64,000 nt of DNA, taken from the NCBI GenBank assembly GCA_015523725.1, contig WAJV01000107.1, positions 959 to 64,958 of the forward strand, in the 5' to 3' direction. The DNA comes from Candidatus Geothermarchaeota archaeon (lineage in GTDB: Archaea > Thermoproteota > Nitrososphaeria > Geothermarchaeales > JDFR-13). Numbering within the stretch: the first letter of the stretch is position 1; every line of letters begins with the position of its first letter. The notes below the pieces were generated by a model that saw only the letters and a list, made by a program, of their open reading frames with translations, was not told where the DNA came from and made no database searches. This document shows, piece after piece, positions 1 through 64,000 of the stretch. Position numbers and translations under genes: made by a program.

Positions 1-2
1 GA

Positions 3-1160
3 GCTATATTGCTTAGCGGGCCTCCGGGAACCGGGAAGACTGCCATAGCCATAGGAATAGCAAAAGAATTGGGTAAAGACGTACCATTTATATATTTAAG
101 CGCATCCGAGATATATTCAGCAGAGTATAGTAAAACGGAGGCCTTGATGAGAGCCATTAGAAAAGCTATAGGTGTAAAGATTAAGGACTTAAGAGAGGTC
201 ATTGAAGGAGAGGTTAAGAAACTAGAGGTTAAGATGGCTCCCCATCCATATAACCCATATCAACAGATCCCTGAGAGTATCAAAATAACCATAGCGACAA
301 AGGATGAGGAGAAAACCTTCTCGGCTGGCACAGAGATAGCTCTTGCATTCATTCAGCAAGGCATAAGAGAAGGAGATATAATAATGATCGATAAGGAGAC
401 TGGTAAGGTCACCAAATTAGGTAGATCTAAAGAGGCTCCGAGGCTCTATGACATAGAAGGAGAAGAATATTTAGATAGACCCACAGGACCCATAATCAAA
501 GAGAGAGAATTTATATATGTAATGACGTTACATGAGCTAGATCTAAGGAGGGCAAGGGGAGGAAGCCTACTCAGCCTATTCTTCACAACATCAGAAAAAG
601 AAATAAGTAGCGATATTAGGAGGGAAGTTGATGAATGGGTTAAAAACTTGGTCGAGGAGGGTAGGGCAGAGATAATACCAGGAGTATTATTCGTGGATGA
701 GATACACATGCTAGACATAGAGGCATATGCATTCCTAAACCGCGCTCTTGAAAGTGAGATGGCTCCAATCATAATATTTGCATCCAACAGGGGATTCACC
801 AAAATTAGGGGAACAGACATAACTTCACCACACGGAATCCCAATGGACCTATTAGATAGACTACTAATTATAATAACAGAGCCATATACCAAAGACGAAA
901 TGAGGGAAATAATCAAGATTAGGATGAGAGAAGAAGATGTGAAACTCACAGATGAAGCACTGGAGAGACTCGTTGAGATGGCTCAAGAACATAGCCTCAG
1001 ATATGCAATAATGTTACTAGCACCCACCAAAGAAGTAATACAATTAAAGAATAAAGACATCGCCGACGTAGAAGATATAGAATATGTCGCCAACCTATTT
1101 AGCGACTACAAAACCTCAGCGGAACACCTAAAAGAATATGAGAAACTTTACCTCAGCTAA
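3..1160 (+). CDS. RuvB-like (TIP49/Pontin-type) AAA+ ATPase, 5'-truncated by window edge
   Basis: ORF open to base 1. Walker A GPPGTGKTAIA at its N-terminal end and Walker B VLFVDEIHML. The track's M at 9 is a TTG, and the frame continues upstream. Confidence 0.7.
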   Translation, partial: AILLSGPPGTGKTAIAIGIAKELGKDVPFIYLSASEIYSAEYSKTEALMRAIRKAIGVKIKDLREVIEGEVKKLEVKMAPHPYNPYQQIPESIKITIATKDEEKTFSAGTEIALAFIQQGIREGDIIMIDKETGKVTKLGRSKEAPRLYDIEGEEYLDRPTGPIIKEREFIYVMTLHELDLRRARGGSLLSLFFTTSEKEISSDIRREVDEWVKNLVEEGRAEIIPGVLFVDEIHMLDIEAYAFLNRALESEMAPIIIFASNRGFTKIRGTDITSPHGIPMDLLDRLLIIITEPYTKDEMREIIKIRMREEDVKLTDEALERLVEMAQEHSLRYAIMLLAPTKEVIQLKNKDIADVEDIEYVANLFSDYKTSAEHLKEYEKLYLS

Positions 1161-1224
1161 CAAACTCCTATTAAACATCATCAAAAAAATAATTGTTACA
1201 AATATTCTAGTCAGGTAATAAATC

Positions 1225-2010
1225 ATGGATGAATTAGAATATGGGAAATACATAGTATTATTAGATGAGAAGGGTAAAAAATGGTTAATAAAATTAAGTG
1301 AAGGAGGAATATTTCATACACACAAAGGCAGAATATATCATGAAGAAATTTTAAAGGCAGGCTACGGGGGGGAAATATCCAGCGACAAGGGATACCATTT
1401 CTACGTATTAAAACCAACAATCTATGACTACATAATAAAAACTCCAAGGCCTACACAGATAGTATACCCAAAGGACATAGGTTACTTAATCCTAAAACTC
1501 GGTATACATCCTGGGACAAGGATATTAGAGGTAGGTATGGGAAGTGGTGCATTCACCTCAGCCATACTAACCATATTAAACGGAGAAGGCCATATTGATG
1601 CATATGAACGTAGAGAAGACATAATGTGGAGCACAATAAAGTACCTAAATAGGATAGGAGTAGATACTAAGATATTAAATATACATAAAACCGACTTCCT
1701 AGAAGCATCACCACCAAAAAATTATTATGATATAGCTATCGTTGATATAGATGAACCATGGAAGGCATTAGATAGAGTATATCTAGCCCTCAAGAACTCA
1801 GGTAGAGTAGGATTCATTGTACCGACATATAACCAACTGGATAAACTAGCCGAATATATAGGGAAAAGATTTACAGACATAGAGGCCATAGAGATAAGTT
1901 ATAGAGAACTACAATTTAAGAAGGGGCGAATTAGACCTAGATTCAGAATGATAGGATTCACTACAGTAGTCGTCACAGCGGCAAAAATTAAGGGGGGAGA
2001 GTATATATAA
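1225..2010 (+). CDS. trmI: tRNA (adenine57/58-N1)-methyltransferase TrmI/Gcd14 family
   Basis: SAM-binding motif EVGMGSGAFT. N-terminal KGxxVLL beta domain. Size 261 aa, typical of archaeal TrmI. Confidence 0.65.
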   Translation: MDELEYGKYIVLLDEKGKKWLIKLSEGGIFHTHKGRIYHEEILKAGYGGEISSDKGYHFYVLKPTIYDYIIKTPRPTQIVYPKDIGYLILKLGIHPGTRILEVGMGSGAFTSAILTILNGEGHIDAYERREDIMWSTIKYLNRIGVDTKILNIHKTDFLEASPPKNYYDIAIVDIDEPWKALDRVYLALKNSGRVGFIVPTYNQLDKLAEYIGKRFTDIEAIEISYRELQFKKGRIRPRFRMIGFTTVVVTAAKIKGGEYI

Positions 2011-2058
2011 GAAACTTTTTCAGTAAATAATTTATAAACAATAAAGAGAGAGAACTGG

Positions 2059-2412
2059 CTATGCACCCAATATCAGAATCGCAATAATCAATCCATATAT
2101 CGCTACTCCCTCACCTAGCCCTGCCAACAATAATAGCCAAGTCGATAACTCAGATTTCTCAACCAAGGCAGCCATACCTGAACTCGCAGTCCCACTAATC
2201 GCGATGCCGGCGCCCAGCGTAGAACCTGCAACAGCTATACCAGCACCAACAAACTTATCTCCCTGCGGAATAGCCGCCTGCTGCTCCTGACCAAAAACCG
2301 TAACCACCAGTGAGGAGAATGCGATAGCAATAATCAACAAGTTGAATAACAGAACTATTCTAAAGAGAGTTCTTCTATTCAAGCTGAGACCACTAAGCAA
2401 CTTAATATCCAT
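2059..2412 (-). CDS. atpK: A/V-type ATP synthase proteolipid subunit K (c)
   Basis: Gly/Ala-rich helical hairpin GAGIAVAGSTLGAGIAISG. 117 aa, last gene of the ATPase membrane sector. Confidence 0.8.
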   Translation of the reverse strand: MDIKLLSGLSLNRRTLFRIVLLFNLLIIAIAFSSLVVTVFGQEQQAAIPQGDKFVGAGIAVAGSTLGAGIAISGTASSGMAALVEKSELSTWLLLLAGLGEGVAIYGLIIAILILGA

Positions 2413-2500
2413 AGCACCTACCCCCTGCGGAAATATTAAATCTATTTATCTAGAGCTATCCTTTATAAGGTTAATTATATATCATTTATCCATCAATTTA

Positions 2501-4447
2501 CTATAATTTAAATGGCCTAAACAACCTCCCCTCATCAATATAGAACTTCGTAGAGAACTCATAAAATAAAAGCCTTATAGACTGTATGCCAGCTGCGAAG
2601 CCCTCAATTAAAATAACAATGACGTTAAATACAAGGTATGATGGTATAAAGCCCATACTACCAGCCAATATGCCAGCCACTGATGCCAACGCAACATGCG
2701 CGATAGCGAACGCCCCCAACCTAATATATGATATTGAATTAGTTATATAGGATAAGAACATCTCAATAAACTCACTTATACCCTCCATCATAACCTCCGA
2801 AAACGGATGCTTATGCTTAGAGAATACATTCAGTATAGTTGGCTTAAGGAAAATAAACACCAATAAACCTAACTCAACAAGAACTAGGGGCATATTCTCA
2901 GGCGCCCCAAATACGGCTAAACTCATGTGACCAGTAATAAACCTAATAGCCAACACGATACCTATCAAATAATACACCATCCCCACTACGCCACGCCAAC
3001 CAAGCAAAGCCTCAGCATAATCCCTATTCAACAAATTATTAACTATATTCATCAACAGACCTATATTCAGCTGAATTAATCCAAAAATTATCGATGCAAC
3101 CGCTATAACCAAAGGCTCCTCCATAGGGTTAAGCCAAATGGGCTCCATAAAATGAACCAGGAACGACTCACCATATAGGAACCCAAATATTATGGAAAAT
3201 ATACTAGCTGTTGATAGTATGGCACCCAACTTATTAAGGGCTGAATAAGATATCCCCAAGAACGGTTTTCTAAGTCTATATAGAATCTGCCCAATAATAA
3301 ATAAAATTACTCCCTGCCCCACATCACCAAACATCATCCCATACATAATCGAGAAGAGGATCGTGAAGGGAATAGTTGGATCAATCTCATTATAATTAGG
3401 CACACCCCTCATTCTAACAATCAATTGAAAACGACTTAATAAAGGTAATTCAGACAATAATGTAGGCGGCTTATCCTCAGGCCCCGGATCAGACACCTCC
3501 ATATGCATAAGCCCACCAGTAACACCATCAAGAGAAGACCTCAACTCATCAACCTTATCGGAGGGAACCCAACCATAAACAACAGAGAAATTCCTCGTCC
3601 TAACAAGCATAGATTTAACCCTATACATAAATCTAACATACCTCAAATATGGATGGAACCTCTCCCTAAGCCTTACAAACCCCTCTCTCAACCTACTCAA
3701 ATCAGAAAGAAGTTTCTTTCTCTCATCCACCAATTTACTATAGACCTCCCGAGGATCCGTACCCAAATCAGATGGGACGATGGCCTCCTCAAAATTAAGG
3801 GCAGTCAATACACCCACAATACCCTCCTTATCCTTCTGAGACCCAGCGATCAATATAAAATTCTCCTTCTCCCTACCTTTCATTACACTCAAAACAACAT
3901 TATACGGTTTCAAAGCCTCCATAAGCTTATCTACATTAACCTCAGGAATAAAACCAGCCTTGACAAAAATATGTGTATATTCACCAGCTATATCTAGAGA
4001 CACATTATTCCTCTTAAATACATCAACATTAACAATCAAATCATCCAACTCACCTAATCTCCTACGCCCTCTTTCCAGAGCTTCAGCCAACTCATTATAA
4101 GTATCCTCGACCTCAGCCAAGAATGCCCTCAACTTATCCAATGGAAGCTTCTCGGATCCAATAGATACACGCCTAATCCTAAATGCATCACGCAACTTAT
4201 CGATAAAAGATTTCTTAATCTCACTCTTAGGCAGAATCTCATCCAGGGTATTTATCGCGATACCAGCTCTATCATATAACCTTAGAAAAGAATTATATGC
4301 CTCTAACTCCACGTCCCCCCTAACACCACCCCTAGCCTGACTAATAAACTCAACCGCACCCAACCTACCAATCGTCTCCAGAACAACATCCTCCTTATCC
4401 CTAGGCACAGCCACATAAAACTTCTTCATCCGCTTCGGCCGCAACAT
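2501..4447 (-). CDS. atpI: A/V-type ATP synthase subunit I (a)
   Basis: 648 aa. Soluble N-terminal half with coiled coil and polytopic C-terminal half. Adjacent to atpK. Confidence 0.8.
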   Translation of the reverse strand: MLRPKRMKKFYVAVPRDKEDVVLETIGRLGAVEFISQARGGVRGDVELEAYNSFLRLYDRAGIAINTLDEILPKSEIKKSFIDKLRDAFRIRRVSIGSEKLPLDKLRAFLAEVEDTYNELAEALERGRRRLGELDDLIVNVDVFKRNNVSLDIAGEYTHIFVKAGFIPEVNVDKLMEALKPYNVVLSVMKGREKENFILIAGSQKDKEGIVGVLTALNFEEAIVPSDLGTDPREVYSKLVDERKKLLSDLSRLREGFVRLRERFHPYLRYVRFMYRVKSMLVRTRNFSVVYGWVPSDKVDELRSSLDGVTGGLMHMEVSDPGPEDKPPTLLSELPLLSRFQLIVRMRGVPNYNEIDPTIPFTILFSIMYGMMFGDVGQGVILFIIGQILYRLRKPFLGISYSALNKLGAILSTASIFSIIFGFLYGESFLVHFMEPIWLNPMEEPLVIAVASIIFGLIQLNIGLLMNIVNNLLNRDYAEALLGWRGVVGMVYYLIGIVLAIRFITGHMSLAVFGAPENMPLVLVELGLLVFIFLKPTILNVFSKHKHPFSEVMMEGISEFIEMFLSYITNSISYIRLGAFAIAHVALASVAGILAGSMGFIPSYLVFNVIVILIEGFAAGIQSIRLLFYEFSTKFYIDEGRLFRPFKL

Positions 4448-4568
4448 ATATAACCCCCACTAATCGATGAAACGATAGAAGACAATTATAAATTACAAAT
4501 TTATTAACCAGTATCAATTTAAAAAATGTATATATTAATCTAACCGTATTTAACTTAGAGGGATCCAT

Positions 4569-5144
4569 ATGAATATAAGAGATGTGGGATTAATCGCCCT
4601 ACTAATCACCTGGCTAGACACAATTATATACTCAATATACTTAATGATAAACAAGAATATATCAATAACATCCATAGAAAACCTCTATGAAATAGGTAGA
4701 AACCCATACCTATTCATCCTAAACGTAATACTGTTCTCCCTAAGCATATATATCGTCCTTAAAAATAGTCCAGAGAATGAGAGAAATATATTAAAGAAAG
4801 TATTCTGGGGATATCCAATAGCAACTCTATTAATAACACTCATTTATTCATTAATAATAGCAGGCGGGGAAGGCCTAAATATATTTACAAAATCACTGTT
4901 TATCCCAATGTATATCTTCGTTACCCTACTAACAACATTCCTCGCAGACCTATCTATAAAACCCATAAAGATATCTGAATACATTAAAAAATATTCACTA
5001 ATATTCACACTAATAGTAGAATTAGCTGTCTACCTGATACTCAGAATATTACTAGGAGCCTCACCAGTATTGGGAGGAACATTCCTACTACTAACAATTC
5101 TAACCTTAGCACTATATGCAACAGGAAAAATTAAGTTAAGTTAG
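4569..5144 (+). CDS. hypothetical polytopic membrane protein inserted between atpC and atpI on the opposite strand
   Basis: 191 aa with 5-6 hydrophobic helices. No recognisable motif. Confidence 0.4.
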   Translation: MNIRDVGLIALLITWLDTIIYSIYLMINKNISITSIENLYEIGRNPYLFILNVILFSLSIYIVLKNSPENERNILKKVFWGYPIATLLITLIYSLIIAGGEGLNIFTKSLFIPMYIFVTLLTTFLADLSIKPIKISEYIKKYSLIFTLIVELAVYLILRILLGASPVLGGTFLLLTILTLALYATGKIKLS

Positions 5145-6169
5145 ATTACAAGCTTTATCTCTTCCTCAGGAATAGATAACTCCTTGGCGAAAGCTATTGT
5201 AGTCAAGTTCCTATACTCAAAATAGATTGCATTCAAGTACCAGATTACATAACCCAGTCCCAATGCATTCCTAGTAGACATACTCTTAAGAAAATTAGAG
5301 AGAATCAAGTTTATACCATACTCCAGATCAGCTACACTCCCCTCCTCCAAAGCCTCAGCAACATAACTCGAGGCCCAGCCATATGGAGTCGACATAAAAC
5401 TATCTAGGAGAGTTTCTGCCCTAGCCCTCAACAAATTATTTATATATTCATCAGTCAACCTATAAAACGGCCTTAATATAGTCTCCTCAATCAACTCCTG
5501 CGGGGCACCCAACAACTTATATGCAACAATAAAGTAAAGATTCCTTAAATCAATCTCAAAACCAATAATATTCCTAACAACACCCTTATCAGGCAGCCTC
5601 TCAATATATTTAACAACATTCTTATAATACACTCTATCGAGATATGCCTCCAAAGGAATAGTTGAACCATATTCCCGTGCAATTGAAATATAGTTACCGA
5701 CCTCCCGATACTTAGTAAACATCAATAGAGTAACAGCATCCTCCAAGGACTCTGCCTCAATCATAGCCTGATAATTAATCACAGAATAAGTTCTAGGTAA
5801 CGGAATCAAATCATCAACTGCAAGCGATAAACCATGGAACTTAGCTACAAGGATACGTTTAACATTATCCACCTCCACCCTCCTAGTATATGCATCCAAA
5901 AACTTGTTGACAGGCTCAGGAGCAACCTTCAATAAATATAGTAGCCTATCAACATAAACCTCGGAAAAAACTTTATTCAACTCCCTAGCAGTAATACTCT
6001 CCCTAGACAATAAGCCAATCTTCTCTGCATAGTCGCCCCTCGAAACAGACTCAACAAAAGAATTTAAATCCCTAGTCCTAGCCAAGGCCCTAAAATCCTC
6101 AGCATTAAAAAGATGCGTGGATAAGCCATGAGCCCTAGTAATCAAGTAAATATAACTTGCAGACCTCAA
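5141..6169 (-). CDS. atpC: A/V-type ATP synthase subunit C (d)
   Basis: 342 aa all-helical protein. Position directly after atpD in the operon. Confidence 0.7.
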   Translation of the reverse strand: MRSASYIYLITRAHGLSTHLFNAEDFRALARTRDLNSFVESVSRGDYAEKIGLLSRESITARELNKVFSEVYVDRLLYLLKVAPEPVNKFLDAYTRRVEVDNVKRILVAKFHGLSLAVDDLIPLPRTYSVINYQAMIEAESLEDAVTLLMFTKYREVGNYISIAREYGSTIPLEAYLDRVYYKNVVKYIERLPDKGVVRNIIGFEIDLRNLYFIVAYKLLGAPQELIEETILRPFYRLTDEYINNLLRARAETLLDSFMSTPYGWASSYVAEALEEGSVADLEYGINLILSNFLKSMSTRNALGLGYVIWYLNAIYFEYRNLTTIAFAKELSIPEEEIKLVI

Positions 6170-6175
6170 TACATG

Positions 6176-6772
6176 TCACCTACCCAATATATGCTTAGTC
6201 CTCACAAACTCACCCAAAGCATCCTCCATAAGCCTCTCCTCAACATACCTAATAGTCTCCCTATACTGAGGTATAACAATCTTCTCCAGAGAATTAACCT
6301 TCCTAGAAGTACTCATCAACTCATATGCCAATGACTCAATATTATTCTCGACCTCAGCCGTCTTAATCATATAATCAAGAGCCTCATTCAACTTCTTCGC
6401 CAAAGCCTGTATCAAAGGATCGTAAAAAACCGTATAATCAACCCTCTTAGACACCTTCAAACCCACTAAATTAATCCCCATAACCATATTAGTATCAAAA
6501 TCCAGGTCCAAGTAACCGACACTCTTAGCCAATGTCAACAAATCTCTATACCCCTTCCTCATCAAGACATGCGCAAGAAGCTTATAAGCTTCCTTCAACC
6601 GACTCTCCATCTCACTCCTTATACCAACCTCACCCAACAACCTATTAATCTCACCAGCTAAACGATCCCTCTTCATCTCCAGAATCTCTTTCCCCTTAAC
6701 GATAAAACTCAACTGCTCCCTTAGAGCCAAAAGAACACCGGGACTCGCTGAAACACCGGATACAAAACTCAT
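6176..6772 (-). CDS. atpD: A/V-type ATP synthase subunit D
   Basis: 198 aa coiled-coil central stalk protein. N-terminus LLALREQLSFIVKGKEILEMKRDRL is typical of AtpD. Confidence 0.75.
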   Translation of the reverse strand: MSFVSGVSASPGVLLALREQLSFIVKGKEILEMKRDRLAGEINRLLGEVGIRSEMESRLKEAYKLLAHVLMRKGYRDLLTLAKSVGYLDLDFDTNMVMGINLVGLKVSKRVDYTVFYDPLIQALAKKLNEALDYMIKTAEVENNIESLAYELMSTSRKVNSLEKIVIPQYRETIRYVEERLMEDALGEFVRTKHILGR

Positions 6773-6783
6773 ACCCTCAGCAC

Positions 6784-8190
6784 CTAGGAAACAGGTTTAG
6801 CTCTATAATAATATTTCTCCAAAATCTCATCCTTAACCCTAACCAGCTCTTCCTCAGGCAATGTAGATAATACCTCCCAAGCCAAGTCAAGCGTCTCCTC
6901 AATCGTCCTATTCTCATACTCACCTTGATTAATAAACTTCCTCTCAAATATATCGGCGAAACGCAGGAAGAGCCTCTCCCTATCACTCAAACCCATCTCA
7001 CCGACGATCCTAGCCAAATCCCTAGCCTTGAGACCCCTAGAATATGCATCATACAACTGATCCGATACATCCTTATGGTCCTCCCTAGTCTTCCCAGGCC
7101 CCACACCACTCCTCATTAACCTACTGAGACTGGGAAGAACATTAATTGGCGGATAAATGCCCCTAGAATCCAACTCCTTGCTCAATATAATCTGGCCCTC
7201 AGTAATATATCCCGTCAAGTCTGGAATAGGATGTCTCTTATCACCACCCGGCATCGTCAAGATAGGCATCTGCGTCAAAGACCCCGGCCTACCCCTAACA
7301 ATACCAGCCCTCTCATAAATAGTAGCCAAGTCACTATACATATAACCAGGATAACCACCCCTACCCGGAACCTCCTCCCTAGCAGCACTAACCTCCCTAA
7401 GAGCCTCACAATAATTAGTCATATCAGTTAATATAGTTAGAACATGATAACCCAAGTCGAATGCAAGATACTCCGCAATAGTTAATGCAATCCGGGGGGT
7501 TACAAGCCTCTCGATAGCAGGGTCATCAGCCAAATTAAGAACAACCACAGACCTCTCGATAGCACCCGACTCCCTAAACGACTCAATAAAGAAACGGGCC
7601 TCATCATTCTTCAAACCCATCGCGGCAAAAACTATCGCGAACTCCTCCTCCTCACCCAATACAGTCGCCTGCCTAGCAATCTGGGCAGCGACCCTATTAT
7701 GAGGAAGACCAGACTCACTAAATATCGGCAGCTTCTGTCCCCTAATCAAACTCAACATACCATCAATAGCTGATATACCAGTCTGGATAAAGTTATTAGG
7801 ATGAATCCTAGCCCTAGGATTAATCGGCGAACCATTAATATCCCTACGCTCCCTAGACACAATCGGCCCCATACCATCAATAGGCTCAAACCTACCATTA
7901 AACATCCTCCCCAACGCATCATCCGAGACCGGTATCTCGAAAGTAGAGCCGGTGAACCTCACAGCCGTAGCCGTCTCCAAACCCGACTCCTCACCAAAAA
8001 CCTGTACAATAATATATTGGTTACTAACTTCAAGCACTCTACCCATCCTATCGATTCCATCTGGGGCCCTGACTAAAACCACCTCATCATATAAAACATT
8101 GGGTATAGGCTCCAAAACAAGTATAGAACCCCTAACCTCCCTAACACCCTTATGAACAACACCATAAATATCCCTAATATCCAGCGACAT
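6784..8190 (-). CDS. atpB: A/V-type ATP synthase subunit B (regulatory)
   Basis: 468 aa. Degenerate P-loop region and the conserved ...PSLSRLM... segment. Confidence 0.9.
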
Positions 8191-8193
8191 TAA

Positions 8194-10023
8194 CTACACC
8201 TCCACCTCAACACGATACTCACTAGCAAGCCTCTGCAAGGAAGACTTAGCCTCATCAGCCAACTCCTTAATAGCCTCAACCCTCCTAGGATCAAACTTAA
8301 CCCTCTTAATCTTAGACACGACGGGAAGCTCAAGAACCCTATCAATCGGAACCTTCTTCCTAATAAGCTTCTCAACATTATAATGAAAATCAATAATTAA
8401 CTTAAGTAACAAAGCAGACTTCTCAGGCTCAGAATAGGTATCAACCTCATCGAAGGCATTCTGCCTAAGAAAACCCTCTTTAATCAACTCAGAAGTCAAT
8501 AAAAGAAGCCGCTGATCATCTGGAAGAGACTTCTCACCAATGATCCTAGCTATCGACTCAACCTCAGCAGCAGAAGACAATATATTCATAGCGTCCTCCC
8601 TATAACGCGGAAAATCTTTATCAACACTCTTCCACCAATTAAGCAACTCCTCCTTATACATACTGAAACTCCCAATGAATCCACCAAGAATCTCCTTAGC
8701 ATATAAACTATAGCTCTTCAACCAATTAATGGCTGGGAAATGCCTACTATAAGCCAGATCAGCATCTAAAGCCCAGAAGACACCGGTAAACCGTAGAGTA
8801 TGAATCGTAACAGGCTCATTAAAATCACCTCCCGGGGGAGAAACAGCACCAACGATAGTTACCGAACCCTCCCTATCAGGCCTACCTAGGACCTTCACCC
8901 TACCAGCCCTCTCATAGAACTCAGCTATCTTATCAGGAAGATATGCGGGGAAACCACGCTCAACAGGCATCTCACCCAACCTTCCAGATATCTCCCTAAT
9001 AGCCTCAGCCCACCTAGATGTGGAGTCAGCCATAAGTGATACATCATATCCCATATCCCTATAATACTCAGCTATCGTAATACCGATATATACACTAGCC
9101 TCCCTAGCAGAAACCGGCATATTACTCGTATTAGCTATTAATACGGTACGCTCCATCAAAGGCTTACCAGTCTTAGGGTCCACCAACTCAGGAAAATCTT
9201 GAAGAACCTCAGCCATCTCATTCCCACGTTCCCCACATCCAATATAGACAACCACATCAGCATCACTCCACTTAGCCAATTGATGAAGAGTAATCGTCTT
9301 ACCTGTCCCAAATCCACCGGGTATACAGGCAGCCCCACCCTTAGCAACAGGGAAAAACACATCGATTACACGCTGACCAGTAATTAACGGCGTCTTAAGC
9401 GGAAGCCTTCCACCAGGAGCTATAGGCCTAGGCTCCCTCACAGGCCACTCCTGAATCATATTTAATTCCTTAACACCGCCATCATCCAACTCAACCTTAG
9501 CTATGACATCAGTTACCCTGAATTCCCCCTCACCAACCTCCAAAATCTTTCCAGAAACACCATGTGGAACCATAATTTTATGGATAATTGTTGACGACTC
9601 AGGAACCTCACCAATAATATCTCCCCCACTAACATAATCACCCTCCTTAACCAAAGGCCTAAAACTCCACTTAATATCCCTCGGCAACGTATATGCCTTA
9701 ATACCTCTACCAATAAATGGACCACTCGCCCTAATCAAATCATCCAGGGGCCTCCCAACACCATCAAAAATATTCTTAATCAAACCAGGCCCCAACTCGG
9801 CGACCAACTTCTTACCAGTACCCCGAATAGGGTCACCCACCTTCAAACCACTAGTTGGTTCATAAACTTGAGCAGCAAATGTATCCTCAATTATCCGGAT
9901 AACTTCACCAATCAAACCCTCCTCTCCAACCTCGACAACCTCACCAATCTTAATATCTGGAATACCCCTTCCAACAACTAGTGTACCTGAAACCCTAACA
10001 ATCTCTCCAACCCTATCCAACAC
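8194..10023 (-). CDS. atpA: A/V-type ATP synthase catalytic subunit A
   Basis: 609 aa. Walker A GPFGCGKT-type stretch (GGFGTGKT). No intein, continuous. Confidence 0.92.
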   Translation of the reverse strand: MLDRVGEIVRVSGTLVVGRGIPDIKIGEVVEVGEEGLIGEVIRIIEDTFAAQVYEPTSGLKVGDPIRGTGKKLVAELGPGLIKNIFDGVGRPLDDLIRASGPFIGRGIKAYTLPRDIKWSFRPLVKEGDYVSGGDIIGEVPESSTIIHKIMVPHGVSGKILEVGEGEFRVTDVIAKVELDDGGVKELNMIQEWPVREPRPIAPGGRLPLKTPLITGQRVIDVFFPVAKGGAACIPGGFGTGKTITLHQLAKWSDADVVVYIGCGERGNEMAEVLQDFPELVDPKTGKPLMERTVLIANTSNMPVSAREASVYIGITIAEYYRDMGYDVSLMADSTSRWAEAIREISGRLGEMPVERGFPAYLPDKIAEFYERAGRVKVLGRPDREGSVTIVGAVSPPGGDFNEPVTIHTLRFTGVFWALDADLAYSRHFPAINWLKSYSLYAKEILGGFIGSFSMYKEELLNWWKSVDKDFPRYREDAMNILSSAAEVESIARIIGEKSLPDDQRLLLLTSELIKEGFLRQNAFDEVDTYSEPEKSALLLKLIIDFHYNVEKLIRKKVPIDRVLELPVVSKIKRVKFDPRRVEAIKELADEAKSSLQRLASEYRVEVEV

Positions 10024-10673
10024 TAACCACCTCCAAACAACAACTCGAATATAGATACAGCTAACTCCTCCCTAGCCCTATTAAATAGAGCCTCAAAAGA
10101 CGCATTAAAATAAACCTTCTCCTCAACATCACTAACCACAACTCCGCCGACAATATCCAGATAATCATTAGCCAAACCAATCTTTATATTCCTACCGACA
10201 AGCTTGGATACATCCTTACTCAACTTACCCAACAAACCCTTCAACCGCGTCGCATCCTCCTTATTAACATGAATCAAAACCTCATCAACACCAATCTTAT
10301 TAACACCAAGAGCAATCATCCGAGGTAGAAAATCACCATAATATTCCTTACTACCCCTAAAACCAGTAAATCGCTCCCAAGCAGTCTTAAAAACCTGATC
10401 CACAACCTCCCATTTAGTATTAACAATTAATTTCTTACCCTCAATCCTAGCAAGAGATAATTCAGACCGAAGCCTCTCCTCCATCCTCTTCCTAACCTCC
10501 TGCTCCCTACTCAATCGAATCATCCTAGCCTTCTCCTCAGCATCCCTAATAATTTTATCCGCCTCAGCCCTAGCCTCAGACAATATTTCATTAACCTTAC
10601 GCTCAGCCTCCTCAAGAATCTCTCTCCTAAGCTCCTCAATACCCACTACTCGACACCCCCCTCCAACAACCAC
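10023..10673 (-). CDS. atpE: A/V-type ATP synthase subunit E (peripheral stalk). The start is uncertain because the first M overlaps atpH by 28 nt.
   Basis: Charged coiled-coil N-terminus (EELRREILEEAERKVNEIL...) and a globular C-terminal domain. Operon position. Confidence 0.65.
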   Translation of the reverse strand: MVVGGGCRVVGIEELRREILEEAERKVNEILSEARAEADKIIRDAEEKARMIRLSREQEVRKRMEERLRSELSLARIEGKKLIVNTKWEVVDQVFKTAWERFTGFRGSKEYYGDFLPRMIALGVNKIGVDEVLIHVNKEDATRLKGLLGKLSKDVSKLVGRNIKIGLANDYLDIVGGVVVSDVEEKVYFNASFEALFNRAREELAVSIFELLFGGG

Positions 10674-10957
10674 TTATACACCATATTCACAGCCTCGGAA
10701 AACTTATCCCTAGACTTATCCCTCAACTCCTTAGCCATACTATTATACTCAGCAATAACCTTTTCCTTCTCAACCCTAATCCTATCCAAATACTCAGCCT
10801 CAATATCACGAAACTCTATAGACTCAGCCTCCCTAATCAACTCACCAGCCCTACGCTTAGCATCAGCAATAATCTTCTCCGCCTCAGCCCTAGCATCCAA
10901 AATCCTCTTCTCAGCCTCCCTCTCAATCTCCAATAACATATCAATCTCACTAGACAT
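10646..10957 (-). CDS. atpH: A/V-type ATP synthase subunit H/G-like small coiled-coil stalk protein
   Basis: 103 aa. Nearly entirely charged heptads (AEAEKIIADAKRRAGELIREAE). Lies between atpF and atpE. Confidence 0.5.
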   Translation of the reverse strand: MSSEIDMLLEIEREAEKRILDARAEAEKIIADAKRRAGELIREAESIEFRDIEAEYLDRIRVEKEKVIAEYNSMAKELRDKSRDKFSEAVNMVYKWLLEGGVE

Positions 10958-10961
10958 ATTA

Positions 10962-11303
10962 TCAACCCCTCCCTAACTCCAACCTAACACCAACAGCTTG
11001 ACTAATCAAATTATATAAATCCTCAGTCCTCTTACCCACAGCTCCCTCCAAACCAGGAATCACCAGGAGAACAGGCCTATCCCTACCCTCCTTCCTAAAC
11101 CTAAAATGTCTACCCACAAGCTTTATATATAAATCCTCAGGAATAATCAATAGATCAACATCATCCCTATCTAGAACATCACCAATCATCTTCTCAGCAT
11201 CAATAATATCATAAACTACATGAGATTCCACACCAATTAACCTGAACGCAACCGATAAATAATCATCACCGAAAAAAACCGCCTTACCCATAAATACCCC
11301 CAT
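10962..11303 (-). CDS. atpF: A/V-type ATP synthase subunit F
   Basis: 113 aa. AVFFGDDYLSVAFRLIGV... matches the AtpF fold signature. First gene of the cluster. Confidence 0.7.
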   Translation of the reverse strand: MGVFMGKAVFFGDDYLSVAFRLIGVESHVVYDIIDAEKMIGDVLDRDDVDLLIIPEDLYIKLVGRHFRFRKEGRDRPVLLVIPGLEGAVGKRTEDLYNLISQAVGVRLELGRG

Positions 11304-11404
11304 ATCCCCAAAAATTAAGCCGCATATTTATATAGAGATTATGGAGATAGTGCATTAATAAATCTAAATATTTTCAATAAAGAATATTTTTAACTGATAA
11401 TCAA

Positions 11405-11938
11405 GTGATGATGCATATGAACCATAGAAACATAATTAGAATAATTGGGCTAACACTACTAATAATATCATCATTCATATACATATCAAGCCTAATCCAA
11501 TGGATAATAGAGGGAGGCGCCGATCCATTAGGAGAAAACCTAGTAAATAAAGAAATAGTAGTAATAAATAACATACTAATGTTCAAACCAATCTCAATAG
11601 CAATGGTCACAGGCGCCCTAGGATACATAATGATACTAGAGTCAATAAAAGACCCCTTCAAAACAAATAGAAGAATATTGATTGCAAAAACATCCAAAAT
11701 AATAGCATACGCATTCCTAATAATATCCGCATATGAATTCATATTCAACATGATGCTATGGGCAGCATATATAATAGTTAATGGCGGAACGATAAATATT
11801 GATGAAATATATACCCACTTCCCATACACACACTACTCATGGAATATAGTATTCGCAACCAAATTATTCTTCATGATACTAGTAATCTCACTAGCCACAA
11901 TATACTACATATCAAGATGGGAGAAACAGCAGCTATAA
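11405..11938 (+). CDS. hypothetical membrane protein
   Basis: 177 aa with 4-5 TM helices and no motif. Divergent from the ATPase operon. Confidence 0.4.
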   Translation: MMMHMNHRNIIRIIGLTLLIISSFIYISSLIQWIIEGGADPLGENLVNKEIVVINNILMFKPISIAMVTGALGYIMILESIKDPFKTNRRILIAKTSKIIAYAFLIISAYEFIFNMMLWAAYIIVNGGTINIDEIYTHFPYTHYSWNIVFATKLFFMILVISLATIYYISRWEKQQL

Positions 11939-12003
11939 AATTAACCTATAAATATTGGATATAACAATAAATCCATTATTCAAAACAAACCAATGAAAAA
12001 CAG

Positions 12004-12357
12004 GTGAAAAACATGAATAAATTAGAAATAAGCCCCAAGATAGGAAATATATTAGAAATACTAACAGGAATCTATCTTGTAATAATATCATCCTATCCAT
12101 TTGTGGTATGGTATATGTTCATAATTGGATTAATACCGATACTATCATCAATAATCAACCTATACAACAAGACTCTAGGTAAAAGAATAAAAATAGGGAT
12201 TGAGATAGTCATATTATCAATAATAATATCATATATATACCTCATAACAGACTTATTAAGCCACTCAAATCAACTAACAACAAGCACACCAACCATAATA
12301 CTCTCAATAGGACTAATAATAACTCTAATCACATTCATAACAAAATTATTCGAATAA
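12004..12357 (+). CDS. hypothetical small membrane protein
   Basis: 117 aa with 3-4 TM helices. Confidence 0.35.
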   Translation: MKNMNKLEISPKIGNILEILTGIYLVIISSYPFVVWYMFIIGLIPILSSIINLYNKTLGKRIKIGIEIVILSIIISYIYLITDLLSHSNQLTTSTPTIILSIGLIITLITFITKLFE

Positions 12358-12359
12358 AA

Positions 12360-13214
12360 ATGAAACCGACGCAGAAAAGAATAAGATTCTATAACTATCC
12401 ATATGAATATGATGAAGCCAAACAAATATTATGTGGAATACTCTATACAGCCGATACACAACCGACTTACATTCCCTTAACCAGAACAAGTAATACAACA
12501 ATTCTCCGGGAAGCATCAACATGGATAGAGGATAACTCAATCACAACCAAAGGATATTATAGTCAACTAAAGGTGCATGATATAGGAGACATAATTAACC
12601 CACAATCAATAAAAGAAATAATAAAAGAAATAGTCAATGAAAATAAACAAATCACATTCTTCGGGGGACCCCATAAATACACATATTATATTACGAATGC
12701 ATTAATCGATACAATTGGAATAAATAAACTAATAATATTGGATGCACACCTCGACTTAAAAAAAGAATTTATGGGAAAAAAATTTACAAGCGCAACCTTT
12801 CTACGAAAAATAACAGAAGAGGGAAAAATAGATAAGATTATAATTATTGGCGCCAGAGCATACCAGGAAGAAGAGATTAAATTCGCTGAAAAAAATAATA
12901 TAGATATAATAAATAACCCAAAAAAACTAACAGACTCAATATCCAAAGAAGACCAAATATATTTATCGATAGACATTGACTTCCTAGACTCAATATATAT
13001 ATCCGAGACACCATACCCAGAGGCCTGGGGCTATACACCACAGGACATAATAAATATATTCAAAACACTTATAGACAATAACGTGAGACTAGTTGGAGCA
13101 GACATAATGGAATACCTCCCAATACAAGGAAACCACACCCAAGCAAAACTAGTTTCAAGAATTATCCTAGAAACACTAATAACACAACATCAATTAACCA
13201 AACAACACAAATAG
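12360..13214 (+). CDS. arginase/agmatinase (ureohydrolase) family protein
   Basis: Family motifs GGPHK (GGDHS-like, His retained), LDAHLD (DAHxD) and SIDIDFLD (SxDxDxxD). All metal ligands are present. Confidence 0.65.
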   Translation: MKPTQKRIRFYNYPYEYDEAKQILCGILYTADTQPTYIPLTRTSNTTILREASTWIEDNSITTKGYYSQLKVHDIGDIINPQSIKEIIKEIVNENKQITFFGGPHKYTYYITNALIDTIGINKLIILDAHLDLKKEFMGKKFTSATFLRKITEEGKIDKIIIIGARAYQEEEIKFAEKNNIDIINNPKKLTDSISKEDQIYLSIDIDFLDSIYISETPYPEAWGYTPQDIINIFKTLIDNNVRLVGADIMEYLPIQGNHTQAKLVSRIILETLITQHQLTKQHK

Positions 13215-13266
13215 AAAAAAAATAAATTAAATTAAGCGACCACCAATACTATTTATAGATTAGGAT

Positions 13267-15864
13267 ATGACCCAAGGACTCGATAAATGGATATACCCCC
13301 AAGAAAAAAATAAACAACCAATTATAAAAAACAACAATTCATTGAAAAAAATAAATGATAACCCTAAACTCGATAATCTATATATATTATTATCAGCTGA
13401 CTACGATTCCCAAGAACAAAAGGTATACCTAAAGTTCTATAATATAAAGAAAGAGAATATCCTAATATGGTATGACACAACAGACCATAAACCATACGCC
13501 TTAAGCAAACTAAGACCAGAAGAATTAAGAATGCACCCAGACCTAGCCAGCATGAGTGATAGAATTATAGATTTAAAAGAGGTAAAGAAACACGACCCAA
13601 TAACAGATACAGACATAATAATGACAAAAATAGTTGTAAAAGACCCATTGGCAATAGGGGGGACAAGGACATCCCTAAGAGAGAAAATGAGGCTCTGGGA
13701 AGCAGACATAAAATACCATGCAAACTACATATTTGACCTTGGTTTCCAAGTCGGGGCATATTACATAATAGAAGACATAAAAAAAGTACCAAAACAAGTA
13801 GAACTTGAAATTCCCCCCGAAATCATGGAGAAATTCAATAAAACAAAAATGGATGAAAAGATACTAGAGTGGCTAAAACTACTTGCAATGGAGGTGCCCA
13901 ACTATAAAAGAGTGGCGCTCGATATAGAAGTGTTCAATCCCCCCGGAATAATGCCTAGGGTAGAGGACCCCCAGTATCCAATATTCATAGCTTCACTAAG
14001 AGGCTCCGATAACCTTAGAAAAATACTCGTATATGACTTGAGAAATGAAATAAAAGAAGATAGATTAAAACTAGACCACTACGAAGTAGAAGTTTATAGA
14101 TCAGAGAAAGAGTTAATCGAGAGGATAATAGATATAATAAAACAATATCCCATAGTCATTACATTCAACGGCGACAAATTCGACCTACCCTATATAAGAA
14201 GGAGAGGAGAGGCCATAGGTATACCAAACATTCGGGAATATATTAAACTAGGTAGAAATGATGCAAGAATAACATGGGGAGTACATATAGACCTATATGA
14301 ATTCTTTAAAAACGTATCAATTAAAACCTATGCATTCTCAAACTCATATGATATAGTTTCTCTAGATAGTGTCGCAAAGGCATTAATTGGAGAAGGAAAA
14401 ATAGAGTTCGAGAAGAGCTTCGAAGAAGCATCTATCTATGAAGCAATGGACTATGCATACCAAGATGCAGAGATCACGTATAAATTAACCGAATTCAATC
14501 AAAACCTAGTAATGAACCTAATAACAATAATAGCTAGAATATCTAATATGACTATAGATGACGTATGCAGACTCTCCATATCTAACTGGATAAAGAATAG
14601 ACTAGTATTCGAGCATAGGAAACTCAATTATCTAATACCATTAAGGGAAGAGATAGAGGCAAAAGGAGTAAAGCAACATCTAAAACCAATAACAAAAGGG
14701 AAAAAATATGTAGGCGCCATAGTAATCCAGCCAGAACCAGGAATACACTTCAATGTACATGTAGTCGACTTTGCAAGCCTATACCCAAGCATAATAAAGG
14801 AGTATAATATATCATATGAAACTGTTAACTGTCCACACCAAGAATGCCGAGACAACCTAGTAGAAGGAACATCAACCTGGATATGCAAGAAGAAGAGAGG
14901 TATAATAAGCCAATTCGCCGGGGCCATTAGAGACGTTAGAGTAAACATATTTAAAAAACTGGCTAAAGACAGGAAATTACCAGCTGCCAAACGTAGATTC
15001 TATGACGTAGTACAAAGCTCACTCAAAGTATTTATAAACGCTATATATGGAGTAATGGGCTCCGAAGCATTCCCATTCTACTATCTACCAGCCGCAGAAG
15101 CCACGACAATATTGGGACGAGGAGCCATAATGAAGGCAATAGAAATATCTAGAGAGATGGGATTAAAAGTAATATACGGAGATACAGACAGCCTATTCAT
15201 AAAAGATCCGGACAATGAAACACTAACAAAATTCATTAAGCGAGTTGAAAAAACCATAAGACTGAAACTAGATATTGACAAAATATATAGATACGTGGTA
15301 TTCAGCAGAAGAAAGAAAAACTATTTCGGTATATTGACGGACGGGACAGTTGATGTGAAAGGACTATTGGGGAAGAAAAGTAGTACACCACCATACATTA
15401 AAGACATATTCTACCAGGTACTCGATATACTAAAGAATGTAAATACACTAGATGAATTCAAGGAGGCGAAAGAAAACATTAAACAGATCGTATTAAATGC
15501 AGAAGCGAAACTTAGAAAAGGAGAAGTATCCATCAACGACCTAGCAATATCTGTAACACTAAGCAAACCCCTACACGCCTACACCAAAACCACACCCCAA
15601 CACGTAAAGGCCGCCAGAAAACTCAAGAGAGCCTTAGGCATAGACATATCACCAGGAACCATAATCAGAATAATTAAAACACGGGATAAGGAGGGGGCGT
15701 CACCAGTTGAATTGGTAAGGGACTATAGACAAGTAGATGTAGAAAAATATATCGAACTACTTAGGTCAACATTAAGCCAGATACTGGAGGCAATGGATAT
15801 AGATATAAAGGAAATTGAAATTAAGAAAGAATTTAGAAGCCTCGATCAATTCTTCAAATTCTAG
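13267..15864 (+). CDS. polB: DNA polymerase, family B
   Basis: Exo I motif ALDIEV, pol motif C YGDTDSLFI and a K-x-x-x-N-x-x-YG region. 865 aa. Confidence 0.9.
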   Translation: MTQGLDKWIYPQEKNKQPIIKNNNSLKKINDNPKLDNLYILLSADYDSQEQKVYLKFYNIKKENILIWYDTTDHKPYALSKLRPEELRMHPDLASMSDRIIDLKEVKKHDPITDTDIIMTKIVVKDPLAIGGTRTSLREKMRLWEADIKYHANYIFDLGFQVGAYYIIEDIKKVPKQVELEIPPEIMEKFNKTKMDEKILEWLKLLAMEVPNYKRVALDIEVFNPPGIMPRVEDPQYPIFIASLRGSDNLRKILVYDLRNEIKEDRLKLDHYEVEVYRSEKELIERIIDIIKQYPIVITFNGDKFDLPYIRRRGEAIGIPNIREYIKLGRNDARITWGVHIDLYEFFKNVSIKTYAFSNSYDIVSLDSVAKALIGEGKIEFEKSFEEASIYEAMDYAYQDAEITYKLTEFNQNLVMNLITIIARISNMTIDDVCRLSISNWIKNRLVFEHRKLNYLIPLREEIEAKGVKQHLKPITKGKKYVGAIVIQPEPGIHFNVHVVDFASLYPSIIKEYNISYETVNCPHQECRDNLVEGTSTWICKKKRGIISQFAGAIRDVRVNIFKKLAKDRKLPAAKRRFYDVVQSSLKVFINAIYGVMGSEAFPFYYLPAAEATTILGRGAIMKAIEISREMGLKVIYGDTDSLFIKDPDNETLTKFIKRVEKTIRLKLDIDKIYRYVVFSRRKKNYFGILTDGTVDVKGLLGKKSSTPPYIKDIFYQVLDILKNVNTLDEFKEAKENIKQIVLNAEAKLRKGEVSINDLAISVTLSKPLHAYTKTTPQHVKAARKLKRALGIDISPGTIIRIIKTRDKEGASPVELVRDYRQVDVEKYIELLRSTLSQILEAMDIDIKEIEIKKEFRSLDQFFKF

Positions 15865-15876
15865 ACTCAAATACCA

Positions 15877-17289
15877 TCAAACTATCTCTGGTCTCTTACT
15901 AAGGCGTTCATGGAAATATAATGGTCGGAAAGGAAAACCATTGATATCAGATTTAACCCTCATAATTAAATCATCCAATGTCATTTCAAGAGACTCGCCA
16001 CGACTCCCCCTAATCCTAACATTCAATTTATTACTCTTAACCTCCTTCTCACCAACCACAACAATGTATGGAACCCATTCACGCTCAGCATACATAATCT
16101 TCTTAGAAAGCGATACATCCCTATCATCAATATCAACCCTAATACCAGCATCCCTAATCATAAGCAATAGATTATAGGAATAATCCAAATATGCCTTAGA
16201 AACAGGTATAATCCTGACTTGGGTAGGGGAAAGCCAAGTCGGTAACATAGGTTTCTCACCCCTCTTCGCCATCTTAGCAGCCTCCTCCAAAAATTCATAT
16301 AGGAAACGCTCAACACTACCATGGATAGCTGTGTGCAGAATCACTGGATACTTAATCGATCCATCAACATCATGATACCTAATATTAAACCGCTTAGAAT
16401 TCCCAACATCAATCTGGACAGTAGCGGTTTCAAGAGGCCTACCCTGAGAATCTATGTAATGAAACTCAATATTAATAACCCAATAATATTTACCACTCTC
16501 AACCACATATATTAAGATAGGCTTACCTTCAGATCTAACCAGATCCAAAATAAAATCAAAATTATCCTGAACAAATCCATCTACAACATTATATAGGTTA
16601 TAATACGTCCAACCAAATTTAGAGCCCTCGGACATAATCAATTTAAAAATCTTTTTAAACTCATCCATTGCGGCATCCAAATCAGCGGTTAGAATATGTA
16701 AGTCTGGCATATAAAACCTCCTAGGCCGAGCCAATCCAGAAACCTCTCCCCTCTGCTCATATCTATAACTATCAGCCAACTCGAAAATATATAGAGGTAA
16801 GTCTCTATAACTTAAATAATGCCTCCTCAATAACGCAAACTGACCGAAACAAGCAGCATACCTAAGGACAAACTCCCTCTTAAACGGCTTAACCTTATAC
16901 ATTCTCTGCCCAAATAATGAAGCATGCTCCTTAATCGCTGGAGTATTAAGGTCATACATAATCGAGGTCCTAACAGGTAAGCCTCCAATTCTCCTAACCA
17001 CACTCAAACTATAATCCATCAATAAATCCATAATCAAAGTGCCCTTAGGAAGATAGGTTAAGTGCCCGGCGTCACTCAATGGCTCAACCTCAGCCAACTT
17101 AAGCCTCTTCATATAATCAATATGTGGAGACCTCTTAAACTCCCTCTTCTCACCGAGAGCCTCCTTCTCCAATAACGCCCTAAACCCCTCATCCCCACCG
17201 GCAAACTCCTCAGGATAATATAACTTACCATCAGGGGTCAACACATAATACTCTCCAGGCAATAATTCATCCACCGAGACCTCAGACAT
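15877..17289 (-). CDS. thrS: threonyl-tRNA synthetase, catalytic type (no N-terminal editing domain)
   Basis: Class II motif 2 FRYEQRGEVSGLARPRRFYMPDLHIL, as in ThrRS. C-terminal anticodon-binding domain. 470 aa, lacking the N2/editing region as in crenarchaeal ThrRS-cat. Confidence 0.7.
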   Translation of the reverse strand: MSEVSVDELLPGEYYVLTPDGKLYYPEEFAGGDEGFRALLEKEALGEKREFKRSPHIDYMKRLKLAEVEPLSDAGHLTYLPKGTLIMDLLMDYSLSVVRRIGGLPVRTSIMYDLNTPAIKEHASLFGQRMYKVKPFKREFVLRYAACFGQFALLRRHYLSYRDLPLYIFELADSYRYEQRGEVSGLARPRRFYMPDLHILTADLDAAMDEFKKIFKLIMSEGSKFGWTYYNLYNVVDGFVQDNFDFILDLVRSEGKPILIYVVESGKYYWVINIEFHYIDSQGRPLETATVQIDVGNSKRFNIRYHDVDGSIKYPVILHTAIHGSVERFLYEFLEEAAKMAKRGEKPMLPTWLSPTQVRIIPVSKAYLDYSYNLLLMIRDAGIRVDIDDRDVSLSKKIMYAEREWVPYIVVVGEKEVKSNKLNVRIRGSRGESLEMTLDDLIMRVKSDINGFPFRPLYFHERLSKRPEIV

Positions 17290-17479
17290 TCTTCCACCTC
17301 AACCTCTCCAATCTATCCAACTTCTTCCTCCTCTTCTTAAACTCTTTATAATGTTTCTTACATAGATATACCCTCCTACCACTAGGCTTAACATCCAACC
17401 CAGCCTCACGAACCTTATTTATAGATAGAGATCTTACAGCAACTTCTCCACATCCCTCAACACTACATATATCAGGCAA
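17282..17479 (-). CDS. small zinc-ribbon protein, translationally coupled upstream of thrS
   Basis: C-x2-C ... C-x2-H (CSVEGC ... CKKH) and a basic tail. Overlaps the thrS start by 8 nt. Confidence 0.4.
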   Translation of the reverse strand: MPDICSVEGCGEVAVRSLSINKVREAGLDVKPSGRRVYLCKKHYKEFKKRRKKLDRLERLRWKNV

Positions 17480-17528
17480 CTAAACCACCACCAAACCAAC
17501 ATAGAAATTAATTAAATAATAAAGTTAT

Positions 17529-18182
17529 TTGGGAAATATATATCCTACGTACCAAAAAATATTCTTTATCCAAGAGAGTGATGAAGAGGTGCTAAATAAA
17601 TTTAGGGAGAAACTCGAAACAAAGATAAATAATATAGCCAAAATATTCATTAAAATCGGCATACCGCCATGGATAGTATCACTAACAGGCTTAGTAATAA
17701 TAATCATATCATCAATAATCCTATTAATAGATAGATCAACACAGGGAATAATCATCTCACTAGTAATCTTTTTAATAGGTAATGCGATGGATGCCCTCGA
17801 TGGACCGATTGCTAGGCTAACAGGGAAGACGAGTAAGTGGGGAGGAATAACCGACTCCACACTAGATAAAATAGGTGAAACCATATATCCCTATACATTA
17901 GGATACACGGGAATAGCCCAATGGAGCCTCATCTATATCTACATAGTGACAGCGATACTAATCAGCTATTTAAGGGCCAGGGGAGAGGCTGAAGGAATAT
18001 ATATGAGGGGAATCGGGCTAATGGAGAGGGCTGAAAGGATAATTAGCCTAACAATAATACTATTATTATATGCTTTAACCAAAATCGATATTAATGTAAT
18101 GCTAACTATCCTAATTATATTAAACATAGTTACGATGATACAAAGAACCTACTATTTACACCAATCACTTAGTGAAAGCTAA
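17529..18182 (+). CDS. CDP-alcohol phosphatidyltransferase family lipid synthase
   Basis: Motif D-A-L-D-G-x2-A-R-x8-G-x3-D-x3-D (AMDALDGPIARLTGKTSKWGGITDSTLD). Polytopic. Confidence 0.75.
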   Translation: MGNIYPTYQKIFFIQESDEEVLNKFREKLETKINNIAKIFIKIGIPPWIVSLTGLVIIIISSIILLIDRSTQGIIISLVIFLIGNAMDALDGPIARLTGKTSKWGGITDSTLDKIGETIYPYTLGYTGIAQWSLIYIYIVTAILISYLRARGEAEGIYMRGIGLMERAERIISLTIILLLYALTKIDINVMLTILIILNIVTMIQRTYYLHQSLSES

Positions 18183-19604
18183 TCTCCCACCACCAAAAAC
18201 CCTCTTAGTGACACCCATAGCAGCATAAGGCAACCGATGTACATCTATTATCGATGGAATATTGTTTACAACCTCACCCAAAACCAAAACCCTACCACGG
18301 ACCAAATCCTTAGCAATAGATTTGACAGTAGCACTATCAACATTAGCTATCCTACTAAGCATCTCCAAATCATGGTCATTCTGGAATCTAAATATAAATA
18401 TATTATCAAGTTGCCTAAAAACCTCATGACCAAGCGAATCAGGTTGATTAGTTATAAATACTACAAATAACCCAAAATGCCTCATCCTAGTAATAACATC
18501 CTCCCAATATGTATCCCTAACATATAAATGAGCCTCCTCCGCAAATATGAATAAGGGATCCAGCAAATTCCTCTCAAGCAAATCAACTAATTTACTTAAA
18601 AAAATCTCCACCAAAATTCTCCTCTCAACAGAGGACAAACCCCTCAAATTAATAATGACACCACGATAATCCCTAAACAAATCCTCTAGCCCAACACTAG
18701 ATCCATCCCTAAGAAACCTACACGACTTAAGTATTAACAATCTTGATATCAAAGCATCCCTAATCATCAAATTTCTAACATAGTTATTAACAACATTTAT
18801 TAGACCATCGAAAGACAAGCCATAACCACGCCTAACAGCTACATCCCAAACCTCATTAAAAATATTTGCCGATACACCTGGCAAACCCAAAACATTCACC
18901 ATTAAATTAAGAACTGTATCCCTACCAAGATACTCAAGACTGAAATAGAGATTCTTCCCAGGATCAAACACCTCAACACCACTAGCCTCGACCAACCCAA
19001 GATACTCACCATTCAAATCAAATATAAGAATAGGTGCCCCGTGAGAAACCAAATTAACAGCCAATAATTTAGCCAAGTGAGACTTACCCGATCCCTTCAT
19101 TCCAGTAATCAATGTAAGAGAGCCGTCTAGCTTCTCAGCATAAATAGACACAGGATTACCATCAAAATCGATGCCCAAACCAATCTTATACTTAAATTCA
19201 CCCCCATCAACCAATCTAAGCACCTCAGACGTAGAGACCCTCTCAATTTTAGAATAGGCCCGTGAGGGTAAATCACTATATACAGAGGAGAAAACGCCAT
19301 CCTTAATAGACCCCCTAATGATAGCGGTAGCCAACTTAGTGTCCTTCAAAAACCTGGAGGCCCTCCCGACCTCAATCAAATCAGTCTCAACAAAATTTGA
19401 CTTATCCAGCAACCCTTCACGAACCAACTCATCTAAAATCCCAGGTGAATCTATATACTTAATATCAATAACCTGAACAACCAGGGAATAATCGCGCCCC
19501 ACATCACTAACCAAAAGATACTCTCCCTTCCTAATAGTTTCATGCGGAAAAACGAGAATCTCCAATGAATCCCCATCCTTCCTATATATTTTCATTATTA
19601 TCAC
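18165..19604 (-). CDS. HerA-like (FtsK/HerA superfamily, DUF87-type) ATPase
   Basis: N-terminal barrel-like segment, Walker A GMKGSGKS, Walker B LFIFAEEAH and sensor FITNQPDSL. Overlaps and is co-directional with the upstream NurA-like gene. Confidence 0.65.
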   Translation of the reverse strand: MIIMKIYRKDGDSLEILVFPHETIRKGEYLLVSDVGRDYSLVVQVIDIKYIDSPGILDELVREGLLDKSNFVETDLIEVGRASRFLKDTKLATAIIRGSIKDGVFSSVYSDLPSRAYSKIERVSTSEVLRLVDGGEFKYKIGLGIDFDGNPVSIYAEKLDGSLTLITGMKGSGKSHLAKLLAVNLVSHGAPILIFDLNGEYLGLVEASGVEVFDPGKNLYFSLEYLGRDTVLNLMVNVLGLPGVSANIFNEVWDVAVRRGYGLSFDGLINVVNNYVRNLMIRDALISRLLILKSCRFLRDGSSVGLEDLFRDYRGVIINLRGLSSVERRILVEIFLSKLVDLLERNLLDPLFIFAEEAHLYVRDTYWEDVITRMRHFGLFVVFITNQPDSLGHEVFRQLDNIFIFRFQNDHDLEMLSRIANVDSATVKSIAKDLVRGRVLVLGEVVNNIPSIIDVHRLPYAAMGVTKRVFGGGRLAFTK

Positions 19605-20628
19605 CCACTAAGGAATTAAAAGCACCAAAAATAACATCCCTCAAACCATAGGAACCAATAAATTTAACGCCAAATTCAGACTCTACATACTTCTTAACAC
19701 CAATTAACTCACCCCTAGACATTTTCGAGAGAATATGAGCCTCCTTAAGTACCTCTATGTATCCATGGCTAGTATGACTGGCATTATATAGATAATTAAG
19801 GACATCCTCATCCGATATAACACCAAGAGACCCAACATCAACTCTCATAGGTAAACCACCCCTCCTAAAAACACCAATATAAACATTATATGGATAACCC
19901 CGCTCCCTAGTATATCTGGGAACACTTACAGCACAAGGCGACCCATACCGAACAACCAAACTAAATAACCAAGGATAACGCCTAACCAACCTAGTCTTCT
20001 TCGCTATACCCACCAATGAATTCTTCCTAATCCTCCCCAAAAAGATCCCAGAAGAACCAGAATCCAGAAAAGATTTAAACAAAGACAAAGAACCATCTAA
20101 AACAATTAAACCCCTGTCCATAACCTCATCCGCAAACTCCATTAACAAATACTCAAAAATAGATATGAGAAACCTCTTCGCATCAGATGGCTCAAGAAAA
20201 CCCTTAAAATATCTAGATGATCCAGTAACATTAATGGATTCCAACATACTAACCAACGTATCCTCATCTAAGTATATCGGCAATGGACCCACCTTAAATA
20301 CATGATAAACACCACGATACTCACTGACTAAAGCACCCTTAATTGAGAATAAAAGCCCACCCTTAGACTCCCCAACAACAACAATAGATGAGTCTATTCC
20401 AATAATGGGCACATAATCATCCACACTCTTCAAATCAATCACATTGTAACCATCGACACCAGCCCCATCAGCCATAAACAAGGGAGTTAAATCACTCACA
20501 ACTCCACTAACATCCCTCGACACTATATTATCTCCCCTAATGTTCTCAAGAGAGTTTAAAAACAGGTTTTCCAATATATCCTTGAGTGTTTTGTTTTTGA
20601 TTCTTATTGATAATTCATGAACATTCAT
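19582..20628 (-). CDS. NurA-like nuclease (putative), partner of the HerA-like ATPase
   Basis: 348 aa. Two D-G/S-S motifs (IIGIDSS, LIVLDGSL) typical of the NurA RNase-H-like fold. 23-nt overlap with the HerA-like gene. Confidence 0.45.
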   Translation of the reverse strand: MNVHELSIRIKNKTLKDILENLFLNSLENIRGDNIVSRDVSGVVSDLTPLFMADGAGVDGYNVIDLKSVDDYVPIIGIDSSIVVVGESKGGLLFSIKGALVSEYRGVYHVFKVGPLPIYLDEDTLVSMLESINVTGSSRYFKGFLEPSDAKRFLISIFEYLLMEFADEVMDRGLIVLDGSLSLFKSFLDSGSSGIFLGRIRKNSLVGIAKKTRLVRRYPWLFSLVVRYGSPCAVSVPRYTRERGYPYNVYIGVFRRGGLPMRVDVGSLGVISDEDVLNYLYNASHTSHGYIEVLKEAHILSKMSRGELIGVKKYVESEFGVKFIGSYGLRDVIFGAFNSLVGDNNENI

Positions 20629-20697
20629 TTCACTTCATGAATAATATTGAATATACAAAATATTTAAATCTTTATTCAACTATTTATTATAATAGGT

Positions 20698-21090
20698 TTG
20701 AGTAACATGAGGGATGAGAAGATAAAAGTTAAGATGAATATTAAAGGTATTGAAGTAGAGATAGAATGCCTTCCATCCCAATTGAATCAAGCAATAAAAA
20801 ATATAGTCGAGTCATTAGGCGGAGCCACTACCGAAGAAGATACTGAATTTAGACCGTTAACCTGTAAAGAAGCCGTTGAAAAACTATGGATGGAGGGGTG
20901 GTTCAGTAATCCAAGGAAATTAGGTGAGGTTTGGAGTGAATTATCTAGGAGGGGCTTTAACTATGATAGAAGCGCGATATCCCACGCACTCAAATCACTT
21001 GTTAAAGAAGGGAAATTAACGAGGATGGGTAAGACTAGGAGATATAGTTATGTCCAAAAAATACCATCTAAAATTAAACAATTTAAATAA
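20698..21090 (+). CDS. small protein, member 1 of a local paralogous triad (N-terminal beta-hairpin motif + C-terminal winged helix)
   Basis: N-terminus KIKVKMNIKGIEVEIE. C-terminal wH SAISHALKSLVKEGKLTRMGKTRRYSY shared with the two downstream paralogs. Confidence 0.5.
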   Translation: MSNMRDEKIKVKMNIKGIEVEIECLPSQLNQAIKNIVESLGGATTEEDTEFRPLTCKEAVEKLWMEGWFSNPRKLGEVWSELSRRGFNYDRSAISHALKSLVKEGKLTRMGKTRRYSYVQKIPSKIKQFK

Positions 21091-21112
21091 ATCATGAATT
21101 AGCTAACGCAAT

Positions 21113-21601
21113 CTATAGATTAATCAATTTTATTAACCCCTTTACAGAGATCTCATAGTGAACACCACTGGATGACCTAATTCTTTTAACATATCCATCA
21201 TAATGTAGCTCACTCAATCTAGAGGAGATGGTTTTAGATGGTTTGCCTAGAATCATAGTTAATTCCCTTAATGATAAGTAGGGATTATCTGATTTACCCG
21301 CCAAATGAGTTAATTTAGCTATTCCTAGAGCAATTAATATTTTATTACTGAGAGCTAGTCTCTTGGGAGGCGATTCCCTAAATATGATTTCACCATCCTC
21401 AGACACCATGACATATTTTGATAGGGATTTAGATAACTCAATATAATCCACGTCAACCGATAATTCCTTAAATAAATCGAATCCAGGTAATACCTTCCCC
21501 ATCCACTTAATAATAGTTTTTATGACATCCTCCGGCTCTCCAGACACCTCTAGACTCAAGTCTTTAAACATGACCTTTGCATATACCTTATTATTACTCA
21601 A
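21113..21601 (-). CDS. small protein, member 2 of the paralogous triad
   Basis: N-terminus AKVMFKDLSLEVSG. C-terminal wH TISSRLSELHYDGYVKRIRSSSGVHYEI. Confidence 0.5.
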   Translation of the reverse strand: MSNNKVYAKVMFKDLSLEVSGEPEDVIKTIIKWMGKVLPGFDLFKELSVDVDYIELSKSLSKYVMVSEDGEIIFRESPPKRLALSNKILIALGIAKLTHLAGKSDNPYLSLRELTMILGKPSKTISSRLSELHYDGYVKRIRSSSGVHYEISVKGLIKLINL

Positions 21602-22059
21602 TCACCCTCACCCAATTGAATATTACCAGATACATAGAGATAGTGCTTATCCTTCCCCCTAATCCTCCTTATCACACCCCGCTGCACAAGCCTCTTCAGA
21701 GAAACCGCGATACTAGACTTTGGATAATATACTCCATAAGACTCAAGCATATTAATAATCTCCTTAAGCTGCCTAGGCTTACGTCCCCAGTCTGTTGAGA
21801 AGAACTTAGTCAATATCTGTGTCAAAGGCTCACCACTCTTGATCTTTACGTCAGGGAGGCCTCCAACAACCTCCTCAACACGCTCTCCAACAGATACTTC
21901 CTTAGACGCCTCTTTAGCCACTAAATAGGGCATCAATGTATTTACTAATGTAGCAACCTCCTCATATGAACCAGATAACTCTAATTCATTACCACCTATC
22001 CGAATCCTTACATATATCTTACCAGCCTCCTCACCCACTAAAATCACCCAGTAAATCAT
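21598..22059 (-). CDS. small protein, member 3 of the paralogous triad
   Basis: N-terminus KIYVRIRIGGNELELSG. C-terminal wH SIAVSLKRLVQRGVIRRIRGKDKHYLYV. 4-nt overlap with member 2. Its start overlaps the gatE stop. Confidence 0.5.
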   Translation of the reverse strand: MIYWVILVGEEAGKIYVRIRIGGNELELSGSYEEVATLVNTLMPYLVAKEASKEVSVGERVEEVVGGLPDVKIKSGEPLTQILTKFFSTDWGRKPRQLKEIINMLESYGVYYPKSSIAVSLKRLVQRGVIRRIRGKDKHYLYVSGNIQLGEGD

Positions 22060-23947
22060 TAATCAACTCAATAACTCTCCTTGGATCAACATTTCCACGA
22101 TACTTAGACATAACTATTGCCATCAACCTCTTAACAAGTATATTCTTCGGTAATTTTTTTAAATCCATTCTACTCTCCAATTGATTCTTAATATATTCCT
22201 CAATCTCCGAGTAATCCACTTTAGCAGATAACCCTAATTTATTAACCGCCTCCCTCACCCCCAAACCCTCCTTATAAGCAGTTATGATAATATCTTGAAG
22301 CCCCTCCTTAAATACAACACCCTCATCAACTAATTTCATACCCTCCATAACTAAACCCATGATGTTAGAATACTCGTCTAATCCCAACTCATCCATTATA
22401 TAGGGTAACCTATCAGTAAGGAAGGATGATATATAAGAGGGGGCAAGAGAATGTATCTCCCCAACCAACTTTATGAAATAATCATATAGATCCATATCAA
22501 GTAATTTCATCGCCATATCACGAGACAAACCATATTTATTAACCAATTCATCCAAGACCTTATAGGGTGGAATTAGAGGATTCTCCTTAAGATACTCCAT
22601 AATATTATCGTCAATAAGTATGGGTGGAATATCTGTCTCCGGATACATCCTAGCCATACCTGGCCTCGGCCTCATGTAAAAAGTAGATCCGTCTTCCCTA
22701 GCTCCCCTCGTCTCCTTAGGAGGCCCATATAATGCCTCAACCGCCCTCTCCAGAATCCTCGCTACAGCCAAATCCACCGTATCAACATCGGAGACAAAGA
22801 AGACCACGGCATCATCCTCCGATGCATCCATCACCCTCCTCAATTTACGGACCTCATCCAAGGTAATTCCATATTTAGGCATCTCATCAGTATGGAATAT
22901 GCCGCCTAAACCAGTCCAAAACCTTATTCTCTCAGCAATCTCTTTACCCAATCTATGCCCAGGGGCAACCTCAAAACCAAGTAATCCGCCGAATCCTGGT
23001 AATTTAACTGAATATACTTTAAATCCCTCGGATAATCCCCTCGAGATAACCCTATTCTTAGTATTTGAGAATATATCTGAAACGTCTCTATAAGTCTGAG
23101 ACTTAATAATAGACTCCTCAACCCCTCTCTCAGCCAATTCACTAGCAACCCTCATCAAACCAATCTGCCTCTTCACCTCAAACTCGATAACTGACCTAAG
23201 CTGCTGGAGCTTCTGAACCCCCTTCACCTCAATTACTGGACCACCCGAAATCGAGATATTTATATCCTGCCTAATACTACCTAATCCACGTCTCCTGACA
23301 CCAGTCATCGTAACCAATTGACCAATATATCTAGCGACCTCAACAGCCTCCTCAGGGGACCTAATATCAGGTTCGGTAGACACCTCAATTAGAGGTATAC
23401 CTAATCTATCCAAATTATATATAACATAATTACCTCTGCGGTCAACTATTCTGGCAGCCTCCTCCTCCAAACAAATACTTTGAATACCGATCTCCCTACC
23501 AATGCTAGGTACATATACAGAGCCCCCCATAGAAATAATCGACGTCCTCTGAAACCCTGTAGTATTAGAGCCATCCACAACTATCTTCCTCATAACATGC
23601 ACCTCATCAACAATATCCGCACCAATGAATCTTGCAATACGGAGGGCCGCCTTCAAACTCTCTATATCCATCTCATGAGGAGGCTCTTCATCAAGCTCCA
23701 CCAAACATGTTGACTCAGGCGGAGAAATATATTCAATTGTCAATCCCTTCTTAAATTCAAAATATGCCGCGGGATCTATTTGGCCCAACTCACTCTGTGT
23801 AGGCCTAAGCCTCCTCACAATACGGGGAGCCCCCTCACCCTCAACCAAATATGGTTTACATCTACAGAATAGCTTCCTACCCGTATTAAGCTGAAAGTGA
23901 ATCTCAAGACCAACTTTTAAGCCAACCTCATCATAATTCAATTCCAT
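22031..23947 (-). CDS. gatE: Glu-tRNA(Gln) amidotransferase subunit E
   Basis: 638 aa, archaea-specific GatE architecture. Directly downstream of gatD. Confidence 0.9.
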   Translation of the reverse strand: MELNYDEVGLKVGLEIHFQLNTGRKLFCRCKPYLVEGEGAPRIVRRLRPTQSELGQIDPAAYFEFKKGLTIEYISPPESTCLVELDEEPPHEMDIESLKAALRIARFIGADIVDEVHVMRKIVVDGSNTTGFQRTSIISMGGSVYVPSIGREIGIQSICLEEEAARIVDRRGNYVIYNLDRLGIPLIEVSTEPDIRSPEEAVEVARYIGQLVTMTGVRRRGLGSIRQDINISISGGPVIEVKGVQKLQQLRSVIEFEVKRQIGLMRVASELAERGVEESIIKSQTYRDVSDIFSNTKNRVISRGLSEGFKVYSVKLPGFGGLLGFEVAPGHRLGKEIAERIRFWTGLGGIFHTDEMPKYGITLDEVRKLRRVMDASEDDAVVFFVSDVDTVDLAVARILERAVEALYGPPKETRGAREDGSTFYMRPRPGMARMYPETDIPPILIDDNIMEYLKENPLIPPYKVLDELVNKYGLSRDMAMKLLDMDLYDYFIKLVGEIHSLAPSYISSFLTDRLPYIMDELGLDEYSNIMGLVMEGMKLVDEGVVFKEGLQDIIITAYKEGLGVREAVNKLGLSAKVDYSEIEEYIKNQLESRMDLKKLPKNILVKRLMAIVMSKYRGNVDPRRVIELINDLLGDFSG

Positions 23948-25280
23948 AATCCCCCCTCATATCCCAAACAGGACTCCTATCAGTAACCTCACCACTAACA
24001 TTACTAACCATTAATTCATCCAACATCTCCTCACCAAAATTACCCAATATCCAACTAGCCTTAACATAAGCCGTCTCAGACAACATATTACTCAAAGGAA
24101 TTACACCCATACGCTTCAGGAACCTACCAGTATCATAAACATTCATATTAACGCGACCCCATATACACTGAGAAGTCATATATATATGTACTCCTTTCTC
24201 AATAGCCAGCCTAATAACATCATATAAATGCTTCCCAACATGCCCCAATCCACTGCCCTCAACTATAACCGCTCTATAACCCTCATCAATCAATATCCTA
24301 AATAAGCTGGGTGACATACCTGGATAAAATTTTAGTAGAGCAGCTCTATCACTGAATTTACCATAGTAAACAGGCGGCCTATCAGGATCTCTAGCTAGAT
24401 AATTATCAGCCTTATAAACTATATTCCCCTTGGAATCCAACACCAAAACCGGGGGAACGTCAATGGATTGGAAAGCATCTCTACGACTAGTATGATTCTT
24501 CCTCACCCTAGTGCCTCTAAATACACCGATATATTTATCGGATGAGGATATATGCATAGCTACATATACCCCCGCCAAATCCGAATCAACCGCCACCCGA
24601 ATAGCGGAGAGTAGATTTAACGCAGCATCGGAACTCGGCCTATCACTCGACCTCTGGCTTCCAACCAATACAATTGGAATCGGCGGCTCCCTTATGGCGA
24701 AGGATAAGGCTGCAGCGGTATAACCCATCGTATCCGTTCCATGGAGAATAACTATTCCATCATACTTCTTTGAGATAATTCTCTTATATACCTCTGAAGC
24801 AATAGTCTCCCAATCACTCGGCAATAAATGCTCACTATACTTGTTCATAAGGATACTAGTCTCAACCCCAGCTATCCCCCTAGCCTCAGGGATAAAATTT
24901 AGGAGTTCTTCGGCGGAGACCGCGCTCTTAACGGCTCCAGTAACGTAATCAACCTTACTTAATATGGTTCCGCCAATAGATAGAACCAAAACCTTTTTAT
25001 CCCTACTCTCAACAACCTCCTCCTCCAAATACCTCATTAACTCTATTCTCGGCGGCTCAGCCGACTTTATATCCTCAATCCTCTCCACCGATAAACCAAT
25101 ATTATATCCATTATCCAGCTTCAATACGAGAATATTTGGAGATGAATACTCATGTTTAGGCATTATATAGCCAGTATATCGCTTCCCATCACGAGTAACT
25201 ATACTGACATAATCCCCATAGGATAGACCATATCTAGATAAAAAAAACTCTATAATATCTCTACCAGCCAATTTACTCAC
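23931..25280 (-). CDS. gatD: Glu-tRNA(Gln) amidotransferase subunit D (asparaginase-like)
   Basis: 449 aa with an asparaginase fold (…TGGTIAS-like LSIGGTILS and HGTDTM motifs). Confidence 0.9.
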   Translation of the reverse strand: MSKLAGRDIIEFFLSRYGLSYGDYVSIVTRDGKRYTGYIMPKHEYSSPNILVLKLDNGYNIGLSVERIEDIKSAEPPRIELMRYLEEEVVESRDKKVLVLSIGGTILSKVDYVTGAVKSAVSAEELLNFIPEARGIAGVETSILMNKYSEHLLPSDWETIASEVYKRIISKKYDGIVILHGTDTMGYTAAALSFAIREPPIPIVLVGSQRSSDRPSSDAALNLLSAIRVAVDSDLAGVYVAMHISSSDKYIGVFRGTRVRKNHTSRRDAFQSIDVPPVLVLDSKGNIVYKADNYLARDPDRPPVYYGKFSDRAALLKFYPGMSPSLFRILIDEGYRAVIVEGSGLGHVGKHLYDVIRLAIEKGVHIYMTSQCIWGRVNMNVYDTGRFLKRMGVIPLSNMLSETAYVKASWILGNFGEEMLDELMVSNVSGEVTDRSPVWDMRGDYGIEL

Positions 25281-26887
25281 CCCAAATATTTCGAGACGTA
25301 AACACCATCTCTCTTATATCCATGCTTATAATAATACTCCCTAACACCTACACCTGAAATAACGACGATCTTATCACCCCCCTCAGAATCAGCGAGTCTC
25401 TCAGCCTCTTTAAGCAGAAGAGAACCCAGACCAAGGTGCTGCCATGAACCTCTAGTAGGCCTAGAGCCTATCGGTATACTTCTCCCATATACATGGAGCT
25501 CCCTCACTATATACGTCTCCGACTCAATAATCTCGGGGCGCCATGCATATATAGATGGGTGTCTAAGCCTAATGAAACCATATATAACATCATTATCCAT
25601 ATCTTCCGCTGAGATAAAATAATCAACACCGTCATTAACAAAGAATCGTCTAACTACTATCCTCGGCTCACCACCCAAATAAGAATCCTTCAACCACCTT
25701 ATCCCAGCCTCTCTACAACGTATACAGTGACAAGCAATGCCAAGCCTCTTGAAGTCATCTAGAATCACTTGCCTCAAATTAGTTAATCTCACACCGTCGA
25801 CAATTTCTTGGGAAGGAATATCCCTATTAACCCTCATAATCCTATTCCATCTATGAACAAAATTATCCTTGCATAAGCCAATTAATTCCCTAGCGACTAT
25901 ATCAGAGTACGGCTTATACAAACCATTTCTCCATAGATTAATTAAGCCAGTATTCTCCAGCACCAGGGTCGGATAGATCTTTAGATTATCTGGGAAGAAA
26001 TTAGGGGAATTCATCACCATATTAAATGCCTGAATATCTAGCTTCTCATTAACTCCAAGTAATCCAGGCATCAAATGATAGGTAACTTTAAACCCAGCGT
26101 CCTTCAATCTCCTAGTAGCTTCAACCACAGCCCTAATATCATGGCCACGGTGGACCCATCTATAGACATCATCATAAACAGTCTGTACACCCAATTCAAC
26201 CCTAGTCCCACCATGCTCAAGCATCCAGTCAATATCCTCAACCCTAGAGGCGTCGGGCCTAGTCTCAAAAGTTAATCCGACTATACGATACCTACTATAT
26301 TCAGCAGCCAATAACCCCCTATAAAAATCACTTGGATAGAAACCTATGAATGCCTTCAATAACCTACGCATATACCACTCACGATACTCTAGGGGCGTTT
26401 TATTAAAAGTACCTCCCTGAATAATAATCTCAACCTTCGAGACATCATGACCCATCTGCCTCAACTGAGAAATCCTACTAATAACTTGCCGATAAGGATC
26501 AAAATTATTCCTTATTCCCCTCATGGCACTCGGCTCCCTACCCGTATAGGAAATCGGGGATCCAGGGAAGTGGGGGCAATATATGCATCTTCCATGTGGA
26601 CATTCATATGGACGGGTCATAATAGCGATAATAGCGACTCCAGATAAGGTTCTAACAGGCTTCCTCCTAAGATACTCAATAAGATATTTATGGCCTGGTG
26701 AATAACTATTAATATAATTTATTATATCTATATTAGATGGATACTTATTTAATCCATATATCCTGACCGCCTCACGCTTCACCCTATTCAATATATTAAA
26801 CCCAATATTTTCTCCATGGGAGGCCAAGGCATCAACAATATATTTTAATGCCTCTAAATACCTTTCATCAACAACAACTTCATCCAT
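25277..26887 (-). CDS. elp3: Elongator Elp3 homolog (radical SAM + GNAT tRNA-modifying enzyme). The probable true start is the internal ATG, since the longest ORF extends to 26983.
   Basis: rSAM cluster CPHGRCIYCP. C-terminal GNAT. The track ORF adds a 32-aa hydrophobic leader (MEHYNNYVLVFSFWRLL...) that is probably not translated. Confidence 0.8.
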   Translation of the reverse strand: MDEVVVDERYLEALKYIVDALASHGENIGFNILNRVKREAVRIYGLNKYPSNIDIINYINSYSPGHKYLIEYLRRKPVRTLSGVAIIAIMTRPYECPHGRCIYCPHFPGSPISYTGREPSAMRGIRNNFDPYRQVISRISQLRQMGHDVSKVEIIIQGGTFNKTPLEYREWYMRRLLKAFIGFYPSDFYRGLLAAEYSRYRIVGLTFETRPDASRVEDIDWMLEHGGTRVELGVQTVYDDVYRWVHRGHDIRAVVEATRRLKDAGFKVTYHLMPGLLGVNEKLDIQAFNMVMNSPNFFPDNLKIYPTLVLENTGLINLWRNGLYKPYSDIVARELIGLCKDNFVHRWNRIMRVNRDIPSQEIVDGVRLTNLRQVILDDFKRLGIACHCIRCREAGIRWLKDSYLGGEPRIVVRRFFVNDGVDYFISAEDMDNDVIYGFIRLRHPSIYAWRPEIIESETYIVRELHVYGRSIPIGSRPTRGSWQHLGLGSLLLKEAERLADSEGGDKIVVISGVGVREYYYKHGYKRDGVYVSKYLG

Positions 26888-27005
26888 AGACATCATCCAA
26901 TACAAAAAACACATCGATAAATAAATAATAATTAATAGTCTCCAAAAGCTAAACACTAATACATAGTTGTTATAATGCTCCAAAGTATTTGTTACATCAA
27001 AAGAT

Positions 27006-27797
27006 TTAGATTATATTTCTATAATAAGGAAAGTATTCATAAGCATATTTAATAGCGAATATCAGTTCGTCATCGATTAGCCTTAGATTATATATAATAT
27101 TCTTAACTTCACCAATATCCCTACTAAACAGTATCATTAGTCCTGAGTTGCCTCGTGAGAAGTCCCAGACAACCCTCTCAGAAACCTCTCCCCTAATGAT
27201 ATCCAATTTACTAGATATAACCATAAATAGGGTTATTCCACTCCTTGGAATATCGATGATAGGGATTACCTTCATGATCTTGGCCTTAATCAATGCCTTA
27301 ACATGGCGAACAACTGTGTCCCTGGATAATTCAAGCTCTTCAGCAATCTTATAGAGAGGTGTCTCTGGATCCCTACTCAATAAACCCAGTATTCTGCTAT
27401 CAAGCATAGACCTATGCGTAACAATATCTTGATCAGGGATAAACGTTACCAAGACACGCTTATCGATGCCAATCTCCCTAAAATATCTCCTCAATTCATC
27501 AACCGAATCGGCATAAAGCTCATAAATATTCACGCCGTCTATACAACTGAATCTAGCAATAACTCTAGATGAGTCAATCTCACCATCAACAGCGATATAT
27601 CCATTGACAAACCCGAAAAAATTAGGATGAATATATAAGTATGGCTTATTGAGTACACCCTCACTCAGCAATCTCCTCAACCTATAATTAACGAGTTGGG
27701 GGGATAGACCTAATTTATCCGCTATCTCCCTCTGGGTTATAGATCCATTCCTTAATACTAGTATCAAAATCTCCTTATCAACATCATCCATAAACAA
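27006..27797 (-). CDS. HTH transcriptional regulator with two tandem Lrp/AsnC-type HTH modules
   Basis: EILILVLRNGSITQREIADKLGLSPQLVNYRLRRL and a second LGLLSRDPETPLYKIAEELELSRDTVVRHVKAL. Confidence 0.5.
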   Translation of the reverse strand: MFMDDVDKEILILVLRNGSITQREIADKLGLSPQLVNYRLRRLLSEGVLNKPYLYIHPNFFGFVNGYIAVDGEIDSSRVIARFSCIDGVNIYELYADSVDELRRYFREIGIDKRVLVTFIPDQDIVTHRSMLDSRILGLLSRDPETPLYKIAEELELSRDTVVRHVKALIKAKIMKVIPIIDIPRSGITLFMVISSKLDIIRGEVSERVVWDFSRGNSGLMILFSRDIGEVKNIIYNLRLIDDELIFAIKYAYEYFPYYRNII

Positions 27798-27910
27798 TAT
27801 AAATATTGGTTACGGGAATTTAACCTAACGTATTTAATATACTCATTGTATTGATGTAGGATTGTTCAGACTAGAGTTAATCATAATGAAAAAAAGAATT
27901 TTTGGGGGAG

Positions 27911-29365
27911 TTAATTATTAACAATCAATACTCCTCTCAATCCCTGATCCTTATGTCCAGGCACCGTACACCAGAAAACAAATTCCCCGGCGACATCCGC
28001 AACAAAAGTAAGCGTATACTTATCTCCTGGATTGATTGTATCGGTGGTTAAGTTATAACCATCTATAAATAGATTATGGGGTATAGTCCCATTATTAATG
28101 AAAATTATTGTTATTACTTGACCCTTCTCAACAGATATTCTATTTGGGGTGTAAAACCATTCCTGTGCAGAAACTTTAATGGTAATCGATGCATTTGAAC
28201 TATTACCTACTCCAAACTCGGGGACATTACTAAAGGTGGCTCCGCTAATAACATCTTGTTCAAACATGACGTGGATAAATGGCTGTGGCTTACCATTAGG
28301 AAGTATAAATGGAAGATTTAAGGGATGATAAACCGGTCCATTTTTAGTAATCTGTATTGGGAAGACCACTATATGTGTATGATGTAGTTGGCCTGCCGGT
28401 GTATTATCAATATTGAGTGGAAGCTCTTCATCAAGCATTAACCTATAGTTCTTGTCCCTAACGACTTGAGTAGTCATTCCATGAATAACGACGTTTTGCT
28501 CAATAACTTCCCCGTCAACCACGATGTCGCCGAAGGCCCAGAAAGCAGCGTAGGTAAATAATTTAGGCATTAATGGGGAGCCGGTGCCGGTGGTGCCATG
28601 GTGCCATGCATTTAACAAGACTCCTCCACCGGTCTCATAACCTGGTAAGGGAGGCATAAACACATGCTTAACAACTAATTTATAATTGTTACCACTTGGA
28701 TCCGTAAACGTTATATTAGCATTAACTACATCAGATGTATTTATTGGGGGTCCCATAGTATCATATGGAACTTTATCGATGAACTCGATGCTCATAGACC
28801 CGCTCACTATCCTCGCCTTGTCACTGAATAGAGTAGGGACTTTAAGGATATAATCACCCTCTGGTGAGAAGCCCCTCATCTCCTCGGGAGCCGCCACTAA
28901 GAAAGGTAGTTTACGAAGCAATTCTGGAACACTTGAGCCTAGGGGTTGCGGGAGTCTTGAGGATACGTTGATAGCCCACTCCAACCTATCATTCCCGAAC
29001 ATGGGGTTATCGGGGGTCCCGAATACGCTGGGGCTGAGCCTCCTAAACCCTGGCAAAATCCAGTAAACAATCTTCCCTTCTTCCTGGGAGACAGAGACAC
29101 TCCTAACACTTAACTCAGCGACCCTATCACTCAATGACTTAACCTTTGCTCCAAGGGCGTCATTAACACTCTTCAAATTATCTACCTCAGAGCTTAATTG
29201 ATTATTAATGCTCTTCAACTCACCGACCTTAGAACTAATATTATTTAACTGTGGCACCAGATATAGAGCCAGTCCTCCAGCGCCGATAAGAACACCGAAC
29301 ACCAAGACTATAAAATACCTCAAAAAAAGTTTATTATCCGTATTCGACATCATCAAAAACCTCAC
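27911..29365 (-). CDS. membrane-anchored coiled-coil protein with a C-terminal type-1 copper (cupredoxin) domain
   Basis: N-terminal TM, about 55 aa of heptads, a roughly 290-aa unknown domain, and a C-terminal 90 aa with His (PHNLF) ... WCTVPGH (azurin-like C-x-x-P-G-H) ligands. Confidence 0.6.
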   Translation of the reverse strand: MRFLMMSNTDNKLFLRYFIVLVFGVLIGAGGLALYLVPQLNNISSKVGELKSINNQLSSEVDNLKSVNDALGAKVKSLSDRVAELSVRSVSVSQEEGKIVYWILPGFRRLSPSVFGTPDNPMFGNDRLEWAINVSSRLPQPLGSSVPELLRKLPFLVAAPEEMRGFSPEGDYILKVPTLFSDKARIVSGSMSIEFIDKVPYDTMGPPINTSDVVNANITFTDPSGNNYKLVVKHVFMPPLPGYETGGGVLLNAWHHGTTGTGSPLMPKLFTYAAFWAFGDIVVDGEVIEQNVVIHGMTTQVVRDKNYRLMLDEELPLNIDNTPAGQLHHTHIVVFPIQITKNGPVYHPLNLPFILPNGKPQPFIHVMFEQDVISGATFSNVPEFGVGNSSNASITIKVSAQEWFYTPNRISVEKGQVITIIFINNGTIPHNLFIDGYNLTTDTINPGDKYTLTFVADVAGEFVFWCTVPGHKDQGLRGVLIVNN

Positions 29366-29430
29366 AATGTATAGGAATAGATAATGCTGGAATCCAACTA
29401 TACATCTTTATAAAAAAATTTTTGATTAAT

Positions 29431-29513
29431 GTATAGCCATGATGAGAAACTATTTATTTGATTCAATCAATGGGCCCATGCAATTTTTATGACGTATCCT
29501 TTCTCCTGAATAC
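29431..29513 (+). ncRNA. candidate C/D box sRNA (weak)
   Basis: Box C ATGATGA at 29439-45 and box D CTGA at 29506-09, with a flanking GTAT/ATAC terminal stem. Internal degenerate D' TTGA and C' ATGACG. Intergenic between divergent genes. Confidence 0.2.
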
Positions 29514-29611
29514 ATCTTTATATATTTACTCAAAAAATTGTTAATACCACATATCCTAGGAAAATGTCTAACAATAAATATCATATAGACAATTTATTTA
29601 TCCCGTGATAA

Positions 29612-30151
29612 ATGGAGATGAAGTCATTAAATAGGATAAATCTAGAGAATCTGATGAAGACAGTTGAATACATTAAAGAGAATCCGGAGGCGGCTATAAA
29701 AACCACTAGGGTAGAGGGTGAATGGATACTAGATGAAGAAGAGGGTCCACAATTTAAGGCAACCATATCAACCAGTGAGGGAGAGTTTCAACTAGAGGCC
29801 GACCAACCCATCCAACTAGGTGGAAGTGGGGTGAGGCCGAGTCCAATACATTACTGCCTATATGGAGTGGCATCATGTACAGCAGCCACATTAGCCACAA
29901 TAGCGGCTACACAGGGAATAAAACTAAATAAAATGAAGGTATCCATCACGAATAAAATAAACTTCTCGAGACCACTGGGATTGTCAGACGCCCCCACAGT
30001 ACAAGAAATACAACTAGAAATCCAAATAGAAACAGACGCCAACGAAGACAAAATAAAAAACCTAGAACAACTAACAAAAAACAGATGCCCAGCAATATAC
30101 TGCCTAACCAACCCAATCAAAACAACACTAAAAATAAACAAAACAAAATAA
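29612..30151 (+). CDS. OsmC/Ohr family peroxiredoxin-like protein
   Basis: GGSGVRPSPIHYCLYGVASCTAATL two-Cys OsmC signature. Confidence 0.7.
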   Translation: MEMKSLNRINLENLMKTVEYIKENPEAAIKTTRVEGEWILDEEEGPQFKATISTSEGEFQLEADQPIQLGGSGVRPSPIHYCLYGVASCTAATLATIAATQGIKLNKMKVSITNKINFSRPLGLSDAPTVQEIQLEIQIETDANEDKIKNLEQLTKNRCPAIYCLTNPIKTTLKINKTK

Positions 30152-30161
30152 ACAAACCACC

Positions 30162-30326
30162 CTACCTAGGCCGCCACTGACCAGGAGGCCTATTCAACAA
30201 AACCCTCTTCCTATAATTAACCCTATTCCTCCTCCTAGGATTAGTCGGAGCCCTAGGAGAAGGATCAATCTTAGGAGTCAAAGAACGAACCTTTCCTGCT
30301 TTTGTGAGTGAGCCGTGCGTGCCCAT
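30162..30326 (-). CDS. rps30e: 30S ribosomal protein S30e (54 aa, absent from the ORF track because under 60 aa)
   Basis: Hand translation gives MGTHGSLTKAGKVRSLTPKIDPSPRAPTNPRRRNRVNYRKRVLLNRPPGQWRPR, containing the archaeal S30e N-terminal HGSLTKAGKVR..TPK signature. A TTATAAA box and GGTGGGG SD-like sequence lie upstream. Confidence 0.75.
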   Translation of the reverse strand: MGTHGSLTKAGKVRSLTPKIDPSPRAPTNPRRRNRVNYRKRVLLNRPPGQWRPR

Positions 30327-30380
30327 GTGTCCCCACCTTTTCTCTCTGTTTTTAATATTTGCTTCATTGTTTATAAGTTT

Positions 30381-31628
30381 TTACGATAAATTGCCGAGAA
30401 GAGGGAGAGGGGGGTAGTATCTCAGTAGGCTTAGTCCATACTCTCCTTTGATCCATCTTTGTGACCTCTGTTTAACATGGCTTCTATATTTCCTATAAAT
30501 TTTATGCTTTTCTCTAACATCGAATTTATTAGATAGTATTAGATGTTTTAGAAATACCTTCTCTGGGTGTTTTAGCATTAACTGCCTTAGAAGCCATCTT
30601 ACTTCACTTTTTCTTCTTATCTGTATTTGATAGCACTTGGTTCTTTTATTGAACCTTATTATTGGATTCAGCCCTAATTTTATAAACTCGTTTTTGACAA
30701 TATCTATGAGATATTTTTTACTATTTGTTATCGTTAATATATATTCTCCCTTTTTTGAAATCATTATACTTCCATCTGCATCCATTAACCCTGCTAAGAA
30801 ATTTATGAAATAATTATTAACAGCCCACTCAATCCATCGTCTTCTTCCTCTTCTTTTTACTAAATAGTCATATGGCGGCATTGCTATTCTTACTTCAGTC
30901 TCATAAATCTCTCGTAACTGTTTTCTATATTTTCTCATTCGCTTTGCAAATCTTAGATTATAAGGAAAATTCTTGAATATCTTTTTTATTAGCCCTAGAT
31001 ATGTTATATGCGTCGTTGTCAATTTAAGCTCATAGTAGTTGACGTGCTTATTTATCCCTATGTCATCTAGCAACCCAATTAAATACGCCTTTAATTCATC
31101 ATTAAGCTCTAAGGCGGTATTGAAGTCATAGTGATTCTTTGTGTGATGTACCACTAGATTATGCCTTTTCTTTAAGTTATATACAACTTCGGCCGTTATA
31201 TGATATTTCTTAACAATTTCTTTTGTAGACTTTCCTTGTAATATCTCTCTAATGATTTCTTTTTTATTATAATTGTATAGCTTTCTTTTCCTTTTGATCC
31301 TTAGCTTTTTCGCTTTGTATGGCTTTCTTATTCCTTGTATCCAGTTTTTCAATGTTCTCAATGGAATATCCGGATATCTTTCCTTTATCTCCTTCAGTTT
31401 TAATCCTTGGTTCCAAAGTTTTATTATTTCGTAGTATATTTCTGGTTCATAGCTTTTCTTGTATCTTTTTACTTCTTTCTTCTCAGCTCCTTTAGGTTTC
31501 TTTCCATGATAGAACCAGCCTCTTAATGTATCGTATTTCACTCCCAGCGCTTTCGCTATCTCCTTGATTCGATATCCCTTGTTCCTTAGTTCAATAGCTT
31601 TATAGTATGTCTCTGGGTCATACACCAA
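30381..31628 (-). CDS. free-standing LAGLIDADG homing-endonuclease-like protein with three N-terminal HTH repeats
   Basis: Repeated YYKAIELRNKGYRIKEIAK / YYEIIKLWNQGLKLKEIKE / IIREILQGKSTKEIVKK HTH units. LIGLLDDIG and LAGLMDADGS dodecapeptide motifs. Confidence 0.65.
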   Translation of the reverse strand: MVYDPETYYKAIELRNKGYRIKEIAKALGVKYDTLRGWFYHGKKPKGAEKKEVKRYKKSYEPEIYYEIIKLWNQGLKLKEIKERYPDIPLRTLKNWIQGIRKPYKAKKLRIKRKRKLYNYNKKEIIREILQGKSTKEIVKKYHITAEVVYNLKKRHNLVVHHTKNHYDFNTALELNDELKAYLIGLLDDIGINKHVNYYELKLTTTHITYLGLIKKIFKNFPYNLRFAKRMRKYRKQLREIYETEVRIAMPPYDYLVKRRGRRRWIEWAVNNYFINFLAGLMDADGSIMISKKGEYILTITNSKKYLIDIVKNEFIKLGLNPIIRFNKRTKCYQIQIRRKSEVRWLLRQLMLKHPEKVFLKHLILSNKFDVREKHKIYRKYRSHVKQRSQRWIKGEYGLSLLRYYPPLPLLGNLS

Positions 31629-32000
31629 TTCCCATCCCTCCAGTCTTTTGGATGCCTATGCCACCGCCTGACTAAAATTATTTCTTGGGCATATTCCCTA
31701 ACGCTTAAATACTTATCTATATTGGGATTGTTTGTTCGATAAACAGGTTGCAGATTTATTTTTAAATAGGTGGGTCGATATATATCTAGGTCTCCGTGTA
31801 CACCTAATGCGAAGATTTTTTTATCCATGGGGGTTTTACTGGATAATTAGGTTTTAGACTGTGAGTATAATGATTGTTTTGGTGTTGGTTCAATCCTAAA
31901 TTGATTAGTTTCGGGACTTATGATTATTTATATCCATATTTATTAATTTTGTGTAAAGAGTTTTGTTGTTAAATGGTTGGGCTAGGGGCTGTATGACGCC

Positions 32001-33554
32001 ATGCCAGTAATAAAAAAAGTGAATTTCCGGCTTCTAAAAAGCTTCAGCTCCATAATGATGCAGCAAATAACTACATATATAATAACCCTAATAACATTCG
32101 GCGTCATATCGAGAATCCTTAGCCCAACCGAGATGGGTGTATATGGATTACTGGTATCAACCGTCTACCTAATAGGCCTGTCATCCAACTTCGGTATGAA
32201 GAAGGTGGCGATTAGACTAATAGCTGGATCAATGGCACACAATGAAGATAGAGTGGCAAGTGGAATATATTGGAAAACCATATTATTATCCCTACCATCA
32301 ACCATTTTACTCGGAATAGGTGCATCCTACCTATATGATAAACTAGGAATATTCAATGAAGTCAATACATCAAATGGATTTATTCTATTCACACTCCTCC
32401 TAATCCTATTCTCAATCAGGAACACAGTATCATCAGGCCTAGAGGCCCTACACCTATTCCATTACGAAACACTATACTACTCAGTAGGATACACAACCTA
32501 TAGACTATTGATGGTATATTTATTAATAAATGGATATGGAGTAAGTGGAATACTTATATCATGGATAATAGGGGAGGCAATCACCACCTTCTACACAATA
32601 AGAAAATTGATAGATAAATTTCCACCCAGCATAAAAGGATATAGCAGCATAAATATACTAAAAAAAGCCTCACCACTATTCATAACGGATATAATATTAT
32701 CTGCAGCCGAATATGGAGATAGGATAGCCTCCACAATACTTGGACTAGACATAGTAGCATTCTTCTACATAGCATCAGTAGGAGTAATGTTCCTCACAAG
32801 CATATACCAAGCAGTCCAATCAAGCATACTACCCCACCTATCAGAAGAATTCCACATAAACGGATTCAACTCAATAGGAGAAAGCCTACATGACATAAGC
32901 AGATACGTATTCATCTTCATATCACCAATATTTTTACTAGCAGCCGTATTAGCAGAGCCATTCATAATCCTCTTAGCAGGCCCCCAATACATAGCGGCAG
33001 CCCCCATATTCCAAATAATGTGCATAGGCCTATGGCTAGGTCCACTGAACCCCATACTACAAAGCACATTCATAGCAGTAGACAGAAACAATGAACTAAT
33101 GGCCACAATACTATTAGCAACAATCCTAGACATATTCATAATGATAATACTCTACCCAAAGATAGGTTATTTATCAACAGGACTTGGAAGAGCCCTACTA
33201 GTCATATCAACCAACATAATCTTACTAGCAATAGGAATAAAACTAATAAACATAAAAATTGATTATATAGCATACGGTAAATCAGCTATATCAGCCGGAA
33301 TAAGTGCAGCAGCGGGACTAATCCTATGGAACTATATCCATAGAATAGACCTACTACCCATATACGTAATAGCACCAACAATAATCTACCTACTAATGAT
33401 TAGATTACTCAGGTTCATAAAACCAGAGGAAGTAGCATCCCTATACCTAAGCCTACCAAAACATAGATACGTAACCCGCGGCATAAAAATCGTATGCATG
33501 TTAACCGGCATAGATATAAATACAGTATTAAAAATAGTCTCTAAATATAAGTAG
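32001..33554 (+). CDS. MOP/Wzx-type oligosaccharide (polysaccharide biosynthesis) flippase
   Basis: 517 aa with about 14 TM helices. Overall MOP-family organisation. Confidence 0.5.
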   Translation: MPVIKKVNFRLLKSFSSIMMQQITTYIITLITFGVISRILSPTEMGVYGLLVSTVYLIGLSSNFGMKKVAIRLIAGSMAHNEDRVASGIYWKTILLSLPSTILLGIGASYLYDKLGIFNEVNTSNGFILFTLLLILFSIRNTVSSGLEALHLFHYETLYYSVGYTTYRLLMVYLLINGYGVSGILISWIIGEAITTFYTIRKLIDKFPPSIKGYSSINILKKASPLFITDIILSAAEYGDRIASTILGLDIVAFFYIASVGVMFLTSIYQAVQSSILPHLSEEFHINGFNSIGESLHDISRYVFIFISPIFLLAAVLAEPFIILLAGPQYIAAAPIFQIMCIGLWLGPLNPILQSTFIAVDRNNELMATILLATILDIFIMIILYPKIGYLSTGLGRALLVISTNIILLAIGIKLINIKIDYIAYGKSAISAGISAAAGLILWNYIHRIDLLPIYVIAPTIIYLLMIRLLRFIKPEEVASLYLSLPKHRYVTRGIKIVCMLTGIDINTVLKIVSKYK

Positions 33555-33625
33555 AGAAACAATAATAAACTATGTTTATCTAATGGAAAATAGATTTTTA
33601 TATTATGTATATTGGGGGATAAATT

Positions 33626-34771
33626 ATGAGAATATACTTAACTCCAATAGGCCTACTACTAAAAAATAGAGAAACAAGATTCATAAGCTTCGGGAATAAT
33701 GTAGATGAAATGGCTAAGGCACTATATGAAATCCATAGAGGAACATATAAACTACCAAATAAAATAAGGAAATTAATCAAGGATAAAGAAATAATGGTTG
33801 ACTCACCACAACTAAGAGACATAATAAGGAAAAACATGGAGACAACCAAGATAAAACCAATTAAACAATTTGAAGACCCAACCGAACACATCCAAAAAAT
33901 ATTGAATATGGATAAACAAGAGATCAACAACCTCTACAAAGAAGTAATGACTAAATACACAGAACTAAAACTAAGAGAAGAATTATCTAATAAAGACCTC
34001 CTAATAATCCAAGCAATAAATGCATATGACGAATATACCGAGATGATTAACATAATATACGAGAGATTAAGAGAATGGTATGGAATATATTTCCCGGAAC
34101 TATCAAAAATAGTTAAGAAGATAGACAGCTACGCCAATCTAATAGCATCCATAGGCTACAAAGAAAAATTCAGTGAAAAAGAATTATCAAAATTCGGATA
34201 CTCGAAGAACAGGATATTGGAAATAATTGAAGCGGCAAAAGAAAGCAGTGGAGCAGAATTAAATAAAAACGAACTAACCATCATAATGCAGCAAGCCGAA
34301 TTACTAAAAACCATGATTAAGGAGAGAGAGAACATTGAGGAGCACATAACAACACTAGTTGAGGAAGTAGCACCAAACACAGCAGCCATAATAGGACCAA
34401 AATTAACCGCACGCCTAATAGCTAAAGCAGGAAGCCTTAGAAAACTAGCCATGTTCCCAGCCAGCACCATACAACTGCTAGGAGCGGAAAAAGCACTATT
34501 CATAGCCCTAAGAAAAGGAGGTAAACCACCCAAACACGGCATAATATTCCAACACCCATATATAAACCAATCACCAAAGAGTGTTAGAGGAAAAATAGCT
34601 AGATTACTAGCTGGAAAAATAGCAATAGCGGTGAGAACAGATGTATTCGGAGGAGAATACATAGGAGACAAACTTGCGGAGGAAGTAAGAAAAAAAGTTG
34701 AAGAAATAAGGAAAAAAGCCCCCAAGAAAAAAGTAGCTAAGAAAAAAAGGAGGAGAGGGAGATGGAGATAG
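33626..34771 (+). CDS. nop5: C/D box snoRNP protein Nop5 (Nop56/58)
   Basis: Nop domain ...AEKALFIALRKGGKPPKHGIIFQHP... and a C-terminal KKE/R tail. Directly upstream of fibrillarin. Confidence 0.85.
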   Translation: MRIYLTPIGLLLKNRETRFISFGNNVDEMAKALYEIHRGTYKLPNKIRKLIKDKEIMVDSPQLRDIIRKNMETTKIKPIKQFEDPTEHIQKILNMDKQEINNLYKEVMTKYTELKLREELSNKDLLIIQAINAYDEYTEMINIIYERLREWYGIYFPELSKIVKKIDSYANLIASIGYKEKFSEKELSKFGYSKNRILEIIEAAKESSGAELNKNELTIIMQQAELLKTMIKERENIEEHITTLVEEVAPNTAAIIGPKLTARLIAKAGSLRKLAMFPASTIQLLGAEKALFIALRKGGKPPKHGIIFQHPYINQSPKSVRGKIARLLAGKIAIAVRTDVFGGEYIGDKLAEEVRKKVEEIRKKAPKKKVAKKKRRRGRWR

Positions 34772-35457
34772 AAAAAATGGATATAAAAAATACATACCTA
34801 ATAAAGATAAATGATAAGAAATACCTAGCCACCAAAAACCTAACCCCAGGAATAACCTATTATAAAGAAAGACTATTCAAAACAAAATACGGCGAACTAA
34901 GAGAATGGATTCCCTACAAAAGTAAATTATCAGCCGCCTACCTAAAAAAGATGGATATAAAAATACTAAATAGCGCAAGGAAAATCCTATACCTAGGAAT
35001 GTCAACAGGAACAACCGTAAGCCATATATCAGACATAATCGAAGAAGAAGGCATAATTTATGGAGTTGAAGTCGCCCCAAGAGTCATGCTTGAATACATA
35101 AACAGAGTGGCCAAACACCGAGACAACATAATACCATTATTCTATGATGCAAGAATACCAGAACAATACAAATACGTAATCCATGGATACGTGGACATGG
35201 TCTATTGTGACGTAGCCCAACCAGATCAAACAGAGATAGCAATAAACAACTCAAAAATATATCTAAAAAAAGGTGGAGAATTATTCCTAGCCATTAAAGC
35301 AAGAAGCATAGATGCATCAAGGGAGCCTAAGGAAATATATCAAGAAGAACTGAACAAACTTAAAAACAACGGATTCAAAATATTAGAAATAGTAGACTTA
35401 GCACCATATGAAAAAGACCATGCAATGGTCAGAGCCAAGAAAATTAGTTCAATCTAA
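34762..35457 (+). CDS. flpA: fibrillarin rRNA/tRNA 2'-O-methyltransferase
   Basis: SAM motif ILYLGMSTGTTVSHISDI. 231 aa. Coupled to nop5 by a 10-nt overlap. Confidence 0.9.
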   Translation: MEIEKMDIKNTYLIKINDKKYLATKNLTPGITYYKERLFKTKYGELREWIPYKSKLSAAYLKKMDIKILNSARKILYLGMSTGTTVSHISDIIEEEGIIYGVEVAPRVMLEYINRVAKHRDNIIPLFYDARIPEQYKYVIHGYVDMVYCDVAQPDQTEIAINNSKIYLKKGGELFLAIKARSIDASREPKEIYQEELNKLKNNGFKILEIVDLAPYEKDHAMVRAKKISSI

Positions 35458-36164
35458 TCCAAATCCCTCCCCGCCAAATAAGGAATCCTATTCACCCTAA
35501 TGACCTGAACATACTTCCTCTCAACCCTTTTAGGCACATCATCAACACCAACATCCCCAAAATCACTCTTTAAATATAAATATGGACCCTTATACTCCTC
35601 ACCAGTCACATAAAAAAAGATATTTCCAGCCAAATCATGATCAGATATAAAAACATTCAAAACATACACACCATTACTTACATCAAACCATATATAGGGT
35701 ATCTCACCCAACTCAAAATATATCGAATTAGCTATAACCAATAGAGACCTTAAATCACTAACCTTAACATACGACAAATTGGAGGCATCACCCAAATCGA
35801 AAACACAATTATGCGGCTCACCAAATAAATAAGAAACAGGGATATATATACCGGACACAATATCTTCATACCCCTCCTCCAAAACCTCAGCCTCATCAAC
35901 CCTATAAGTATATACATTCGGGGGTTTGGAACCTATCACAGTATGTATAAAAGCCAGCTTAGGAGTCTTCACGAAAGAAGGTAGATAAAAACCAATTATA
36001 TAACGCCCCTCACCAGAGGGATAAGAAATCAGACCCGGCTTCTCCCCTTTGACATTAACATGAAGCCTAATCAAATCCAATAAACTATATGCCTCAATAC
36101 CCAATACAGATAAAGTAGCCAACATCAACACCCCAAAACTAAACATATTATAACTATAAGTCAT
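35454..36164 (-). CDS. hypothetical secreted/membrane-anchored protein
   Basis: N-terminal signal/TM MFSFGVLMLATLSVLGIEA. No motif. Confidence 0.35.
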   Translation of the reverse strand: MTYSYNMFSFGVLMLATLSVLGIEAYSLLDLIRLHVNVKGEKPGLISYPSGEGRYIIGFYLPSFVKTPKLAFIHTVIGSKPPNVYTYRVDEAEVLEEGYEDIVSGIYIPVSYLFGEPHNCVFDLGDASNLSYVKVSDLRSLLVIANSIYFELGEIPYIWFDVSNGVYVLNVFISDHDLAGNIFFYVTGEEYKGPYLYLKSDFGDVGVDDVPKRVERKYVQVIRVNRIPYLAGRDLD

Positions 36165-36182
36165 GCAATATTATTTTTTAAG

Positions 36183-36998
36183 ATGAAAGTAAAAAAAGTG
36201 ATGAATACAAGATACTCAATAATAGAGAAGGATGCAAGGATCAAGGAAGCACTTGCAAGGATGGCTAGAGAAAACATAAATAAACTAATAGTAGTAAAAC
36301 ATAAGGGTGATAAAAAGCCATACGGCATAATAACAGAATACGATATATTCTACAGACTATCAAGAACCAAAATTAAGAAATTCGAACCATATAATACATC
36401 AGTAGCAAGCGCCGCAACAACACCCGTTGAAACCGCCAATAAAGAGATGGACCTAAAATTTGTCGCAAAAAACTTCCTAACCAAAGGATACAGCTCAATG
36501 CCCATAGTAGAGAATGATGAAATAATAGGTGTTATAACAAAGGAAGATATAATAAGCCTACTATATAGATATGAAGACCTTATAAACCAGCCAGTTACAC
36601 TATTAACTACACAGATAAAAGGAAAAATCAGGCTCTTTGACAAGCTATCACTCGCACTAAGCAAATTCATGGGAACAGGCTTTAGCAACCTAGTGGTAAT
36701 TGATGATGGAGTGCCTGTAGGCATACTTAAAGTATATGACGTTGCCAAAACCCTATTCACAATTAGAAAAATAAATCCAACCCCCCACTGGGAGAGCGTA
36801 GTAAAGGAAATATATGTAGCTGAAGTTATGAGGAAAGATATAAATATACTTACAAATGAATCCAGCATCAAAGAAGCTCTAAATATTATAATTACCACTA
36901 ACCAACACATCATACCCATAACCGACAATAATAAAGCCGTGGGCCTCATATCTAGAAGCAACATAATAAGATACATGATAAATAATAAACTAATTTAA
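36183..36998 (+). CDS. CBS-domain protein (two CBS pairs)
   Basis: Repeated CBS-like beta-alpha-beta-beta-alpha units (…IIGVITKEDII…, …AVGLISRSNII…). Confidence 0.6.
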   Translation: MKVKKVMNTRYSIIEKDARIKEALARMARENINKLIVVKHKGDKKPYGIITEYDIFYRLSRTKIKKFEPYNTSVASAATTPVETANKEMDLKFVAKNFLTKGYSSMPIVENDEIIGVITKEDIISLLYRYEDLINQPVTLLTTQIKGKIRLFDKLSLALSKFMGTGFSNLVVIDDGVPVGILKVYDVAKTLFTIRKINPTPHWESVVKEIYVAEVMRKDINILTNESSIKEALNIIITTNQHIIPITDNNKAVGLISRSNIIRYMINNKLI

Positions 36999-37012
36999 TG
37001 GTAGGATAGGAT

Positions 37013-37501
37013 ATGGAGACACCTAAATTCATAGCTGACGAGATGAATGGAGATATAGCCAGATGGCTAAGGATAATTGGATTCGACTGCATCTACCTAA
37101 AGGGAGACAAACTAGACGATAAGTTAATTGAAATAGCGGATAAAGAGAATAGAATACTACTCACATCCGATAAAGAACTATTCAAAAAAGCAATATACAG
37201 AGGGGTCGAGACACATTACATCGAGCAAGTAAGATTAGAGGAGAAATTAAAGAAAATAGTTGATAAATATAATCTAAATGAATACATCCCAAAACTCGAA
37301 TATAGATGCCCAATATGCAACCAAAAACTAGTTAAAGCAACAAATATTAAGAAAGTCCCCCCAAAAGTCAAGGAGAAACATAAAATAATCCTATACTGCA
37401 AAAACTGTGACAAATATTACTGGAGAGGAGGCCATTGGAAAAAAATCAATAAAATACTCAAATATGCAGGATTAACAAATACAAGTGTCAATAAATTATA
37501 G
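37013..37501 (+). CDS. Mut7-C/DUF82 PIN-like RNase domain protein with a C-terminal zinc ribbon
   Basis: N-terminus FIADEMNGDIARWLRIIGFDC is characteristic of Mut7-C. CPICN ... CKNC ribbon. Confidence 0.6.
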   Translation: METPKFIADEMNGDIARWLRIIGFDCIYLKGDKLDDKLIEIADKENRILLTSDKELFKKAIYRGVETHYIEQVRLEEKLKKIVDKYNLNEYIPKLEYRCPICNQKLVKATNIKKVPPKVKEKHKIILYCKNCDKYYWRGGHWKKINKILKYAGLTNTSVNKL

Positions 37502-37558
37502 AAGATGAAAGGTACATTTATTTAATATATATCTAAAAGGATACTTATTTAGAGAAGA

Positions 37559-40500
37559 ATGAGAACGTATATCAAAGAGATACGTATAAACAACTACAAA
37601 ACATATAAAAATGCTAGAATAAAATTTCACCCCCAACTCAACATAATAGTTGGTCCAAACGGCTCCGGCAAATCAAACCTCATAGAAGCAATATTATATG
37701 GATTAGGAGAAAGAAGTATGAAGGTATTCAGAGCATATAAATATAAGGACCTCCTCCCAGCAGACTCAAGAAACTCAGCAAAAACACTATCCGTAACAAT
37801 AATAATCGAGGACCAGAATGGAGATGAGCATATCTTCAAAAGAATATATAATGCAAATAACAATACCCATGCATATTACTATAATAGAAAAAGAGTGAGT
37901 AGAGGAGTATACATATCAAAACTAGCCACATTAGGATACAGGGGACTACACCATGTATATATCCCCCAAGGAGGAATAATAAGCAAAGCAAATATAACAT
38001 CAAGAGATTTAAAAGACATCGTAGACGATGCATTAGGAATAAAAGAATTTAATATCAAAAAGCAGGAGGCCCTAGAGAAACTTGAGAAAGCCGAGGCCAA
38101 ACTGGAGAATATAAAGGAAAAACAAGAGATCATGAAGGAAGTAATATATACACTAATGGCTCAAATGATATCATACGATAGAAAGAATAATTTAGATAAG
38201 ATATCAAGAAGAATAAAAGGCTATTTAATAGTCAATGAAAATAAGAAAATAAGGCCCAAACTAACAAAATACACGAAGAAAATAAATGAATTAGAGAATA
38301 TAAAGGAGAAACTAAACAAGAGAATGGAGAAAATAGAGGAGAAAATAACTAAAATCGATGCAAAGATGGGGAAGCTAAGAGAGAAATTAAAGGGCAGAGA
38401 AGAATATCAACAACTACTCAAAGAATATTCAGATGTAAATATCAATATAACTACTACACAAGATAAAATAAAGAGACTTACAGATGACAAAGAGAGATAT
38501 CTAGATGAGATATCCCAGATAGATAAAGATTTAGAAAATATAAAACTCGAAGTAGCTACATACGCAGCCACACTAAAAGAACTAAATCAAGCAAATAGAA
38601 GAAACCAAACAGAGTTAAATAGCCTATATAAAGAGAAAGAAAAACTAGAAAATAAGATAAATAAATTGAGAGAAGAGTTAGACCAAATAATTGAAAAGAA
38701 AGAGAAACTAGAGGAGGAGAAAGAGAATATATTGAAGACGCATATTAAGGAAGAAGCGGAGATAATAGCCATCGAAAAAATAAAAGACTTATATATAGAC
38801 AAGAAGAAGCAGCTAGAAGACAAGAGAAGAAAATATCTAGATACAATAAAAAAATTCGAAGAGAGAATCGAGAAATTAAGCCAAATGAAGACAGAACTAG
38901 ACAATAAACTAAAGAAGCTAAGGAAAGAGAAGGAGAAAAAAGACAATAGATATAGAGAGTTAAAGAGGGAGATAAGAGACGCAGAAAAATTATTAAATAA
39001 AGTAGAGAGATATATTGAGAAACTTAGAAAGGAGGAGGAAATCAGAAACATAGAATTTAAGAATAATGCAGAATACGTACTGAAGATAGCCAAAGATATG
39101 AACTTAAAAGGAGTGTTGGGAATACTATCCAACTTTATAAATGGACCAAAAGAAATCATCAACATCCTAAGAAGATACCTAGGAAGAGAATGGTACAGCA
39201 TCATAGTATATGACGAGGCAACAGCAAAAAAATTATTTAAACTATCGGAGTCAATAAAAAAGAAAGTCGTTATCAAACCAATAACCAAATACATGTCCAA
39301 CGAAGAAAAAATCCATGAAAGAAGTGTGATAAACATATTAAAAATAAAGAACTATAGAAAACTAAAACCACTAGTAAACTCTCTATTTGGGGACTTGATA
39401 ATAACATCAGATCTTGAAGAAGGTATAAAACTCCTAGATGAGGGACATGGAATAATCAGTAGGAAAGGAGAGTTCATAATCACACCAGACAACTGGATAT
39501 ACGAAGGAAGGAAAAGAATGGTCATAGATGAAGACATATCCAAAATAGAAGAAATATACCACCAATTTAAACGAATGATAGACCTAAGGAGAGAAGATCT
39601 AGATAAACTAAATGAAGAAAGAGAGAAACTAATAGACGATATAACAGAAGCCACAAGTGAGTACACCAGACTAAAACAATCTATAGAACTCATAAAGACA
39701 TCAATAGGATACATGAAAGACCTAGAGAAATTCTATCGCAACAAGGTAAAAGAGATAGAGAAAGACCTATCGAAAGAAAAAAATAGAAGAAAGATCGATA
39801 AAACACCATTAGATGAAATTAGAACAATAGAAAATAAAATAAACACTATTTATAAAAAGATGGCGGATTATACAAATGAAATAACCGAAATAAACACAAA
39901 AATAAATAATATAAATAATTTAATTAGTAAAAATAATGCCAATATAGAATTAATAAAAAAATCAATATTGTCGACAAAGGAGAAGAAAGCAAGACTCAAG
40001 AAAAGAAGAAGTGAAGTGAAAACAAGGATAAAAAACATAGATAGGGAGATAAATAATCTAAAAAACACGCTAAAAATATTAGAGAGGAATAAGAAGGAAA
40101 GCGAATCCCAACTCAATAAATTCAATGAAGAAATCAAAGCAATAGAGGATAAACTAGAGAAACTGAATTCACTAAAGAATCAACTATATGGCAAATGGAA
40201 AAAAGCCAATGAAAAACTATCAGACCTAAAGGAAATAGAGACCAGATTAACATACAAAATCAAAACATTGAAGACTAGGCTAATACACAATGAAGACACT
40301 ATATTGAAACTTGGATATACAATAGAGGAACTCTCAAATAAAGAGACAAACATCGAGACTTTAGAGTTACTGCAGCAAGAAGTCGATGAAGAATTAAAAA
40401 GCTTTGAGAAAGAGGCCCACTACCCCTCACCCACAGCCTATATTGAATATAGAGAAAAATATGAGCCATACAAACTATTCACAATAAACCGGGCGAAACT

Positions 40501-41029
40501 AGAGGAGGAAAAAGAGGCGATCCTAGATTTTATTAGAGAGATTGAGATGGAGAAGGAGAGGACATTTAGAGAAGGCTTCACAAAGATCAAGGAGAAATTC
40601 ACCAGACTAATTAATCACGTCTTCCCCGATTCAGAAGTATATATAGAACTAGAGGATCCAGAGGATATAGATAGTGGTTTGGCAGTATATGTAAAGTTAA
40701 GGGATAAACCACAACTCCCAGTAATATCAGCCAGTGGAGGGGAGAAATCACTATTCATCATACTATTTCTACTATCCGTTTATTCCATACCAGGGAACGT
40801 CGTATTCCTACTAGATGAAATTGATGCACATATAGACCCACGTAACCTGAATAAGTTCGCGTCAGCCCTAGAACTCCAAAAGACAGAGAGCCAAATCATA
40901 TACGTAACATTACCCAGGGACGAGGCCCTACCCAGAATATCAGACCACCTAATAGGAATATTTTTCCGCAGAGGAGTTTCCCGCCCAGTAGTTATACCAA
41001 ACACAGAATTATTCAGGGTGGTGAAGTAA
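37559..41029 (+). CDS. smc: SMC chromosome condensation/segregation ATPase
   Basis: N-terminal Walker A GPNGSGKSN. About 800 aa of coiled coil. C-terminal signature SGGEKSL, and D-loop/Walker B LLDEIDAHID. No CxxC zinc hook, so not Rad50. Confidence 0.8.
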   Translation: MRTYIKEIRINNYKTYKNARIKFHPQLNIIVGPNGSGKSNLIEAILYGLGERSMKVFRAYKYKDLLPADSRNSAKTLSVTIIIEDQNGDEHIFKRIYNANNNTHAYYYNRKRVSRGVYISKLATLGYRGLHHVYIPQGGIISKANITSRDLKDIVDDALGIKEFNIKKQEALEKLEKAEAKLENIKEKQEIMKEVIYTLMAQMISYDRKNNLDKISRRIKGYLIVNENKKIRPKLTKYTKKINELENIKEKLNKRMEKIEEKITKIDAKMGKLREKLKGREEYQQLLKEYSDVNINITTTQDKIKRLTDDKERYLDEISQIDKDLENIKLEVATYAATLKELNQANRRNQTELNSLYKEKEKLENKINKLREELDQIIEKKEKLEEEKENILKTHIKEEAEIIAIEKIKDLYIDKKKQLEDKRRKYLDTIKKFEERIEKLSQMKTELDNKLKKLRKEKEKKDNRYRELKREIRDAEKLLNKVERYIEKLRKEEEIRNIEFKNNAEYVLKIAKDMNLKGVLGILSNFINGPKEIINILRRYLGREWYSIIVYDEATAKKLFKLSESIKKKVVIKPITKYMSNEEKIHERSVINILKIKNYRKLKPLVNSLFGDLIITSDLEEGIKLLDEGHGIISRKGEFIITPDNWIYEGRKRMVIDEDISKIEEIYHQFKRMIDLRREDLDKLNEEREKLIDDITEATSEYTRLKQSIELIKTSIGYMKDLEKFYRNKVKEIEKDLSKEKNRRKIDKTPLDEIRTIENKINTIYKKMADYTNEITEINTKINNINNLISKNNANIELIKKSILSTKEKKARLKKRRSEVKTRIKNIDREINNLKNTLKILERNKKESESQLNKFNEEIKAIEDKLEKLNSLKNQLYGKWKKANEKLSDLKEIETRLTYKIKTLKTRLIHNEDTILKLGYTIEELSNKETNIETLELLQQEVDEELKSFEKEAHYPSPTAYIEYREKYEPYKLFTINRAKLEEEKEAILDFIREIEMEKERTFREGFTKIKEKFTRLINHVFPDSEVYIELEDPEDIDSGLAVYVKLRDKPQLPVISASGGEKSLFIILFLLSVYSIPGNVVFLLDEIDAHIDPRNLNKFASALELQKTESQIIYVTLPRDEALPRISDHLIGIFFRRGVSRPVVIPNTELFRVVK

Positions 41030-41677
41030 ATGAGTGTAGAAGACCTACCAATAATACTAGAAGACAGAGATAAACTGATGAAGATAAATCCATGGAAAAT
41101 AGATCTAAAGAAAGAGATAGAGAAAATACTAGAGTATTTCGATAAAAATGGATTAAATTATATTTTAGCCGGATACGCAGCAGACAATTCATCATTAGTC
41201 TTTAAGAGAAAAGTGGAGACCATAGAAAACATAACTAAACCATTTAAGAAAAGAAGAGCCGAGACAGAGGTGGAAAAAAATATTTTACTACCTGAGATCG
41301 AGGTCGCACACCTAATAGGTAAACCAATTATAGACCTCAGCGATATCATAAATAAATTAAGTGAAATACTTGAGAAAAGAATGAGTATGAAAGCAGGCCT
41401 CTCAGACCAAGATGAAGTAGACATATTAACAAATTATTACACAGAGACTATCTTAAGTGAAGAGAGGATACAGGAAATATGGAGAATCCTAAATGACGCA
41501 TTCAAAATAATTAAACCCCAAATATCGCTACTAGAAATAATCGAAACATTAACCCAATATACACCCTACATAATATTCTTCGCCATAATATTTCTCTACA
41601 TGGATGGGAAAATAGATGTGGATATAGTGGAGGAGGATGGCGTTGCAAAAGACATCATCATCAAAAAAATTGAGTAG
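41030..41677 (+). CDS. scpA: ScpA (kleisin)-like protein, immediately downstream of smc
   Basis: 215 aa. N-terminal INPWKIDL motif region and C-terminal winged helix. Position in the smc operon. Confidence 0.5.
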   Translation: MSVEDLPIILEDRDKLMKINPWKIDLKKEIEKILEYFDKNGLNYILAGYAADNSSLVFKRKVETIENITKPFKKRRAETEVEKNILLPEIEVAHLIGKPIIDLSDIINKLSEILEKRMSMKAGLSDQDEVDILTNYYTETILSEERIQEIWRILNDAFKIIKPQISLLEIIETLTQYTPYIIFFAIIFLYMDGKIDVDIVEEDGVAKDIIIKKIE

Positions 41678-42143
41678 GAAATTAGAGGGATTACTAGACG
41701 CCCTATTCTTTGCAACAACACGACCTATTAGTATAAACAGCATAATGAAGCTACTGGAGATTAAAGATAAGAAAGAGGCCAAAAAAATCATGAATCTCTA
41801 CATGGAAAACTTTAGACAAAAGATGTATGGAGTCAAAATCGTGAGGAGGGGAGAATACTTCTACCCAAAAATAGACGAGAAATACATCGAGAAAATAAGC
41901 GGATACTTACATCCCCCACCCCTAACCAACAAACAACTCGAGGTATTAGCATATATTTATGTAAACAAAAGGGTTAAAATGAGTGAATTAAGCAACATAT
42001 TTGGATCAAGAACATATAAAGACGTAAAGAAATTCATTAGATTAGGATTAGTTTCAAGGAGAAAGACAGAGCAAGGCTATATAGTAGAGATTAGGAAAGA
42101 GGCCGAGCCACTAATAATAAGAAAAAGAAGAAGGAGAAAATAG
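41637..42143 (+). CDS. scpB: ScpB-like tandem winged-helix protein
   Basis: LEGLLDALFFATTRPISINSIMKLL first wH and LTNKQLEVLAYIYVNKRVKMSEL second wH. Overlaps scpA. Confidence 0.5.
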   Translation: MALQKTSSSKKLSRKLEGLLDALFFATTRPISINSIMKLLEIKDKKEAKKIMNLYMENFRQKMYGVKIVRRGEYFYPKIDEKYIEKISGYLHPPPLTNKQLEVLAYIYVNKRVKMSELSNIFGSRTYKDVKKFIRLGLVSRRKTEQGYIVEIRKEAEPLIIRKRRRRK

Positions 42144-42200
42144 ATATTTAAATATAGGCAAAGTAATCTACGTATAATAAGTACATAAAGGTGTATACAA

Positions 42201-42596
42201 ATGGTTCAATGGCATTGGGACCTACATAAACGAAAAAAGACTGGAGGAAGAAGGAGAATATGGAGAAAGAAACGAAAGTATGAAAGAGGCGGCACACCGA
42301 CAGAAACCATACTAGGAGAAACCAAGATAAAAGTAGAGAGAGTTAAGGGAGGAAACATAAAAATAAGGGTATTTAGGGAACAATATGCAAATCTATATAT
42401 ACCCAACGAAAATAAAGTCGTAAAAACAAGAATACTGAGGGTATTATCAAATCCATCAAATAGAGACTATAGTAGGAGGGGTGTAATCACAAAAGGAGCA
42501 ATAATAGAGACCGAACACGGAGAAGCAATAGTAACATCTAGACCAGGCCAAGACGGGGTCATAAATGCAAAACTAGTAAAAGCAATAGAAAAATAA
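42201..42596 (+). CDS. rps8e: 30S ribosomal protein S8e
   Basis: N-terminus VQWHWDLHKRKKTGGRRR is typical of S8e. Confidence 0.85.
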   Translation: MVQWHWDLHKRKKTGGRRRIWRKKRKYERGGTPTETILGETKIKVERVKGGNIKIRVFREQYANLYIPNENKVVKTRILRVLSNPSNRDYSRRGVITKGAIIETEHGEAIVTSRPGQDGVINAKLVKAIEK

Positions 42597-42606
42597 TGAG
42601 GTAAAA

Positions 42607-42900
42607 ATGAGGCTAAAAGATGGATATGTGATTTGGACAGTATACTTCGACCAAAATATACCTAGAAGCAGAGGTAGAAAAATATCAAAAAATAAAGCCA
42701 TACCAAAGCCGACGTTAAATGAATTACAGGAAGCGGCGAGAAGAGCAGGATATAAACCAATATCAATTAGGAAGGCAAAATATCCGTCGCTATGGTGGGT
42801 AGAAGATTCCGGATATATAGTTATACAAAAGAAAGATTCCAAATATAAGGCTATTAAAGAGATAGCTAGAGAACTTAGGAGGATAAGGGGAGGAAAGTAA
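42607..42900 (+). CDS. srp19: signal recognition particle protein SRP19
   Basis: 97 aa. VIWTVYFDQNIPRSRGRKISK motif. Confidence 0.8.
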   Translation: MRLKDGYVIWTVYFDQNIPRSRGRKISKNKAIPKPTLNELQEAARRAGYKPISIRKAKYPSLWWVEDSGYIVIQKKDSKYKAIKEIARELRRIRGGK

Positions 42901-42988
42901 CCTTTAGATTTATTTTCAATACAATAATATAAATATTATTAGCACCATCAAAAATACATTTCTATCCTAATATGGAGAAGAGATAATT

Positions 42989-43231
42989 ATGAAGAAAGCC
43001 GGAAAAATAGTACACTACACAAAATACAAAGTCTTTGTCATCGAAGCAGAAGAAAAAATACTGCCAGAAGACAAACTTGTAGATGCAAAGGGCAGAGTGA
43101 TAGGTGAAGTAATCGATGTCATCGGCCCAATCAATAAACCATACCTAGTTGTAAAACCACTAGTCAACAAGCCGGAGAAACTCATCGGAGCAGAAGTCTA
43201 CTACTTAAAAAAGAGGAGGAGGGGACGATGA
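42989..43231 (+). CDS. gar1: H/ACA snoRNP protein Gar1
   Basis: 80 aa. AKGRVIGEVIDVIGPINKPYLVVKP Gar1 barrel. Confidence 0.8.
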   Translation: MKKAGKIVHYTKYKVFVIEAEEKILPEDKLVDAKGRVIGEVIDVIGPINKPYLVVKPLVNKPEKLIGAEVYYLKKRRRGR

Positions 43232-44049
43232 GCATAGACGAAGAATGTCCAATATGCGGAGGCAAGAGATTCAACTACGACAGACTAAACAATTCATATA
43301 TATGTACTACATGCGGCTATGTAATGGAAATATCAATGAGTATTAGGATGGACCCGCCCTTCCAAAAAACCGAGAGAAAAACAATAGGAAGAAAGGTAGA
43401 TGGTGAATTAATGGATATTAAAACAAGGATTAAATTACCCCTAGAAAAATACTTGGAAGAAATGTATTTAGAGTTAGAAAATCTACGAAGATTCTTCCCC
43501 ACAGTAAAAGAAGTGGATATTCAATTAGCAAAGAAAATATTGAAGAGATATATTGGGAGAAGTGGAAGAAAGATTAGGAGAAGAAAGAGGGAACTAGCTT
43601 TATCCCTACTATACCTCTCCACAAAAATAAACAAAATATATCCATTATCATCAAAAGAAATTTACTCAGTAGCAAAGAAACTAAAATTATCCGTGAGGGA
43701 CATTAGAAGAATTACCAAGGATATTATGAAGAAACTTGATATAAAAATAATGCCAAGGTATGAGGATGAAGAGAGGGAAATATTAAATAAAATTTGGAGG
43801 GAGTTGGGTAGAGATAAAAAAGTAAATGAATTAATAAGAAAGATTCACAAAGCCGTAAAAGAAAAAAAGATAGGTGTAGGTAAAACCAAGAAAACAATAA
43901 TAGCGTCAATAGCATATATAGCATATAAAATATATGGCTACAATGTCAGTCAAGATAAAATAGCTAGTATTGTAGGAATATCATCAGTCCCACTAAGAAA
44001 TATGGTTAAAGAAATAATGTTAAATGTATATTTTGAGGTACTACTTTAA
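43228..44049 (+). CDS. tfb: TFIIB-family transcription factor (divergent, short TFB paralog)
   Basis: N-terminal Zn ribbon CPICGGKRFNYDRLNNSYICTTCGY, followed by a lysine-rich cyclin-like region. Conserved gar1-tfb adjacency. Confidence 0.55.
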   Translation: MSIDEECPICGGKRFNYDRLNNSYICTTCGYVMEISMSIRMDPPFQKTERKTIGRKVDGELMDIKTRIKLPLEKYLEEMYLELENLRRFFPTVKEVDIQLAKKILKRYIGRSGRKIRRRKRELALSLLYLSTKINKIYPLSSKEIYSVAKKLKLSVRDIRRITKDIMKKLDIKIMPRYEDEEREILNKIWRELGRDKKVNELIRKIHKAVKEKKIGVGKTKKTIIASIAYIAYKIYGYNVSQDKIASIVGISSVPLRNMVKEIMLNVYFEVLL

Positions 44050-44107
44050 ATAAATATGAATTTATTACCTATAGAAACTATTATTTATTTAATAGACAAT
44101 GTATTAG

Positions 44108-44383
44108 ATGCATTTTAATACTTGTCTAATAAGAGTAGTGAAATATATGATGAAAAACGAGACAAAAGTATCTATAGAAGAAAAAGATAATGAAACACAG
44201 CTAAGGAAAAAAATTTTGATAGCCAAAAATAGGAGGAAAGCAATTGACTTTATTAAAGAAATATACTGCATTAAATGTGAATATAAGGAAGATTGCTCAG
44301 CAAGATATCCAGACTATATATATAAATGTCCATATATCATTGAATGGGCATTAGAAAAATATAAAGAACACCTCAATGAATAA
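44108..44383 (+). CDS. small Cys-rich hypothetical protein
   Basis: CIKCEYKEDC...YKCPY cluster. Confidence 0.3.
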   Translation: MHFNTCLIRVVKYMMKNETKVSIEEKDNETQLRKKILIAKNRRKAIDFIKEIYCIKCEYKEDCSARYPDYIYKCPYIIEWALEKYKEHLNE

Positions 44384-44397
44384 CTAAGATTGGCATT

Positions 44398-45066
44398 ATG
44401 AAAGACTGGGTTAGAAAAAGAAGGGAAAGAGATCCCTATAGAGAAAAAGCAAGGAAAATAGGTGTAAGAAGTAGAGCCTACTTTAAACTCATGGATATAG
44501 ATAGAAGATTCAATATATTAAAAACTGGAGACTTAGTTATAGACCTAGGAGCGTATCCAGGCGGATGGTTACAATATATATCCAGTAAGATCGGATATGA
44601 TGGACACGTCTATGGAATAGATATTAGAGAAATTGCTGAGTTCCCGGATAGGCCAAACATTACAACAATAAAAGGAGATGTATTCAAAAAAGAAACCATT
44701 GAAAAAATAAGTAAGATGATTAAAGAAAATAAAGTTGATGTCTTGGTCAGCGACCTCTCCCCAAACATAACAGGAATATGGGAATTAGACACCGAGAAAA
44801 TCTATGACTATAATAAGGTCACCATGAGATACATAGATAGATTCCTAAGAAAGGGAGGGACGGCCGTAATAAAATCATTTGAAGGCAGATACTCAGATAG
44901 GATAATTAAGATGGTTAAGAGACGGTTCAAATGGGTTGCAAAATACAAACCAAAAGCATCTAGAAAAAGAAGCGCAGAATTCTACATAATTGGACTAAAT
45001 TATCTAGGTAAAGACCGCAAAACCTTCATTAAAACATCGAGAGAACAATCAGACTTAAAACCATAA
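44398..45066 (+). CDS. rlmE: rRNA large subunit 2'-O-methyltransferase RlmE/FtsJ
   Basis: RSRAYFKLMDIDRRF...VIDLGAYPGGW motifs. Confidence 0.85.
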   Translation: MKDWVRKRRERDPYREKARKIGVRSRAYFKLMDIDRRFNILKTGDLVIDLGAYPGGWLQYISSKIGYDGHVYGIDIREIAEFPDRPNITTIKGDVFKKETIEKISKMIKENKVDVLVSDLSPNITGIWELDTEKIYDYNKVTMRYIDRFLRKGGTAVIKSFEGRYSDRIIKMVKRRFKWVAKYKPKASRKRSAEFYIIGLNYLGKDRKTFIKTSREQSDLKP

Positions 45067-46115
45067 GGAGAGAAATGGGTCCGCCCAACCCTATAACCCA
45101 ACTCAACCAACCTATCCATAACAACCTTCAAACGTGGAGGAGATCTTCTCAACCTAGAACATATAGCATGAAGATCAAAATAATATGGGGGGAAATCAGC
45201 CTCCTCCATTAATATGTTAAACAATTCCTTAGCCCTATCCCTATCCTCACCAACTAAAATATAGTTATAAAGCTCACCATCCAAGATCATCCTAATAAAC
45301 TCTTTATCATGAAGAGGCCCTATCCATAGAGGACCTAAAATAATTGATCCAGAAGGAATATGCAACCCCTCTCCAAGCCTCATCAAAGAATATACATTAA
45401 CCTTATCTCCACTCAATATAATATAGCCAATATACTCATATGGAAAACGCAACCTCCCCTCGAAAACCCTAACATATATTCTTGCATACTGCTCGGAAAA
45501 AACACTCAGCACAGGCTTAATGTATCTACCATGCCTACCAGCGGAGTCAAGAACAGATTTAATCAATATCCTTAAAGCAGCCTCGTGGCAAAACCAAGTT
45601 TTCCTAACTAATGAAGCATACTTTCTAAATGCAGCAGAGGGATATAATCCACACAAGGCAGTTAAATCAGTAGCAGTTATAGCCACCAAACCACCCTTCC
45701 TAACGGAGGAAACAAGGGCATCTATATAGGGTGCCGGAGACCCAAATGGATCCAAGTCAATAAAATCAAGCCTATACAACCCATCGGAAAACAAAAAACT
45801 CCTAACATCAAGATTAAAAACCTTAGCCCTAACCCCATTATCAACCACATTCCTCCTAATATTCTCATAAGCGGCTCTAGATCTATCGTTAAACCACACC
45901 TCCGATACAGAAGCCGACTCCAAATAATATCTAATTCCCCTCACACCAGTAGCAGCCATCACATCACCAACCACTATATCCCTCCCCCTCAACTTAGCCT
46001 CACAAACCAATACAGGAATCCCCAAAGACCTACTAAACCTTGCATAAGGATTATAAAACACTGAGTCATCCACCACAAACCTAGCAGCACCCTCATACAA
46101 GTATCTCATACCCAA
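45000..46115 (-). CDS. trm1: tRNA (guanine26-N2)-dimethyltransferase Trm1
   Basis: FYNP...DLDPFGSPAPYID catalytic motifs. 371 aa. Confidence 0.8.
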   Translation of the reverse strand: MGMRYLYEGAARFVVDDSVFYNPYARFSRSLGIPVLVCEAKLRGRDIVVGDVMAATGVRGIRYYLESASVSEVWFNDRSRAAYENIRRNVVDNGVRAKVFNLDVRSFLFSDGLYRLDFIDLDPFGSPAPYIDALVSSVRKGGLVAITATDLTALCGLYPSAAFRKYASLVRKTWFCHEAALRILIKSVLDSAGRHGRYIKPVLSVFSEQYARIYVRVFEGRLRFPYEYIGYIILSGDKVNVYSLMRLGEGLHIPSGSIILGPLWIGPLHDKEFIRMILDGELYNYILVGEDRDRAKELFNILMEEADFPPYYFDLHAICSRLRRSPPRLKVVMDRLVELGYRVGRTHFSPYGFKSDCSLDVLMKVLRSLPR

Positions 46116-46165
46116 TTCTTAATCACCACACCTAAGAATCTATATATTATATACCAGACGTTATT

Positions 46166-46732
46166 ATGATTATTGACATGATAAAGATATTTATAACTGG
46201 ACCTCCAGGAGTCGGTAAAACAACAATTATCAACAGATTATATGAAACACTTAAACTATACGGATATAATCCCGGTGGATTCATAACCTATGAAATTAGG
46301 GAGGGAGGCGTTAGAGTCGGGTTCACAATAAAATCACTAAATACGAATAAAGAGGGTATACTAGCCCACATAAAGCAGCCAAATGGACCATCCATCGGAA
46401 AATACAGAGTAAACCTAAAAAACCTAGAGGAAATCGGAGTGAAATCCATAATCGACTCCCTCAAAGACAATAATGTAAGCATAATATTGGTAGATGAAAT
46501 TGGACCCATGGAGATGACATCAATAAAATTCAAGGAAGCTATTAGACACCTCCTAGACTCGGATAAACCAGCTATAATGACTGTCCACTATAGAATATCG
46601 ACGCAACTAAATAAATTATTCTATACAGAGAGAGAGACAAAATTATATATGGTGACTAGGGATAATAGAGAAGCAATACCATATATTATATGGAGGGACA
46701 TTAGGTCGAGGGGATTGTTAGGTGATAGATGA
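46166..46732 (+). CDS. THEP1-type nucleoside-triphosphatase
   Basis: IFITGPPGVGKTTI Walker A and ILVDEIGPME Walker B. 188 aa. Confidence 0.75.
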   Translation: MIIDMIKIFITGPPGVGKTTIINRLYETLKLYGYNPGGFITYEIREGGVRVGFTIKSLNTNKEGILAHIKQPNGPSIGKYRVNLKNLEEIGVKSIIDSLKDNNVSIILVDEIGPMEMTSIKFKEAIRHLLDSDKPAIMTVHYRISTQLNKLFYTERETKLYMVTRDNREAIPYIIWRDIRSRGLLGDR

Positions 46733-47417
46733 CACCATCTATATAATGGGTATAGATGAAGCTGGGCGTGGCCCAGTAATAGGTCCGATGATAATAGCCG
46801 GCGTCATCGCCACACCCAGCCAAATAGAGACATTAAATAAACAGGTCAAAAAAGACTCCAAAAAATACTCTCCACTCAAGAGAAGTACTTTATATGAATA
46901 TATACACAACATAGCTAGAGACATATATATAGAGAGGATAAACGCTCAGGAAATAGATGAATGGGTGTTGGGCAAAGGCGGATTAAATGAAATGGAAGCA
47001 TACTACACATCAAAAATAATTAAGAAAGCCCTAACAAAACATAAAGTATCGATGGTATATGTGGATGCATGTGATGCATCAGAAGAATCATATAAAAAAA
47101 GAATCGAGAAATATCTAGGGCCAGTCAAGAACCAAGTAACCATAATATCTGAACATAAAGCAGATGAAAAATACACAATAGTATCGGCTGCAAGCATCGT
47201 TGCGAAGATAATTAGAGATAGAGAAATAGATGACCTGAAAAAAATATATGGGGACTTCGGAAGCGGCTATCCCTCTGACCCCCGTACAAAAGAATTCATC
47301 CTAAAAATAGAAGATATAGAGAAATTAAGTATTATTAGAAAGAGTTGGAAACCAATAAAGAGGATAATGGAGAAGAAGAATTTCAAGGACTTAGGTGAGT
47401 ATATTGGACATATTTGA
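46722..47417 (+). CDS. rnhB: ribonuclease HII
   Basis: MGIDEAGRGPVIGPM catalytic DEAGRG motif. Confidence 0.85.
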   Translation: MIDDTIYIMGIDEAGRGPVIGPMIIAGVIATPSQIETLNKQVKKDSKKYSPLKRSTLYEYIHNIARDIYIERINAQEIDEWVLGKGGLNEMEAYYTSKIIKKALTKHKVSMVYVDACDASEESYKKRIEKYLGPVKNQVTIISEHKADEKYTIVSAASIVAKIIRDREIDDLKKIYGDFGSGYPSDPRTKEFILKIEDIEKLSIIRKSWKPIKRIMEKKNFKDLGEYIGHI

Positions 47418-48087
47418 TAGATTAAAAGACTTGCTATCAACACATGAAAAAGACATGCTTAAAGCAATTAAACAACATATTGAACTATCAATTAAAGCAT
47501 TGAGCCTACTTATTGAACAATTTGAGAGAGAGGGAGAAGAGGATAAGAAACTATATAGAGGAGAGATTGAGAGACTGGAGAAGAGGGGAGATTTATCGGT
47601 CTCAAAACTAACCAAACTAATATTTGGTGGGGCAGTAATGGTCCCCCTACAAAATTACCTAATAAAATTAATTGATATAATAGACGACATACTAGACACG
47701 ATACACTTCCTATCCGGAGAAGACTATAGAAAATTATATTTTAAGAGACTAAGAGGTGAAAAAGCAAGAGAAGTGGAGGAAGAAATATTGAATTATCTTA
47801 AATATACATCTAAAGCGCTAGAAAAACTAAATGAAATGGTTACATACGCGATAAACAATGAATGGGAAACTTTAGTAAAGTTATCCGAGGAGGTTGAAAA
47901 GATTGAGGAGGAGGGAGACGATATTAAACACCACATGATTGACGAAATATATCGAAACTGGGATAAAATCAGGGAACCATATTTCTCATACTTGACTCAA
48001 TTCATATACATGGTAGACCAAATACAAGATTTAACCGAAGATGCATCAAATATGCTACTCATCACCATTCAATATATGCATGGGTAA
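47395..48087 (+). CDS. DUF47 (PhoU-like) protein, putative regulator paired with PiT transporter
   Basis: All-helical 230 aa. Adjacent to the PiT permease as in the canonical DUF47-PiT pairs. Confidence 0.45.
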   Translation: MSILDIFDRLKDLLSTHEKDMLKAIKQHIELSIKALSLLIEQFEREGEEDKKLYRGEIERLEKRGDLSVSKLTKLIFGGAVMVPLQNYLIKLIDIIDDILDTIHFLSGEDYRKLYFKRLRGEKAREVEEEILNYLKYTSKALEKLNEMVTYAINNEWETLVKLSEEVEKIEEEGDDIKHHMIDEIYRNWDKIREPYFSYLTQFIYMVDQIQDLTEDASNMLLITIQYMHG

Positions 48088-48099
48088 CACTGGATAAAA

Positions 48100-49065
48100 A
48101 TGATCCTAGAAATTCTCTTACTAATCCTAACATTATTTACAATAACACTCCTAACCGGTAATAACATAGGAACCATTAGAGGCCCATTCAAATCACTGGG
48201 GGAGATAAGGAAATTATCCACAATAACAATATTATTTGGAGTATTGATAGGTGTAATAGCAGAAGGCTGGAAGTTAAATAGATTCTATACCGCATACCAA
48301 TTATCAGGTATTGAAGTATTAATATTATTAATTAGCACCACATTCCTAGTACTCATTGGAAACATATATAGAACACCCATATCACTAAACATGTCTATTA
48401 TATCCGGTGTATGGGGTATAAACCTAGCAGCCTCAAACAACTTCGACATCGAATACACCCTCCTGATTATAGCTGCATGGATAACACTCCCACTAATAAG
48501 TATAGTATCATCAGCCGCAATATCCCACATAATAACTAGAAAAAATTTATTGAGGGGGTGGGGAGGCTACTCAATCGAGAAAATCATATCAATAATATCA
48601 ACACTATTTCTAGCATATGTATTCGGTGCGAACACAATAGGACTAATAATATCCATAGTATCGCCGAATCTTAGAATATTTTATGGAGACATAATTCTAC
48701 TATTGGGTATAACAGCATCATATTTAATCGGTATGAAATATTTATCCGGAAGTCTTGAAGCCGGGTTAGCATTCAATATATATAATATAGGCCTAGTCTC
48801 ACTCATATCGAGCCAAATATCCACATTTATCATGCTTGAAATAGCCACACAATTCGGCTTACCAATATCCTTAACCCAAGTCTTCACAATATCACTCATC
48901 GGCGCCTCCCTAAGCCGCAGATTAAAACTAATCAATATTAGATATATAATTCATATGTCCAAAGTCTGGATAACTTCACTTATACTAGGATTCACAATAT
49001 CCATAACACTATATATTCTCCTAAATCTACTCACGATAAATTATCCAGTCCTCCTAACAAGGTAA
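48100..49065 (+). CDS. PiT-family inorganic phosphate/sulfate permease (putative)
   Basis: Polytopic 321 aa. LTGNNIGTIRGPF resembles the PiT GANDVAN-region motif. Two-fold internal repeat. Confidence 0.45.
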   Translation: MILEILLLILTLFTITLLTGNNIGTIRGPFKSLGEIRKLSTITILFGVLIGVIAEGWKLNRFYTAYQLSGIEVLILLISTTFLVLIGNIYRTPISLNMSIISGVWGINLAASNNFDIEYTLLIIAAWITLPLISIVSSAAISHIITRKNLLRGWGGYSIEKIISIISTLFLAYVFGANTIGLIISIVSPNLRIFYGDIILLLGITASYLIGMKYLSGSLEAGLAFNIYNIGLVSLISSQISTFIMLEIATQFGLPISLTQVFTISLIGASLSRRLKLINIRYIIHMSKVWITSLILGFTISITLYILLNLLTINYPVLLTR

Positions 49066-51665
49066 GCAACAACCAAGGAAATTACCAAAGCAACTACGAA
49101 GTAAATATAATATCTGACCAATAGATTCTCCCTAACTACCAATTTAGTAGATGGTATATCATCCCTACCGAGTACAACCTTATAAACACCATTAAATACA
49201 TAATCCACGGAAATATTGATCACATACTCCCCTGGCTTAAGACCAGTAATAATATAATCTTTCTCAAACCCAGCCCCAGATAATGCAACGGCCTCACTAA
49301 CCTCCGTCCCACCGCCTTTGAAAGCTAAGCCACTAGGCAATACAATATTTAAATTAACCGAGTCAATACAATCAACACAGTCACTCTCGATCCTAACCAC
49401 TAATCTCGAGGTCTTACCCTCAGTAACATCAGCTGGAGACAAATGAACCGAGACCCTCACACCATATACAAAAGTTATATTAAAGTCTCCTAAAACAACC
49501 TCCCTCAAAATACCTCCATAAATAAATGATGCCTTAACCCCATTTATGGAGTAGTTACCCTCCTCAGTAGACCTAACCACGATATCAACGGTCTTACTAT
49601 CTCCACCATATACTATGGAAACATTGTTACCAGCATATGTCACGTTCAAAGCCTCGGAGAAGGAGTCGGCCGAAACAGTATAATTGAAGATAGAGTAATC
49701 ACCATTATTACTCAAACTAACATTAATATAGTAGGGGAACTTCGTTATCATCTTACCTCCAGAGGAACTTAATTTAACTATAACTGAATTATTATAGTAA
49801 ATATCCACCCCAGTCTCTATAGAATATGAATAAGATGGTGTCATCACATTTACCACAAAAATTGGATAGAGGAATGGCTTACTTGACGTAACATTGAAAA
49901 TAGCTGAGAAAGATTTTTTAGCACCCACTCCAAGCGCGAACCCATGGACAATTATACTTGAGTCATTTAGTGAATAGTCTCCACCAGAGTATTTTATATC
50001 AGAGATAATGCTTTCTAAATTAGCCTTGACACTTACATCGGTAGCATCTACTAATCCAGCATTCTCAATAGATACAGTTACATTAAGCAAACTATTATTA
50101 ATATAATGTTGTTCATCCAACTTAACAGAAGGCCAATATATTTTATTCGGAGTATAGGCAACATAGGTTTCTGGAGAAGTTATGTTAAAATTCATCGAGC
50201 CAATCATATAAGTAGCTTTACCAAAAACAGGTAGGATTATGTCCAACGGCGACTCCACATTAACACTCGATTCCACTATCCTCTCCTCTCCAGGAGCCAA
50301 TGAGCCAATTACATACTCGCCTACTATTAGATTATCAACCGATACAGAGCCTCTGTTCTTAACCACCAGCTTATAATTGAAGGGCTTACCTAGCTCAGCC
50401 TTCGCATTAGGAATATCCATAGTAAGGTCTATAAAGCCTCCATTTGAATGGATATACTGAGTCTGAGAAAAATATGTTAATGATTGATTATTTGATAGTT
50501 TAACGATAGCCTTGGCAGACCCTATATAAATATCTTGACTCAAATTCTCAATCCTAACAACATATTTGATTATCCTACTCTGACCTCCCTTCAAATCAGT
50601 TACATTACCCTCTACAACACCAGATACAAGAGATACTCCGGGCTGATCCCACCACGGATACTCCTTAACAACAACCTTACCTACACTCACCTTACCAACA
50701 TTCTCAATCTTGAGGTAAACCTCATAAACCCCCCCAGCTGAAAAATCAGTACTATTAAAATCTCTAGTGACCACTATCAGTGGGTAATCCAACCTCAACT
50801 CAATATCCAGGGGATTAAGCTTCGACCCTGGAGAGGTTGATCCACTAATAATCATGAAGCGAGTCTTAGAATCACTCAAACTAACATTATATATACTAGG
50901 TATCTTAGATAACATAATATACCTTGAATAAATTGTGAAATCCACTGTATTCGTGTCATTGGGATAAGGCTCCCAATCTATCTGACCCAATAAATTCTTG
51001 AAACCGCCAGGATTCCTATTGATAAAAGAAATAAATAGGTCTGCAACTCCATTATCAACATCAGCCAATAAAGTTATGTTATAATAGTCAAAGTCAGTCA
51101 TTCTCGTGACTGGAGTCCACTTGGCTACTGCATAGCCTAAATTATCTATGAAACCTAGTAATTTACTCTTATAAACTATGTCACTATACGGAGATAAATA
51201 TATGTATGATCCATTGTCCACCTGATACCTCATAAAAGCCAACATAAGTCTATTAGAAAAATCTTTAGCTACAGCATCCACATCCATGGATGTGGATGAA
51301 GGAGTCAACACTAATAACGCCTTACTACCCGGCACATATAATAGACCAGTACCATTATACCATAAGCCATCAAGAAAATAATTATAAGTATTTTTCCAAT
51401 CACTATTCTTAATAAAACTAAGTTTAAAACTCTTTAAACCACCCCCGAATCCACCCAACAGACTCGACAAACTATTATATAAATCAGCGGAATTTCGAAG
51501 ACCCAACCTAATTAACAACGAATCATACCCCACAAATATCTTTACAGACTCATTTACAGAGCCTTGAGCATACACGGCTCCCGGGCGACTAATATAACTA
51601 AATAAACCCAATAGTAAAATCACCAATATTACGATACGTATACTCCTCACCTTAGACACCAGCAA
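49041..51665 (-). CDS. large extracellular surface protein (S-layer/cell-surface glycoprotein candidate), signal peptide + C-terminal TM anchor
   Basis: N-terminal signal ILVILLLGLFSYISRPGAVYA. Beta-rich Ser/Thr/Asn-rich body with many N-x-S/T sequons. C-terminal YIYFVVALVISLVVAYLVRR anchor. Confidence 0.6.
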   Translation of the reverse strand: MLVSKVRSIRIVILVILLLGLFSYISRPGAVYAQGSVNESVKIFVGYDSLLIRLGLRNSADLYNSLSSLLGGFGGGLKSFKLSFIKNSDWKNTYNYFLDGLWYNGTGLLYVPGSKALLVLTPSSTSMDVDAVAKDFSNRLMLAFMRYQVDNGSYIYLSPYSDIVYKSKLLGFIDNLGYAVAKWTPVTRMTDFDYYNITLLADVDNGVADLFISFINRNPGGFKNLLGQIDWEPYPNDTNTVDFTIYSRYIMLSKIPSIYNVSLSDSKTRFMIISGSTSPGSKLNPLDIELRLDYPLIVVTRDFNSTDFSAGGVYEVYLKIENVGKVSVGKVVVKEYPWWDQPGVSLVSGVVEGNVTDLKGGQSRIIKYVVRIENLSQDIYIGSAKAIVKLSNNQSLTYFSQTQYIHSNGGFIDLTMDIPNAKAELGKPFNYKLVVKNRGSVSVDNLIVGEYVIGSLAPGEERIVESSVNVESPLDIILPVFGKATYMIGSMNFNITSPETYVAYTPNKIYWPSVKLDEQHYINNSLLNVTVSIENAGLVDATDVSVKANLESIISDIKYSGGDYSLNDSSIIVHGFALGVGAKKSFSAIFNVTSSKPFLYPIFVVNVMTPSYSYSIETGVDIYYNNSVIVKLSSSGGKMITKFPYYINVSLSNNGDYSIFNYTVSADSFSEALNVTYAGNNVSIVYGGDSKTVDIVVRSTEEGNYSINGVKASFIYGGILREVVLGDFNITFVYGVRVSVHLSPADVTEGKTSRLVVRIESDCVDCIDSVNLNIVLPSGLAFKGGGTEVSEAVALSGAGFEKDYIITGLKPGEYVINISVDYVFNGVYKVVLGRDDIPSTKLVVRENLLVRYYIYFVVALVISLVVAYLVRRTG

Positions 51666-51793
51666 CCAAACTTGAAACAGCCTAATTAACCGTGGCTGTG
51701 AAATATAGATTATAATAATCTATGTCTTAAAAACGAGATATATAAATTTATTCAATATATGGTGTGGAGAAAGGATAGATAGTTATCATCAGC

Positions 51794-54340
51794 CTAAATA
51801 CCTTCAGGGTCCACTATCCCAGCCCTAGTTATAGCGAATACAGCCTCCCCAGGCGGGTGCTCAGGACTATCCACAATTAAAGCTATTCTTAGATTCTTCT
51901 TGGACTTCCTTAAGTAAATCCGATAAGTAACTGCATGCGCCACTACATGGCCACCAACTGGTTTAGTCGGATCGCCAAACATTATATCCGGCTGCTCCTG
52001 AACCTGATTAGTAATCACTATCGCTACATCATACACCTCAGCTATTCTAAGAAGCTCATGCATAAATCTATTAAGTAATTGTTGTCTCTCCGAGAGTTTT
52101 CCCCTACCTATATATTCAGCCCTAAAAGGTGCAATTGCCGAGTCAATCGCGATAAAACCGACATTATTCTCCTTAATCTTTTTAGGTAAAGAATGACTCA
52201 ATAATAATAGATGAGTTGTATTAAAGGCTCTCGCCACAATTATCCGATGTAATGCATCCCGGGGATCCAATCCCCTAGCATTAGCTATATCCACTATCCT
52301 AGATGGACTAAAAGTCTTCTCAGTATCGATATATATGGCATTCATATTCAGACCTCCCTGATCCTCAGGCAGCTGCACATTAACAGCAAGAGTATGACAC
52401 AATTGCGTATTATGAAGTATACAGGGATTTACACCACCAATAAATGTATGATAACCTGGAACCACCACATCATACACGTAATCGTTATACTCTATTAATT
52501 TAGATTTAGTGACTATATCCCACCTCAAATCCTTTATAAATTCTATTGTAGAGACAGCATTTCTCAGAATCTGGATCCGTCGATCCAATTCCCCTAATAA
52601 GACCTCTCTAATCTTCTTCACTTTATTCCTGTCCCTAGGTAGCCCCCTATATACATAATTCCATATTGTAGTCTTTGAAACTCCTAGTTGATTTGCAAGA
52701 ATCCCCCTAACTGAGAATGGAATCTCCCTATAAATCCTCTTGAAATTAACCAGATCATTATCCTCATTAATCACATTTTTAAGCTCTATGAATTTCTCAA
52801 TGTATTTACTGAAGACATTAAGTACCCTATCTACAACATATGTCGAAATATATTTCTGCTTGGATTTAGCCAATCTAATTAGTAAATGATATGCAGCATC
52901 AGCTCCCCAACTATTCCCACCAACATCTTTCCGCAATCTCCCCCGATTACCGCCGATAGTTGATTTGTATACGTTCCTCAAGTAGGTAGAGATAATAGCA
53001 GGCAACTCATCATAATCTTTACTTCTTTTAATAGAATTAACTTCTCGAGATTTAAATGGCAGACTATCTATTTTATACCTATCGTTTCCACTGATAAATA
53101 TTTTATAATAGGTTTTCCCATTAATCTTCTTCTCCCTAAGAACTCCTCTCACTCCTATTCTCAATAATAGATACAGTATATTTGTAGCCAGTCTTTTACT
53201 GGCAGTAGAGAGTTCTATTGCCCCATATTCTCTATAATATCCGCCTCCTTCAATATACCCAGCCAAAAAAGCTTCCACAATCCTTCTAGGTCCATTTAAA
53301 ATAATCTCTGGAATCCATTTATCCCTTGATTTTACTTTAGAGACTTTCACAATCCATTCTCCAACAGGCTTTCTTAAAAGTATTCTAGGCGGATGCCTAC
53401 TACTTTTGTCTCTATATATTTTAGGCTTAAAACCGAACTTCCTATACACGTATTCAGTTATCCATCCTAGCAAACTCTCATCCTTCAGTGAAATCGATAA
53501 GGGATTATACCCTCCTTCAGCGATATATAGACCCATAAAATATGCATCATCTGAATCCAATCCATTGGATTTACCGGCCTCAAAGTCAATCTCTTTGGGA
53601 CACGCTATATAATCCCCCTCCCTTACTTCACTAGCCCTAACCCAGGAAACACCATCCTCCCTAAGAATTAATAATGGATGGCTCTTCGTAATCCTGAGGA
53701 TACCTCCAAACTCAGTATGTATCTCCATCAGCTTCGATACTTTTTCTCTATAAATATAAGGTGCAGCTACGACTTTAAAACCTTCAGGCCCTAAAGCAAG
53801 CACCTTCATTTCTGGAGCGGTGACTAAATAGCCGTCTCCATACTTAGTCTCACCATATAGATCCCTATAGTTTTCATAAAGTTTCTCCATTGTATCAATG
53901 TGTGGAGTGTCTGGATTAATATATAATATTGGAGTGTCCTTAGAGAAACATTTTCCTGAACCGAATTCACCATAGAACTCCGTCACCGCTCCAGTTGCAA
54001 TGCCGCCTTTAAGAAGCTCATCTAAATTTTTTGACCCTGTAGTTATATATCTCCTCATACTAATCTTCTCCATTAAATAGTCCGCAGTCACAAAATCATC
54101 CTCAACCAAGCCACGTTCCTTTAATAAGTTATATGCATTTAGAATAATCTTCTCAGCTCTCTCCACCCCAGTATTCAGCATCTCAGCCAGTTGTATAGGC
54201 GAATATAATAATAATCCCTTCGCATCAGTTATACCCAGCTCCCTTAACTTCCTAGCAGTAACATCACCGATACCGGGAACCTCTTTTAAACTAACCTCTT
54301 CACTCACAACAATCTCCCCACTATACAGATTATACCTCAA
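51794..54340 (-). CDS. radA: DNA repair and recombination protein RadA, interrupted by a 514-aa intein in the Walker A motif
   Basis: N-terminal HhH. GEFGSGK|C...HN|TQLCHTLAVNVQLP splice junctions. Exteins sum to 334 aa with classic RadA motifs. Confidence 0.9.
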   Translation of the reverse strand: MRYNLYSGEIVVSEEVSLKEVPGIGDVTARKLRELGITDAKGLLLYSPIQLAEMLNTGVERAEKIILNAYNLLKERGLVEDDFVTADYLMEKISMRRYITTGSKNLDELLKGGIATGAVTEFYGEFGSGKCFSKDTPILYINPDTPHIDTMEKLYENYRDLYGETKYGDGYLVTAPEMKVLALGPEGFKVVAAPYIYREKVSKLMEIHTEFGGILRITKSHPLLILREDGVSWVRASEVREGDYIACPKEIDFEAGKSNGLDSDDAYFMGLYIAEGGYNPLSISLKDESLLGWITEYVYRKFGFKPKIYRDKSSRHPPRILLRKPVGEWIVKVSKVKSRDKWIPEIILNGPRRIVEAFLAGYIEGGGYYREYGAIELSTASKRLATNILYLLLRIGVRGVLREKKINGKTYYKIFISGNDRYKIDSLPFKSREVNSIKRSKDYDELPAIISTYLRNVYKSTIGGNRGRLRKDVGGNSWGADAAYHLLIRLAKSKQKYISTYVVDRVLNVFSKYIEKFIELKNVINEDNDLVNFKRIYREIPFSVRGILANQLGVSKTTIWNYVYRGLPRDRNKVKKIREVLLGELDRRIQILRNAVSTIEFIKDLRWDIVTKSKLIEYNDYVYDVVVPGYHTFIGGVNPCILHNTQLCHTLAVNVQLPEDQGGLNMNAIYIDTEKTFSPSRIVDIANARGLDPRDALHRIIVARAFNTTHLLLLSHSLPKKIKENNVGFIAIDSAIAPFRAEYIGRGKLSERQQLLNRFMHELLRIAEVYDVAIVITNQVQEQPDIMFGDPTKPVGGHVVAHAVTYRIYLRKSKKNLRIALIVDSPEHPPGEAVFAITRAGIVDPEGI
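52409..53950 (-). mobile_element. RadA P-loop intein with LAGLIDADG homing endonuclease domain (in-frame protein-splicing element)
   Basis: Begins with Cys after GSGK. Block B TKSHPLL. Two dodecapeptide motifs FMGLYIAEGG / FLAGYIEGGG. Ends ILHN followed by Thr+1. Confidence 0.85.
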
Positions 54341-54359
54341 TATATAAATTTAATATTCT

Positions 54360-55667
54360 TTAAGGATATAACCTAGTCGGCGTCCTAGGGAATAAAGTAG
54401 CATCCCTTACATGGGGAAGATCCAATAACCACCTCAATACACGCTCGACACCCATTCCGAATCCGGAGTGAGGCGGCATCCCATAACGCCTAATATCAAT
54501 ATACCAACCATAATCCTCTGGATTCAAACCCATCCTCTTAATCTTCTCAATCAAATACTTATAATCATGAATTCGTTGGCCACCAGAAGTTATTTCTCCA
54601 TAACCCATTGGAGCCATTAAGTCGGATGATAAAGTTACCTCGGGTCTCCTCGGATCATCCATATGATAAAAACTCCTCGTACTCACAGGAAATCCATAAA
54701 CAAAAAATGGCTTATCAAACTCCATACTCAGGACACGCTCCTCATCAGCCCCGAAATCCTCACCCCACTCGATCTCAACTCCCTTCCTCTGAAGTAGCTC
54801 AATAGCTTCATCGTAACTAATTCTCTCAAATCTTGAATCCACATCAGGCAAACCCTTCCCTCTCACATATTTAATTTCATCTGGAACAATCTCCTCCATC
54901 CTATTAACGATATATTTAAGAAGTTCCTCCTCAATATCCATAATATCTTCATGGTCAGCGAAAGCAACCTCAGCCTCAATATGAAGAAACTCGGTTAGGT
55001 GTTTTCTAGTCCTCGACTTCTCAGCCCTAAAGCTGGGTTGTATGACAAATACCTTCTCGAAGACACATATAGCAGCCTCCTCATAGAATTGGCTGCTCTG
55101 TGTTAAATAAGCCTTCTTATCAAAATATTTTAACTCGAAGAGAGTTGCTCCTCCTTCTACAGCAGAGGTTATAAACGTAGGCGCAGTAATCAATACATAC
55201 CCATTTTTAATAAAATATTCCCAAGCAGATTGAACCAAGGCACTCCTAGCTAATAAAATAGCTCTTGATTTTGGGCCCCTAATAGTTAAGTGACGTAGAT
55301 CAAACATTGAATCAGGAGATTTGGCTACCGATGGCGTTATCGGCCATACCTCAGCCTTAGCAACCACATCAATATTCTTTATATGAACCTCAACTCCACC
55401 GGGAGCCCTAGGATCCCTCTTAACCCATCCTACAACAGCGACTGCACTCTCAACCGGAATATCAGCCACTTCACTGAACCTCTTCCCCAACTTATCTGCA
55501 TCACCAACCAGCTGCACATATCCATATCTATCCCTAAGCATGAAGAAAACCTTATTTGAATGCACCCTCTTAGTGAATATCCATCCAATTAACTTAACCT
55601 CCTCTCCCTCCCTAGCACTAGACAATTTCCTAGAGTCCGAATTCCTCCATTTAATTAGTCCAGCCAT
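54360..55667 (-). CDS. aspS: aspartyl-tRNA synthetase, archaeal type
   Basis: N-terminal OB fold, class II motifs (…FRAE…, …GFGMGVERV…). 435 aa. Confidence 0.85.
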   Translation of the reverse strand: MAGLIKWRNSDSRKLSSAREGEEVKLIGWIFTKRVHSNKVFFMLRDRYGYVQLVGDADKLGKRFSEVADIPVESAVAVVGWVKRDPRAPGGVEVHIKNIDVVAKAEVWPITPSVAKSPDSMFDLRHLTIRGPKSRAILLARSALVQSAWEYFIKNGYVLITAPTFITSAVEGGATLFELKYFDKKAYLTQSSQFYEEAAICVFEKVFVIQPSFRAEKSRTRKHLTEFLHIEAEVAFADHEDIMDIEEELLKYIVNRMEEIVPDEIKYVRGKGLPDVDSRFERISYDEAIELLQRKGVEIEWGEDFGADEERVLSMEFDKPFFVYGFPVSTRSFYHMDDPRRPEVTLSSDLMAPMGYGEITSGGQRIHDYKYLIEKIKRMGLNPEDYGWYIDIRRYGMPPHSGFGMGVERVLRWLLDLPHVRDATLFPRTPTRLYP

Positions 55668-55670
55668 CTA

Positions 55671-56819
55671 TTAATCCACCATCCCCTCAACCATATCTAC
55701 AATATTATCCAGACCATTATATCTAATTAACTGCCTCCTTATATTAACTAGGTTACCCAAATAAACAGAATAGTTACCAAAGATCTTCCTAAGTGTATTT
55801 AACAATATTTTTGGAGAACGCCTCAATTCATTAAAATCAATATATTCTCCAATCCCCAGATCCATCACACGCTTCGCATTCTCAATCTGCTCAGTCTGAT
55901 TAACAGCCGGTATCACAATCATCGGGGTCAATGAATATATAGACTCAAAGATGCTTGTTTGACCTCCCCTCAAAACAACCACATTCACACTACCTAAAAA
56001 CCCGTACTTATCCTCAATCCATCCATTCACCAGCAACCCTCTACCCTTAATAAATAAATCCTTTTTACTTGGGTCACCCAGAGACACCCTAACCCTATAT
56101 CTTCCCCGAAGCACATTAAGTAACTTGAGGACTTCCATACTAAAAATCTTTTTATCTAAATAAGGCGCACTTATGTAAAAACCCAGATCCCACTCCCTAC
56201 CACCTGGCTTAACCTCAATACTAGGCTGCTCAATAATAGGACCAGTGAATACGATCTTTGATAATAGGTCTCCGCCATACATCGAGATAACATCTATAAT
56301 ATTTCTATATGTAATAGTATAGGGTGGAGGTAAGTCAAGCAAGGCAACCAAGTCACTCATTAACCATATCTTTGGGAAAACCTTATATAAAATAAGGTTA
56401 TTCAACAATTCACTATTCGAGGAAACTGATAATTGATTCGTTAATACTAACCTAGGAATATCTCTAAACACACGTGTAGAAAATTGTGACAAGGGTTTAG
56501 AATCTATTATAATTAAATCCGGGTTTATCAAATCAATGATCTTCCTCTCAACATAGATAGCTGTCCTATAATAACCAAACTTGGAAATATAATGAAGTGA
56601 TGAATATAATGGAGAGAAACCTGAGTCACTCCATTTAATTATCATACCCGGTGCCTTAACAACCCTCTTAAAACCCACTCCCCAATAATATTCCAAGGCG
56701 TCTCCAGAGGCCGCTACATAAACTTCATGGCCTCGCTCAACCAATCTACCAATTATTTTATGGGTCCTACTAGCATGGCCGAAGCCCAAACCACAAACTA
56801 CAAACAATATTCTCATCAA
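55671..56819 (-). CDS. glycosyltransferase, MJ1255/UDP-glycosyltransferase-like (GT-B)
   Basis: N-terminus MRILFVVCGLGFGHASR is typical of MurG/MGT-like GT-B enzymes. Confidence 0.45.
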   Translation of the reverse strand: MMRILFVVCGLGFGHASRTHKIIGRLVERGHEVYVAASGDALEYYWGVGFKRVVKAPGMIIKWSDSGFSPLYSSLHYISKFGYYRTAIYVERKIIDLINPDLIIIDSKPLSQFSTRVFRDIPRLVLTNQLSVSSNSELLNNLILYKVFPKIWLMSDLVALLDLPPPYTITYRNIIDVISMYGGDLLSKIVFTGPIIEQPSIEVKPGGREWDLGFYISAPYLDKKIFSMEVLKLLNVLRGRYRVRVSLGDPSKKDLFIKGRGLLVNGWIEDKYGFLGSVNVVVLRGGQTSIFESIYSLTPMIVIPAVNQTEQIENAKRVMDLGIGEYIDFNELRRSPKILLNTLRKIFGNYSVYLGNLVNIRRQLIRYNGLDNIVDMVEGMVD

Positions 56820-56828
56820 TAATCCCTA

Positions 56829-57491
56829 CTAACATTTCGGAAACTTCTCCTCAACCACTTCCCCACCCGGAGACTTCTCAATAAAAACCTGAGCCTCAAA
56901 CCTATATATCTCAACACCCTTATAGAGATAAGCATCTGGAGGCAAACCAGCCTTCATAGATAAATGAATTAAATACTCCTCCGCACTCCACCCATATTCA
57001 ACTGGCACCTGAGGCAATAATAAACCACTATAAGGACCATATCTCAATACCAAACCATCTCTACCTACAACTATCTTCTTAGGAAGCTCGAGGGGAGACT
57101 TATACTCCACCTTCTCCAACGGAGTTAATACGGAGACCTCAAAAACACAGTCATTGAACTCACTCAGTTTTAATGGAGTGAATCTAGGGTCATTAAACGC
57201 CGACTCAATCGCTGTCTCCATAACAGCCTTATAAAGCGGCTTAATCGGCATTGGATATCCTATACATCCCCTCAACTCCCTCTCCCCACCCACCAATTTA
57301 TATATAGTAGTAAAGACACCCCTCTCCATCTTCAACCTATCCGTCAATTTAGATTCATCAACCCTAGGCAATTCCAGGCCAGCCAATTTACTATATACAG
57401 TCTCCCTAGCCAACTTAACTAAATATGCGCCTTCATCAAGCGATAATTTTACATCATCCATGTAACAACCACCCAACACCGAGATATACAC
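56829..57491 (-). CDS. AMMECR1 domain protein
   Basis: LRGCIGYP motif. About 200 aa. Confidence 0.7.
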   Translation of the reverse strand: MYISVLGGCYMDDVKLSLDEGAYLVKLARETVYSKLAGLELPRVDESKLTDRLKMERGVFTTIYKLVGGERELRGCIGYPMPIKPLYKAVMETAIESAFNDPRFTPLKLSEFNDCVFEVSVLTPLEKVEYKSPLELPKKIVVGRDGLVLRYGPYSGLLLPQVPVEYGWSAEEYLIHLSMKAGLPPDAYLYKGVEIYRFEAQVFIEKSPGGEVVEEKFPKC

Positions 57492-57600
57492 ATCAATTAA
57501 ATTATTTGTGGATAAATATAGAATATTAATGTCAGTAAAGACTTATTCTATTAATATTCCAAGTACCTAATAAAAGGTAGACATATGGCTGGTGTTTTAA

Positions 57601-58740
57601 ATGGGCAGGGTATTTAAAGAAGGCGGTGAACATATTTTCAGCACGGGATACGTTCCGGATGAACTCCCCCACAGAGAAGAACAGATTAAACAATTAGTAG
57701 ATATAATAAGAGACGGCTTGGAAGTCGATGCATACCATGTACCCATCCTATATGGAGAGACAGGTACAGGTAAAACAACGACTATAATCCATGTACTCAA
57801 TATAATTGATAGAAGATATAAAGGAAGAGTACAGGTAAAACGTGTAAATGCAACGATAAAGAATAGAAGTTACCTCGCTATAACCGATTTAGCGGAAAAG
57901 TTTATCCCTGTACCACCTAGAGGACTAAGTATAGAGGAGATACTAAGCAGACTATATGATAAACTAGACATCCAAGACATGCAATATGTCTTTGCAATAG
58001 ATGATGCAGATGAACTAATTAGAAGGGAGAAGGGAAAGATACTGGAATTGTTGACGAGGATAGAAGAGAACTATGATAGACGACTATTATTCCCAATAAT
58101 AGTGGTTAGGAATCTAAAGTATATTGATGCACTCCCAAGCCATATAACCTCAAAATTAGGAGGCCTTAGAATAGCATTTCCACCATACAAAAAAAGAGAA
58201 TTAAAGGATATTCTTAAAGAAAGAATTGAGAAAGGTATTAGGGATGGGGGAATCACCCAAAACGCCATAGAATGCGCCACCTATAATGTAGAGAAATTGC
58301 TTGGTGGAAACGCCAGAGAACTACTAAATATAATATTAATGGCCGGGAAGCTGGTTGAAAGGAGGGGAGGGGATAAAATAGAGTCGGAGCATATTAGACA
58401 GGCATTATATGAGTCATACTCATCTCGACTCTCATCAGGATTAACCATAAAGAAACCCAGAGATAAGAAATATAGGGTGTTATGGGCAATCTATAAAGTA
58501 CTTCATGAAGAGCAAGACAAATATTATATAGATGATGAGATAATACAAGAAGCATTTGAAATATATAAAACAACCTTCCAAATCGAAGACCTAAACAAAG
58601 AAGATATTCCCGACATCCTTCTCGACATGGCTATATATGAAAAACAGAATCTAATTGCCTTAGATGAGGGTAGACTAGCAGCAGCCCATTATCCAGTAAG
58701 CCTAGTATTTCAGATATTAACTAACAACCTATTCTTCTAG
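57601..58740 (+). CDS. orc1: Orc1/Cdc6 replication initiator
   Basis: AAA+ Walker A LYGETGTGKTTT, Walker B AIDDADEL, and a C-terminal winged helix. Confidence 0.8.
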   Translation: MGRVFKEGGEHIFSTGYVPDELPHREEQIKQLVDIIRDGLEVDAYHVPILYGETGTGKTTTIIHVLNIIDRRYKGRVQVKRVNATIKNRSYLAITDLAEKFIPVPPRGLSIEEILSRLYDKLDIQDMQYVFAIDDADELIRREKGKILELLTRIEENYDRRLLFPIIVVRNLKYIDALPSHITSKLGGLRIAFPPYKKRELKDILKERIEKGIRDGGITQNAIECATYNVEKLLGGNARELLNIILMAGKLVERRGGDKIESEHIRQALYESYSSRLSSGLTIKKPRDKKYRVLWAIYKVLHEEQDKYYIDDEIIQEAFEIYKTTFQIEDLNKEDIPDILLDMAIYEKQNLIALDEGRLAAAHYPVSLVFQILTNNLFF

Positions 58741-58827
58741 ATTAATTACTAATTAATACTTTCACTTACCTCTCTCCACAGAGATACAAACCCAGTCAAA
58801 TATATCAAAAAACATTAAATAAGTGGT

Positions 58828-59118
58828 ATGAAGAAGTTAGTTCTCTATACACCCGAGAATATTGAGGGAGAGAAACTATTTAGATTAGTTAAGGCCTTGA
58901 AGCAGGAGGCTGAACTACTCAGACTAAGCTTCACAGGACCCATATTCCGAGAAGACGATAAATTAGTAGTCTACTATGAAGACGATGAGATAAGGACATT
59001 CATCTATGTAGATGATCTAAATAATGAATTGGATACGGAGAAAATAAGAGCCACAATAAAGGTCTTAGCCTTAATAGCGATGGATAAAGAAGAGGAAATA
59101 TATGTCGAAAACATATAA
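58828..59118 (+). CDS. hypothetical acidic protein
   Basis: 96 aa with native codon usage. No motif. Confidence 0.3.
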   Translation: MKKLVLYTPENIEGEKLFRLVKALKQEAELLRLSFTGPIFREDDKLVVYYEDDEIRTFIYVDDLNNELDTEKIRATIKVLALIAMDKEEEIYVENI

Positions 59119-59126
59119 ATAAAAGA

Positions 59127-59438
59127 CTAGTGGCACCCCATCCCATAAGAATCATAGTCATAATTATCCATCATACCATCATAGCCATGCATCATATGCA
59201 TATGGTGCATCATATCCTCGCACTCCTCGTGAGACTCTGGATAGCCATGGTCATCATCAGTGGAATGCCCTTCATCACCAGCCATCATACCGCCACCCCA
59301 GTGAGCACCATGCATTACTGAACTATATACATATCCAGAGACCAAGGGCGCCACCGCCAACACAAACAATAAACCAACCAGAACAACCAATAAACCATCC
59401 TTCATAACAATCACCAATCCCATCATAAACAGAAACAA
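59127..59438 (-). CDS. secreted Met/His-rich putative metal (Cu/Co/Ni)-binding protein
   Basis: Signal/TM anchor, then a C-terminal 50 aa packed with H and M (MMHHMHMMHGYDGMM, HWGGGMMAGDEGH). T/G3 codon usage unlike neighbouring native genes. Confidence 0.5.
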   Translation of the reverse strand: MFLFMMGLVIVMKDGLLVVLVGLLFVLAVAPLVSGYVYSSVMHGAHWGGGMMAGDEGHSTDDDHGYPESHEECEDMMHHMHMMHGYDGMMDNYDYDSYGMGCH

Positions 59439-59531
59439 TACTTAAACATACCTGAAACAAGCCGAAACAACCCCGAACAAAAAACAAAAACTTAAAAACA
59501 AAAACCAAAAAAATATACAATACAGAAACTA

Positions 59532-59624
59532 GGGCCCGTCGTCTAGCTTGGCTAGGATGCCAGCCTGGGGACCCATATTGGGCTAGTGCGCTGGTGATCG
59601 TGGGTTCAAATCCCACCGGGCCCA
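59532..59624 (+). tRNA. tRNA-Pro (anticodon GGG by the preferred fold, UGG alternative) with an approximately 18-nt intron after position 37
   Basis: Acceptor GGGCCCG/CGGGCCC. T-arm GTGGG-TTCAAAT-CCCAC. Anticodon stem CCAGC/GCTGG. Loop C-T-GGG-G, then an 18-nt insert. Discriminator A. Confidence 0.7.
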
Positions 59625-60212
59625 CCTAGGACCCTTATTTATTTTTAGTGTATAAGTTTCGACTGATGTTTTAGGAGTGGATATTAATAAATAAAGATGA
59701 GGATGGAGCTGGTTTTTCTATATGATAGGCCTAGTTGCATTTCTAGTATGCTGAAACTAGCTTCACCGAGAGATCTCTGGACAAACTGCTCTATAAAAAT
59801 AACTATTTGATAGTTATGATGATTTGTCATGAGTTTCTCACCGTCTCTCTTGATAGATACGCTTCCAGCCTTAGTAACTAGGTATGGTCCTGTAGCTGTT
59901 ATATCAAGATATTTCTCTAGTAGGTACTTTACATAGTATAGTAGTTTTATACTGTTGTTTGAAAGAAATATTCGCATAAACCTATAATTAGATCCGTCTT
60001 ATCGTATAGTCTTCTTAGGAGCTTGCTACGGTTTCATGGTTATACCTGATGTATGGTGTCAATGTTTCCAATGTCTGCCATTTATACTATGTGCAGAACC
60101 CCTTCGAGCTATAGTATATTCTCCACATATTTTAGCTAATACTCCATATTGGCGTCTTATATTTCTGTCACTTAATTTACATTCCCAATAATTTTTATAT
60201 TATGGTGTTATT

Positions 60213-61145
60213 ATGCATATACCTGATGGTGTTCTAGATCCAGCTACATCATCATTTTTCTATTTAATAACTATCATATATGGCATATTAGTGATAAAGT
60301 ATATTAAAAGGAAAAGAGGCGTCTCGGATTATAACATATCAGTTATCTCCACCGTAACTGCATTAGTATTTATTGCTCAAATGATTAACTGGCCTATTCC
60401 AGGTGGTACGTCTCTACATTTGGTTGGTGGCGGATTAGTGGGTGTGTTATTAGGCCCCATTTATGGCTATCTTTCGATGTCTATTGTTCTAGCTGTTCAA
60501 TGTTTCCTTTTTGGCGACGGAGGAGTGTCGGCATTAGGGGCCAATATTTTTAATATGGCTATTATCGGTGTCTTAAGCGGGTATGTTGTATACCGCATTA
60601 CAAAACAATTTTTATCGAATTCTTCCAAAGCCGTTTTTATTGCCGGTTTTTTGGCAGGATGGTTGAGCCTTGCGCTAGCAGGATTTGCTTGTGGGGTAGA
60701 GATCGGAATATCCAGATATTTCGGATTTAACTTAGGGATTACTGTACCAATCATGACCGGATGGCACATTATATTAGGGCTCATTGAAGGTTTTTTAACA
60801 GCATTAATATTGGAATATTTCTCTAGAAAATTTGGTAACGAGTATCTACTAACTGGTGGAAACGCAAGTTATGATCTCAGTATAATAAATGCATCAATGG
60901 TCTTAGCTCTCTTTGTATCCCCATTGTTTTCCATTTTCCTAGCTAATATGATGGGTTACAAGGAGCCTATAGATCTAATACTTGATTTAATAGGTTTTAA
61001 GACAGGGGGAAGAGTTTTAACATCACCCTTTATGGGGTATTCATTCCCCTTTCTACCCAGTTTTTTAGGATATATTCTTTCAGGTTTTATTGGTGTAACA
61101 GTCATTTATGCGATATTTATAATGGTTAAGCTTGTATCCAAATGA
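60213..61145 (+). CDS. cbiM: ECF transporter substrate-specific component CbiM/NikM, probably CbiM-CbiN fusion
   Basis: Diagnostic N-terminus MHIPDGVL. 310 aa with a roughly 90-aa two-TM C-terminal extension. T3 codon usage. Confidence 0.7.
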   Translation: MHIPDGVLDPATSSFFYLITIIYGILVIKYIKRKRGVSDYNISVISTVTALVFIAQMINWPIPGGTSLHLVGGGLVGVLLGPIYGYLSMSIVLAVQCFLFGDGGVSALGANIFNMAIIGVLSGYVVYRITKQFLSNSSKAVFIAGFLAGWLSLALAGFACGVEIGISRYFGFNLGITVPIMTGWHIILGLIEGFLTALILEYFSRKFGNEYLLTGGNASYDLSIINASMVLALFVSPLFSIFLANMMGYKEPIDLILDLIGFKTGGRVLTSPFMGYSFPFLPSFLGYILSGFIGVTVIYAIFIMVKLVSK

Positions 61146-61156
61146 GCTGACTATAT

Positions 61157-61966
61157 ATGAAAATAACCTACCAATCAATCATCGAGAGATTAATTATATT
61201 CTTAACTGACACTCTCTCCATATTTTATACTGAGTTTAGCAATATAAGTTCAGTTTCGCCACCTATTTTTTTGTTATTCACAGTTGTTTTTGCATTATTA
61301 TCATCTTATTCAAATAAATACATTCTATCATTAATATTATTGATTAATTATATAGTACTTTCAATAGCTTTTGGAACTAATTTCAAAAAACTTTATAATA
61401 TATTAACCATATCTGCAATCTTTCTATTTATATTCTTAAGCCCTTTTATCATCTACTATTTTTACATATTTGGTTTTGATGAAGCTATTTATTTTATATT
61501 GAATGAGAGTAATGGTCTTGCAATTATTTTTATTAGGTCTATCTTAAGTATTTGCTATTTATCCATGATACCTCTCGTCTTAGGGATAGATGGATTGATC
61601 CAATCGTTAAGGGGCCTTGGGCTGTCTAAAACACAAGTATTAGCTTTTTTTCTAACATACAGGAAATTATTAAGCTTAATTCAGGAAATAATTATCATCA
61701 TTATGGGCAGAGCATCTAGAAGACTAAATAAAAAAGAGAATATTATTAATCTATGGAGGAATTTAGCAGAAGGTGTGGCTGAATTTATTTATAGAGGGCT
61801 TTCTATAGGGTTTATGATAGGCCTGGGATTTAAAAGCAGAATTATTATGTCTGAATTCCCATATCGTAGAATTAACAGTTCAAAAATTCGTACATCAATT
61901 TATGTTGCATACTCTTTTCTTATAATAATGGTTAGTCTATATATCCTGGTGATTAGGATTGAATAA
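61157..61966 (+). CDS. cbiQ: ECF transporter transmembrane (T) component CbiQ
   Basis: Polytopic 269 aa between cbiM and cbiO. Confidence 0.5.
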   Translation: MKITYQSIIERLIIFLTDTLSIFYTEFSNISSVSPPIFLLFTVVFALLSSYSNKYILSLILLINYIVLSIAFGTNFKKLYNILTISAIFLFIFLSPFIIYYFYIFGFDEAIYFILNESNGLAIIFIRSILSICYLSMIPLVLGIDGLIQSLRGLGLSKTQVLAFFLTYRKLLSLIQEIIIIIMGRASRRLNKKENIINLWRNLAEGVAEFIYRGLSIGFMIGLGFKSRIIMSEFPYRRINSSKIRTSIYVAYSFLIIMVSLYILVIRIE

Positions 61967-62780
61967 TTATTTGATTGAATGTAACGATTTAGTTTTCATA
62001 TATCCAGATAATACCGTTGCTTTGAATAAAGTGTCTTTTAGGGTCTCTGAAGGGGAATGTATAGGTATTGTCGGGCCTACAGGTTCAGGTAAATCTACCC
62101 TGCTTTTAATTATATCCGGTTTATTATTTCCTACAAAGGGTCGGGTTAAATATAAGGGTAAGGATATCTCTAAATATGATGCTTTAAGAAGAGAGGTAGC
62201 CATACTATTTCAAAATCCATTTAATCAGTTTTTGACATCAAATGTCTTTGATGAAATAGCATATATTCCACGTCAGTTGGGTATTAAGGAAGATGAGATA
62301 ATAAAAATCGTTAAATATTACTCTCATAAACTAGGTTTGGATCATTTGCTTAACAAATCACCTTTTAGAATCAGTGGAGGAGAAGCACGTAGATTAGGAA
62401 TCGCCATGGTTTTGTCCTATAACCCAGATGTCATATTACTTGATGAACCCTTTTCAGACCTATCTCCAAAATATATAAAGATTGTTAAAGATATTCTTAA
62501 AGATTTGAAGGAAAATGGGAAAACTATACTTCTAAGCAGTCACTCCCTACATCACATGCTTGATATAGTTGATAAGCTCTTAATTTTGAATAAAGGGAAA
62601 GTTTTAGCATTCGCTGATATAGAAACCATAATTCGTAATGATGACCTTATTAAGATGGCTGATTTAGAGATACCATGCTACATTAAGATTCTTCAGGAAC
62701 TAGGGATGAGGGATATTAGACCACTCCCTAGGACTCTTAAAGATTTTGTGGAAGTCTTTATACATCATTATGGTAAATAA
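61959..62780 (+). CDS. cbiO: ECF transporter ATPase CbiO
   Basis: Walker A GPTGSGKST, signature ISGGEARR and Walker B ILLDEP. Confidence 0.85.
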   Translation: MNNYLIECNDLVFIYPDNTVALNKVSFRVSEGECIGIVGPTGSGKSTLLLIISGLLFPTKGRVKYKGKDISKYDALRREVAILFQNPFNQFLTSNVFDEIAYIPRQLGIKEDEIIKIVKYYSHKLGLDHLLNKSPFRISGGEARRLGIAMVLSYNPDVILLDEPFSDLSPKYIKIVKDILKDLKENGKTILLSSHSLHHMLDIVDKLLILNKGKVLAFADIETIIRNDDLIKMADLEIPCYIKILQELGMRDIRPLPRTLKDFVEVFIHHYGK

Positions 62781-62858
62781 AATTATTTTATATTATATAC
62801 ATGACCTATTCATAATTGTTTCCATAATTCAAAAATTTTTAATAAAATTATCCTTTTA

Positions 62859-64000
62859 TCAAGAATTATTTTGGTTACCCCCTCCCTTTCTAATACTGTT
62901 CTCTATCTCAATTAGATCCTTAATATATAAATTATTTTCATCTCGCGCTCTATGTATTCCGAATAAACCCCTCTTAATAACCTCGAACAAATTCTTAATC
63001 CTATGTCTCAACACCTCCTTTACCAAATATTTAGGCCTCAAATAAAACCTTTGATATGCCCAGTGAAGAAGCCTACGGACATCATCCAATGAAAAACGGT
63101 ATCCACGCATAATAGGCTGAATAGTAGTATATCTGCTCCAATCCCATACTTCTATGAAACCCATCGACTTAGCATATTCATATAATGGAGTCCCAGGAAA
63201 GGGTGTTGCGGCAGTGAACTGAGCATAATCAAGACCTAAGTCAATTGAGAATTTCACAATATTCTTCATGTCATCTATAGTCTGCCATGGAAAACCCAAT
63301 ATAAAACTACCCGCAGCCTCTAAACCAAATAAATGGGTTAATTCAACAGCCCTCCAAACCTGACTTATAGTAACCTTCTTACCTATCCTAACCAGATCCT
63401 CATCCTTATACGACTCAATACCATAATATATTATGGAGCAACCGCTCCTACTTAACCCTGCCAAGACCTCTCTATCCACGTTACTAACTCTAGAGCCGCA
63501 GGTATATGTTATGTCTAGCCCCCTATCCATTATCAGCTCTGTAAACTTAAGCACCCATCTCTTACTAAGCGTTAACTCATCATCGGTAAAAGCCACTATA
63601 CGCGTATTATATTTGTCTAAGGCCTCCTCAATCTCATCGACAACGGACTCGGGGCTCCTAATCCTATACCTCCTCCCCCATAAATAACTAGTAGTGCAAT
63701 AAATACATCCATATGGACATCCTCTACTAGCCATAATATGAACAATCCTAATAGGCTTATCAAATAGAGTATAACGATCCATAGGAAGGAGGTGCCTAGC
63801 TGGCCTAGGCAATATATCTAAATCCCGAATAAGTTCACGATATCCATTAAACCTTGGAACTCCCTCTACTCTATAAGCAACGCCCCTAATCTCCCGCAAA
63901 TCAGGGCGTCCAGACTCAATATACCTAACCAACTCTAGAGAAGTAAACTCACCCTCACCGACAACAACATAGTCAACATAACCAGTGGATAAAGCCTCAT
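62859..64000 (-). CDS. B12-binding (class B) radical SAM enzyme, 5' end beyond window
   Basis: rSAM cluster CPYGCIYC. The frame stays open upstream of the track start to the window edge, through ...DYVVVGEGE..., a cobalamin-binding-domain motif. T3 codon usage. Confidence 0.65.
   Translation of the reverse strand, partial: EALSTGYVDYVVVGEGEFTSLELVRYIESGRPDLREIRGVAYRVEGVPRFNGYRELIRDLDILPRPARHLLPMDRYTLFDKPIRIVHIMASRGCPYGCIYCTTSYLWGRRYRIRSPESVVDEIEEALDKYNTRIVAFTDDELTLSKRWVLKFTELIMDRGLDITYTCGSRVSNVDREVLAGLSRSGCSIIYYGIESYKDEDLVRIGKKVTISQVWRAVELTHLFGLEAAGSFILGFPWQTIDDMKNIVKFSIDLGLDYAQFTAATPFPGTPLYEYAKSMGFIEVWDWSRYTTIQPIMRGYRFSLDDVRRLLHWAYQRFYLRPKYLVKEVLRHRIKNLFEVIKRGLFGIHRARDENNLYIKDLIEIENSIRKGGGNQNNS

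Follow-up and report, generated by a model that had tools for sequence, protein, structure and literature searches.

The eukaryotic machinery for long-range resection has its archaeal counterpart in HerA-NurA, which is essential in Sulfolobus; to our knowledge, all mechanistic knowledge of this complex comes from the canonical thermophile operon. The stretch of DNA analysed here (64 kb, referred to below as the window) carries overlapping genes for a HerA-like ATPase and a 348-aa NurA-like protein, originally described as a pair standing alone, without mre11 and rad50. This raises the question of whether such a pair serves ordinary recombinational end resection, a second and specialised resection task, or defence. 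For comparison, 138 related loci were used, with the counts given below taken over subsets of 119, 108, 103 and 71 loci. The features of the locus are as follows.

18165 to 19604, minus strand: herA2, HerA-clade (FtsK/HerA superfamily) ATPase (Pfam DUF87, hhalign and PDB profile match)
19582 to 20628, minus strand: nurA2, NurA-fold (RNase H-like/PIWI) nuclease of 348 aa (Pfam, AF2 with Foldseek, and profile)
19582 to 19605, minus strand: gene junction, at which the nurA2 stop (19582-19584) overlaps the herA2 start (ATG 19593-19595), read from the sequence
20629 to 20697, no strand: divergent intergenic region of 69 nt between nurA2 and wHTHb, read from the sequence
20698 to 21090, plus strand: wHTHb, 130 aa, divergent from nurA2 (A5 profile 162.9 bits; probable start ATG 20707)
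21113 to 21601, minus strand: wHTHa, paralog of 162 aa (A6 profile 161.3 bits)
21598 to 22059, minus strand: wHTHb', second b-type copy of 153 aa (A5 profile 130.5 bits)

Both overlapping, co-directional open reading frames of the original prediction are present on the minus strand, the ATPase frame at 18165..19604 (479 aa from GTG 19604) and the nuclease frame at 19582..20628 (348 aa). The herA2 start is most likely ATG 19595, since gene callers choose it and homolog N-termini agree with it; the protein then has 476 aa and begins with MKIYRK, and the overlap with nurA2 is 14 nt, not 23 nt. A Shine-Dalgarno-like motif, GGTGAT (19600-19605), lies 4-5 nt 5' of this ATG and, together with the overlap, would fit translational coupling of nurA2 and herA2. 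The gene immediately 5' of herA2 is nurA2 in 116 of 119 loci, with a typical overlap of 4 nt. A TATA-like box, TTTAAATA, was found at 20661-20668 (minus strand), 32 nt 5' of the nurA2 ATG, and a two-gene nurA2-herA2 operon with its own TATA-like promoter is predicted. A (GCGCAA)TATTTAAATA element recurs 5' of nurA2 in loci of Geothermarchaeota, Nitrososphaeria and Bathyarchaeia. An inverted repeat around the nurA2 TATA box (TTGAATA-N19-TATTCAA) was rejected as an operator: 439 of 1000 shuffles match it, and its upstream arm is gone in relatives at 55% ATPase identity. Inverted repeats of at least 7 nt occurred at 22% of the loci (12% expected), and a sigma-70/terminator scan, the models of which are not applicable to archaea, gave background level.

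The ATPase motifs pointed out originally were all located in the reading frame, namely Walker A (GMKGSGKS, residues 168-175, window 19080-19103, with K174), Walker B (LFIFAEEAH, residues 351-359, window 18528-18554, with E356/E357) and the TNQP sensor (18435-18458, within FITNQPDS, residues 383-390). An arginine-finger region, RMRHFG (18471-18491, with R373/R375), aligns with canonical EGRKFG. Walker A, Walker B with the catalytic Glu, and the arginine finger are all invariant in the HerA2 family alignment. The Pfam DUF87/HerA central domain (PF01935) was matched with 58.2 bits against a gathering cutoff of 23.2. Alignment of HerA2 with canonical-operon HerA by hhalign (99.5%, E=1.8e-22) covered 424 columns, and the best PDB match of the family profile was Sso HerA 4d2i (E=2e-15, aligned 42-472). 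Regarding the N-terminal part, the site of a putative HAS-barrel ahead of the ATPase core, hhalign pairs HerA2 residue 16 with canonical residue 24, and the family profile alignment to Sso HerA begins at residue 30. The scores for the NCBIfam equivalogs HerA_Thermprot (37.8 vs 800) and helicase_HerA (20.3 vs 970) remained far below the cutoffs; for comparison, a canonical-type HerA from a bathyarchaeal contig (L046, see below) scored 195 and 231 on the same two models. The DUF87 match and the full-length homology to canonical HerA bear out the HerA-like assignment, and HerA2 is, by profile alignment, a full-length HerA homolog that is divergent from canonical HerA. It evolves slowly, with 40-80% identity across classes.

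Pfam NurA was passed narrowly by the window protein (23.8 vs a gathering score of 21) and matched 88 of 100 NurA2 family members (best E=2.5e-12), while an NCBIfam search with NurA2 gave no match. An AF2 model computed from a 100-sequence alignment reached a pLDDT of 83.8 (superseding a model from only 5 sequences with a pLDDT of 62). The fold comparison with NurA (2YGK/3TAI) that had been proposed was run, and NurA structures came out on top: Foldseek ranks 1-8 against PDB were all NurA-family (2ygk, 8wfd_G, 9x1m/n/l_G, 3tai/3tal; for 2ygk E=4e-10 and TM 0.51/0.55), with EndoV and Argonaute below them, and NurA of Deinococcus radiodurans was a significant structural match. The NurA2 family profile had 2ygk as its sole PDB match, with DGSL and GYP..AH aligned; phmmer with the single NurA2 sequence gave no match against PDB, so that profile and fold searches were required. 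The predicted catalytic residues are D79 (20392-20394), E159 (20152-20154), D178 (20095-20097) and H298 (19735-19737), joined by an active-site pair of K210 (19999-20001) and Y290 (19759-19761); two of them lie in the D-motifs noticed originally, IGIDSS (D79) and VLDGSL (D178). D79, D178, K210, Y290 and H298 are invariant in the NurA2 family, at least 90% of which keep E159. The HMM alignment pairs D178, H298 and Y290 (GYP motif) with Sso D133, H306 and Y298; overall, D79/D178/K210/Y290/H298 correspond to Sso D58/D133/K202/Y298/H306 and to Pfu D51/D126/H411, the reference residues having been taken from the Sso and Pfu structures (PMC3326311, PMC3300031). The catalytic Glu aligns three residues (one helical turn) off Sso E116. 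The 348-aa protein is confirmed, by predicted structure and profile, as a NurA-fold nuclease with intact catalytic residues and predicted activity. The HerA-docking patch formed by Sso I295/F300 is replaced by S287/E292 (family consensus GYPE), and the hydrophobic patch is absent. The docking interface is therefore not conserved, and complex formation between HerA2 and NurA2 is something that we infer.

Regarding distribution, the type-2 clade spans Geothermarchaeota, Nitrososphaera and Bathyarchaeia, with at least 590 species-level genomes carrying it, and all named matches belong to Nitrososphaeria/Bathyarchaeia. The family is near-universal in its lineages, with apparently one conserved locus per genome. 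Synteny is conserved across orders and classes, the arrangement ELP3-GatD-GatE-...-CDP-OH transferase-ThrRS-PolB being retained at 55% ATPase identity; Hel308, MCM and RFC are neighbours in Nitrososphaera loci, and an intein-bearing RadA and Orc1/Cdc6 are encoded elsewhere in the window. No relatives of the HerA2 family were found on viral contigs, and no description of the type-2 clade was found in the literature on HerA2/NurA2 and on Bathyarchaeota HerA/NurA. The comparisons suggest that the pair is a conserved chromosomal type-2 HerA/NurA of Nitrososphaeria/Bathyarchaeia that makes up a distinct clade.

The embedding of canonical archaeal herA-nurA with mre11-rad50, on which the description as stand-alone was based, holds for thermophiles but not for archaea as a whole, being constant in thermophiles only (PMC7776575). 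No Mre11 or Rad50 homolog was found in the 64-kb window, and the 1156-aa protein encoded at 37559-41029 has a hinge domain and is a true SMC, not Rad50, just as had been expected. The pair thus stands alone in the window, but only as a state of its lineage, as 11 of 108 related loci have an Mre11-Rad50 pair directly downstream of herA2; the named ones are all Bathyarchaeia, and the linkage was never seen in the window's own lineage. (Note that these 11 loci come from phmmer and profile searches; a regex scan for signature motifs gave a false negative.) Two of the loci, L023 and L118, share the array wHTHa-wHTHa-wHTHb-nurA2-herA2-mre11-rad50. The linked proteins were confirmed by NCBIfam (Mre11_Sulfo 113 bits, Rad50 145 bits) and form types of their own (Mre11-2/Rad50-2), with 650-1220 bits among themselves vs 41-128 bits for canonical-operon proteins. 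This linkage points to a normal role in resecting ends for recombination, the partner genes having been relocated, and comes close to the outcome by which the original prediction was to be refuted, namely mre11-rad50 simply relocated in the genome. In the complete Ca. Nitrosocaldus genome, too, an adjacent nurA-herA pair (by annotation) lies apart from mre11-rad50.

The three winged-helix neighbours mentioned originally were all found, at 20698-21090, 21113-21601 and 21598-22059. The last of them, wHTHb', shares 29 nt with the end of gatE and 4 nt with wHTHa; in wHTHb, a C-terminal wHTH is preceded by a beta element (KVKMNIKGIEVEIEC) at the N terminus. Alignment by hhalign (95.9%, E=5e-9) shows that families a and b are homologous, and searches with the proteins and profiles against Pfam and PDB gave generic winged-helix matches, nothing more specific. 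The conserved gene order is D> G> b> a> b< N> H>, with 1-3 wHTH copies per type-2 locus. A wHTH a/b gene occurs no more than 4 kb upstream of herA2 in 102 of 103 loci and directly upstream of nurA2 in 69 of 71, vs none among the 15 canonical-operon loci examined. Of all features of the HerA2-NurA2 system, these genes, which had been listed as mere neighbours, prove to be linked the most tightly, and such near-obligate wHTH companions of HerA-NurA are new here. The three paralogs are presumably DNA-binding partners or regulators of HerA2-NurA2. It is also conceivable, though doubtful, that the type-2 system is a machine of at least three components, in which the wHTH proteins, rather than being simple repressors, would bind DNA as integral subunits or as loaders and steer HerA2-NurA2 to particular ends or structures, partly in place of recruitment by Mre11-Rad50. 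If so, archaeal end resection would have an accessory family in Thaumarchaeota and Bathyarchaeota that has gone unrecognised.

The type-2 pair is probably the Nitrososphaeria/Bathyarchaeia version of the archaeal HerA-NurA helicase-nuclease, with ATP-driven resection of DNA ends for recombination as its function. If the pair works like its homologs in Sulfolobus, Pyrococcus and Thermococcus, HerA2 would form a hexamer that drives DNA ends, with ATP as fuel, into a dimer of NurA2, where two-metal D-E-D-H active sites would digest the strands, and the resected ends would then serve RadA-mediated recombination and the restart of broken replication forks. By the same analogy, HerA2 and NurA2 would act on DNA ends as a resecting complex, and in this lineage they may cooperate with Mre11-Rad50 encoded elsewhere. 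If the complex forms, its interface must differ from that of Sso, because the docking residues are unlike. The marginal Pfam NurA score, the Glu offset, E292 and an Mre11-Rad50 linkage in only about 10% of loci speak against this explanation.

A specialised second HerA-NurA module beside a canonical herA-nurA-mre11-rad50 operon, acting for example at wHTH-targeted stalled forks, termini or integrated/foreign DNA ends, is considered unlikely, even though several observations would suit it. On L046, a single 10-kb contig of a bathyarchaeal MAG, the type-2 pair occurs together with a canonical-type nurA-herA-mre11 operon, so that the two types can coexist and a specialised rather than general resection role is allowed; canonical-type operons are also present in Bathyarchaeia and in one Nitrososphaerota MAG. 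The deep divergence of type 2 (23% identity), the remodelled docking residue, the restriction of wHTH companions to type-2 loci and an additional, uncharacterised NurA-like/HerA-like pair of S. islandicus (PMC9976892) agree with such a module. However, coexistence was seen on that one MAG contig only, and the canonical-type operon there occupies the Mre11-2/Rad50-2 position of the relatives, which resembles a replacement of the latter more than a stable two-system state. No tandem of both types was found in independent assemblies (contigs L090-L092 begin at the canonical nurA), the WGS prefixes of canonical-operon MAGs did not match those of the type-2 loci listed, and a metagenome scan with the L046 HerA2 recovered both types only on that same contig (L103). 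Moreover, the 11 loci with their own Mre11-Rad50 favour ordinary resection, and only one NurA is listed for Ca. Nitrosocaldus.

Defence was put forward originally as one of two readings. As a HerA-plus-effector system against viruses or plasmids (Sir2-HerA, DUF4297-HerA, TdpAB, MADS), in which NurA2 would be the effector nuclease, it is very unlikely. In PADLOC the ATPase scores best with mad8 (62.5 bits), and several HerA models of the defence type come next; TdpAB has a NurA-like subunit, TdpB, that is among the top structural matches; and sequence change is much faster in NurA2 than in HerA2 (about 51-54% vs 80% identity for the same genome pairs). Yet these ATPase matches are generic ones, PADLOC gives NurA2 no match, and the anti-phage HerAs align over the C-terminal ATPase part only, the Sso repair HerA over the full length. 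Neither Sir2, DUF4297 nor DNA-modification genes were found among the called neighbours, and the clustering with Mre11-Rad50 likewise speaks against defence. With a near-universal, apparently single locus fixed among translation and replication genes and a slowly evolving ATPase, the reading was rejected because of this housekeeping synteny and the absence from viral contigs. A DNA-translocation ATPase of a Ced/Ted-like import/export apparatus is highly improbable: CedD is the best NCBIfam match of the ATPase and Ted loci of Thermoproteales have HerA-like genes beside them (PMC9905601), but the CedD score is 53 bits against a cutoff of 600 and covers the ATPase core only, no CedA/TedA channel or pilin genes lie in the neighbourhood, and the partner of HerA2 is a NurA nuclease. 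CedD identity itself was ruled out by the transmembrane segment and VirB4-like N-domain of CedD (PMC11868833), neither of which HerA2 has (no transmembrane segment was found in it).

Members of the Nitrososphaeria, including ammonia oxidisers, are ecologically dominant, and together with the Bathyarchaeia they appear to use a deeply divergent HerA-NurA, in some lineages with its own Mre11-Rad50 type. Current annotation merges type 2 with the canonical pair (arCOG00280/00367, as in Ca. Nitrosocaldus, the clade membership of that pair being by annotation). Recognition of the clade would provide concrete candidate accessory factors in the wHTH proteins, help in reading calls of 'HerA/NurA present' when repair or metabolism is reconstructed for these phyla, and guard against labelling stand-alone pairs as defence systems.

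Compared with known systems, the type-2 pair shares the two folds and the coupled nurA-then-herA arrangement with Sso HerA 4D2I/NurA 2YGK, Pfu NurA 3TAI and T. kodakarensis HerA-NurA 9X1L-P. As in the archaeal complex, Walker A/B, the arginine-finger region, the D-E-D-H metal site and the K/Y pair are kept; HerA2 aligns with Sso HerA over the full length, and some relatives cluster with Mre11-Rad50 as the archaeal end-resection system does. In contrast, HerA2 is only about 23% identical to canonical-operon HerA and lacks about 40 residues of its C-terminal tail, NurA2 is compact (348 aa vs 433-484 aa in canonical-type NurA), about 90% of type-2 loci are unlinked from Mre11-Rad50, and the type-2 pair has wHTH paralogs beside it that canonical operons lack. 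L023 and L118 have the gene order of the canonical nurA-herA-mre11-rad50 operon (Thermofilum pendens CP000505), but all four proteins belong to separate sequence families. Between distant phyla, canonical-type HerA retains 52-57% identity, whereas type 2 is confined to Nitrososphaeria/Bathyarchaeia. The D. radiodurans (7F6D) and Thermus thermophilus pairs also lack an adjacent Mre11-Rad50 (SbcCD); these bacterial pairs are not essential and have no clear role (PMC7776575), while the type-2 pair is archaeal, lies in a conserved housekeeping context and is closer to Sso NurA/HerA than to the proteins of bacteria. The S. islandicus pair, annotated in a paper on Sulfolobales cell-cycle regulators without functional characterisation there (PMC9976892), is likened to type 2, named matches of which are all from Nitrososphaeria/Bathyarchaeia, by annotation only. 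TdpAB (TdpB having a NurA fold), Sir2-HerA 8J4U, DUF4297-HerA and MADS mad8 likewise combine a HerA-like hexameric ATPase (a hexamer by homology in type 2) with a nuclease or effector; unlike these anti-phage systems, the type-2 locus is without modification or sensor genes and without an island-like context.

The window is part of a 78.5-kb metagenome scaffold (REYS20-1), and its nearest named relatives are Geothermarchaeota/Nitrososphaeria MAGs. The original prediction had described a stand-alone pair of genes encoding a HerA-like ATPase and a NurA-like nuclease; both ORFs were located as described, with every motif quoted for the two proteins:

19582..20628, minus strand, nurA2 ORF (NurA-type nuclease NurA2, 348 aa)
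18165..19604, minus strand, herA2 ORF (divergent HerA-type ATPase HerA2, 479 aa)

The true start of herA2 is probably the ATG at 19595 (MKIYRK...), which was chosen by the gene callers and agrees with the N-termini of homologs. A Shine-Dalgarno-like motif (GGTGAT) lies shortly 5' of this ATG, within the 3' end of nurA2, and with this start the two genes would therefore be translationally coupled. A TATA/BRE-like element, (GCGCAA)TATTTAAATA, 5' of nurA2 is kept from Geothermarchaeota to Bathyarchaeia.

The 348-aa protein is a NurA. It narrowly passed the Pfam NurA model (23.8 bits, cutoff 21), which was matched individually by 88 of 100 relatives; a deep HMMER search with a five-sequence profile yielded about 230 clusters of relatives of 330-380 aa. 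The sole PDB match of the family profile was S. solfataricus (Sso) NurA (2ygk, E=1.7e-6), with the DGSL and GYP..AH motifs aligned. When the AlphaFold model (100-sequence input; pLDDT 83.8, pTM 0.83) was compared with the PDB using Foldseek, ranks 1-8 were NurA-family chains throughout, including 2ygk (E=4e-10, TM 0.51/0.55), TdpB (8wfd_G), T. kodakarensis NurA (9x1l-n_G) and P. furiosus (Pfu) NurA (3tai/3tal), followed by EndoV and Argonaute PIWI. The presence of 2ygk and 3tai among these eight bears out the NurA-fold likeness on which the original prediction had made its reading depend. Residues D79, D178, G179, K210, R262, Y290 and H298 are invariant across the family and E159 is at least 90% conserved; the conserved residues match the published catalytic/active-site residues of Sso NurA (D58, E116, D133, K202, Y298; PMC3326311) and Pfu NurA (D51, E105, D126, H411; PMC3300031). 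The hydrophobic F300 of Sso NurA is required for HerA docking, whereas NurA2 carries Glu at the aligned site (GYPE; E292); any NurA2-HerA2 interface must be remodelled.

Judged from its sequence, the ATPase is a HerA, though divergent. It passed the Pfam DUF87/HerA central domain model (58.2 bits, cutoff 23.2), and profile-profile comparison with canonical-operon HerA gave a probability of 99.5% (E=1.8e-22, 424 columns, 23% identity), in an alignment that begins in the N-terminal region and leaves out some 40 residues from the C-terminal tail of the canonical protein. The top PDB match of the family profile was Sso HerA (4d2i), essentially end-to-end (E=2e-15), whereas the alignment of anti-phage HerAs was limited to the C-terminal ATPase part. 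The NCBIfam DSB-repair HerA equivalogs were missed widely (37.8 vs 800 and 20.3 vs 970 bits). The strongest NCBIfam match was CedD (53 vs 600 bits), confined to the ATPase core; the TM segment and VirB4-like N-domain of CedD (PMC11868833) are both missing from HerA2, and a Ced/Ted-like role was rejected on these grounds.

HerA2 sequences from Geothermarchaeota, Nitrososphaera and Bathyarchaeia share 40-80% identity, and the family was present in at least 590 species-level genomes.

Neighbours of HerA2 in 138 non-redundant type-2 loci (denominators count the loci whose flanks were long enough)
NurA2 homolog as the adjacent upstream gene: 116/119 loci
wHTH gene (family a or b) up to 4 kb upstream: 102/103 loci
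Mre11-2 within 10 kb downstream: 11/108 loci

The wider gene order is kept in near-complete genomes at 55% ATPase identity: ELP3-GatD-GatE-wHTHs-nurA2-herA2-CDP-OH transferase-ThrRS-PolB-arginase-ATP synthase; Nitrososphaera-type loci have Hel308, MCM and RFC near the pair instead. There the Hel308/Hjm helicase, MCM and RFC small subunit lie a few kb away and form a replication/repair neighbourhood (L064 9493-11631, L045 13431-15500, L080 18497-19486). Two contigs labelled as bacterial MAGs, L016 (DATKLC010000078.1, Krumholzibacteriaceae) and L083 (DASQZS010000302.1, Acidoferrum), carry the archaeal wHTH-nurA2-herA2(-mre11-rad50) cluster and are probably mis-binned archaeal contigs.

Within the window, ELP3, GatD, GatE and two wHTH genes run head to tail with 4-29-nt overlaps (21113-26983, minus), an arrangement suggestive of a single long transcript that stops shortly short of the wHTH gene transcribed divergently. 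In the stretch 15877-17479 (minus), the threonyl-tRNA synthetase (470 aa) comprises only the catalytic core and anticodon domain, without the editing domain; its start is overlapped by a conserved 65-aa Cys-rich ORF (17282-17479), and both are syntenic in relatives L003 and L088. RadA/Rad51 recombinase (51794-54340, minus; 848 aa; Pfam Rad51, 262 bits) is interrupted by an intein (Intein_splicing) that carries a homing-endonuclease domain of the LAGLIDADG type (LAGLIDADG_3). A 415-aa ORF (30381-31628, minus) combines N-terminal HTH (HTH_23/HTH_Tnp_1-like) domains with LAGLIDADG_3 and appears free-standing, not within a host gene. GC skew across positions 1-64000 is strong, -0.3 to -0.5 at minus-strand genes and positive at plus-strand genes, which points to a markedly purine-loaded coding strand (genome about 37% GC).

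The gene directly 5' of nurA2 encodes a wHTH protein in 69 of 71 loci, even where gatDE is relocated; the wHTH genes therefore follow the pair rather than gatDE. By hhalign (95.9%), families a and b are paralogs; they combine a beta element at the N-terminus with a winged helix at the C-terminus, and match generic wHTH types only (BlaI/MecI, MarR, AspA, Lrs14); a profile search of 15 canonical-operon loci gave zero matches to either. Because three conserved paralogs exceed the need of a simple autoregulator, they may, speculatively, be DNA-binding partners of a HerA2-NurA2 machine.

The stand-alone arrangement holds in the window and in about 90% of loci. Homology searches found mre11 and rad50 after herA2 in the remaining 11 of 108; an early regex scan reporting no Mre11/Rad50 near any member was a false negative. 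The named loci of this kind are Bathyarchaeia throughout, including Ca. Hecatella orcuttiae. A complete co-directional array, gatE-wHTHa-wHTHa-wHTHb-nurA2-herA2-mre11-rad50, occurs in L023 and L118, and in the others herA2 and mre11 are separated by a few genes or by a NUDIX gene in convergent orientation. These Mre11-2 and Rad50-2 proteins are genuine by their profile matches: in NCBIfam they score highest against the equivalogs for archaeal Mre11 (113 bits) and Rad50 (145 bits), with values that equal or exceed those of the T. pendens canonical proteins. They form their own family (650-1220 bits mutually vs 41-128 bits for canonical-operon proteins). The type-2 clade is evolutionarily tied to Mre11-Rad50.

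Homology searches of the 64-kb window detected no Mre11-2/Rad50-2-type gene, SMC alone scoring, weakly; as originally noted, it is an SMC and not Rad50, with a hinge (1156 aa). In the same region (37559-42143, plus), it is followed by ORFs of 215 and 168 aa that could be putative ScpA/ScpB kleisin partners. In the complete Ca. Nitrosocaldus genome, adjacent nurA-herA (NCAV_1103-1104) lie about 150 genes from mre11-rad50 (NCAV_1257-1258); annotated under generic arCOG00280/00367, that pair is a candidate type-2 member.

Judged by homology, the most likely mechanism of HerA2-NurA2 is ATP-dependent end resection, in which a HerA2 hexamer would feed DNA ends to a NurA2 dimer upstream of RadA, in cooperation with unlinked Mre11-Rad50. 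The analysis establishes the folds, motifs, operon structure, conservation and genomic context, together with the partial linkage to Mre11-Rad50, while complex formation, the substrate and what the wHTH proteins do are inferred. That the pair is instead a specialised second HerA-NurA module is less likely but plausible. Coexistence of a type-2 and a canonical-type pair was seen on L046 (Guaymas Bathyarchaeote, 10.2 kb), ordered wHTHa-wHTHa-wHTHb-nurA2-herA2-NUDIX-162aa-nurA(484 aa)-herA(543 aa)-mre11. Its second HerA scored 231 and 195 bits against the DSB-repair equivalogs (first HerA, 33 and 34) and belongs to a family found in nurA-herA-mre11-rad50 operons of Thermofilum pendens, one Nitrososphaerota MAG and many Bathyarchaeia; the contig ends in a canonical-type Mre11. 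The two types are thus distinct and able to coexist; beyond L046, no second independent case was found. The canonical-type operon (5978-10177, QMYG01000017.1) directly follows the type-2 pair and NUDIX gene, the slot of Mre11-2/Rad50-2 in related Bathyarchaeia, a hint that a horizontally acquired operon has replaced these two genes in situ. Canonical-type HerA proteins (P0274-P0393) from Bathyarchaeia, Thermofilaceae, Archaeoglobaceae and Asgard (Njord-/Hodarchaeota) genomes share 52-57% identity. So high a value is unusual over such evolutionary distances and suggests either extreme constraint or that the thermophile-type operon has spread horizontally.

A defence system, the other option originally raised, is highly improbable: synteny with housekeeping genes is fixed, the pair is near-universal in its lineages, the ATPase evolves slowly, effector or modification partners are lacking, a viral-contig search returned no type-2 relative, and there is the linkage to Mre11-Rad50.

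The literature searched was not found to recognise a deeply divergent, Nitrososphaeria/Bathyarchaeia-restricted HerA/NurA clade, or to describe its own Mre11-Rad50 type or the near-obligate wHTH companions of nurA2-herA2. HerA-NurA pairs as such are well known, including ones unlinked from Mre11-Rad50. 'HerA-NurA' is already listed in thaumarchaeal genome papers (PMC5797428).

What the first reader, a model, noticed from the sequence alone, without database searches (positions are those of the whole stretch)
27911..29365. 484-aa membrane-anchored coiled-coil protein ending in an azurin-like cupredoxin domain
The architecture is a TM helix, then about 55 aa of heptad coiled coil, then an unassigned domain of about 290 aa, then a C-terminal cupredoxin. 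The cupredoxin has a His in PHNLF and the C-T-V-P-G-H loop characteristic of azurin/sulfocyanin-type blue copper sites. The usual axial Met position is not obvious (HKDQGL). Glu/Gln or Leu may occupy it, which would tune the redox potential. It is much larger than sulfocyanin or halocyanin. It could be a new extracellular electron-transfer or oxidase-associated protein.
Basis: partly seen in the sequence, partly recalled or inferred. Interest (0 to 1): 0.55.

Follow-up and report, generated by a model that had tools for sequence, protein, structure and literature searches.

The report
Membrane-tethered cupredoxin fused to unknown domain
This archaeal gene encodes a membrane-anchored, stalked surface protein in which a blue-copper electron-carrier domain is fused to a strongly conserved 290-residue domain of unknown fold and function; across many microbes that domain almost always travels with a blue-copper or cytochrome c partner, so it is probably an undescribed redox enzyme.

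Summary
ORF 27911-29365 (-) encodes a TM helix, an 8-heptad coiled coil, a ~290-aa domain with no family assignment, and a C-terminal type-1 cupredoxin (ligands H430, C466, H471). The axial position is Leu476, which aligns with Met in most homologues.

The main result concerns the middle domain ("X"). It has no Pfam, NCBIfam or PDB sequence match. Its AlphaFold model is very confident (pLDDT 96.6), yet Foldseek finds nothing in the PDB or BFVD. It is nevertheless 45-57% identical across haloarchaea, Nitrososphaeria, Halomonas, Marinobacter and about ten other lineages, and is always exported.

In 48 of 63 genomic loci X is fused to a cupredoxin or has a cupredoxin gene directly beside it. Other relatives are fused to c-type cytochromes, and one distant relative is fused to a PQQ dehydrogenase plus a cupredoxin. 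H256, H295, M297, H331, H365 and M367 are invariant.

Best reading: X is a new, probably copper-dependent, extracytoplasmic oxidoreductase module, and the cupredoxin is its built-in one-electron relay. The substrate is unknown. Weak, recurrent neighbours (MerR/MerA, P1B ATPases, HxlR, CMD, OsmC) hint at metal or oxidant stress. It is not azurin, sulfocyanin, a multicopper oxidase, NirK or NosZ.

The parts
27911..29365 (-). Whole ORF, 484 aa from a GTG start (the public record starts at Met6, nt 29350); the stop codon is included
29406..29414 (-). TATA-like TTTATAAAG element about 41-49 nt upstream of the GTG. It is a possible archaeal promoter (inference only)
29255..29326 (-). N-terminal transmembrane anchor, residues 14-37 (FLRYFIVLVFGVLIGAGGLALYLV)
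   Evidence: hydropathy maximum; modelled as a helix; sequence read at these coordinates
29090..29254 (-). Coiled-coil stalk, residues 38-92: 8 heptads with Leu/Ile/Val at d positions and Val/Asn at a positions
   Evidence: heptad scan, 82% hydrophobic a/d; continuous helix 29-85; weak hits to coiled-coil families
28226..29089 (-). Domain X, residues 93-380: a conserved, exported domain with no known family or fold and mostly beta structure
   Evidence: no Pfam, NCBIfam or PDB match; model pLDDT 96.6 with no Foldseek match; homologues 45-57% identical
28598..28600 (-). H256, invariant in 63 of 63 genomic homologues; a candidate metal ligand
28475..28483 (-). H295-x-M297, invariant; candidate metal ligands on one beta strand
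28373..28384 (-). H328-H329-T330-H331. H331 is invariant. H328 and H329 are kept in cupredoxin-linked members and lost in the cupredoxin-less haloarchaeal subclade
28265..28273 (-). H365-x-M367, invariant; part of the QPFIHVMFEQ signature
28193..28225 (-). Low-confidence linker, residues 381-391 (VPEFGVGNSSN)
   Evidence: pLDDT below 50 for residues 385-390
27914..28192 (-). C-terminal type-1 cupredoxin domain, residues 392-484
   Evidence: Pfam Cupredoxin_1 and Copper-bind; PDB sequence hits; Foldseek target TM 0.85-0.92 to 4hcf/4hci
28076..28078 (-). H430, first His ligand of the type-1 Cu site
27953..27970 (-). C466-TVPG-H471, the Cys and second His ligands of the type-1 Cu site. C466 is the only Cys in the protein
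27938..27940 (-). L476, the axial position (Met in most homologues)

Best explanation
The gene encodes an extracytoplasmic, membrane-tethered, two-centre redox protein. An N-terminal TM helix and a coiled-coil stalk of about 8 nm (probably oligomerising) hold two globular domains outside the membrane.

Domain X is the functional core. It belongs to a previously undescribed family whose invariant His4Met2 cluster (H256, H295, M297, H331, H365, M367) most likely binds copper and forms a catalytic or redox site.

The C-terminal type-1 cupredoxin (H430, C466, H471, axial L476) is its dedicated one-electron relay. It would connect X to the membrane electron-transport chain or to another carrier. 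The Met-to-Leu axial change predicts a higher-than-usual potential for this subclade.

The substrate is unknown. I favour a reaction on a metal ion or a small oxidant or anion, serving detoxification or homeostasis, over a core energy-conserving reaction.

Shown: the architecture, the cupredoxin fold and ligands, the conservation, export, and the obligate linkage to electron carriers. Inferred: copper in X, catalysis, the direction of electron flow, and the substrate class.
For: **Linkage to electron carriers**
- In 63 genomic loci from about ten phyla, X is fused to a cupredoxin in 13 and has a cupredoxin gene directly adjacent in 35.
- The same two-gene pair appears in Marinobacter, Limimonas and Halogeometricum with otherwise unrelated neighbours.
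- Other family members are fused to one to three c-type cytochrome domains. One distant member is PQQ dehydrogenase + X + cupredoxin, and another lies directly downstream of a PQQ dehydrogenase.

**Location**
- Nearly all of 106 family members examined start with a signal-type or anchor N-terminus: the scan flagged 25 with a twin-arginine motif and 32 with a lipobox. Most of the rest show a hydrophobic signal or TM segment by eye, and a few sequences are N-terminally truncated.

**Candidate metal site**
- H256, H295, M297, H331, H365 and M367 are invariant, as are R108, R164, R303, D197, D212 and Y228 with at most one or two exceptions.
- H-x-M and H-x-H pairs lie on predicted beta strands.
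- H328 and H329 are lost only in the subclade that lacks a cupredoxin neighbour.

**Independent domain**
- The X model has pLDDT 96.6 and pTM 0.94.

**Cupredoxin**
- Fold and ligands are confirmed.

**Context hints at stress**
- Genuine merR and merA in Halomonas cerina, and a merR-like gene in Marinobacter.
- P1B heavy-metal ATPases in six loci from five phyla.
- Lpd/MerA-like disulfide oxidoreductases in about ten loci.
- CMD/AhpD-like genes, HxlR regulators, and OsmC in the window.

**Background knowledge (from memory)**
- His/Met sites are typical of periplasmic copper proteins (PCuAC, CopC, P19/FetP, the PHM CuM site).
- NirK occurs with tethered cupredoxin or cytochrome c extensions.
Against: - No cofactor, activity or structure has been determined for any family member, and no paper describing it was found.
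- I could not access model coordinates, so spatial clustering of the conserved His and Met residues is untested.
- No neighbour other than the cupredoxin is conserved. The stress and metal hints occur in a minority of loci and point to different metals: three Cu-type and three Zn/Cd-type ATPases.
- Nothing in the window's own neighbourhood (OsmC, an Lrp/AsnC-type regulator, Elp3, GatD) is related to respiration or metals.
- The 64-kb window contains no other cupredoxin or c-type cytochrome.
- The PQQ dehydrogenase fusion could equally mean that X is only an electron relay.
Confidence: 0.55

Rival explanations
1. X is not an enzyme. It would be a copper-trafficking or pure electron-transfer module, for example a Cu(I)-binding chaperone that loads or buffers copper for its cupredoxin, or an extra redox relay between dehydrogenases and cupredoxin or cytochrome c.
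For: - The invariant His/Met set resembles Cu(I)-binding motifs of periplasmic chaperones (the H-x-M motif of PCuAC; from memory).
- In P0235, X sits between a PQQ dehydrogenase and a cupredoxin, where quinohaemoprotein dehydrogenases carry a haem c relay domain (comparison from memory).
- Copper-type P1B ATPases lie near X in three loci.
Against: - A 290-aa domain with about 50% identity across domains of life, three invariant Arg and several invariant Asp is more than known small copper chaperones need.
- X also occurs fused to cytochromes c, which need no copper.
- Tandem X-X proteins exist.
- A cupredoxin-less subclade keeps the His4Met2 set.
Confidence: 0.2
2. The protein is simply a tethered electron carrier of the sulfocyanin or halocyanin kind. 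The middle domain would be a structural spacer, or a surface- or ligand-binding ectodomain, with no redox role.
For: - Archaea commonly anchor cupredoxins to the membrane (from memory).
- The window protein has a long stalk.
- No cofactor motif in X matches any database family.
Against: - X, not the cupredoxin, is the better-conserved part.
- X occurs as a separate gene next to a small cupredoxin in 35 loci, and with cytochromes c elsewhere.
- The invariant residues are His, Met, Arg and Asp rather than a hydrophobic core only.
- SoxE scores below its threshold.
Confidence: 0.1
3. X-cupredoxin is a divergent member of a known copper enzyme family: multicopper oxidase or laccase, NirK, NosZ (including lactonase-type NosZ), or PHM/DBH-type monooxygenase.
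For: - Weak Pfam and NCBIfam hits to Cu-oxidase_2/3, NirK and NosZ models.
- An HH...H...HxH...M pattern in X is reminiscent of PHM (from memory).
Against: - All those hits map to residues 383-483, the cupredoxin, and lie far below the family cut-offs.
- X has no Foldseek match to any PDB structure, cupredoxin-based enzymes and beta-propellers included.
- A profile search of PDB sequences found nothing.
- The protein has a single Cys, so a CuA site is excluded.
Confidence: 0.04

Closest known systems
Small Cupredoxin_1 / plastocyanin-family blue copper proteins (e.g. B. anthracis 4HCF/4HCI, auracyanin 6KOL)
   Same: The C-terminal 93 aa have the same Greek-key fold (target TM 0.85-0.92 to 4hcf/4hci, 0.67 to 6kol) and the His-Cys-His ligand set, with C-x4-H-x4 loop spacing.
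   Different: The axial ligand is Leu, not Met. The domain is the C-terminal appendage of a 484-aa membrane-tethered protein, not a free carrier.
Copper nitrite reductases with a tethered cupredoxin or cytochrome c domain (6TFD, 2DV6)
   Same: These are the best PDB sequence matches to the window's cupredoxin (E 3.7e-10). The design logic is the same: a catalytic module fused to a one-electron carrier. Family members use either a cupredoxin or cytochrome c.
   Different: The catalytic part of NirK is itself built of cupredoxin domains with a type-2 site at the trimer interface. X has no detectable cupredoxin fold or NirK similarity.
Archaeal membrane-anchored cupredoxins (sulfocyanin SoxE, halocyanin)
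   Same: An extracytoplasmic type-1 copper domain held at the archaeal membrane.
   Different: The SoxE model scores E=0.052, below its cut-off.
Quinohaemoprotein alcohol dehydrogenases with azurin as acceptor (from memory)
   Same: One distant family member is PQQ dehydrogenase + X + cupredoxin, and another X-(cytochrome c)3 gene follows a PQQ dehydrogenase gene. X sits where those enzymes carry a redox relay domain.
   Different: The window protein and its close relatives have no PQQ domain or PQQ dehydrogenase neighbour.
Periplasmic His/Met copper proteins: PCuAC, CopC/PcoC, P19/FetP, CopI (from memory)
   Same: Exported beta-rich proteins that use His and Met ligands (H-x-M motifs; His3Met in P19). 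Some act with cupredoxin-type partners in copper or iron redox homeostasis. A weak partial CopI hit falls at the start of the window's cupredoxin domain (residues 383-432).
   Different: X has no sequence or fold match to any of them. X is two to three times larger.

Membership tests
Type-1 cupredoxin (Pfam PF13473 / PF00127) | Sequence match above the curated threshold | tested here: met
   Cupredoxin_1 scores 39.9 bits against a cut-off of 27. Copper-bind scores 30.9 against 21.2. Both cover residues 390-483.
Type-1 cupredoxin (Pfam PF13473 / PF00127) | Greek-key beta-sandwich fold | tested here: met
   Foldseek matches the model to 4hcf/4hci with target TM 0.85-0.92 and rmsd 1.3-1.4 A over about 90 residues.
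Type-1 cupredoxin (Pfam PF13473 / PF00127) | His, Cys, His equatorial ligands in the conserved columns | tested here: met
   H430, C466 and H471 align with the H/C/H columns of 29 homologues that align at all four positions and with the NirK and auracyanin ligand loops.
Type-1 cupredoxin (Pfam PF13473 / PF00127) | Axial Met (classic blue site) | tested here: not met
   L476 occupies the Met column. Met is present in 36 fused homologues; Leu is present only in the window protein, P0006, P0007 and P0122. Leu or Phe at the axial position is known in high-potential type-1 sites of laccases (from memory), so this is a variant, not an exclusion.
Type-1 cupredoxin (Pfam PF13473 / PF00127) | Copper binding with a blue 600-nm band and a small A-parallel EPR signal | not testable with these tools
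   Needs purified protein.
Azurin | Sequence membership in the azurin subfamily | tested here: not met
   No azurin chain appears among the 60 best PDB hits shown (of 96 at E<=1). The best hits are NirK extensions, auracyanin, nitrosocyanin, CuA domains and plastocyanins. Only the C-x4-H-x4-X loop spacing is azurin-like.
Sulfocyanin (SoxE, PF06525) | Match to the SoxE model above its threshold | tested here: not met
   E=0.052, 13.5 bits against a cut-off of 21, and only residues 444-483 are covered.
Multicopper oxidase / NirK | Two or more cupredoxin domains carrying type-2/type-3 His motifs | tested here: not met
   The Cu-oxidase_2/3 and NirK hits cover only residues 395-483. X shows no cupredoxin or MCO fold match.
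Nitrous-oxide reductase (including lactonase-type L-NosZ) | A beta-propeller catalytic domain plus a CuA domain with two Cys | tested here: not met
   The L-NosZ model scores 21.8 bits against a cut-off of 700, over the C-terminal domain only. The protein has a single Cys. X gives no propeller match.
PHM/DBH, PCuAC, CopC, P19/FetP (known His/Met copper domains) | Sequence or fold similarity of X to the family | tested here: not met
Domain-X family (defined here) | Signature motifs YW[VI]LPGxRxL, PP[IL]PGYETGGGV, HGxTGTGSPLMP, HxMTTQxVR, ELPL, HHTH, QPFIHxM[FW]EQ | tested here: met
   All are present in the window protein. A family HMM scores 413 bits, E 9e-126.
Domain-X family (defined here) | Coupled to a cupredoxin or cytochrome c (fusion or adjacent gene), and exported | tested here: met
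   The window protein is a fusion with an N-terminal TM anchor.

The most novel reading that the evidence does not exclude
Domain X is a previously unrecognised copper-enzyme fold with a His4Met2 active site. Together with its dedicated cupredoxin (or cytochrome c) it would form a new class of extracytoplasmic oxidoreductase. This class appears to be spread by horizontal transfer, mainly among halophiles and some Nitrososphaeria. It would act on a substrate for which no enzyme is currently assigned in these organisms, for example a metal ion such as Cu(I) or Hg, a reactive chlorine or oxygen species, or a small N or S oxyanion. The window protein would be a stalked, membrane-tethered, high-potential (axial Leu) version.
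Probability: 0.4. Interest if true: 0.8.

Novelty: new variant of a known kind. Interest (0 to 1): 0.6.

Why it matters
- If X is a catalytic copper domain, it adds a new fold and a new reaction to the short list of extracytoplasmic copper enzymes that draw on cupredoxins or cytochromes c (NirK, NosZ, multicopper oxidases).
- It would give a function to a gene pair now annotated 'hypothetical protein' plus 'cupredoxin domain-containing protein' in haloarchaea, Halomonas, Marinobacter and Nitrososphaeria.
- The family is easy to test. It is a self-contained two-gene or one-gene module, it is exported, it needs no complex cofactor machinery, and cultivable, genetically tractable hosts carry it.
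- The natural Met/Leu axial variants of the tethered type-1 site offer a built-in experiment on redox tuning.

Tried and rejected

**Literature**
- Searches on cupredoxin with haloarchaea or Marinobacter, on the mer operon with cupredoxin, on locus tags, on Geothermarchaeota, and on AOA with hydroxylamine found no description of the family.
- The Alteromonas merR-copA-cupredoxin island described in PMC8478169 is a different cluster and lacks X.

**Regulation by MerR**
- I looked for a second mer-operator-like dyad upstream of X in Halomonas and Marinobacter and found none that was convincing. Regulation by MerR is therefore unproven.

**Neighbourhood census**
- A Pfam census of 327 neighbouring ORFs over 64 loci found no conserved partner other than the cupredoxin.
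- Extra neighbour annotations (M1 peptidase, NosD-like beta-helix, DsrE-like, Crp) gave no coherent pathway.

**Rejected readings**
- Azurin or sulfocyanin membership, MCO/NirK/NosZ membership, and a CuA site (only one Cys).

**Not done**
- Spatial clustering of the ligands could not be measured, because model coordinates are not exposed.
Full report
**1. The observation**

The minus-strand ORF 27911..29365 (GTG start, 484 aa) is present exactly as described. An identical protein is already in public collections with Met6 as its start, giving 479 aa.

- Residues 14-37 (FLRYFIVLVFGVLIGAGGLALYLV) form the only strongly hydrophobic segment.
- Residues about 38-92 fit a single heptad register. Leu/Ile/Val occupy d positions and Val/Asn occupy a positions, 82% hydrophobic over 8 heptads. 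AlphaFold models one long helix over residues 29-85.
- Pfam and NCBIfam recognise only the C-terminal 93 residues: Cupredoxin_1 at 4.4e-10 and Copper-bind at 3.7e-07, both above their thresholds.
- The modelled C-terminal domain superposes on solved Cupredoxin_1 proteins with target TM 0.85-0.92 and rmsd 1.3-1.4 A.
- H430, C466 and H471 fall in the conserved His/Cys/His columns. C466 is the only cysteine in the protein.
- The axial column holds Leu476. In pairwise alignments it faces the Met of the NirK N-terminal cupredoxins and of auracyanin. In the family alignment it faces Met in 36 fused homologues; only the window protein and three close relatives (P0006, P0007, P0122) have Leu.

From established cupredoxin chemistry (my knowledge, not tested here), replacing Met with Leu raises the potential of a type-1 site.

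**2. The organism**

The neighbouring GatD is 60-62% identical to proteins labelled Candidatus Geothermarchaeota and about 48% identical to Nitrososphaera. The window therefore comes from an uncultured, low-GC (about 37%) archaeon related to Nitrososphaeria, not from a halophile.

- The gene stands alone. Its neighbours are a divergently transcribed OsmC-family gene, a double-HTH Lrp/AsnC-type regulator, Elp3, GatD, a LAGLIDADG/HTH protein and a polysaccharide flippase.
- The 64-kb window contains no other cupredoxin, no second copy of the middle domain and no CxxCH protein.

**3. The middle domain is the real finding**

Residues about 93-380 ("X") have no match in several searches:

- Pfam or NCBIfam at E<=1.
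- PDB sequences searched with the single protein.
- PDB sequences searched with a 64-sequence profile.

Yet X is strongly conserved:

- Homologues are 45-57% identical. They come from haloarchaea, Nitrososphaeraceae, Thermoplasmatales, a nanohaloarchaeal MAG, Halomonas, Marinobacter, Alcanivorax, Ectothiorhodospiraceae, Limimonas, Desulfobacterales, Bradymonadaceae, Spirochaetaceae, Thermotogae, Bipolaricaulia, Opitutales and Chloroflexota.
- In the library of 50%-identity cluster representatives, 71 proteins match the whole 484-aa protein at E<=1e-30. Some of these match through the cupredoxin alone.

X occurs in several arrangements:

- a free-standing exported protein of about 330 aa;
- tandem X-X;
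- X-X-cupredoxin;
- X-cupredoxin, as in the window;
- cytochrome c-X.

Structure prediction gives the following:

- An AlphaFold model of X alone is very confident, with pLDDT 96.6 and pTM 0.94, and is mostly beta.
- Foldseek finds nothing for it in the PDB (best E 0.46, TM <=0.21) or in BFVD.

**4. X is coupled to one-electron carriers**

I built HMMs for X and for the cupredoxin domain and scanned 66 genomic loci.

- X was fused to a cupredoxin in 13 loci and had a cupredoxin gene immediately adjacent in 35, mostly directly downstream. Fifteen loci had neither.
- Of those 15, ten (L060-L069) are divergent members, 32-38% identical to X and mostly haloarchaeal. In the other five, one contig begins at X, one shows a probable frameshifted fusion, and one has a cupredoxin 4 kb away.
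- Independent gene calls show the same X-then-cupredoxin pair in Marinobacter sp. ELB17, Limimonas halophila and Halogeometricum borinquense, with otherwise unrelated neighbours.
- More distant relatives are fused to two or three cytochrome c domains, or to N- or C-terminal cupredoxins. One is fused to a PQQ dehydrogenase plus a cupredoxin.
- An X-(cytochrome c)3 gene lies directly downstream of a PQQ dehydrogenase gene.
- Nearly all of the 106 family members I inspected begin with a Tat or Sec signal, a lipobox or a TM anchor; a few sequences are N-terminally truncated.

This pattern of fusion and adjacency across domains of life is the strongest evidence here. It says that X works outside the cytoplasm and exchanges single electrons with high-potential carriers.

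**5. A probable metal site**

- Across all 63 genomic homologues, H256, H295, M297, H331, H365 and M367 are invariant. W102, R164, D212, Y228, R303 and Q361 are also invariant, and R108 and D197 have one or two exceptions.
- The H-x-M, H-x-H and H-x-M pairs lie on three predicted beta strands, where alternate residues face the same side.
- H328 and H329 are conserved in cupredoxin-linked members. They are replaced by Ser/Thr and Val/Gln in six of the ten divergent cupredoxin-less members (L060-L064, L067). This fits a role at the electron-transfer interface or in a second site.
- His/Met ligand sets are typical of periplasmic copper proteins such as PCuAC, CopC, P19/FetP and the CuM site of PHM (from memory). 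X matches none of them in sequence or fold.
- Bacterial members use Sec signals and can be fused to c-type cytochromes, which argues for a simple metal ion rather than a complex cytoplasmically inserted cofactor (inference).
- I could not measure distances in the model, so clustering of these residues is untested.

**6. Context beyond the cupredoxin**

All-against-all clustering of neighbouring ORFs, and a Pfam census of 327 neighbours in 64 loci, found no other conserved partner. Several weak themes recur:

- A genuine merR (above the NCBIfam cut-off) lies directly upstream of X-cupredoxin in Halomonas cerina, and is divergent from a merT-merA fusion. A merR-like gene lies upstream in two Marinobacter genomes. 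I found no second mer operator.
- P1B heavy-metal ATPases occur in six loci from five phyla. Three are copper-type and three are Zn/Cd-type.
- Lpd/MerA/RclA-like pyridine-nucleotide disulfide oxidoreductases occur in about ten loci, directly upstream in Natrialbaceae together with a small DsrE-like ORF.
- Other recurrent neighbours are CMD/AhpD-like genes and HxlR-type regulators, including one divergent from the closest same-architecture homologue P0006. Rhodanese appears in some loci, and OsmC in the window itself.

Together these lean towards metal, thiol or oxidant stress rather than core respiration. They are minority associations and do not identify a substrate.

**7. Best explanation and rivals**

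- I conclude, with about 0.55 confidence, that the protein is a membrane-tethered extracytoplasmic oxidoreductase. X would be a new, probably copper-binding, catalytic domain and the cupredoxin its built-in electron relay. The coiled coil would act as a stalk and oligomerisation element.
- The first rival is that X is a copper-trafficking or pure electron-relay domain (0.2).
- The second rival is that X is a structural or binding ectodomain of a tethered carrier (0.1).
- The third rival is that the protein is a divergent member of the MCO, NirK, NosZ or PHM families (0.04). This last is nearly excluded, because all such hits map to the cupredoxin and lie far below their cut-offs.

**8. Comparison with known families**

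- The C-terminal domain is a bona fide type-1 cupredoxin with an axial Leu variant.
- It is not azurin: no azurin appears among the 60 best PDB hits shown.
- It is not sulfocyanin: SoxE scores below its threshold.
- The overall logic most resembles NirK enzymes with tethered cupredoxin or cytochrome c domains, and quinohaemoprotein dehydrogenases. The catalytic candidate X, however, belongs to no described family.

**9. Novelty and verdict**

- The kind of system, an exported redox module with a dedicated cupredoxin, is known.
- The module itself is undescribed, apparently of a new fold, and widespread but patchy, mostly in organisms from hypersaline habitats.
- I found no paper on it.
- I rate it a new variant of a known kind, with interest 0.6. 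There is a 0.4 chance that it represents a genuinely new copper-enzyme class, with interest 0.8 if so.

Noticed in passing
window 59532-59624 (+): Rfam reports a 93-nt tRNA match (51.5 bits), but ARAGORN calls no tRNA anywhere in the window. It is probably an intron-containing archaeal tRNA.
   Followed up: no
window 30381-31628 (-): A 415-aa lysine-rich protein with several HTH motifs and a LAGLIDADG_3 domain. It is a free-standing homing-endonuclease-like gene two genes upstream of the finding.
   Followed up: no
window 29612-30151 (+): An OsmC-family (peroxiredoxin-like) gene is transcribed divergently from the finding, 246 bp away. It is the only stress-related neighbour in the window.
   Followed up: partly
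L044 (Halomonas cerina) 3182-7443; L024 and L074 (Marinobacter): A genuine mercury-resistance merR lies directly upstream of, and co-directional with, the X gene and its cupredoxin gene. It is divergent from a merT-merA fusion. A merR-like gene also lies upstream of X in two Marinobacter genomes. No second mer operator was found.
   Followed up: partly
P0235; L077 1255-6292; L078 1043-5551: A distant branch of the X family is tied to PQQ dehydrogenases. One protein is a PQQ-DH + X + cupredoxin fusion, and another X-(cytochrome c)3 gene lies right after a PQQ-DH gene. A 306-aa ORF follows X-cytochrome c in both loci; in L077 it has no Pfam hit, and in L078 it touches the contig end and has no Pfam record.
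   Followed up: partly
L060-L064 and L067 (Halobacteria): A haloarchaeal subclade of X has no cupredoxin neighbour and has lost H328 and H329. It keeps H256, H295, M297, H331, H365 and M367.
   Followed up: partly
L009, L010, L011, L034 (Natrialbaceae): A dihydrolipoyl-dehydrogenase-like (MerA/RclA-related) flavoprotein flanks the X-cupredoxin fusion gene in L009-L011: upstream in L009 and L011, downstream in L010. A small DsrE-like ORF of about 120-145 aa lies directly upstream of X in L009, L011 and L034.
   Followed up: partly
P0002, P0004, P0003 (metagenomic and haloarchaeal proteins): Tandem duplications of the domain exist, as X-X and as X-X-cupredoxin in single polypeptides.
   Followed up: no
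window, whole: There is strong strand-specific base skew: GC skew reaches -0.5 over minus-strand gene blocks, and AT skew reaches +0.47 over 34-44 kb. The skew tracks the coding strand, not any feature of the finding.
   Followed up: no

Follow-up and report, generated by a model that had tools for sequence, protein, structure and literature searches.

Free-standing endonuclease genes are situated between conserved genes, and their products cleave a neighbouring gene some way off, with co-conversion of the flanks; the well-studied examples are phage GIY-YIG and HNH enzymes (PMC2988022). The SegA-G and MobA-E enzymes of the T-even phages and the cyanophage enzyme F-CphI, which are of the GIY-YIG, HNH or EndoVII type, are encoded between conserved genes of phage genomes (PMC2988022). 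In alleles without the endonuclease they cut the adjacent conserved gene, away from the insertion point; flanking sequence is co-converted, and a promoter is retained by, or supplied to, the downstream gene. The LAGLIDADG enzymes I-DmoI and I-Tsp061I (both from rRNA introns) and PI-PfuI (from an intein) have a monomeric two-domain fold and no N-terminal helix-turn-helix (HTH) array. To our knowledge, all LAGLIDADG homing endonucleases described so far from archaea are encoded within rRNA introns or inteins. In fungal mitochondria, rps3 has been invaded by LAGLIDADG genes of the I-OnuI and I-LtrI type, and rps3 stays functional because part of it is duplicated or displaced along with the insertion; these genes are in frame with an organellar gene and nested in a group I intron. 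WhiA is conserved by vertical descent throughout the Gram-positive bacteria. It joins a C-terminal HTH to a degenerate double LAGLIDADG scaffold and has lost the catalytic acidic residues. Cbp1 and Cbp2, the crenarchaeal proteins that bind CRISPR DNA repeats, are small and stand-alone; their homeodomain-like HTH repeats are imperfect, arranged in tandem and connected by linkers, and a nuclease domain is absent. The recognition length of Cbp2 is approximately 25 bp (PMC3597662).

The locus described here lies in a 64,000-nucleotide stretch of DNA (the window) from a Geothermarchaeota-like archaeon (Nitrososphaeria) of a hot environment. It encodes a 415-aa protein, designated HL, in which three HTH repeats are fused to a double LAGLIDADG core. 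Like the T-even and F-CphI genes, the HL gene is intergenic between conserved genes, its flanks appear to be co-converted, the downstream gene has a promoter, and the putative cut would fall in the neighbouring conserved gene of HL-less alleles, away from the insertion point. Unlike them, HL is a LAGLIDADG protein of an archaeal chromosome, is fused to HTH repeats and has a ribosomal protein gene, rps30e, as its putative target. I-DmoI, I-Tsp061I and PI-PfuI are among its best structural matches and share its two-domain fold, and its second motif is canonical, as in I-DmoI-type enzymes. HL is, however, free-standing and about 230 residues longer, its first motif is one residue shorter, and it has an extra C-terminal helix with an H-x-E-K sequence. 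The HL locus also resembles the rps3-type genes in its linkage to a ribosomal protein gene, a piece of which is duplicated or displaced, but HL is a separate gene upstream of rps30e. With WhiA it shares the double scaffold and the presence of HTH elements, but the three repeats of HL are N-terminal, its acidic residues are kept and its distribution is patchy. Its repeats resemble those of the Cbp proteins but are fused to a nuclease scaffold.

The comparisons presented below suggest that horizontal transfer spreads HL, or did so until recently, among Geothermarchaeota-like archaea, at the site between rps30e and a polysaccharide-synthesis gene, designated PST. We consider it probable, with moderate confidence, that the HL gene encodes a free-standing homing endonuclease of the LAGLIDADG type, spreads by intronless homing and has the 5' part of rps30e as its target.

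Architecture of HL and its LAGLIDADG core

The 415-aa ORF of the original prediction was found on the minus strand (Table 1), but the range given for it, 30381-31828, was too wide: HL occupies 30381-31628, and the remainder belongs to an overlapping 80-aa ORF (31586-31828). Translation from TTG (31628) gives 415 residues and from GTG (31625) 414, the latter being the form entered in public databases. A GGAGG precedes the TTG by 7-8 nt and the GTG by 10-11 nt. The search for additional copies that had been proposed found no paralogue within the window, where the gene is single-copy.

The three predicted HTH repeats (residues ~4-50, 60-108 and 118-160) were recovered by Pfam as three HTH_23 stretches spanning residues ~5-155. 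The NCBIfam model Cbp1 (HTH_Cbp1) matched residues 7-154 weakly, at 17.5 bits against a cut-off of 140, and a profile of the HL family, searched against the PDB, matched 2LVS (E 3.5e-6), the structure of the CRISPR-repeat-binding protein Cbp2 (PMC3597662). HL is thus neither stand-alone nor above the threshold score that define the Cbp1/Cbp2 family, but its repeats are homologous to those of the family at the profile level. They are predicted to form an extended, sequence-specific DNA-binding array.

The two-motif LAGLIDADG core was also as predicted. Both motifs, LIGLLDDIG and LAGLMDADGS, are present, and Pfam LAGLIDADG_3 matched residues 276-349 above its curated cut-off (E 3.8e-7). The AlphaFold model (pLDDT 73) contains two alpha-beta-beta-alpha-beta-beta-alpha units, each headed by one of the two LAGLIDADG helices, which is the arrangement of a monomeric double-motif enzyme. 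The top Foldseek matches of the model in the PDB were bI3 maturase, I-DmoI, I-Tsp061I and I-AniI (probability 1.0, E 3e-9 to 1e-7), of which I-DmoI and bI3 maturase were closest in fold, and two WhiA structures (3hyi and 3hyj) were also among the matches. A phmmer search of the PDB sequences with HL alone gave no match.

The second motif has the canonical catalytic aspartate that had been predicted, D285, and G280, D283, D285 and G286 are invariant across the HL orthologues. Among 151 family members, the column of D285 is acidic in 144 (Glu in 95, Asp in 49). The implication that motif 1 had lost its catalytic aspartate proved too strong. Motif 1 is non-canonical (GLLDDIG), with a Gly-to-Asp spacing one residue less than in most family members, and an ungapped reading places Ile, Val or Phe at the canonical acidic position. 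If the motif-1 helix is one residue shorter, as the alignments of 37 and 151 sequences have it, D189 falls in a column that is acidic in 145 of the 151 members (Asp in 140, Glu in 5), and acidic residues then end both motifs in ~95% of the family. The shortened motif is common to the five-member HL clade and P0039. Because the spacing is one residue short, D189 may be misplaced, in which case HL could be a nickase or inactive. The H-x-E-K sequence of the C-terminal helices is conserved in most of the same 151 members (His in 130, Glu in 124, Lys in 131).

Table 1. Coordinates of features at the HL locus, numbered from the first nucleotide of the window
Feature	Coordinates	Strand	Basis
HL gene	30381..31628	-	ORF listing; domains, fold, orthologues, dN/dS
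Three tandem homeodomain-like HTH repeats of HL	31149..31619	-	Pfam HTH_23, NCBIfam Cbp1, 2LVS profile match
LAGLIDADG domain 1, residues ~177-258	30855..31100	-	AlphaFold secondary structure, family alignments
Motif 1 LIGLLDDIG, residues 183-191	31056-31082	-	D189 in motif-1 acidic column
LAGLIDADG domain 2, residues ~262-352	30573..30845	-	Pfam LAGLIDADG_3, orthologue alignment
Motif 2 LAGLMDADGS, residues 278-287	30768-30797	-	Canonical D285; coordinates checked by eye
C-terminal helices with K-H-P-E-K (H354, E356, K357)	30429..30572	-	Family alignment
rps30e, mosaic gene	30162..30326	-	Pfam Ribosomal_S30, NCBIfam PRK09336; segment-wise comparison
HL-rps30e spacer: rps30e TATA box, leader, GGTG ribosome-binding site	30327..30380	-	Cassette type, common to all HL loci
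Candidate target region / putative immune allele ACTCCTAAGATTGATCC, rps30e codons 17-22	30262..30278	-	Inferred from switch boundaries
Insert-specific region, ~290 nt 5' of HL	31629..31918	-	Homology to empty-site relatives absent
Native PST-side intergenic DNA, divergent promoter block AACTCTTTACACAAAA...ATATAAATAATC	31919..32000	.	Alignment, blastn, motif coordinates

The HL locus and its filled and empty sites

Between PST and rps30e, HL forms an ORF of its own, preceded by its own ribosome-binding site, and is free-standing, as originally proposed. No Rfam intron or ribozyme was found near it, either in the window at gathering thresholds or in four related loci at E<=1, and an origin of HL as an intron remnant was dropped on these grounds. 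The adjoining ribosomal protein gene had been placed at a distance of 55 nt; rps30e begins 54 nt past the HL stop codon, and its TATA box, CTTATAAAC, lies at 30369-30377. The ~370 nt of non-coding sequence that had been said to follow HL (31629-32000) is on its 5' side. The insert-specific part of this sequence, which presumably holds the HL promoter and 5' UTR, had no similarity to any other sequence examined, and homology of the window to the empty-site relatives L043, L045 and L046 restarts only at 31922. The native block beyond it is conserved in those relatives and marks the left junction of the insertion. A footprint of rps30e, or of the upstream regions of the other loci, was sought in 31629-32000, and local alignments were no better than those of shuffled controls, while blastn-short returned only chance words. 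The 80-aa ORF, which overlaps the 5' end of HL and its upstream region, matched no family in Pfam, NCBIfam or PHROGs, had no homologue among the loci compared beyond the window's own assemblies, and is probably spurious rather than a gene; a faint likeness of its 'GVHGDL' to the N-terminus of S30e was judged to be chance. The insert 5' of rps30e contains HL and nothing else. A second, HL-independent insertion of 3.4 kb is located on the other flank of rps30e.

Among the billions of proteins searched, HL orthologues, with 58-68% identity, were found in only five lineages: the window (also L001 and L002), L003-L006 with L022, L007, L008 and L032. In all five, HL is directly upstream of rps30e and co-oriented with it, though the other neighbours differ. 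The identities are flat and decoupled from the host tree. L003 and L007 are 74% identical in ELP3 and 63% in HL, while the window and L003 are 62% identical in ELP3, 60% in GatD, 44% in PST and 68% in HL. HL is under purifying selection, with dN/dS values of 0.10-0.16 in every domain. The wider family comprises at least 261 representative clusters at E<1e-10, several of them at the 3' end of rtcB. A scan of species-representative genome contigs with the HL alignment gave 101 pattern matches, none of which was confirmed, the carriers being absent from that set, and a metagenome scan returned only a duplicate of L005 and distant LAGLIDADG proteins. The scan of viral contigs gave only generic LAGLIDADG and intein matches, which indicates that HL does not belong to a recognisable viral family. 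The HL copy of L032 is frameshifted in an A-run, and the rps30e linked to HL in L008 has no ATG.

The presence/absence polymorphism that the original prediction proposed to look for was observed. HL is missing from the PST-rps30e site in at least eight related genomes, where the gap between the two genes is 200-300 nt. The closest relatives of the window (L043, L044, L045 and L046, with PST 80-82% identical) are empty, with a gap of ~200-230 nt, and are otherwise collinear with the window as far as their contigs reach (~11 kb in L043 and L044). L010, L011 and L012 are also empty. L012 is conspecific with the carrier L003/L005; the flanks are 96-99% identical at the nucleotide level, and ELP3 and GatD are 99% identical in amino acid sequence.

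In the L003/L005 carrier, a block of ~5.2 kb takes the place of the promoter and codons 1-12 of the resident rps30e. Besides HL and a complete copy of rps30e, the block carries a wHTH gene, a GC-rich region and a toxin-antitoxin pair. Next to it is a 5'-truncated remnant of the resident rps30e, 79% identical to the incoming copy. The arrangement is identical across five independent assemblies. The junction is at a perfect 16-bp palindrome, and a 15-nt match occurs near both ends of the block (D8, 93%). Since the insertion duplicates rps30e and carries other genes, it must have involved an illegitimate or two-step event and is not a clean product of homing. The L032 block also has extra genes, including a toxin-antitoxin pair and a GC-rich RNA-like region. 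In other carriers (L005, L032 and L008) a GC-rich region is located upstream of HL; the window has none. HL with the leader and 5' end of rps30e is all that the five insertions have in common.

No integrase or transposase was found in the window insert or in the examined ORFs of L005, L008 and L032 (by Pfam scans for L005 and L008 and from precomputed Pfam annotation for L032), and no terminal repeats bracket the HL block, the rps30e duplication being internal and right-hand. The insertions examined thus showed neither the recombinase nor the terminal or att repeats of an integrative element. Campbell-type integration at an att site in rps30e was rejected for L005, in which the full incoming rps30e is in mid-block and the right-hand copy is truncated. 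Presence and absence at a single site, insertion within a species and the conversion of a flank seen in the mosaic rps30e (below) are the features of a mobile gene.

These data bear on whether HL might be a domesticated, WhiA-like DNA-binding protein derived from a LAGLIDADG enzyme, non-cutting and kept for the benefit of the host as a transcription factor or chromatin protein that would regulate rps30e through its leader or bind repeats as Cbp1 and Cbp2 do. Such a role would fit the low dN/dS across the whole protein, the atypical motif 1, the kinship of the N-terminal array to the transcription-associated Cbp1 and Cbp2, and the constant co-orientation with rps30e behind a conserved common leader. 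It is nevertheless disfavoured, and very unlikely, because 1) the gene is missing from the nearest relatives and from a conspecific strain of a carrier, 2) its identities are decoupled from the host tree, 3) both catalytic positions stay acidic across the family, whereas WhiA lost them and is broadly and vertically conserved, 4) a search of billions of proteins yielded just five lineages and 5) one copy is frameshifted. The original prediction had held that a purely domesticated gene would be present in all relatives and would have lost its catalytic residues, and neither was seen; of the three options that it offered (a mobile homing endonuclease gene, a remnant of an invaded element or a domesticated regulator), the comparative data favour the first.

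The usual life cycle of a homing endonuclease gene is entry followed by inactivation and loss. HL may be a relic that homed in the past, the window copy, and perhaps the whole five-member clade, now being catalytically dead and heading for loss. The shortened motif 1 of the clade and P0039, the frameshift in L032, the missing rps30e start codon in L008 and the absence from the window of the GC-rich upstream block could be read in this way. The window ORF is intact, however, dN/dS is far below 1 even in the LAGLIDADG domains, D189, D285 and H-x-E-K are conserved, and one acquisition occurred recently inside a single species. We regard this explanation as unlikely.

Mosaic rps30e genes and a candidate target

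The rps30e gene of the window is a mosaic. Its leader and first ~21 codons are of the cassette type (codons 1-12, nt 50-62), and codons 22-54 are not. The leader matches those of other carriers at 41-46 of 55 nt and those of its own HL-less clade at 30-32 of 55. Codons 1-12 match L005 and L032 at 31-32 of 36 positions and the own clade at 23-28 of 36, while in codons 22-54 the relation is inverted, with 81-82 of 99 positions matching the own clade (L043 and L046) and 67-69 of 99 matching L005 and L032. The informative sites along the gene read AAAAAAAAA and are then mostly B. Of 11 pairings tested, six, all of L005 or L032 with L043, L046 or L008, gave Fisher p values of 1e-5 to 2e-3, in a gene of 162 nt with ~40 informative sites and segment boundaries that were set after the L005 junction had been seen. 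The significant pairings were four of the nine in the main set and both of the added pairings against L008; those that used L045 or L007 were not significant. No such mosaic pattern was found in HL-less control genes. The 3' part of the window gene was no closer to the HL-less relatives than to L008, itself a carrier. Taken as one group, the carrier rps30e coding sequences did not group clearly (protein identities 72-94%), because the gene is too short and conserved, and only the segment-wise analysis was informative.

The switch from donor to native sequence occurs at nt ~59 of rps30e in L005 and at nt 62-68 in the window. The two acquisitions happened independently, in different host clades, and their boundaries agree within ~10 nt. 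The sequence ACTCCTAAGATTGATCC is identical in all five HL-linked rps30e genes and adjoins the switch in both acquisitions, which makes it the candidate cut-site region of HL. The native alleles of the two recipient lineages read AAG ATA GAC or ATT GAC there. The core CCTAAGATTGATCC of the carriers is also present in L010, which has no HL, so that synonymous differences separate carriers from non-carriers imperfectly. The window contains no second good copy of the target-like 17-mer.

The agreement of the two boundaries also bears on the possibility that HL is a passenger and that the PST-rps30e-ELP3 region is a recombination or integration hot spot, into which foreign DNA would be brought by integrative elements, by illegitimate recombination at the 16-bp palindrome or by interspecies homologous exchange. 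Against it stand the two switches within ~10 nt of each other and a window insert upstream of rps30e that consists of HL alone; moreover, HL with the rps30e leader is the sole component shared by the five insertions, and no integrase, transposase or terminal repeat was found in any block. What the hot spot would explain are the other genes of the L005 and L032 blocks (a wHTH protein, the GC-rich RNA-like region and toxin-antitoxin pairs), the HL-independent 3.4-kb insertion across rps30e in the window, the position of the L005 junction on a perfect palindrome and the duplication of rps30e in L005, which simple homing does not predict. On balance, a passenger role is considered quite unlikely.

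Proposed mechanism and implications

If HL is a homing endonuclease gene, as we favour, the two-domain LAGLIDADG core would make a site-specific break in HL-less alleles, and the three Cbp-like HTH repeats would extend or anchor the recognition of DNA. The break would fall inside the first ~20 codons of rps30e, most likely near codons 17-22. Repair of the broken chromosome from an HL-carrying copy would then introduce HL and, with it, the rps30e promoter, leader and 5' codons, much as in the intronless homing of seg and mob genes in phage T4. Alleles of rps30e linked to HL would be immune through synonymous differences at the proposed site. The switches at nt ~59-68 and the cassette-type leader and 5' codons are consistent with co-conversion tracts of this kind. 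By inference, HL would be catalytically active, would cut in this region and would itself drive the transfers.

A broader reading is put forward only tentatively, as a possibility for which the odds are low. HL could be the engine of a chromosomal 'homing island' around an essential gene, in which cutting of an HL-less rps30e and its repair would install HL and an immune 5' allele. Through repeated breaks, cargo would come to be captured beside rps30e, such as the toxin-antitoxin pairs of L005 and L032 and, in the window, the OsmC, cupredoxin and AsnC-type genes, and some lineages would have added a GC-rich structured RNA of 450-650 nt just upstream of HL. Such an island would be a natural gene drive in archaeal populations, based on a new recognition architecture of an HTH array plus LAGLIDADG.

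Natural allele pairs are available as substrates, L012 (empty) with L005 (filled) and L043 (empty) with the window (filled), and the wider HL family could supply thermostable meganucleases with very long target sites. If the favoured reading is correct, HL would represent intronless homing by a LAGLIDADG enzyme on archaeal chromosomes, with a ribosomal protein gene as the homing target and with a recognition architecture not described before, a Cbp-like triple HTH array fused to a nuclease.

The HL gene, its product and its family

The original prediction, that an open reading frame with helix-turn-helix (HTH) repeats and a LAGLIDADG core lies upstream of rps30e, was borne out by the Pfam domains, the AlphaFold fold and the location of rps30e. 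An alternative GTG start at 31625 would give the 414-aa form of the product, HL, that is found in public databases. A GGAGG/GAGGTG ribosome-binding sequence precedes the HL start in all orthologues, and the TATA box of rps30e (CTTATAAAC, 30369-30377) overlaps or directly follows the HL stop codon in all carriers, the loci that have HL. The approximately 370 nt of non-coding sequence thought to follow the gene exist (372 nt, 31629-32000), but lie upstream of HL. The short overlapping ORF is also present (80 aa), but it is probably spurious, with no relatives found in Pfam, NCBIfam, PHROGs or the fetched loci.

Features of the window and of the compared loci
Feature	Location	Remarks
HL ORF	30381-31628	minus strand; 415 aa from TTG start
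HTH_23, three stretches	HL residues ~5-155	Pfam
LAGLIDADG_3	HL residues 276-349	Pfam, above its cut-off
rps30e	30162-30326	start codon 54 nt past HL stop codon
Collinear block	22069-26794	L043 2683-7403, blastn
Collinear block	30162-30326	L043 7613-7780, blastn
Collinear block	31922-37998	L043 7911-13984, blastn
AsnC/MarR-type regulator gene	27006-27797	in ~3.4-kb insertion
Cupredoxin-domain protein gene	27911-29365	in ~3.4-kb insertion
OsmC gene	29612-30151	in ~3.4-kb insertion
tRNA, 93 nt	59532-59624	Rfam (51.5 bits), not reported by ARAGORN; presumably contains archaeal intron
GC-rich block	L005 1455-2100; L032 ~7200-7720; L008 ~1930-2335	50-59% GC vs 25-35% background

The AlphaFold model (pLDDT 73) comprises, from the N- to the C-terminus, three small helical bundles, two alpha-beta-beta-alpha-beta-beta-alpha units and two C-terminal helices. 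Its top structural matches in the PDB were bI3 maturase, I-DmoI, I-Tsp061I and I-AniI, with WhiA further down. In NCBIfam, the three repeats matched only weakly to Cbp1, a triple-HTH protein that binds CRISPR repeats.

Close relatives were few: a word-indexed search across 5.8 billion proteins gave only five (58-68% identity). A full HMM search, run against 1.84 billion cluster representatives, brought out a far larger family, with 2,382 matches at E<1e-3, 261 of them at E<1e-10. Among the best-scoring members that were aligned, lengths were 250-450 aa, with one to three HTH repeats at the N-terminus ahead of the double LAGLIDADG core and the conserved H-x-E-K helix. The family profile matched PDB 2LVS (E 3.5e-6) over two HTH repeats; this entry is Hyperthermus butylicus Cbp2, whose linked homeodomains recognise CRISPR repeat DNA of about 25 bp (PMC3597662). 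From this match, the N-terminal half of HL is best read as a predicted extended, sequence-specific DNA-binding array.

In an alignment of 151 members, the columns of D189 (motif 1) and D285 (motif 2) held Asp or Glu in 145 and 144 members, respectively, and H354, E356 and K357 were each kept in 124-131. Motif 1 is one residue shorter in the clade of the window's HL and in P0039 (GLLDD vs GLVxGD), and D189, though aligned with the catalytic column, may thus occupy a different place geometrically. For each part of HL (HTH, LAGLIDADG and C-terminal), dN/dS was 0.10-0.16, at saturated dS; HL may also be a domesticated regulator, though this is unlikely. In the carrier L032, one extra A in an A6/A7 run splits the gene (7724-8969) into ORFs of 100 and 322 aa; decay, slippage or an error of assembly may lie behind this. 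That HL is an inactive relic is a less likely explanation as well.

Three of the four distant members with usable flanks (L023, L024 and L033) face rtcB tail-to-tail, with an overlap at its 3' end, and another, P0101, is placed after a Rad3-type helicase gene. These sites next to conserved information-processing genes are of the neighbourhood type favoured by free-standing endonuclease genes. The overlap with rtcB, which encodes the tRNA-splicing ligase, is 20-70 nt (L023; L024 5623-8170; L033 527-3625), and the rtcB of L033 itself holds a LAGLIDADG intein. L025 has the same tail-to-tail geometry with another gene, whose product starts with a PHP-like motif and has only a weak UPF0758_N Pfam match.

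Insertion upstream of rps30e

The window ELP3 has 77% identity with its counterpart in a metagenome-assembled 'Candidatus Geothermarchaeota' genome and 64% with the one in Ca. Geothermarchaeum rappei. In three HL-less relatives (L010, L011, L012), Nop5 and the polysaccharide-synthesis gene PST are read in one direction and rps30e, ELP3 and GatD in the other (Nop5 <- PST <- / -> rps30e -> ELP3 -> GatD), with only 200-300 nt between PST and rps30e and about 90-190 nt between rps30e and ELP3; this order is taken as ancestral. At all the orthologous loci compared (the window, with L001 and L002; L003-L006 and L022; L007; L008; L032), HL and rps30e are adjacent and share a strand, with HL on the upstream side, and the remaining neighbours vary.

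The nearest known relatives of the window (L043-L046; PST 80-82% identical) all have the empty site, a PST-rps30e intergenic region without HL. Since blastn showed the window to be collinear on both flanks with L043, which like L044 is a scaffold of 49-94 kb from the same sampling project, about 1.6 kb in the window, from the PST promoter block to rps30e (roughly 30327-31918), counts as extra DNA; it consists of HL and ~290 nt upstream of it. A second, separate insertion of ~3.4 kb occupies the rps30e-ELP3 interval (26795-30161). In L005 and L032, both carriers, toxin-antitoxin pairs take the equivalent place, so that variability downstream of rps30e is found mainly where HL is present. HL may instead be a passenger in a recombination hot spot, though this is less likely.

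The same change was seen within one species. The empty-site contig L012 and the carrier L003/L005 have flanks that are 96-99% identical in nucleotides and ELP3 and GatD proteins that are 99% identical, and about 5.2 kb in the carrier replaces the rps30e TATA box, leader and codons 1-12 of L012. This block contains a wHTH gene, a GC-rich non-coding region, HL, a complete rps30e copy, an 85-aa ORF and a PIN/DUF433 pair. Of the resident rps30e, a remnant truncated at the 5' end persists, with no more than 79% identity to the incoming copy; this fixes the direction of the change as a gain by insertion in the carrier rather than a loss from L012. Five independent assemblies agree on the carrier arrangement, which is therefore not an assembly artefact. 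The product in L005, in which rps30e is duplicated and further genes are present, is no clean homing event and needs illegitimate or two-step repair. A perfect 16-bp palindrome, AGTAAGAGCTCTTACT (rps30e codons 12-17), occurs twice in L005, inside the incoming rps30e copy (3441-3456) and precisely where the truncated resident copy is joined (5404-5419).

A domain search of the ORFs in the inserted blocks of the window, L005, L008 and L032 found no integrase or transposase, and the sole content common to all five insertions is HL with the rps30e leader and 5' end. Directly upstream of HL, three of the five carrier lineages have a GC-rich non-coding block of 450-650 nt, which is absent from the window. 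The blocks of L005 and L032 are partly alignable and have in common a hairpin, CCCCTCACCCCC...GGGGGTGAGGGG, immediately ahead of the ribosome-binding site. The z of the predicted fold is -4.4, Rfam gave no match to the block loci at E<=1, and the block may be a novel structured RNA or a long 5' leader. A conserved protein of 309-312 aa is encoded alongside HL at L005 446-1384 and L032 6214-7143, and not in the window; it is 62% identical between the two loci, with a weak HxlR-type winged-helix N-terminus and otherwise no family.

Mosaic rps30e and a shared boundary

HL identities are flat (58-68%); host genes, by contrast, are structured. Between L003 and L007, ELP3 is 74%, GatD 71% and HL only 63% identical, while between the window and L003 the values are 62% for ELP3, 60% for GatD, 44% for PST and 68% for HL.

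The 55-nt leader of the window rps30e matches carriers of another host clade at 45-46 positions (L005, L032), 44 (L007) and 41 (L008, host clade unassigned), versus 30-32 for the HL-less L043, L045 and L046 of its own clade. Codons 1-12 likewise agree with L005 and L032 at 31-32 of 36 nt versus 23-28 for the same HL-less relatives, and the order is reversed in codons 22-54 (67-69 versus 74-82 of 99). This 3' part has both clade-specific residue strings of its own clade, IDPSP and GQWRP, and L008 is equally close to it. With A for cassette-type, like HL-linked alleles, and B for native-type, like HL-less relatives, the order of the informative sites is AAAAAAAAA BBBBB AAA B.... In this short gene, with segment limits suggested by the L005 junction, the mosaic was significant (Fisher p 1e-5 to 2e-3) in 6 of 11 pairings tested, those of L005/L032 with L043/L046/L008, and not in pairings using L045 or L007; the same test found no 5' run of A in HL-less members of the window's clade (p 0.08-1).

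The first 23 nt of the L005 remnant (codons 13-20) are the same as in the incoming copy, and native sequence starts at nt ~59; the final cassette-type sites of the window fall at nt 50-62, and its gene is native-type by nt 68. Judged from these positions, two independent acquisitions in different host clades switched from donor to native sequence within about 10 nt of each other. Codons 17-22 read ACT CCT AAG ATT GAT CC in 5/5 HL-linked copies and AAG ATA GAC or ATT GAC in the native alleles of both recipient lineages. The corresponding window segment, 30262-30278, is the best candidate for a target site, of which carriers would have an immune variant; the core sequence is also present in L010, which is without HL. 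In L008, the rps30e downstream of HL has ACG (3642-3644) where all other copies have ATG and was called neither by the ORF listing nor by the public gene caller; a sequencing error, a non-canonical start or a pseudogene could be the cause.

Proposed intronless homing

The most economical reading is that HL is a free-standing LAGLIDADG homing endonuclease gene spread by intronless homing, and we regard a mobile endonuclease as reasonably probable. In chromosomes that lack HL, the enzyme would cut rps30e in its 5' part, and repair from the carrier copy would copy HL in. HL ends ~55 nt before the start codon of rps30e and is separated by roughly 90-120 nt from the cut site proposed here; the rps30e promoter, the leader and the opening codons would be transferred with it.

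HL is like the monomeric double-motif LAGLIDADG enzymes of the I-DmoI type in fold, but it lies outside any intron or intein and has a Cbp-like triple HTH array. WhiA is alike only in combining LAGLIDADG and HTH, and differs in domain order, distribution and the acidic residues, which HL retains. The T4 seg/mob genes are intergenic between conserved genes. They cleave a neighbouring gene away from their own position, their flanks are co-converted, and the downstream gene is given a promoter or keeps one (PMC2988022). By analogy, HL would share the mode of these free-standing phage genes in a different enzyme family and on an archaeal chromosome, and the rps30e TATA box at the HL stop codon would be the promoter parallel.
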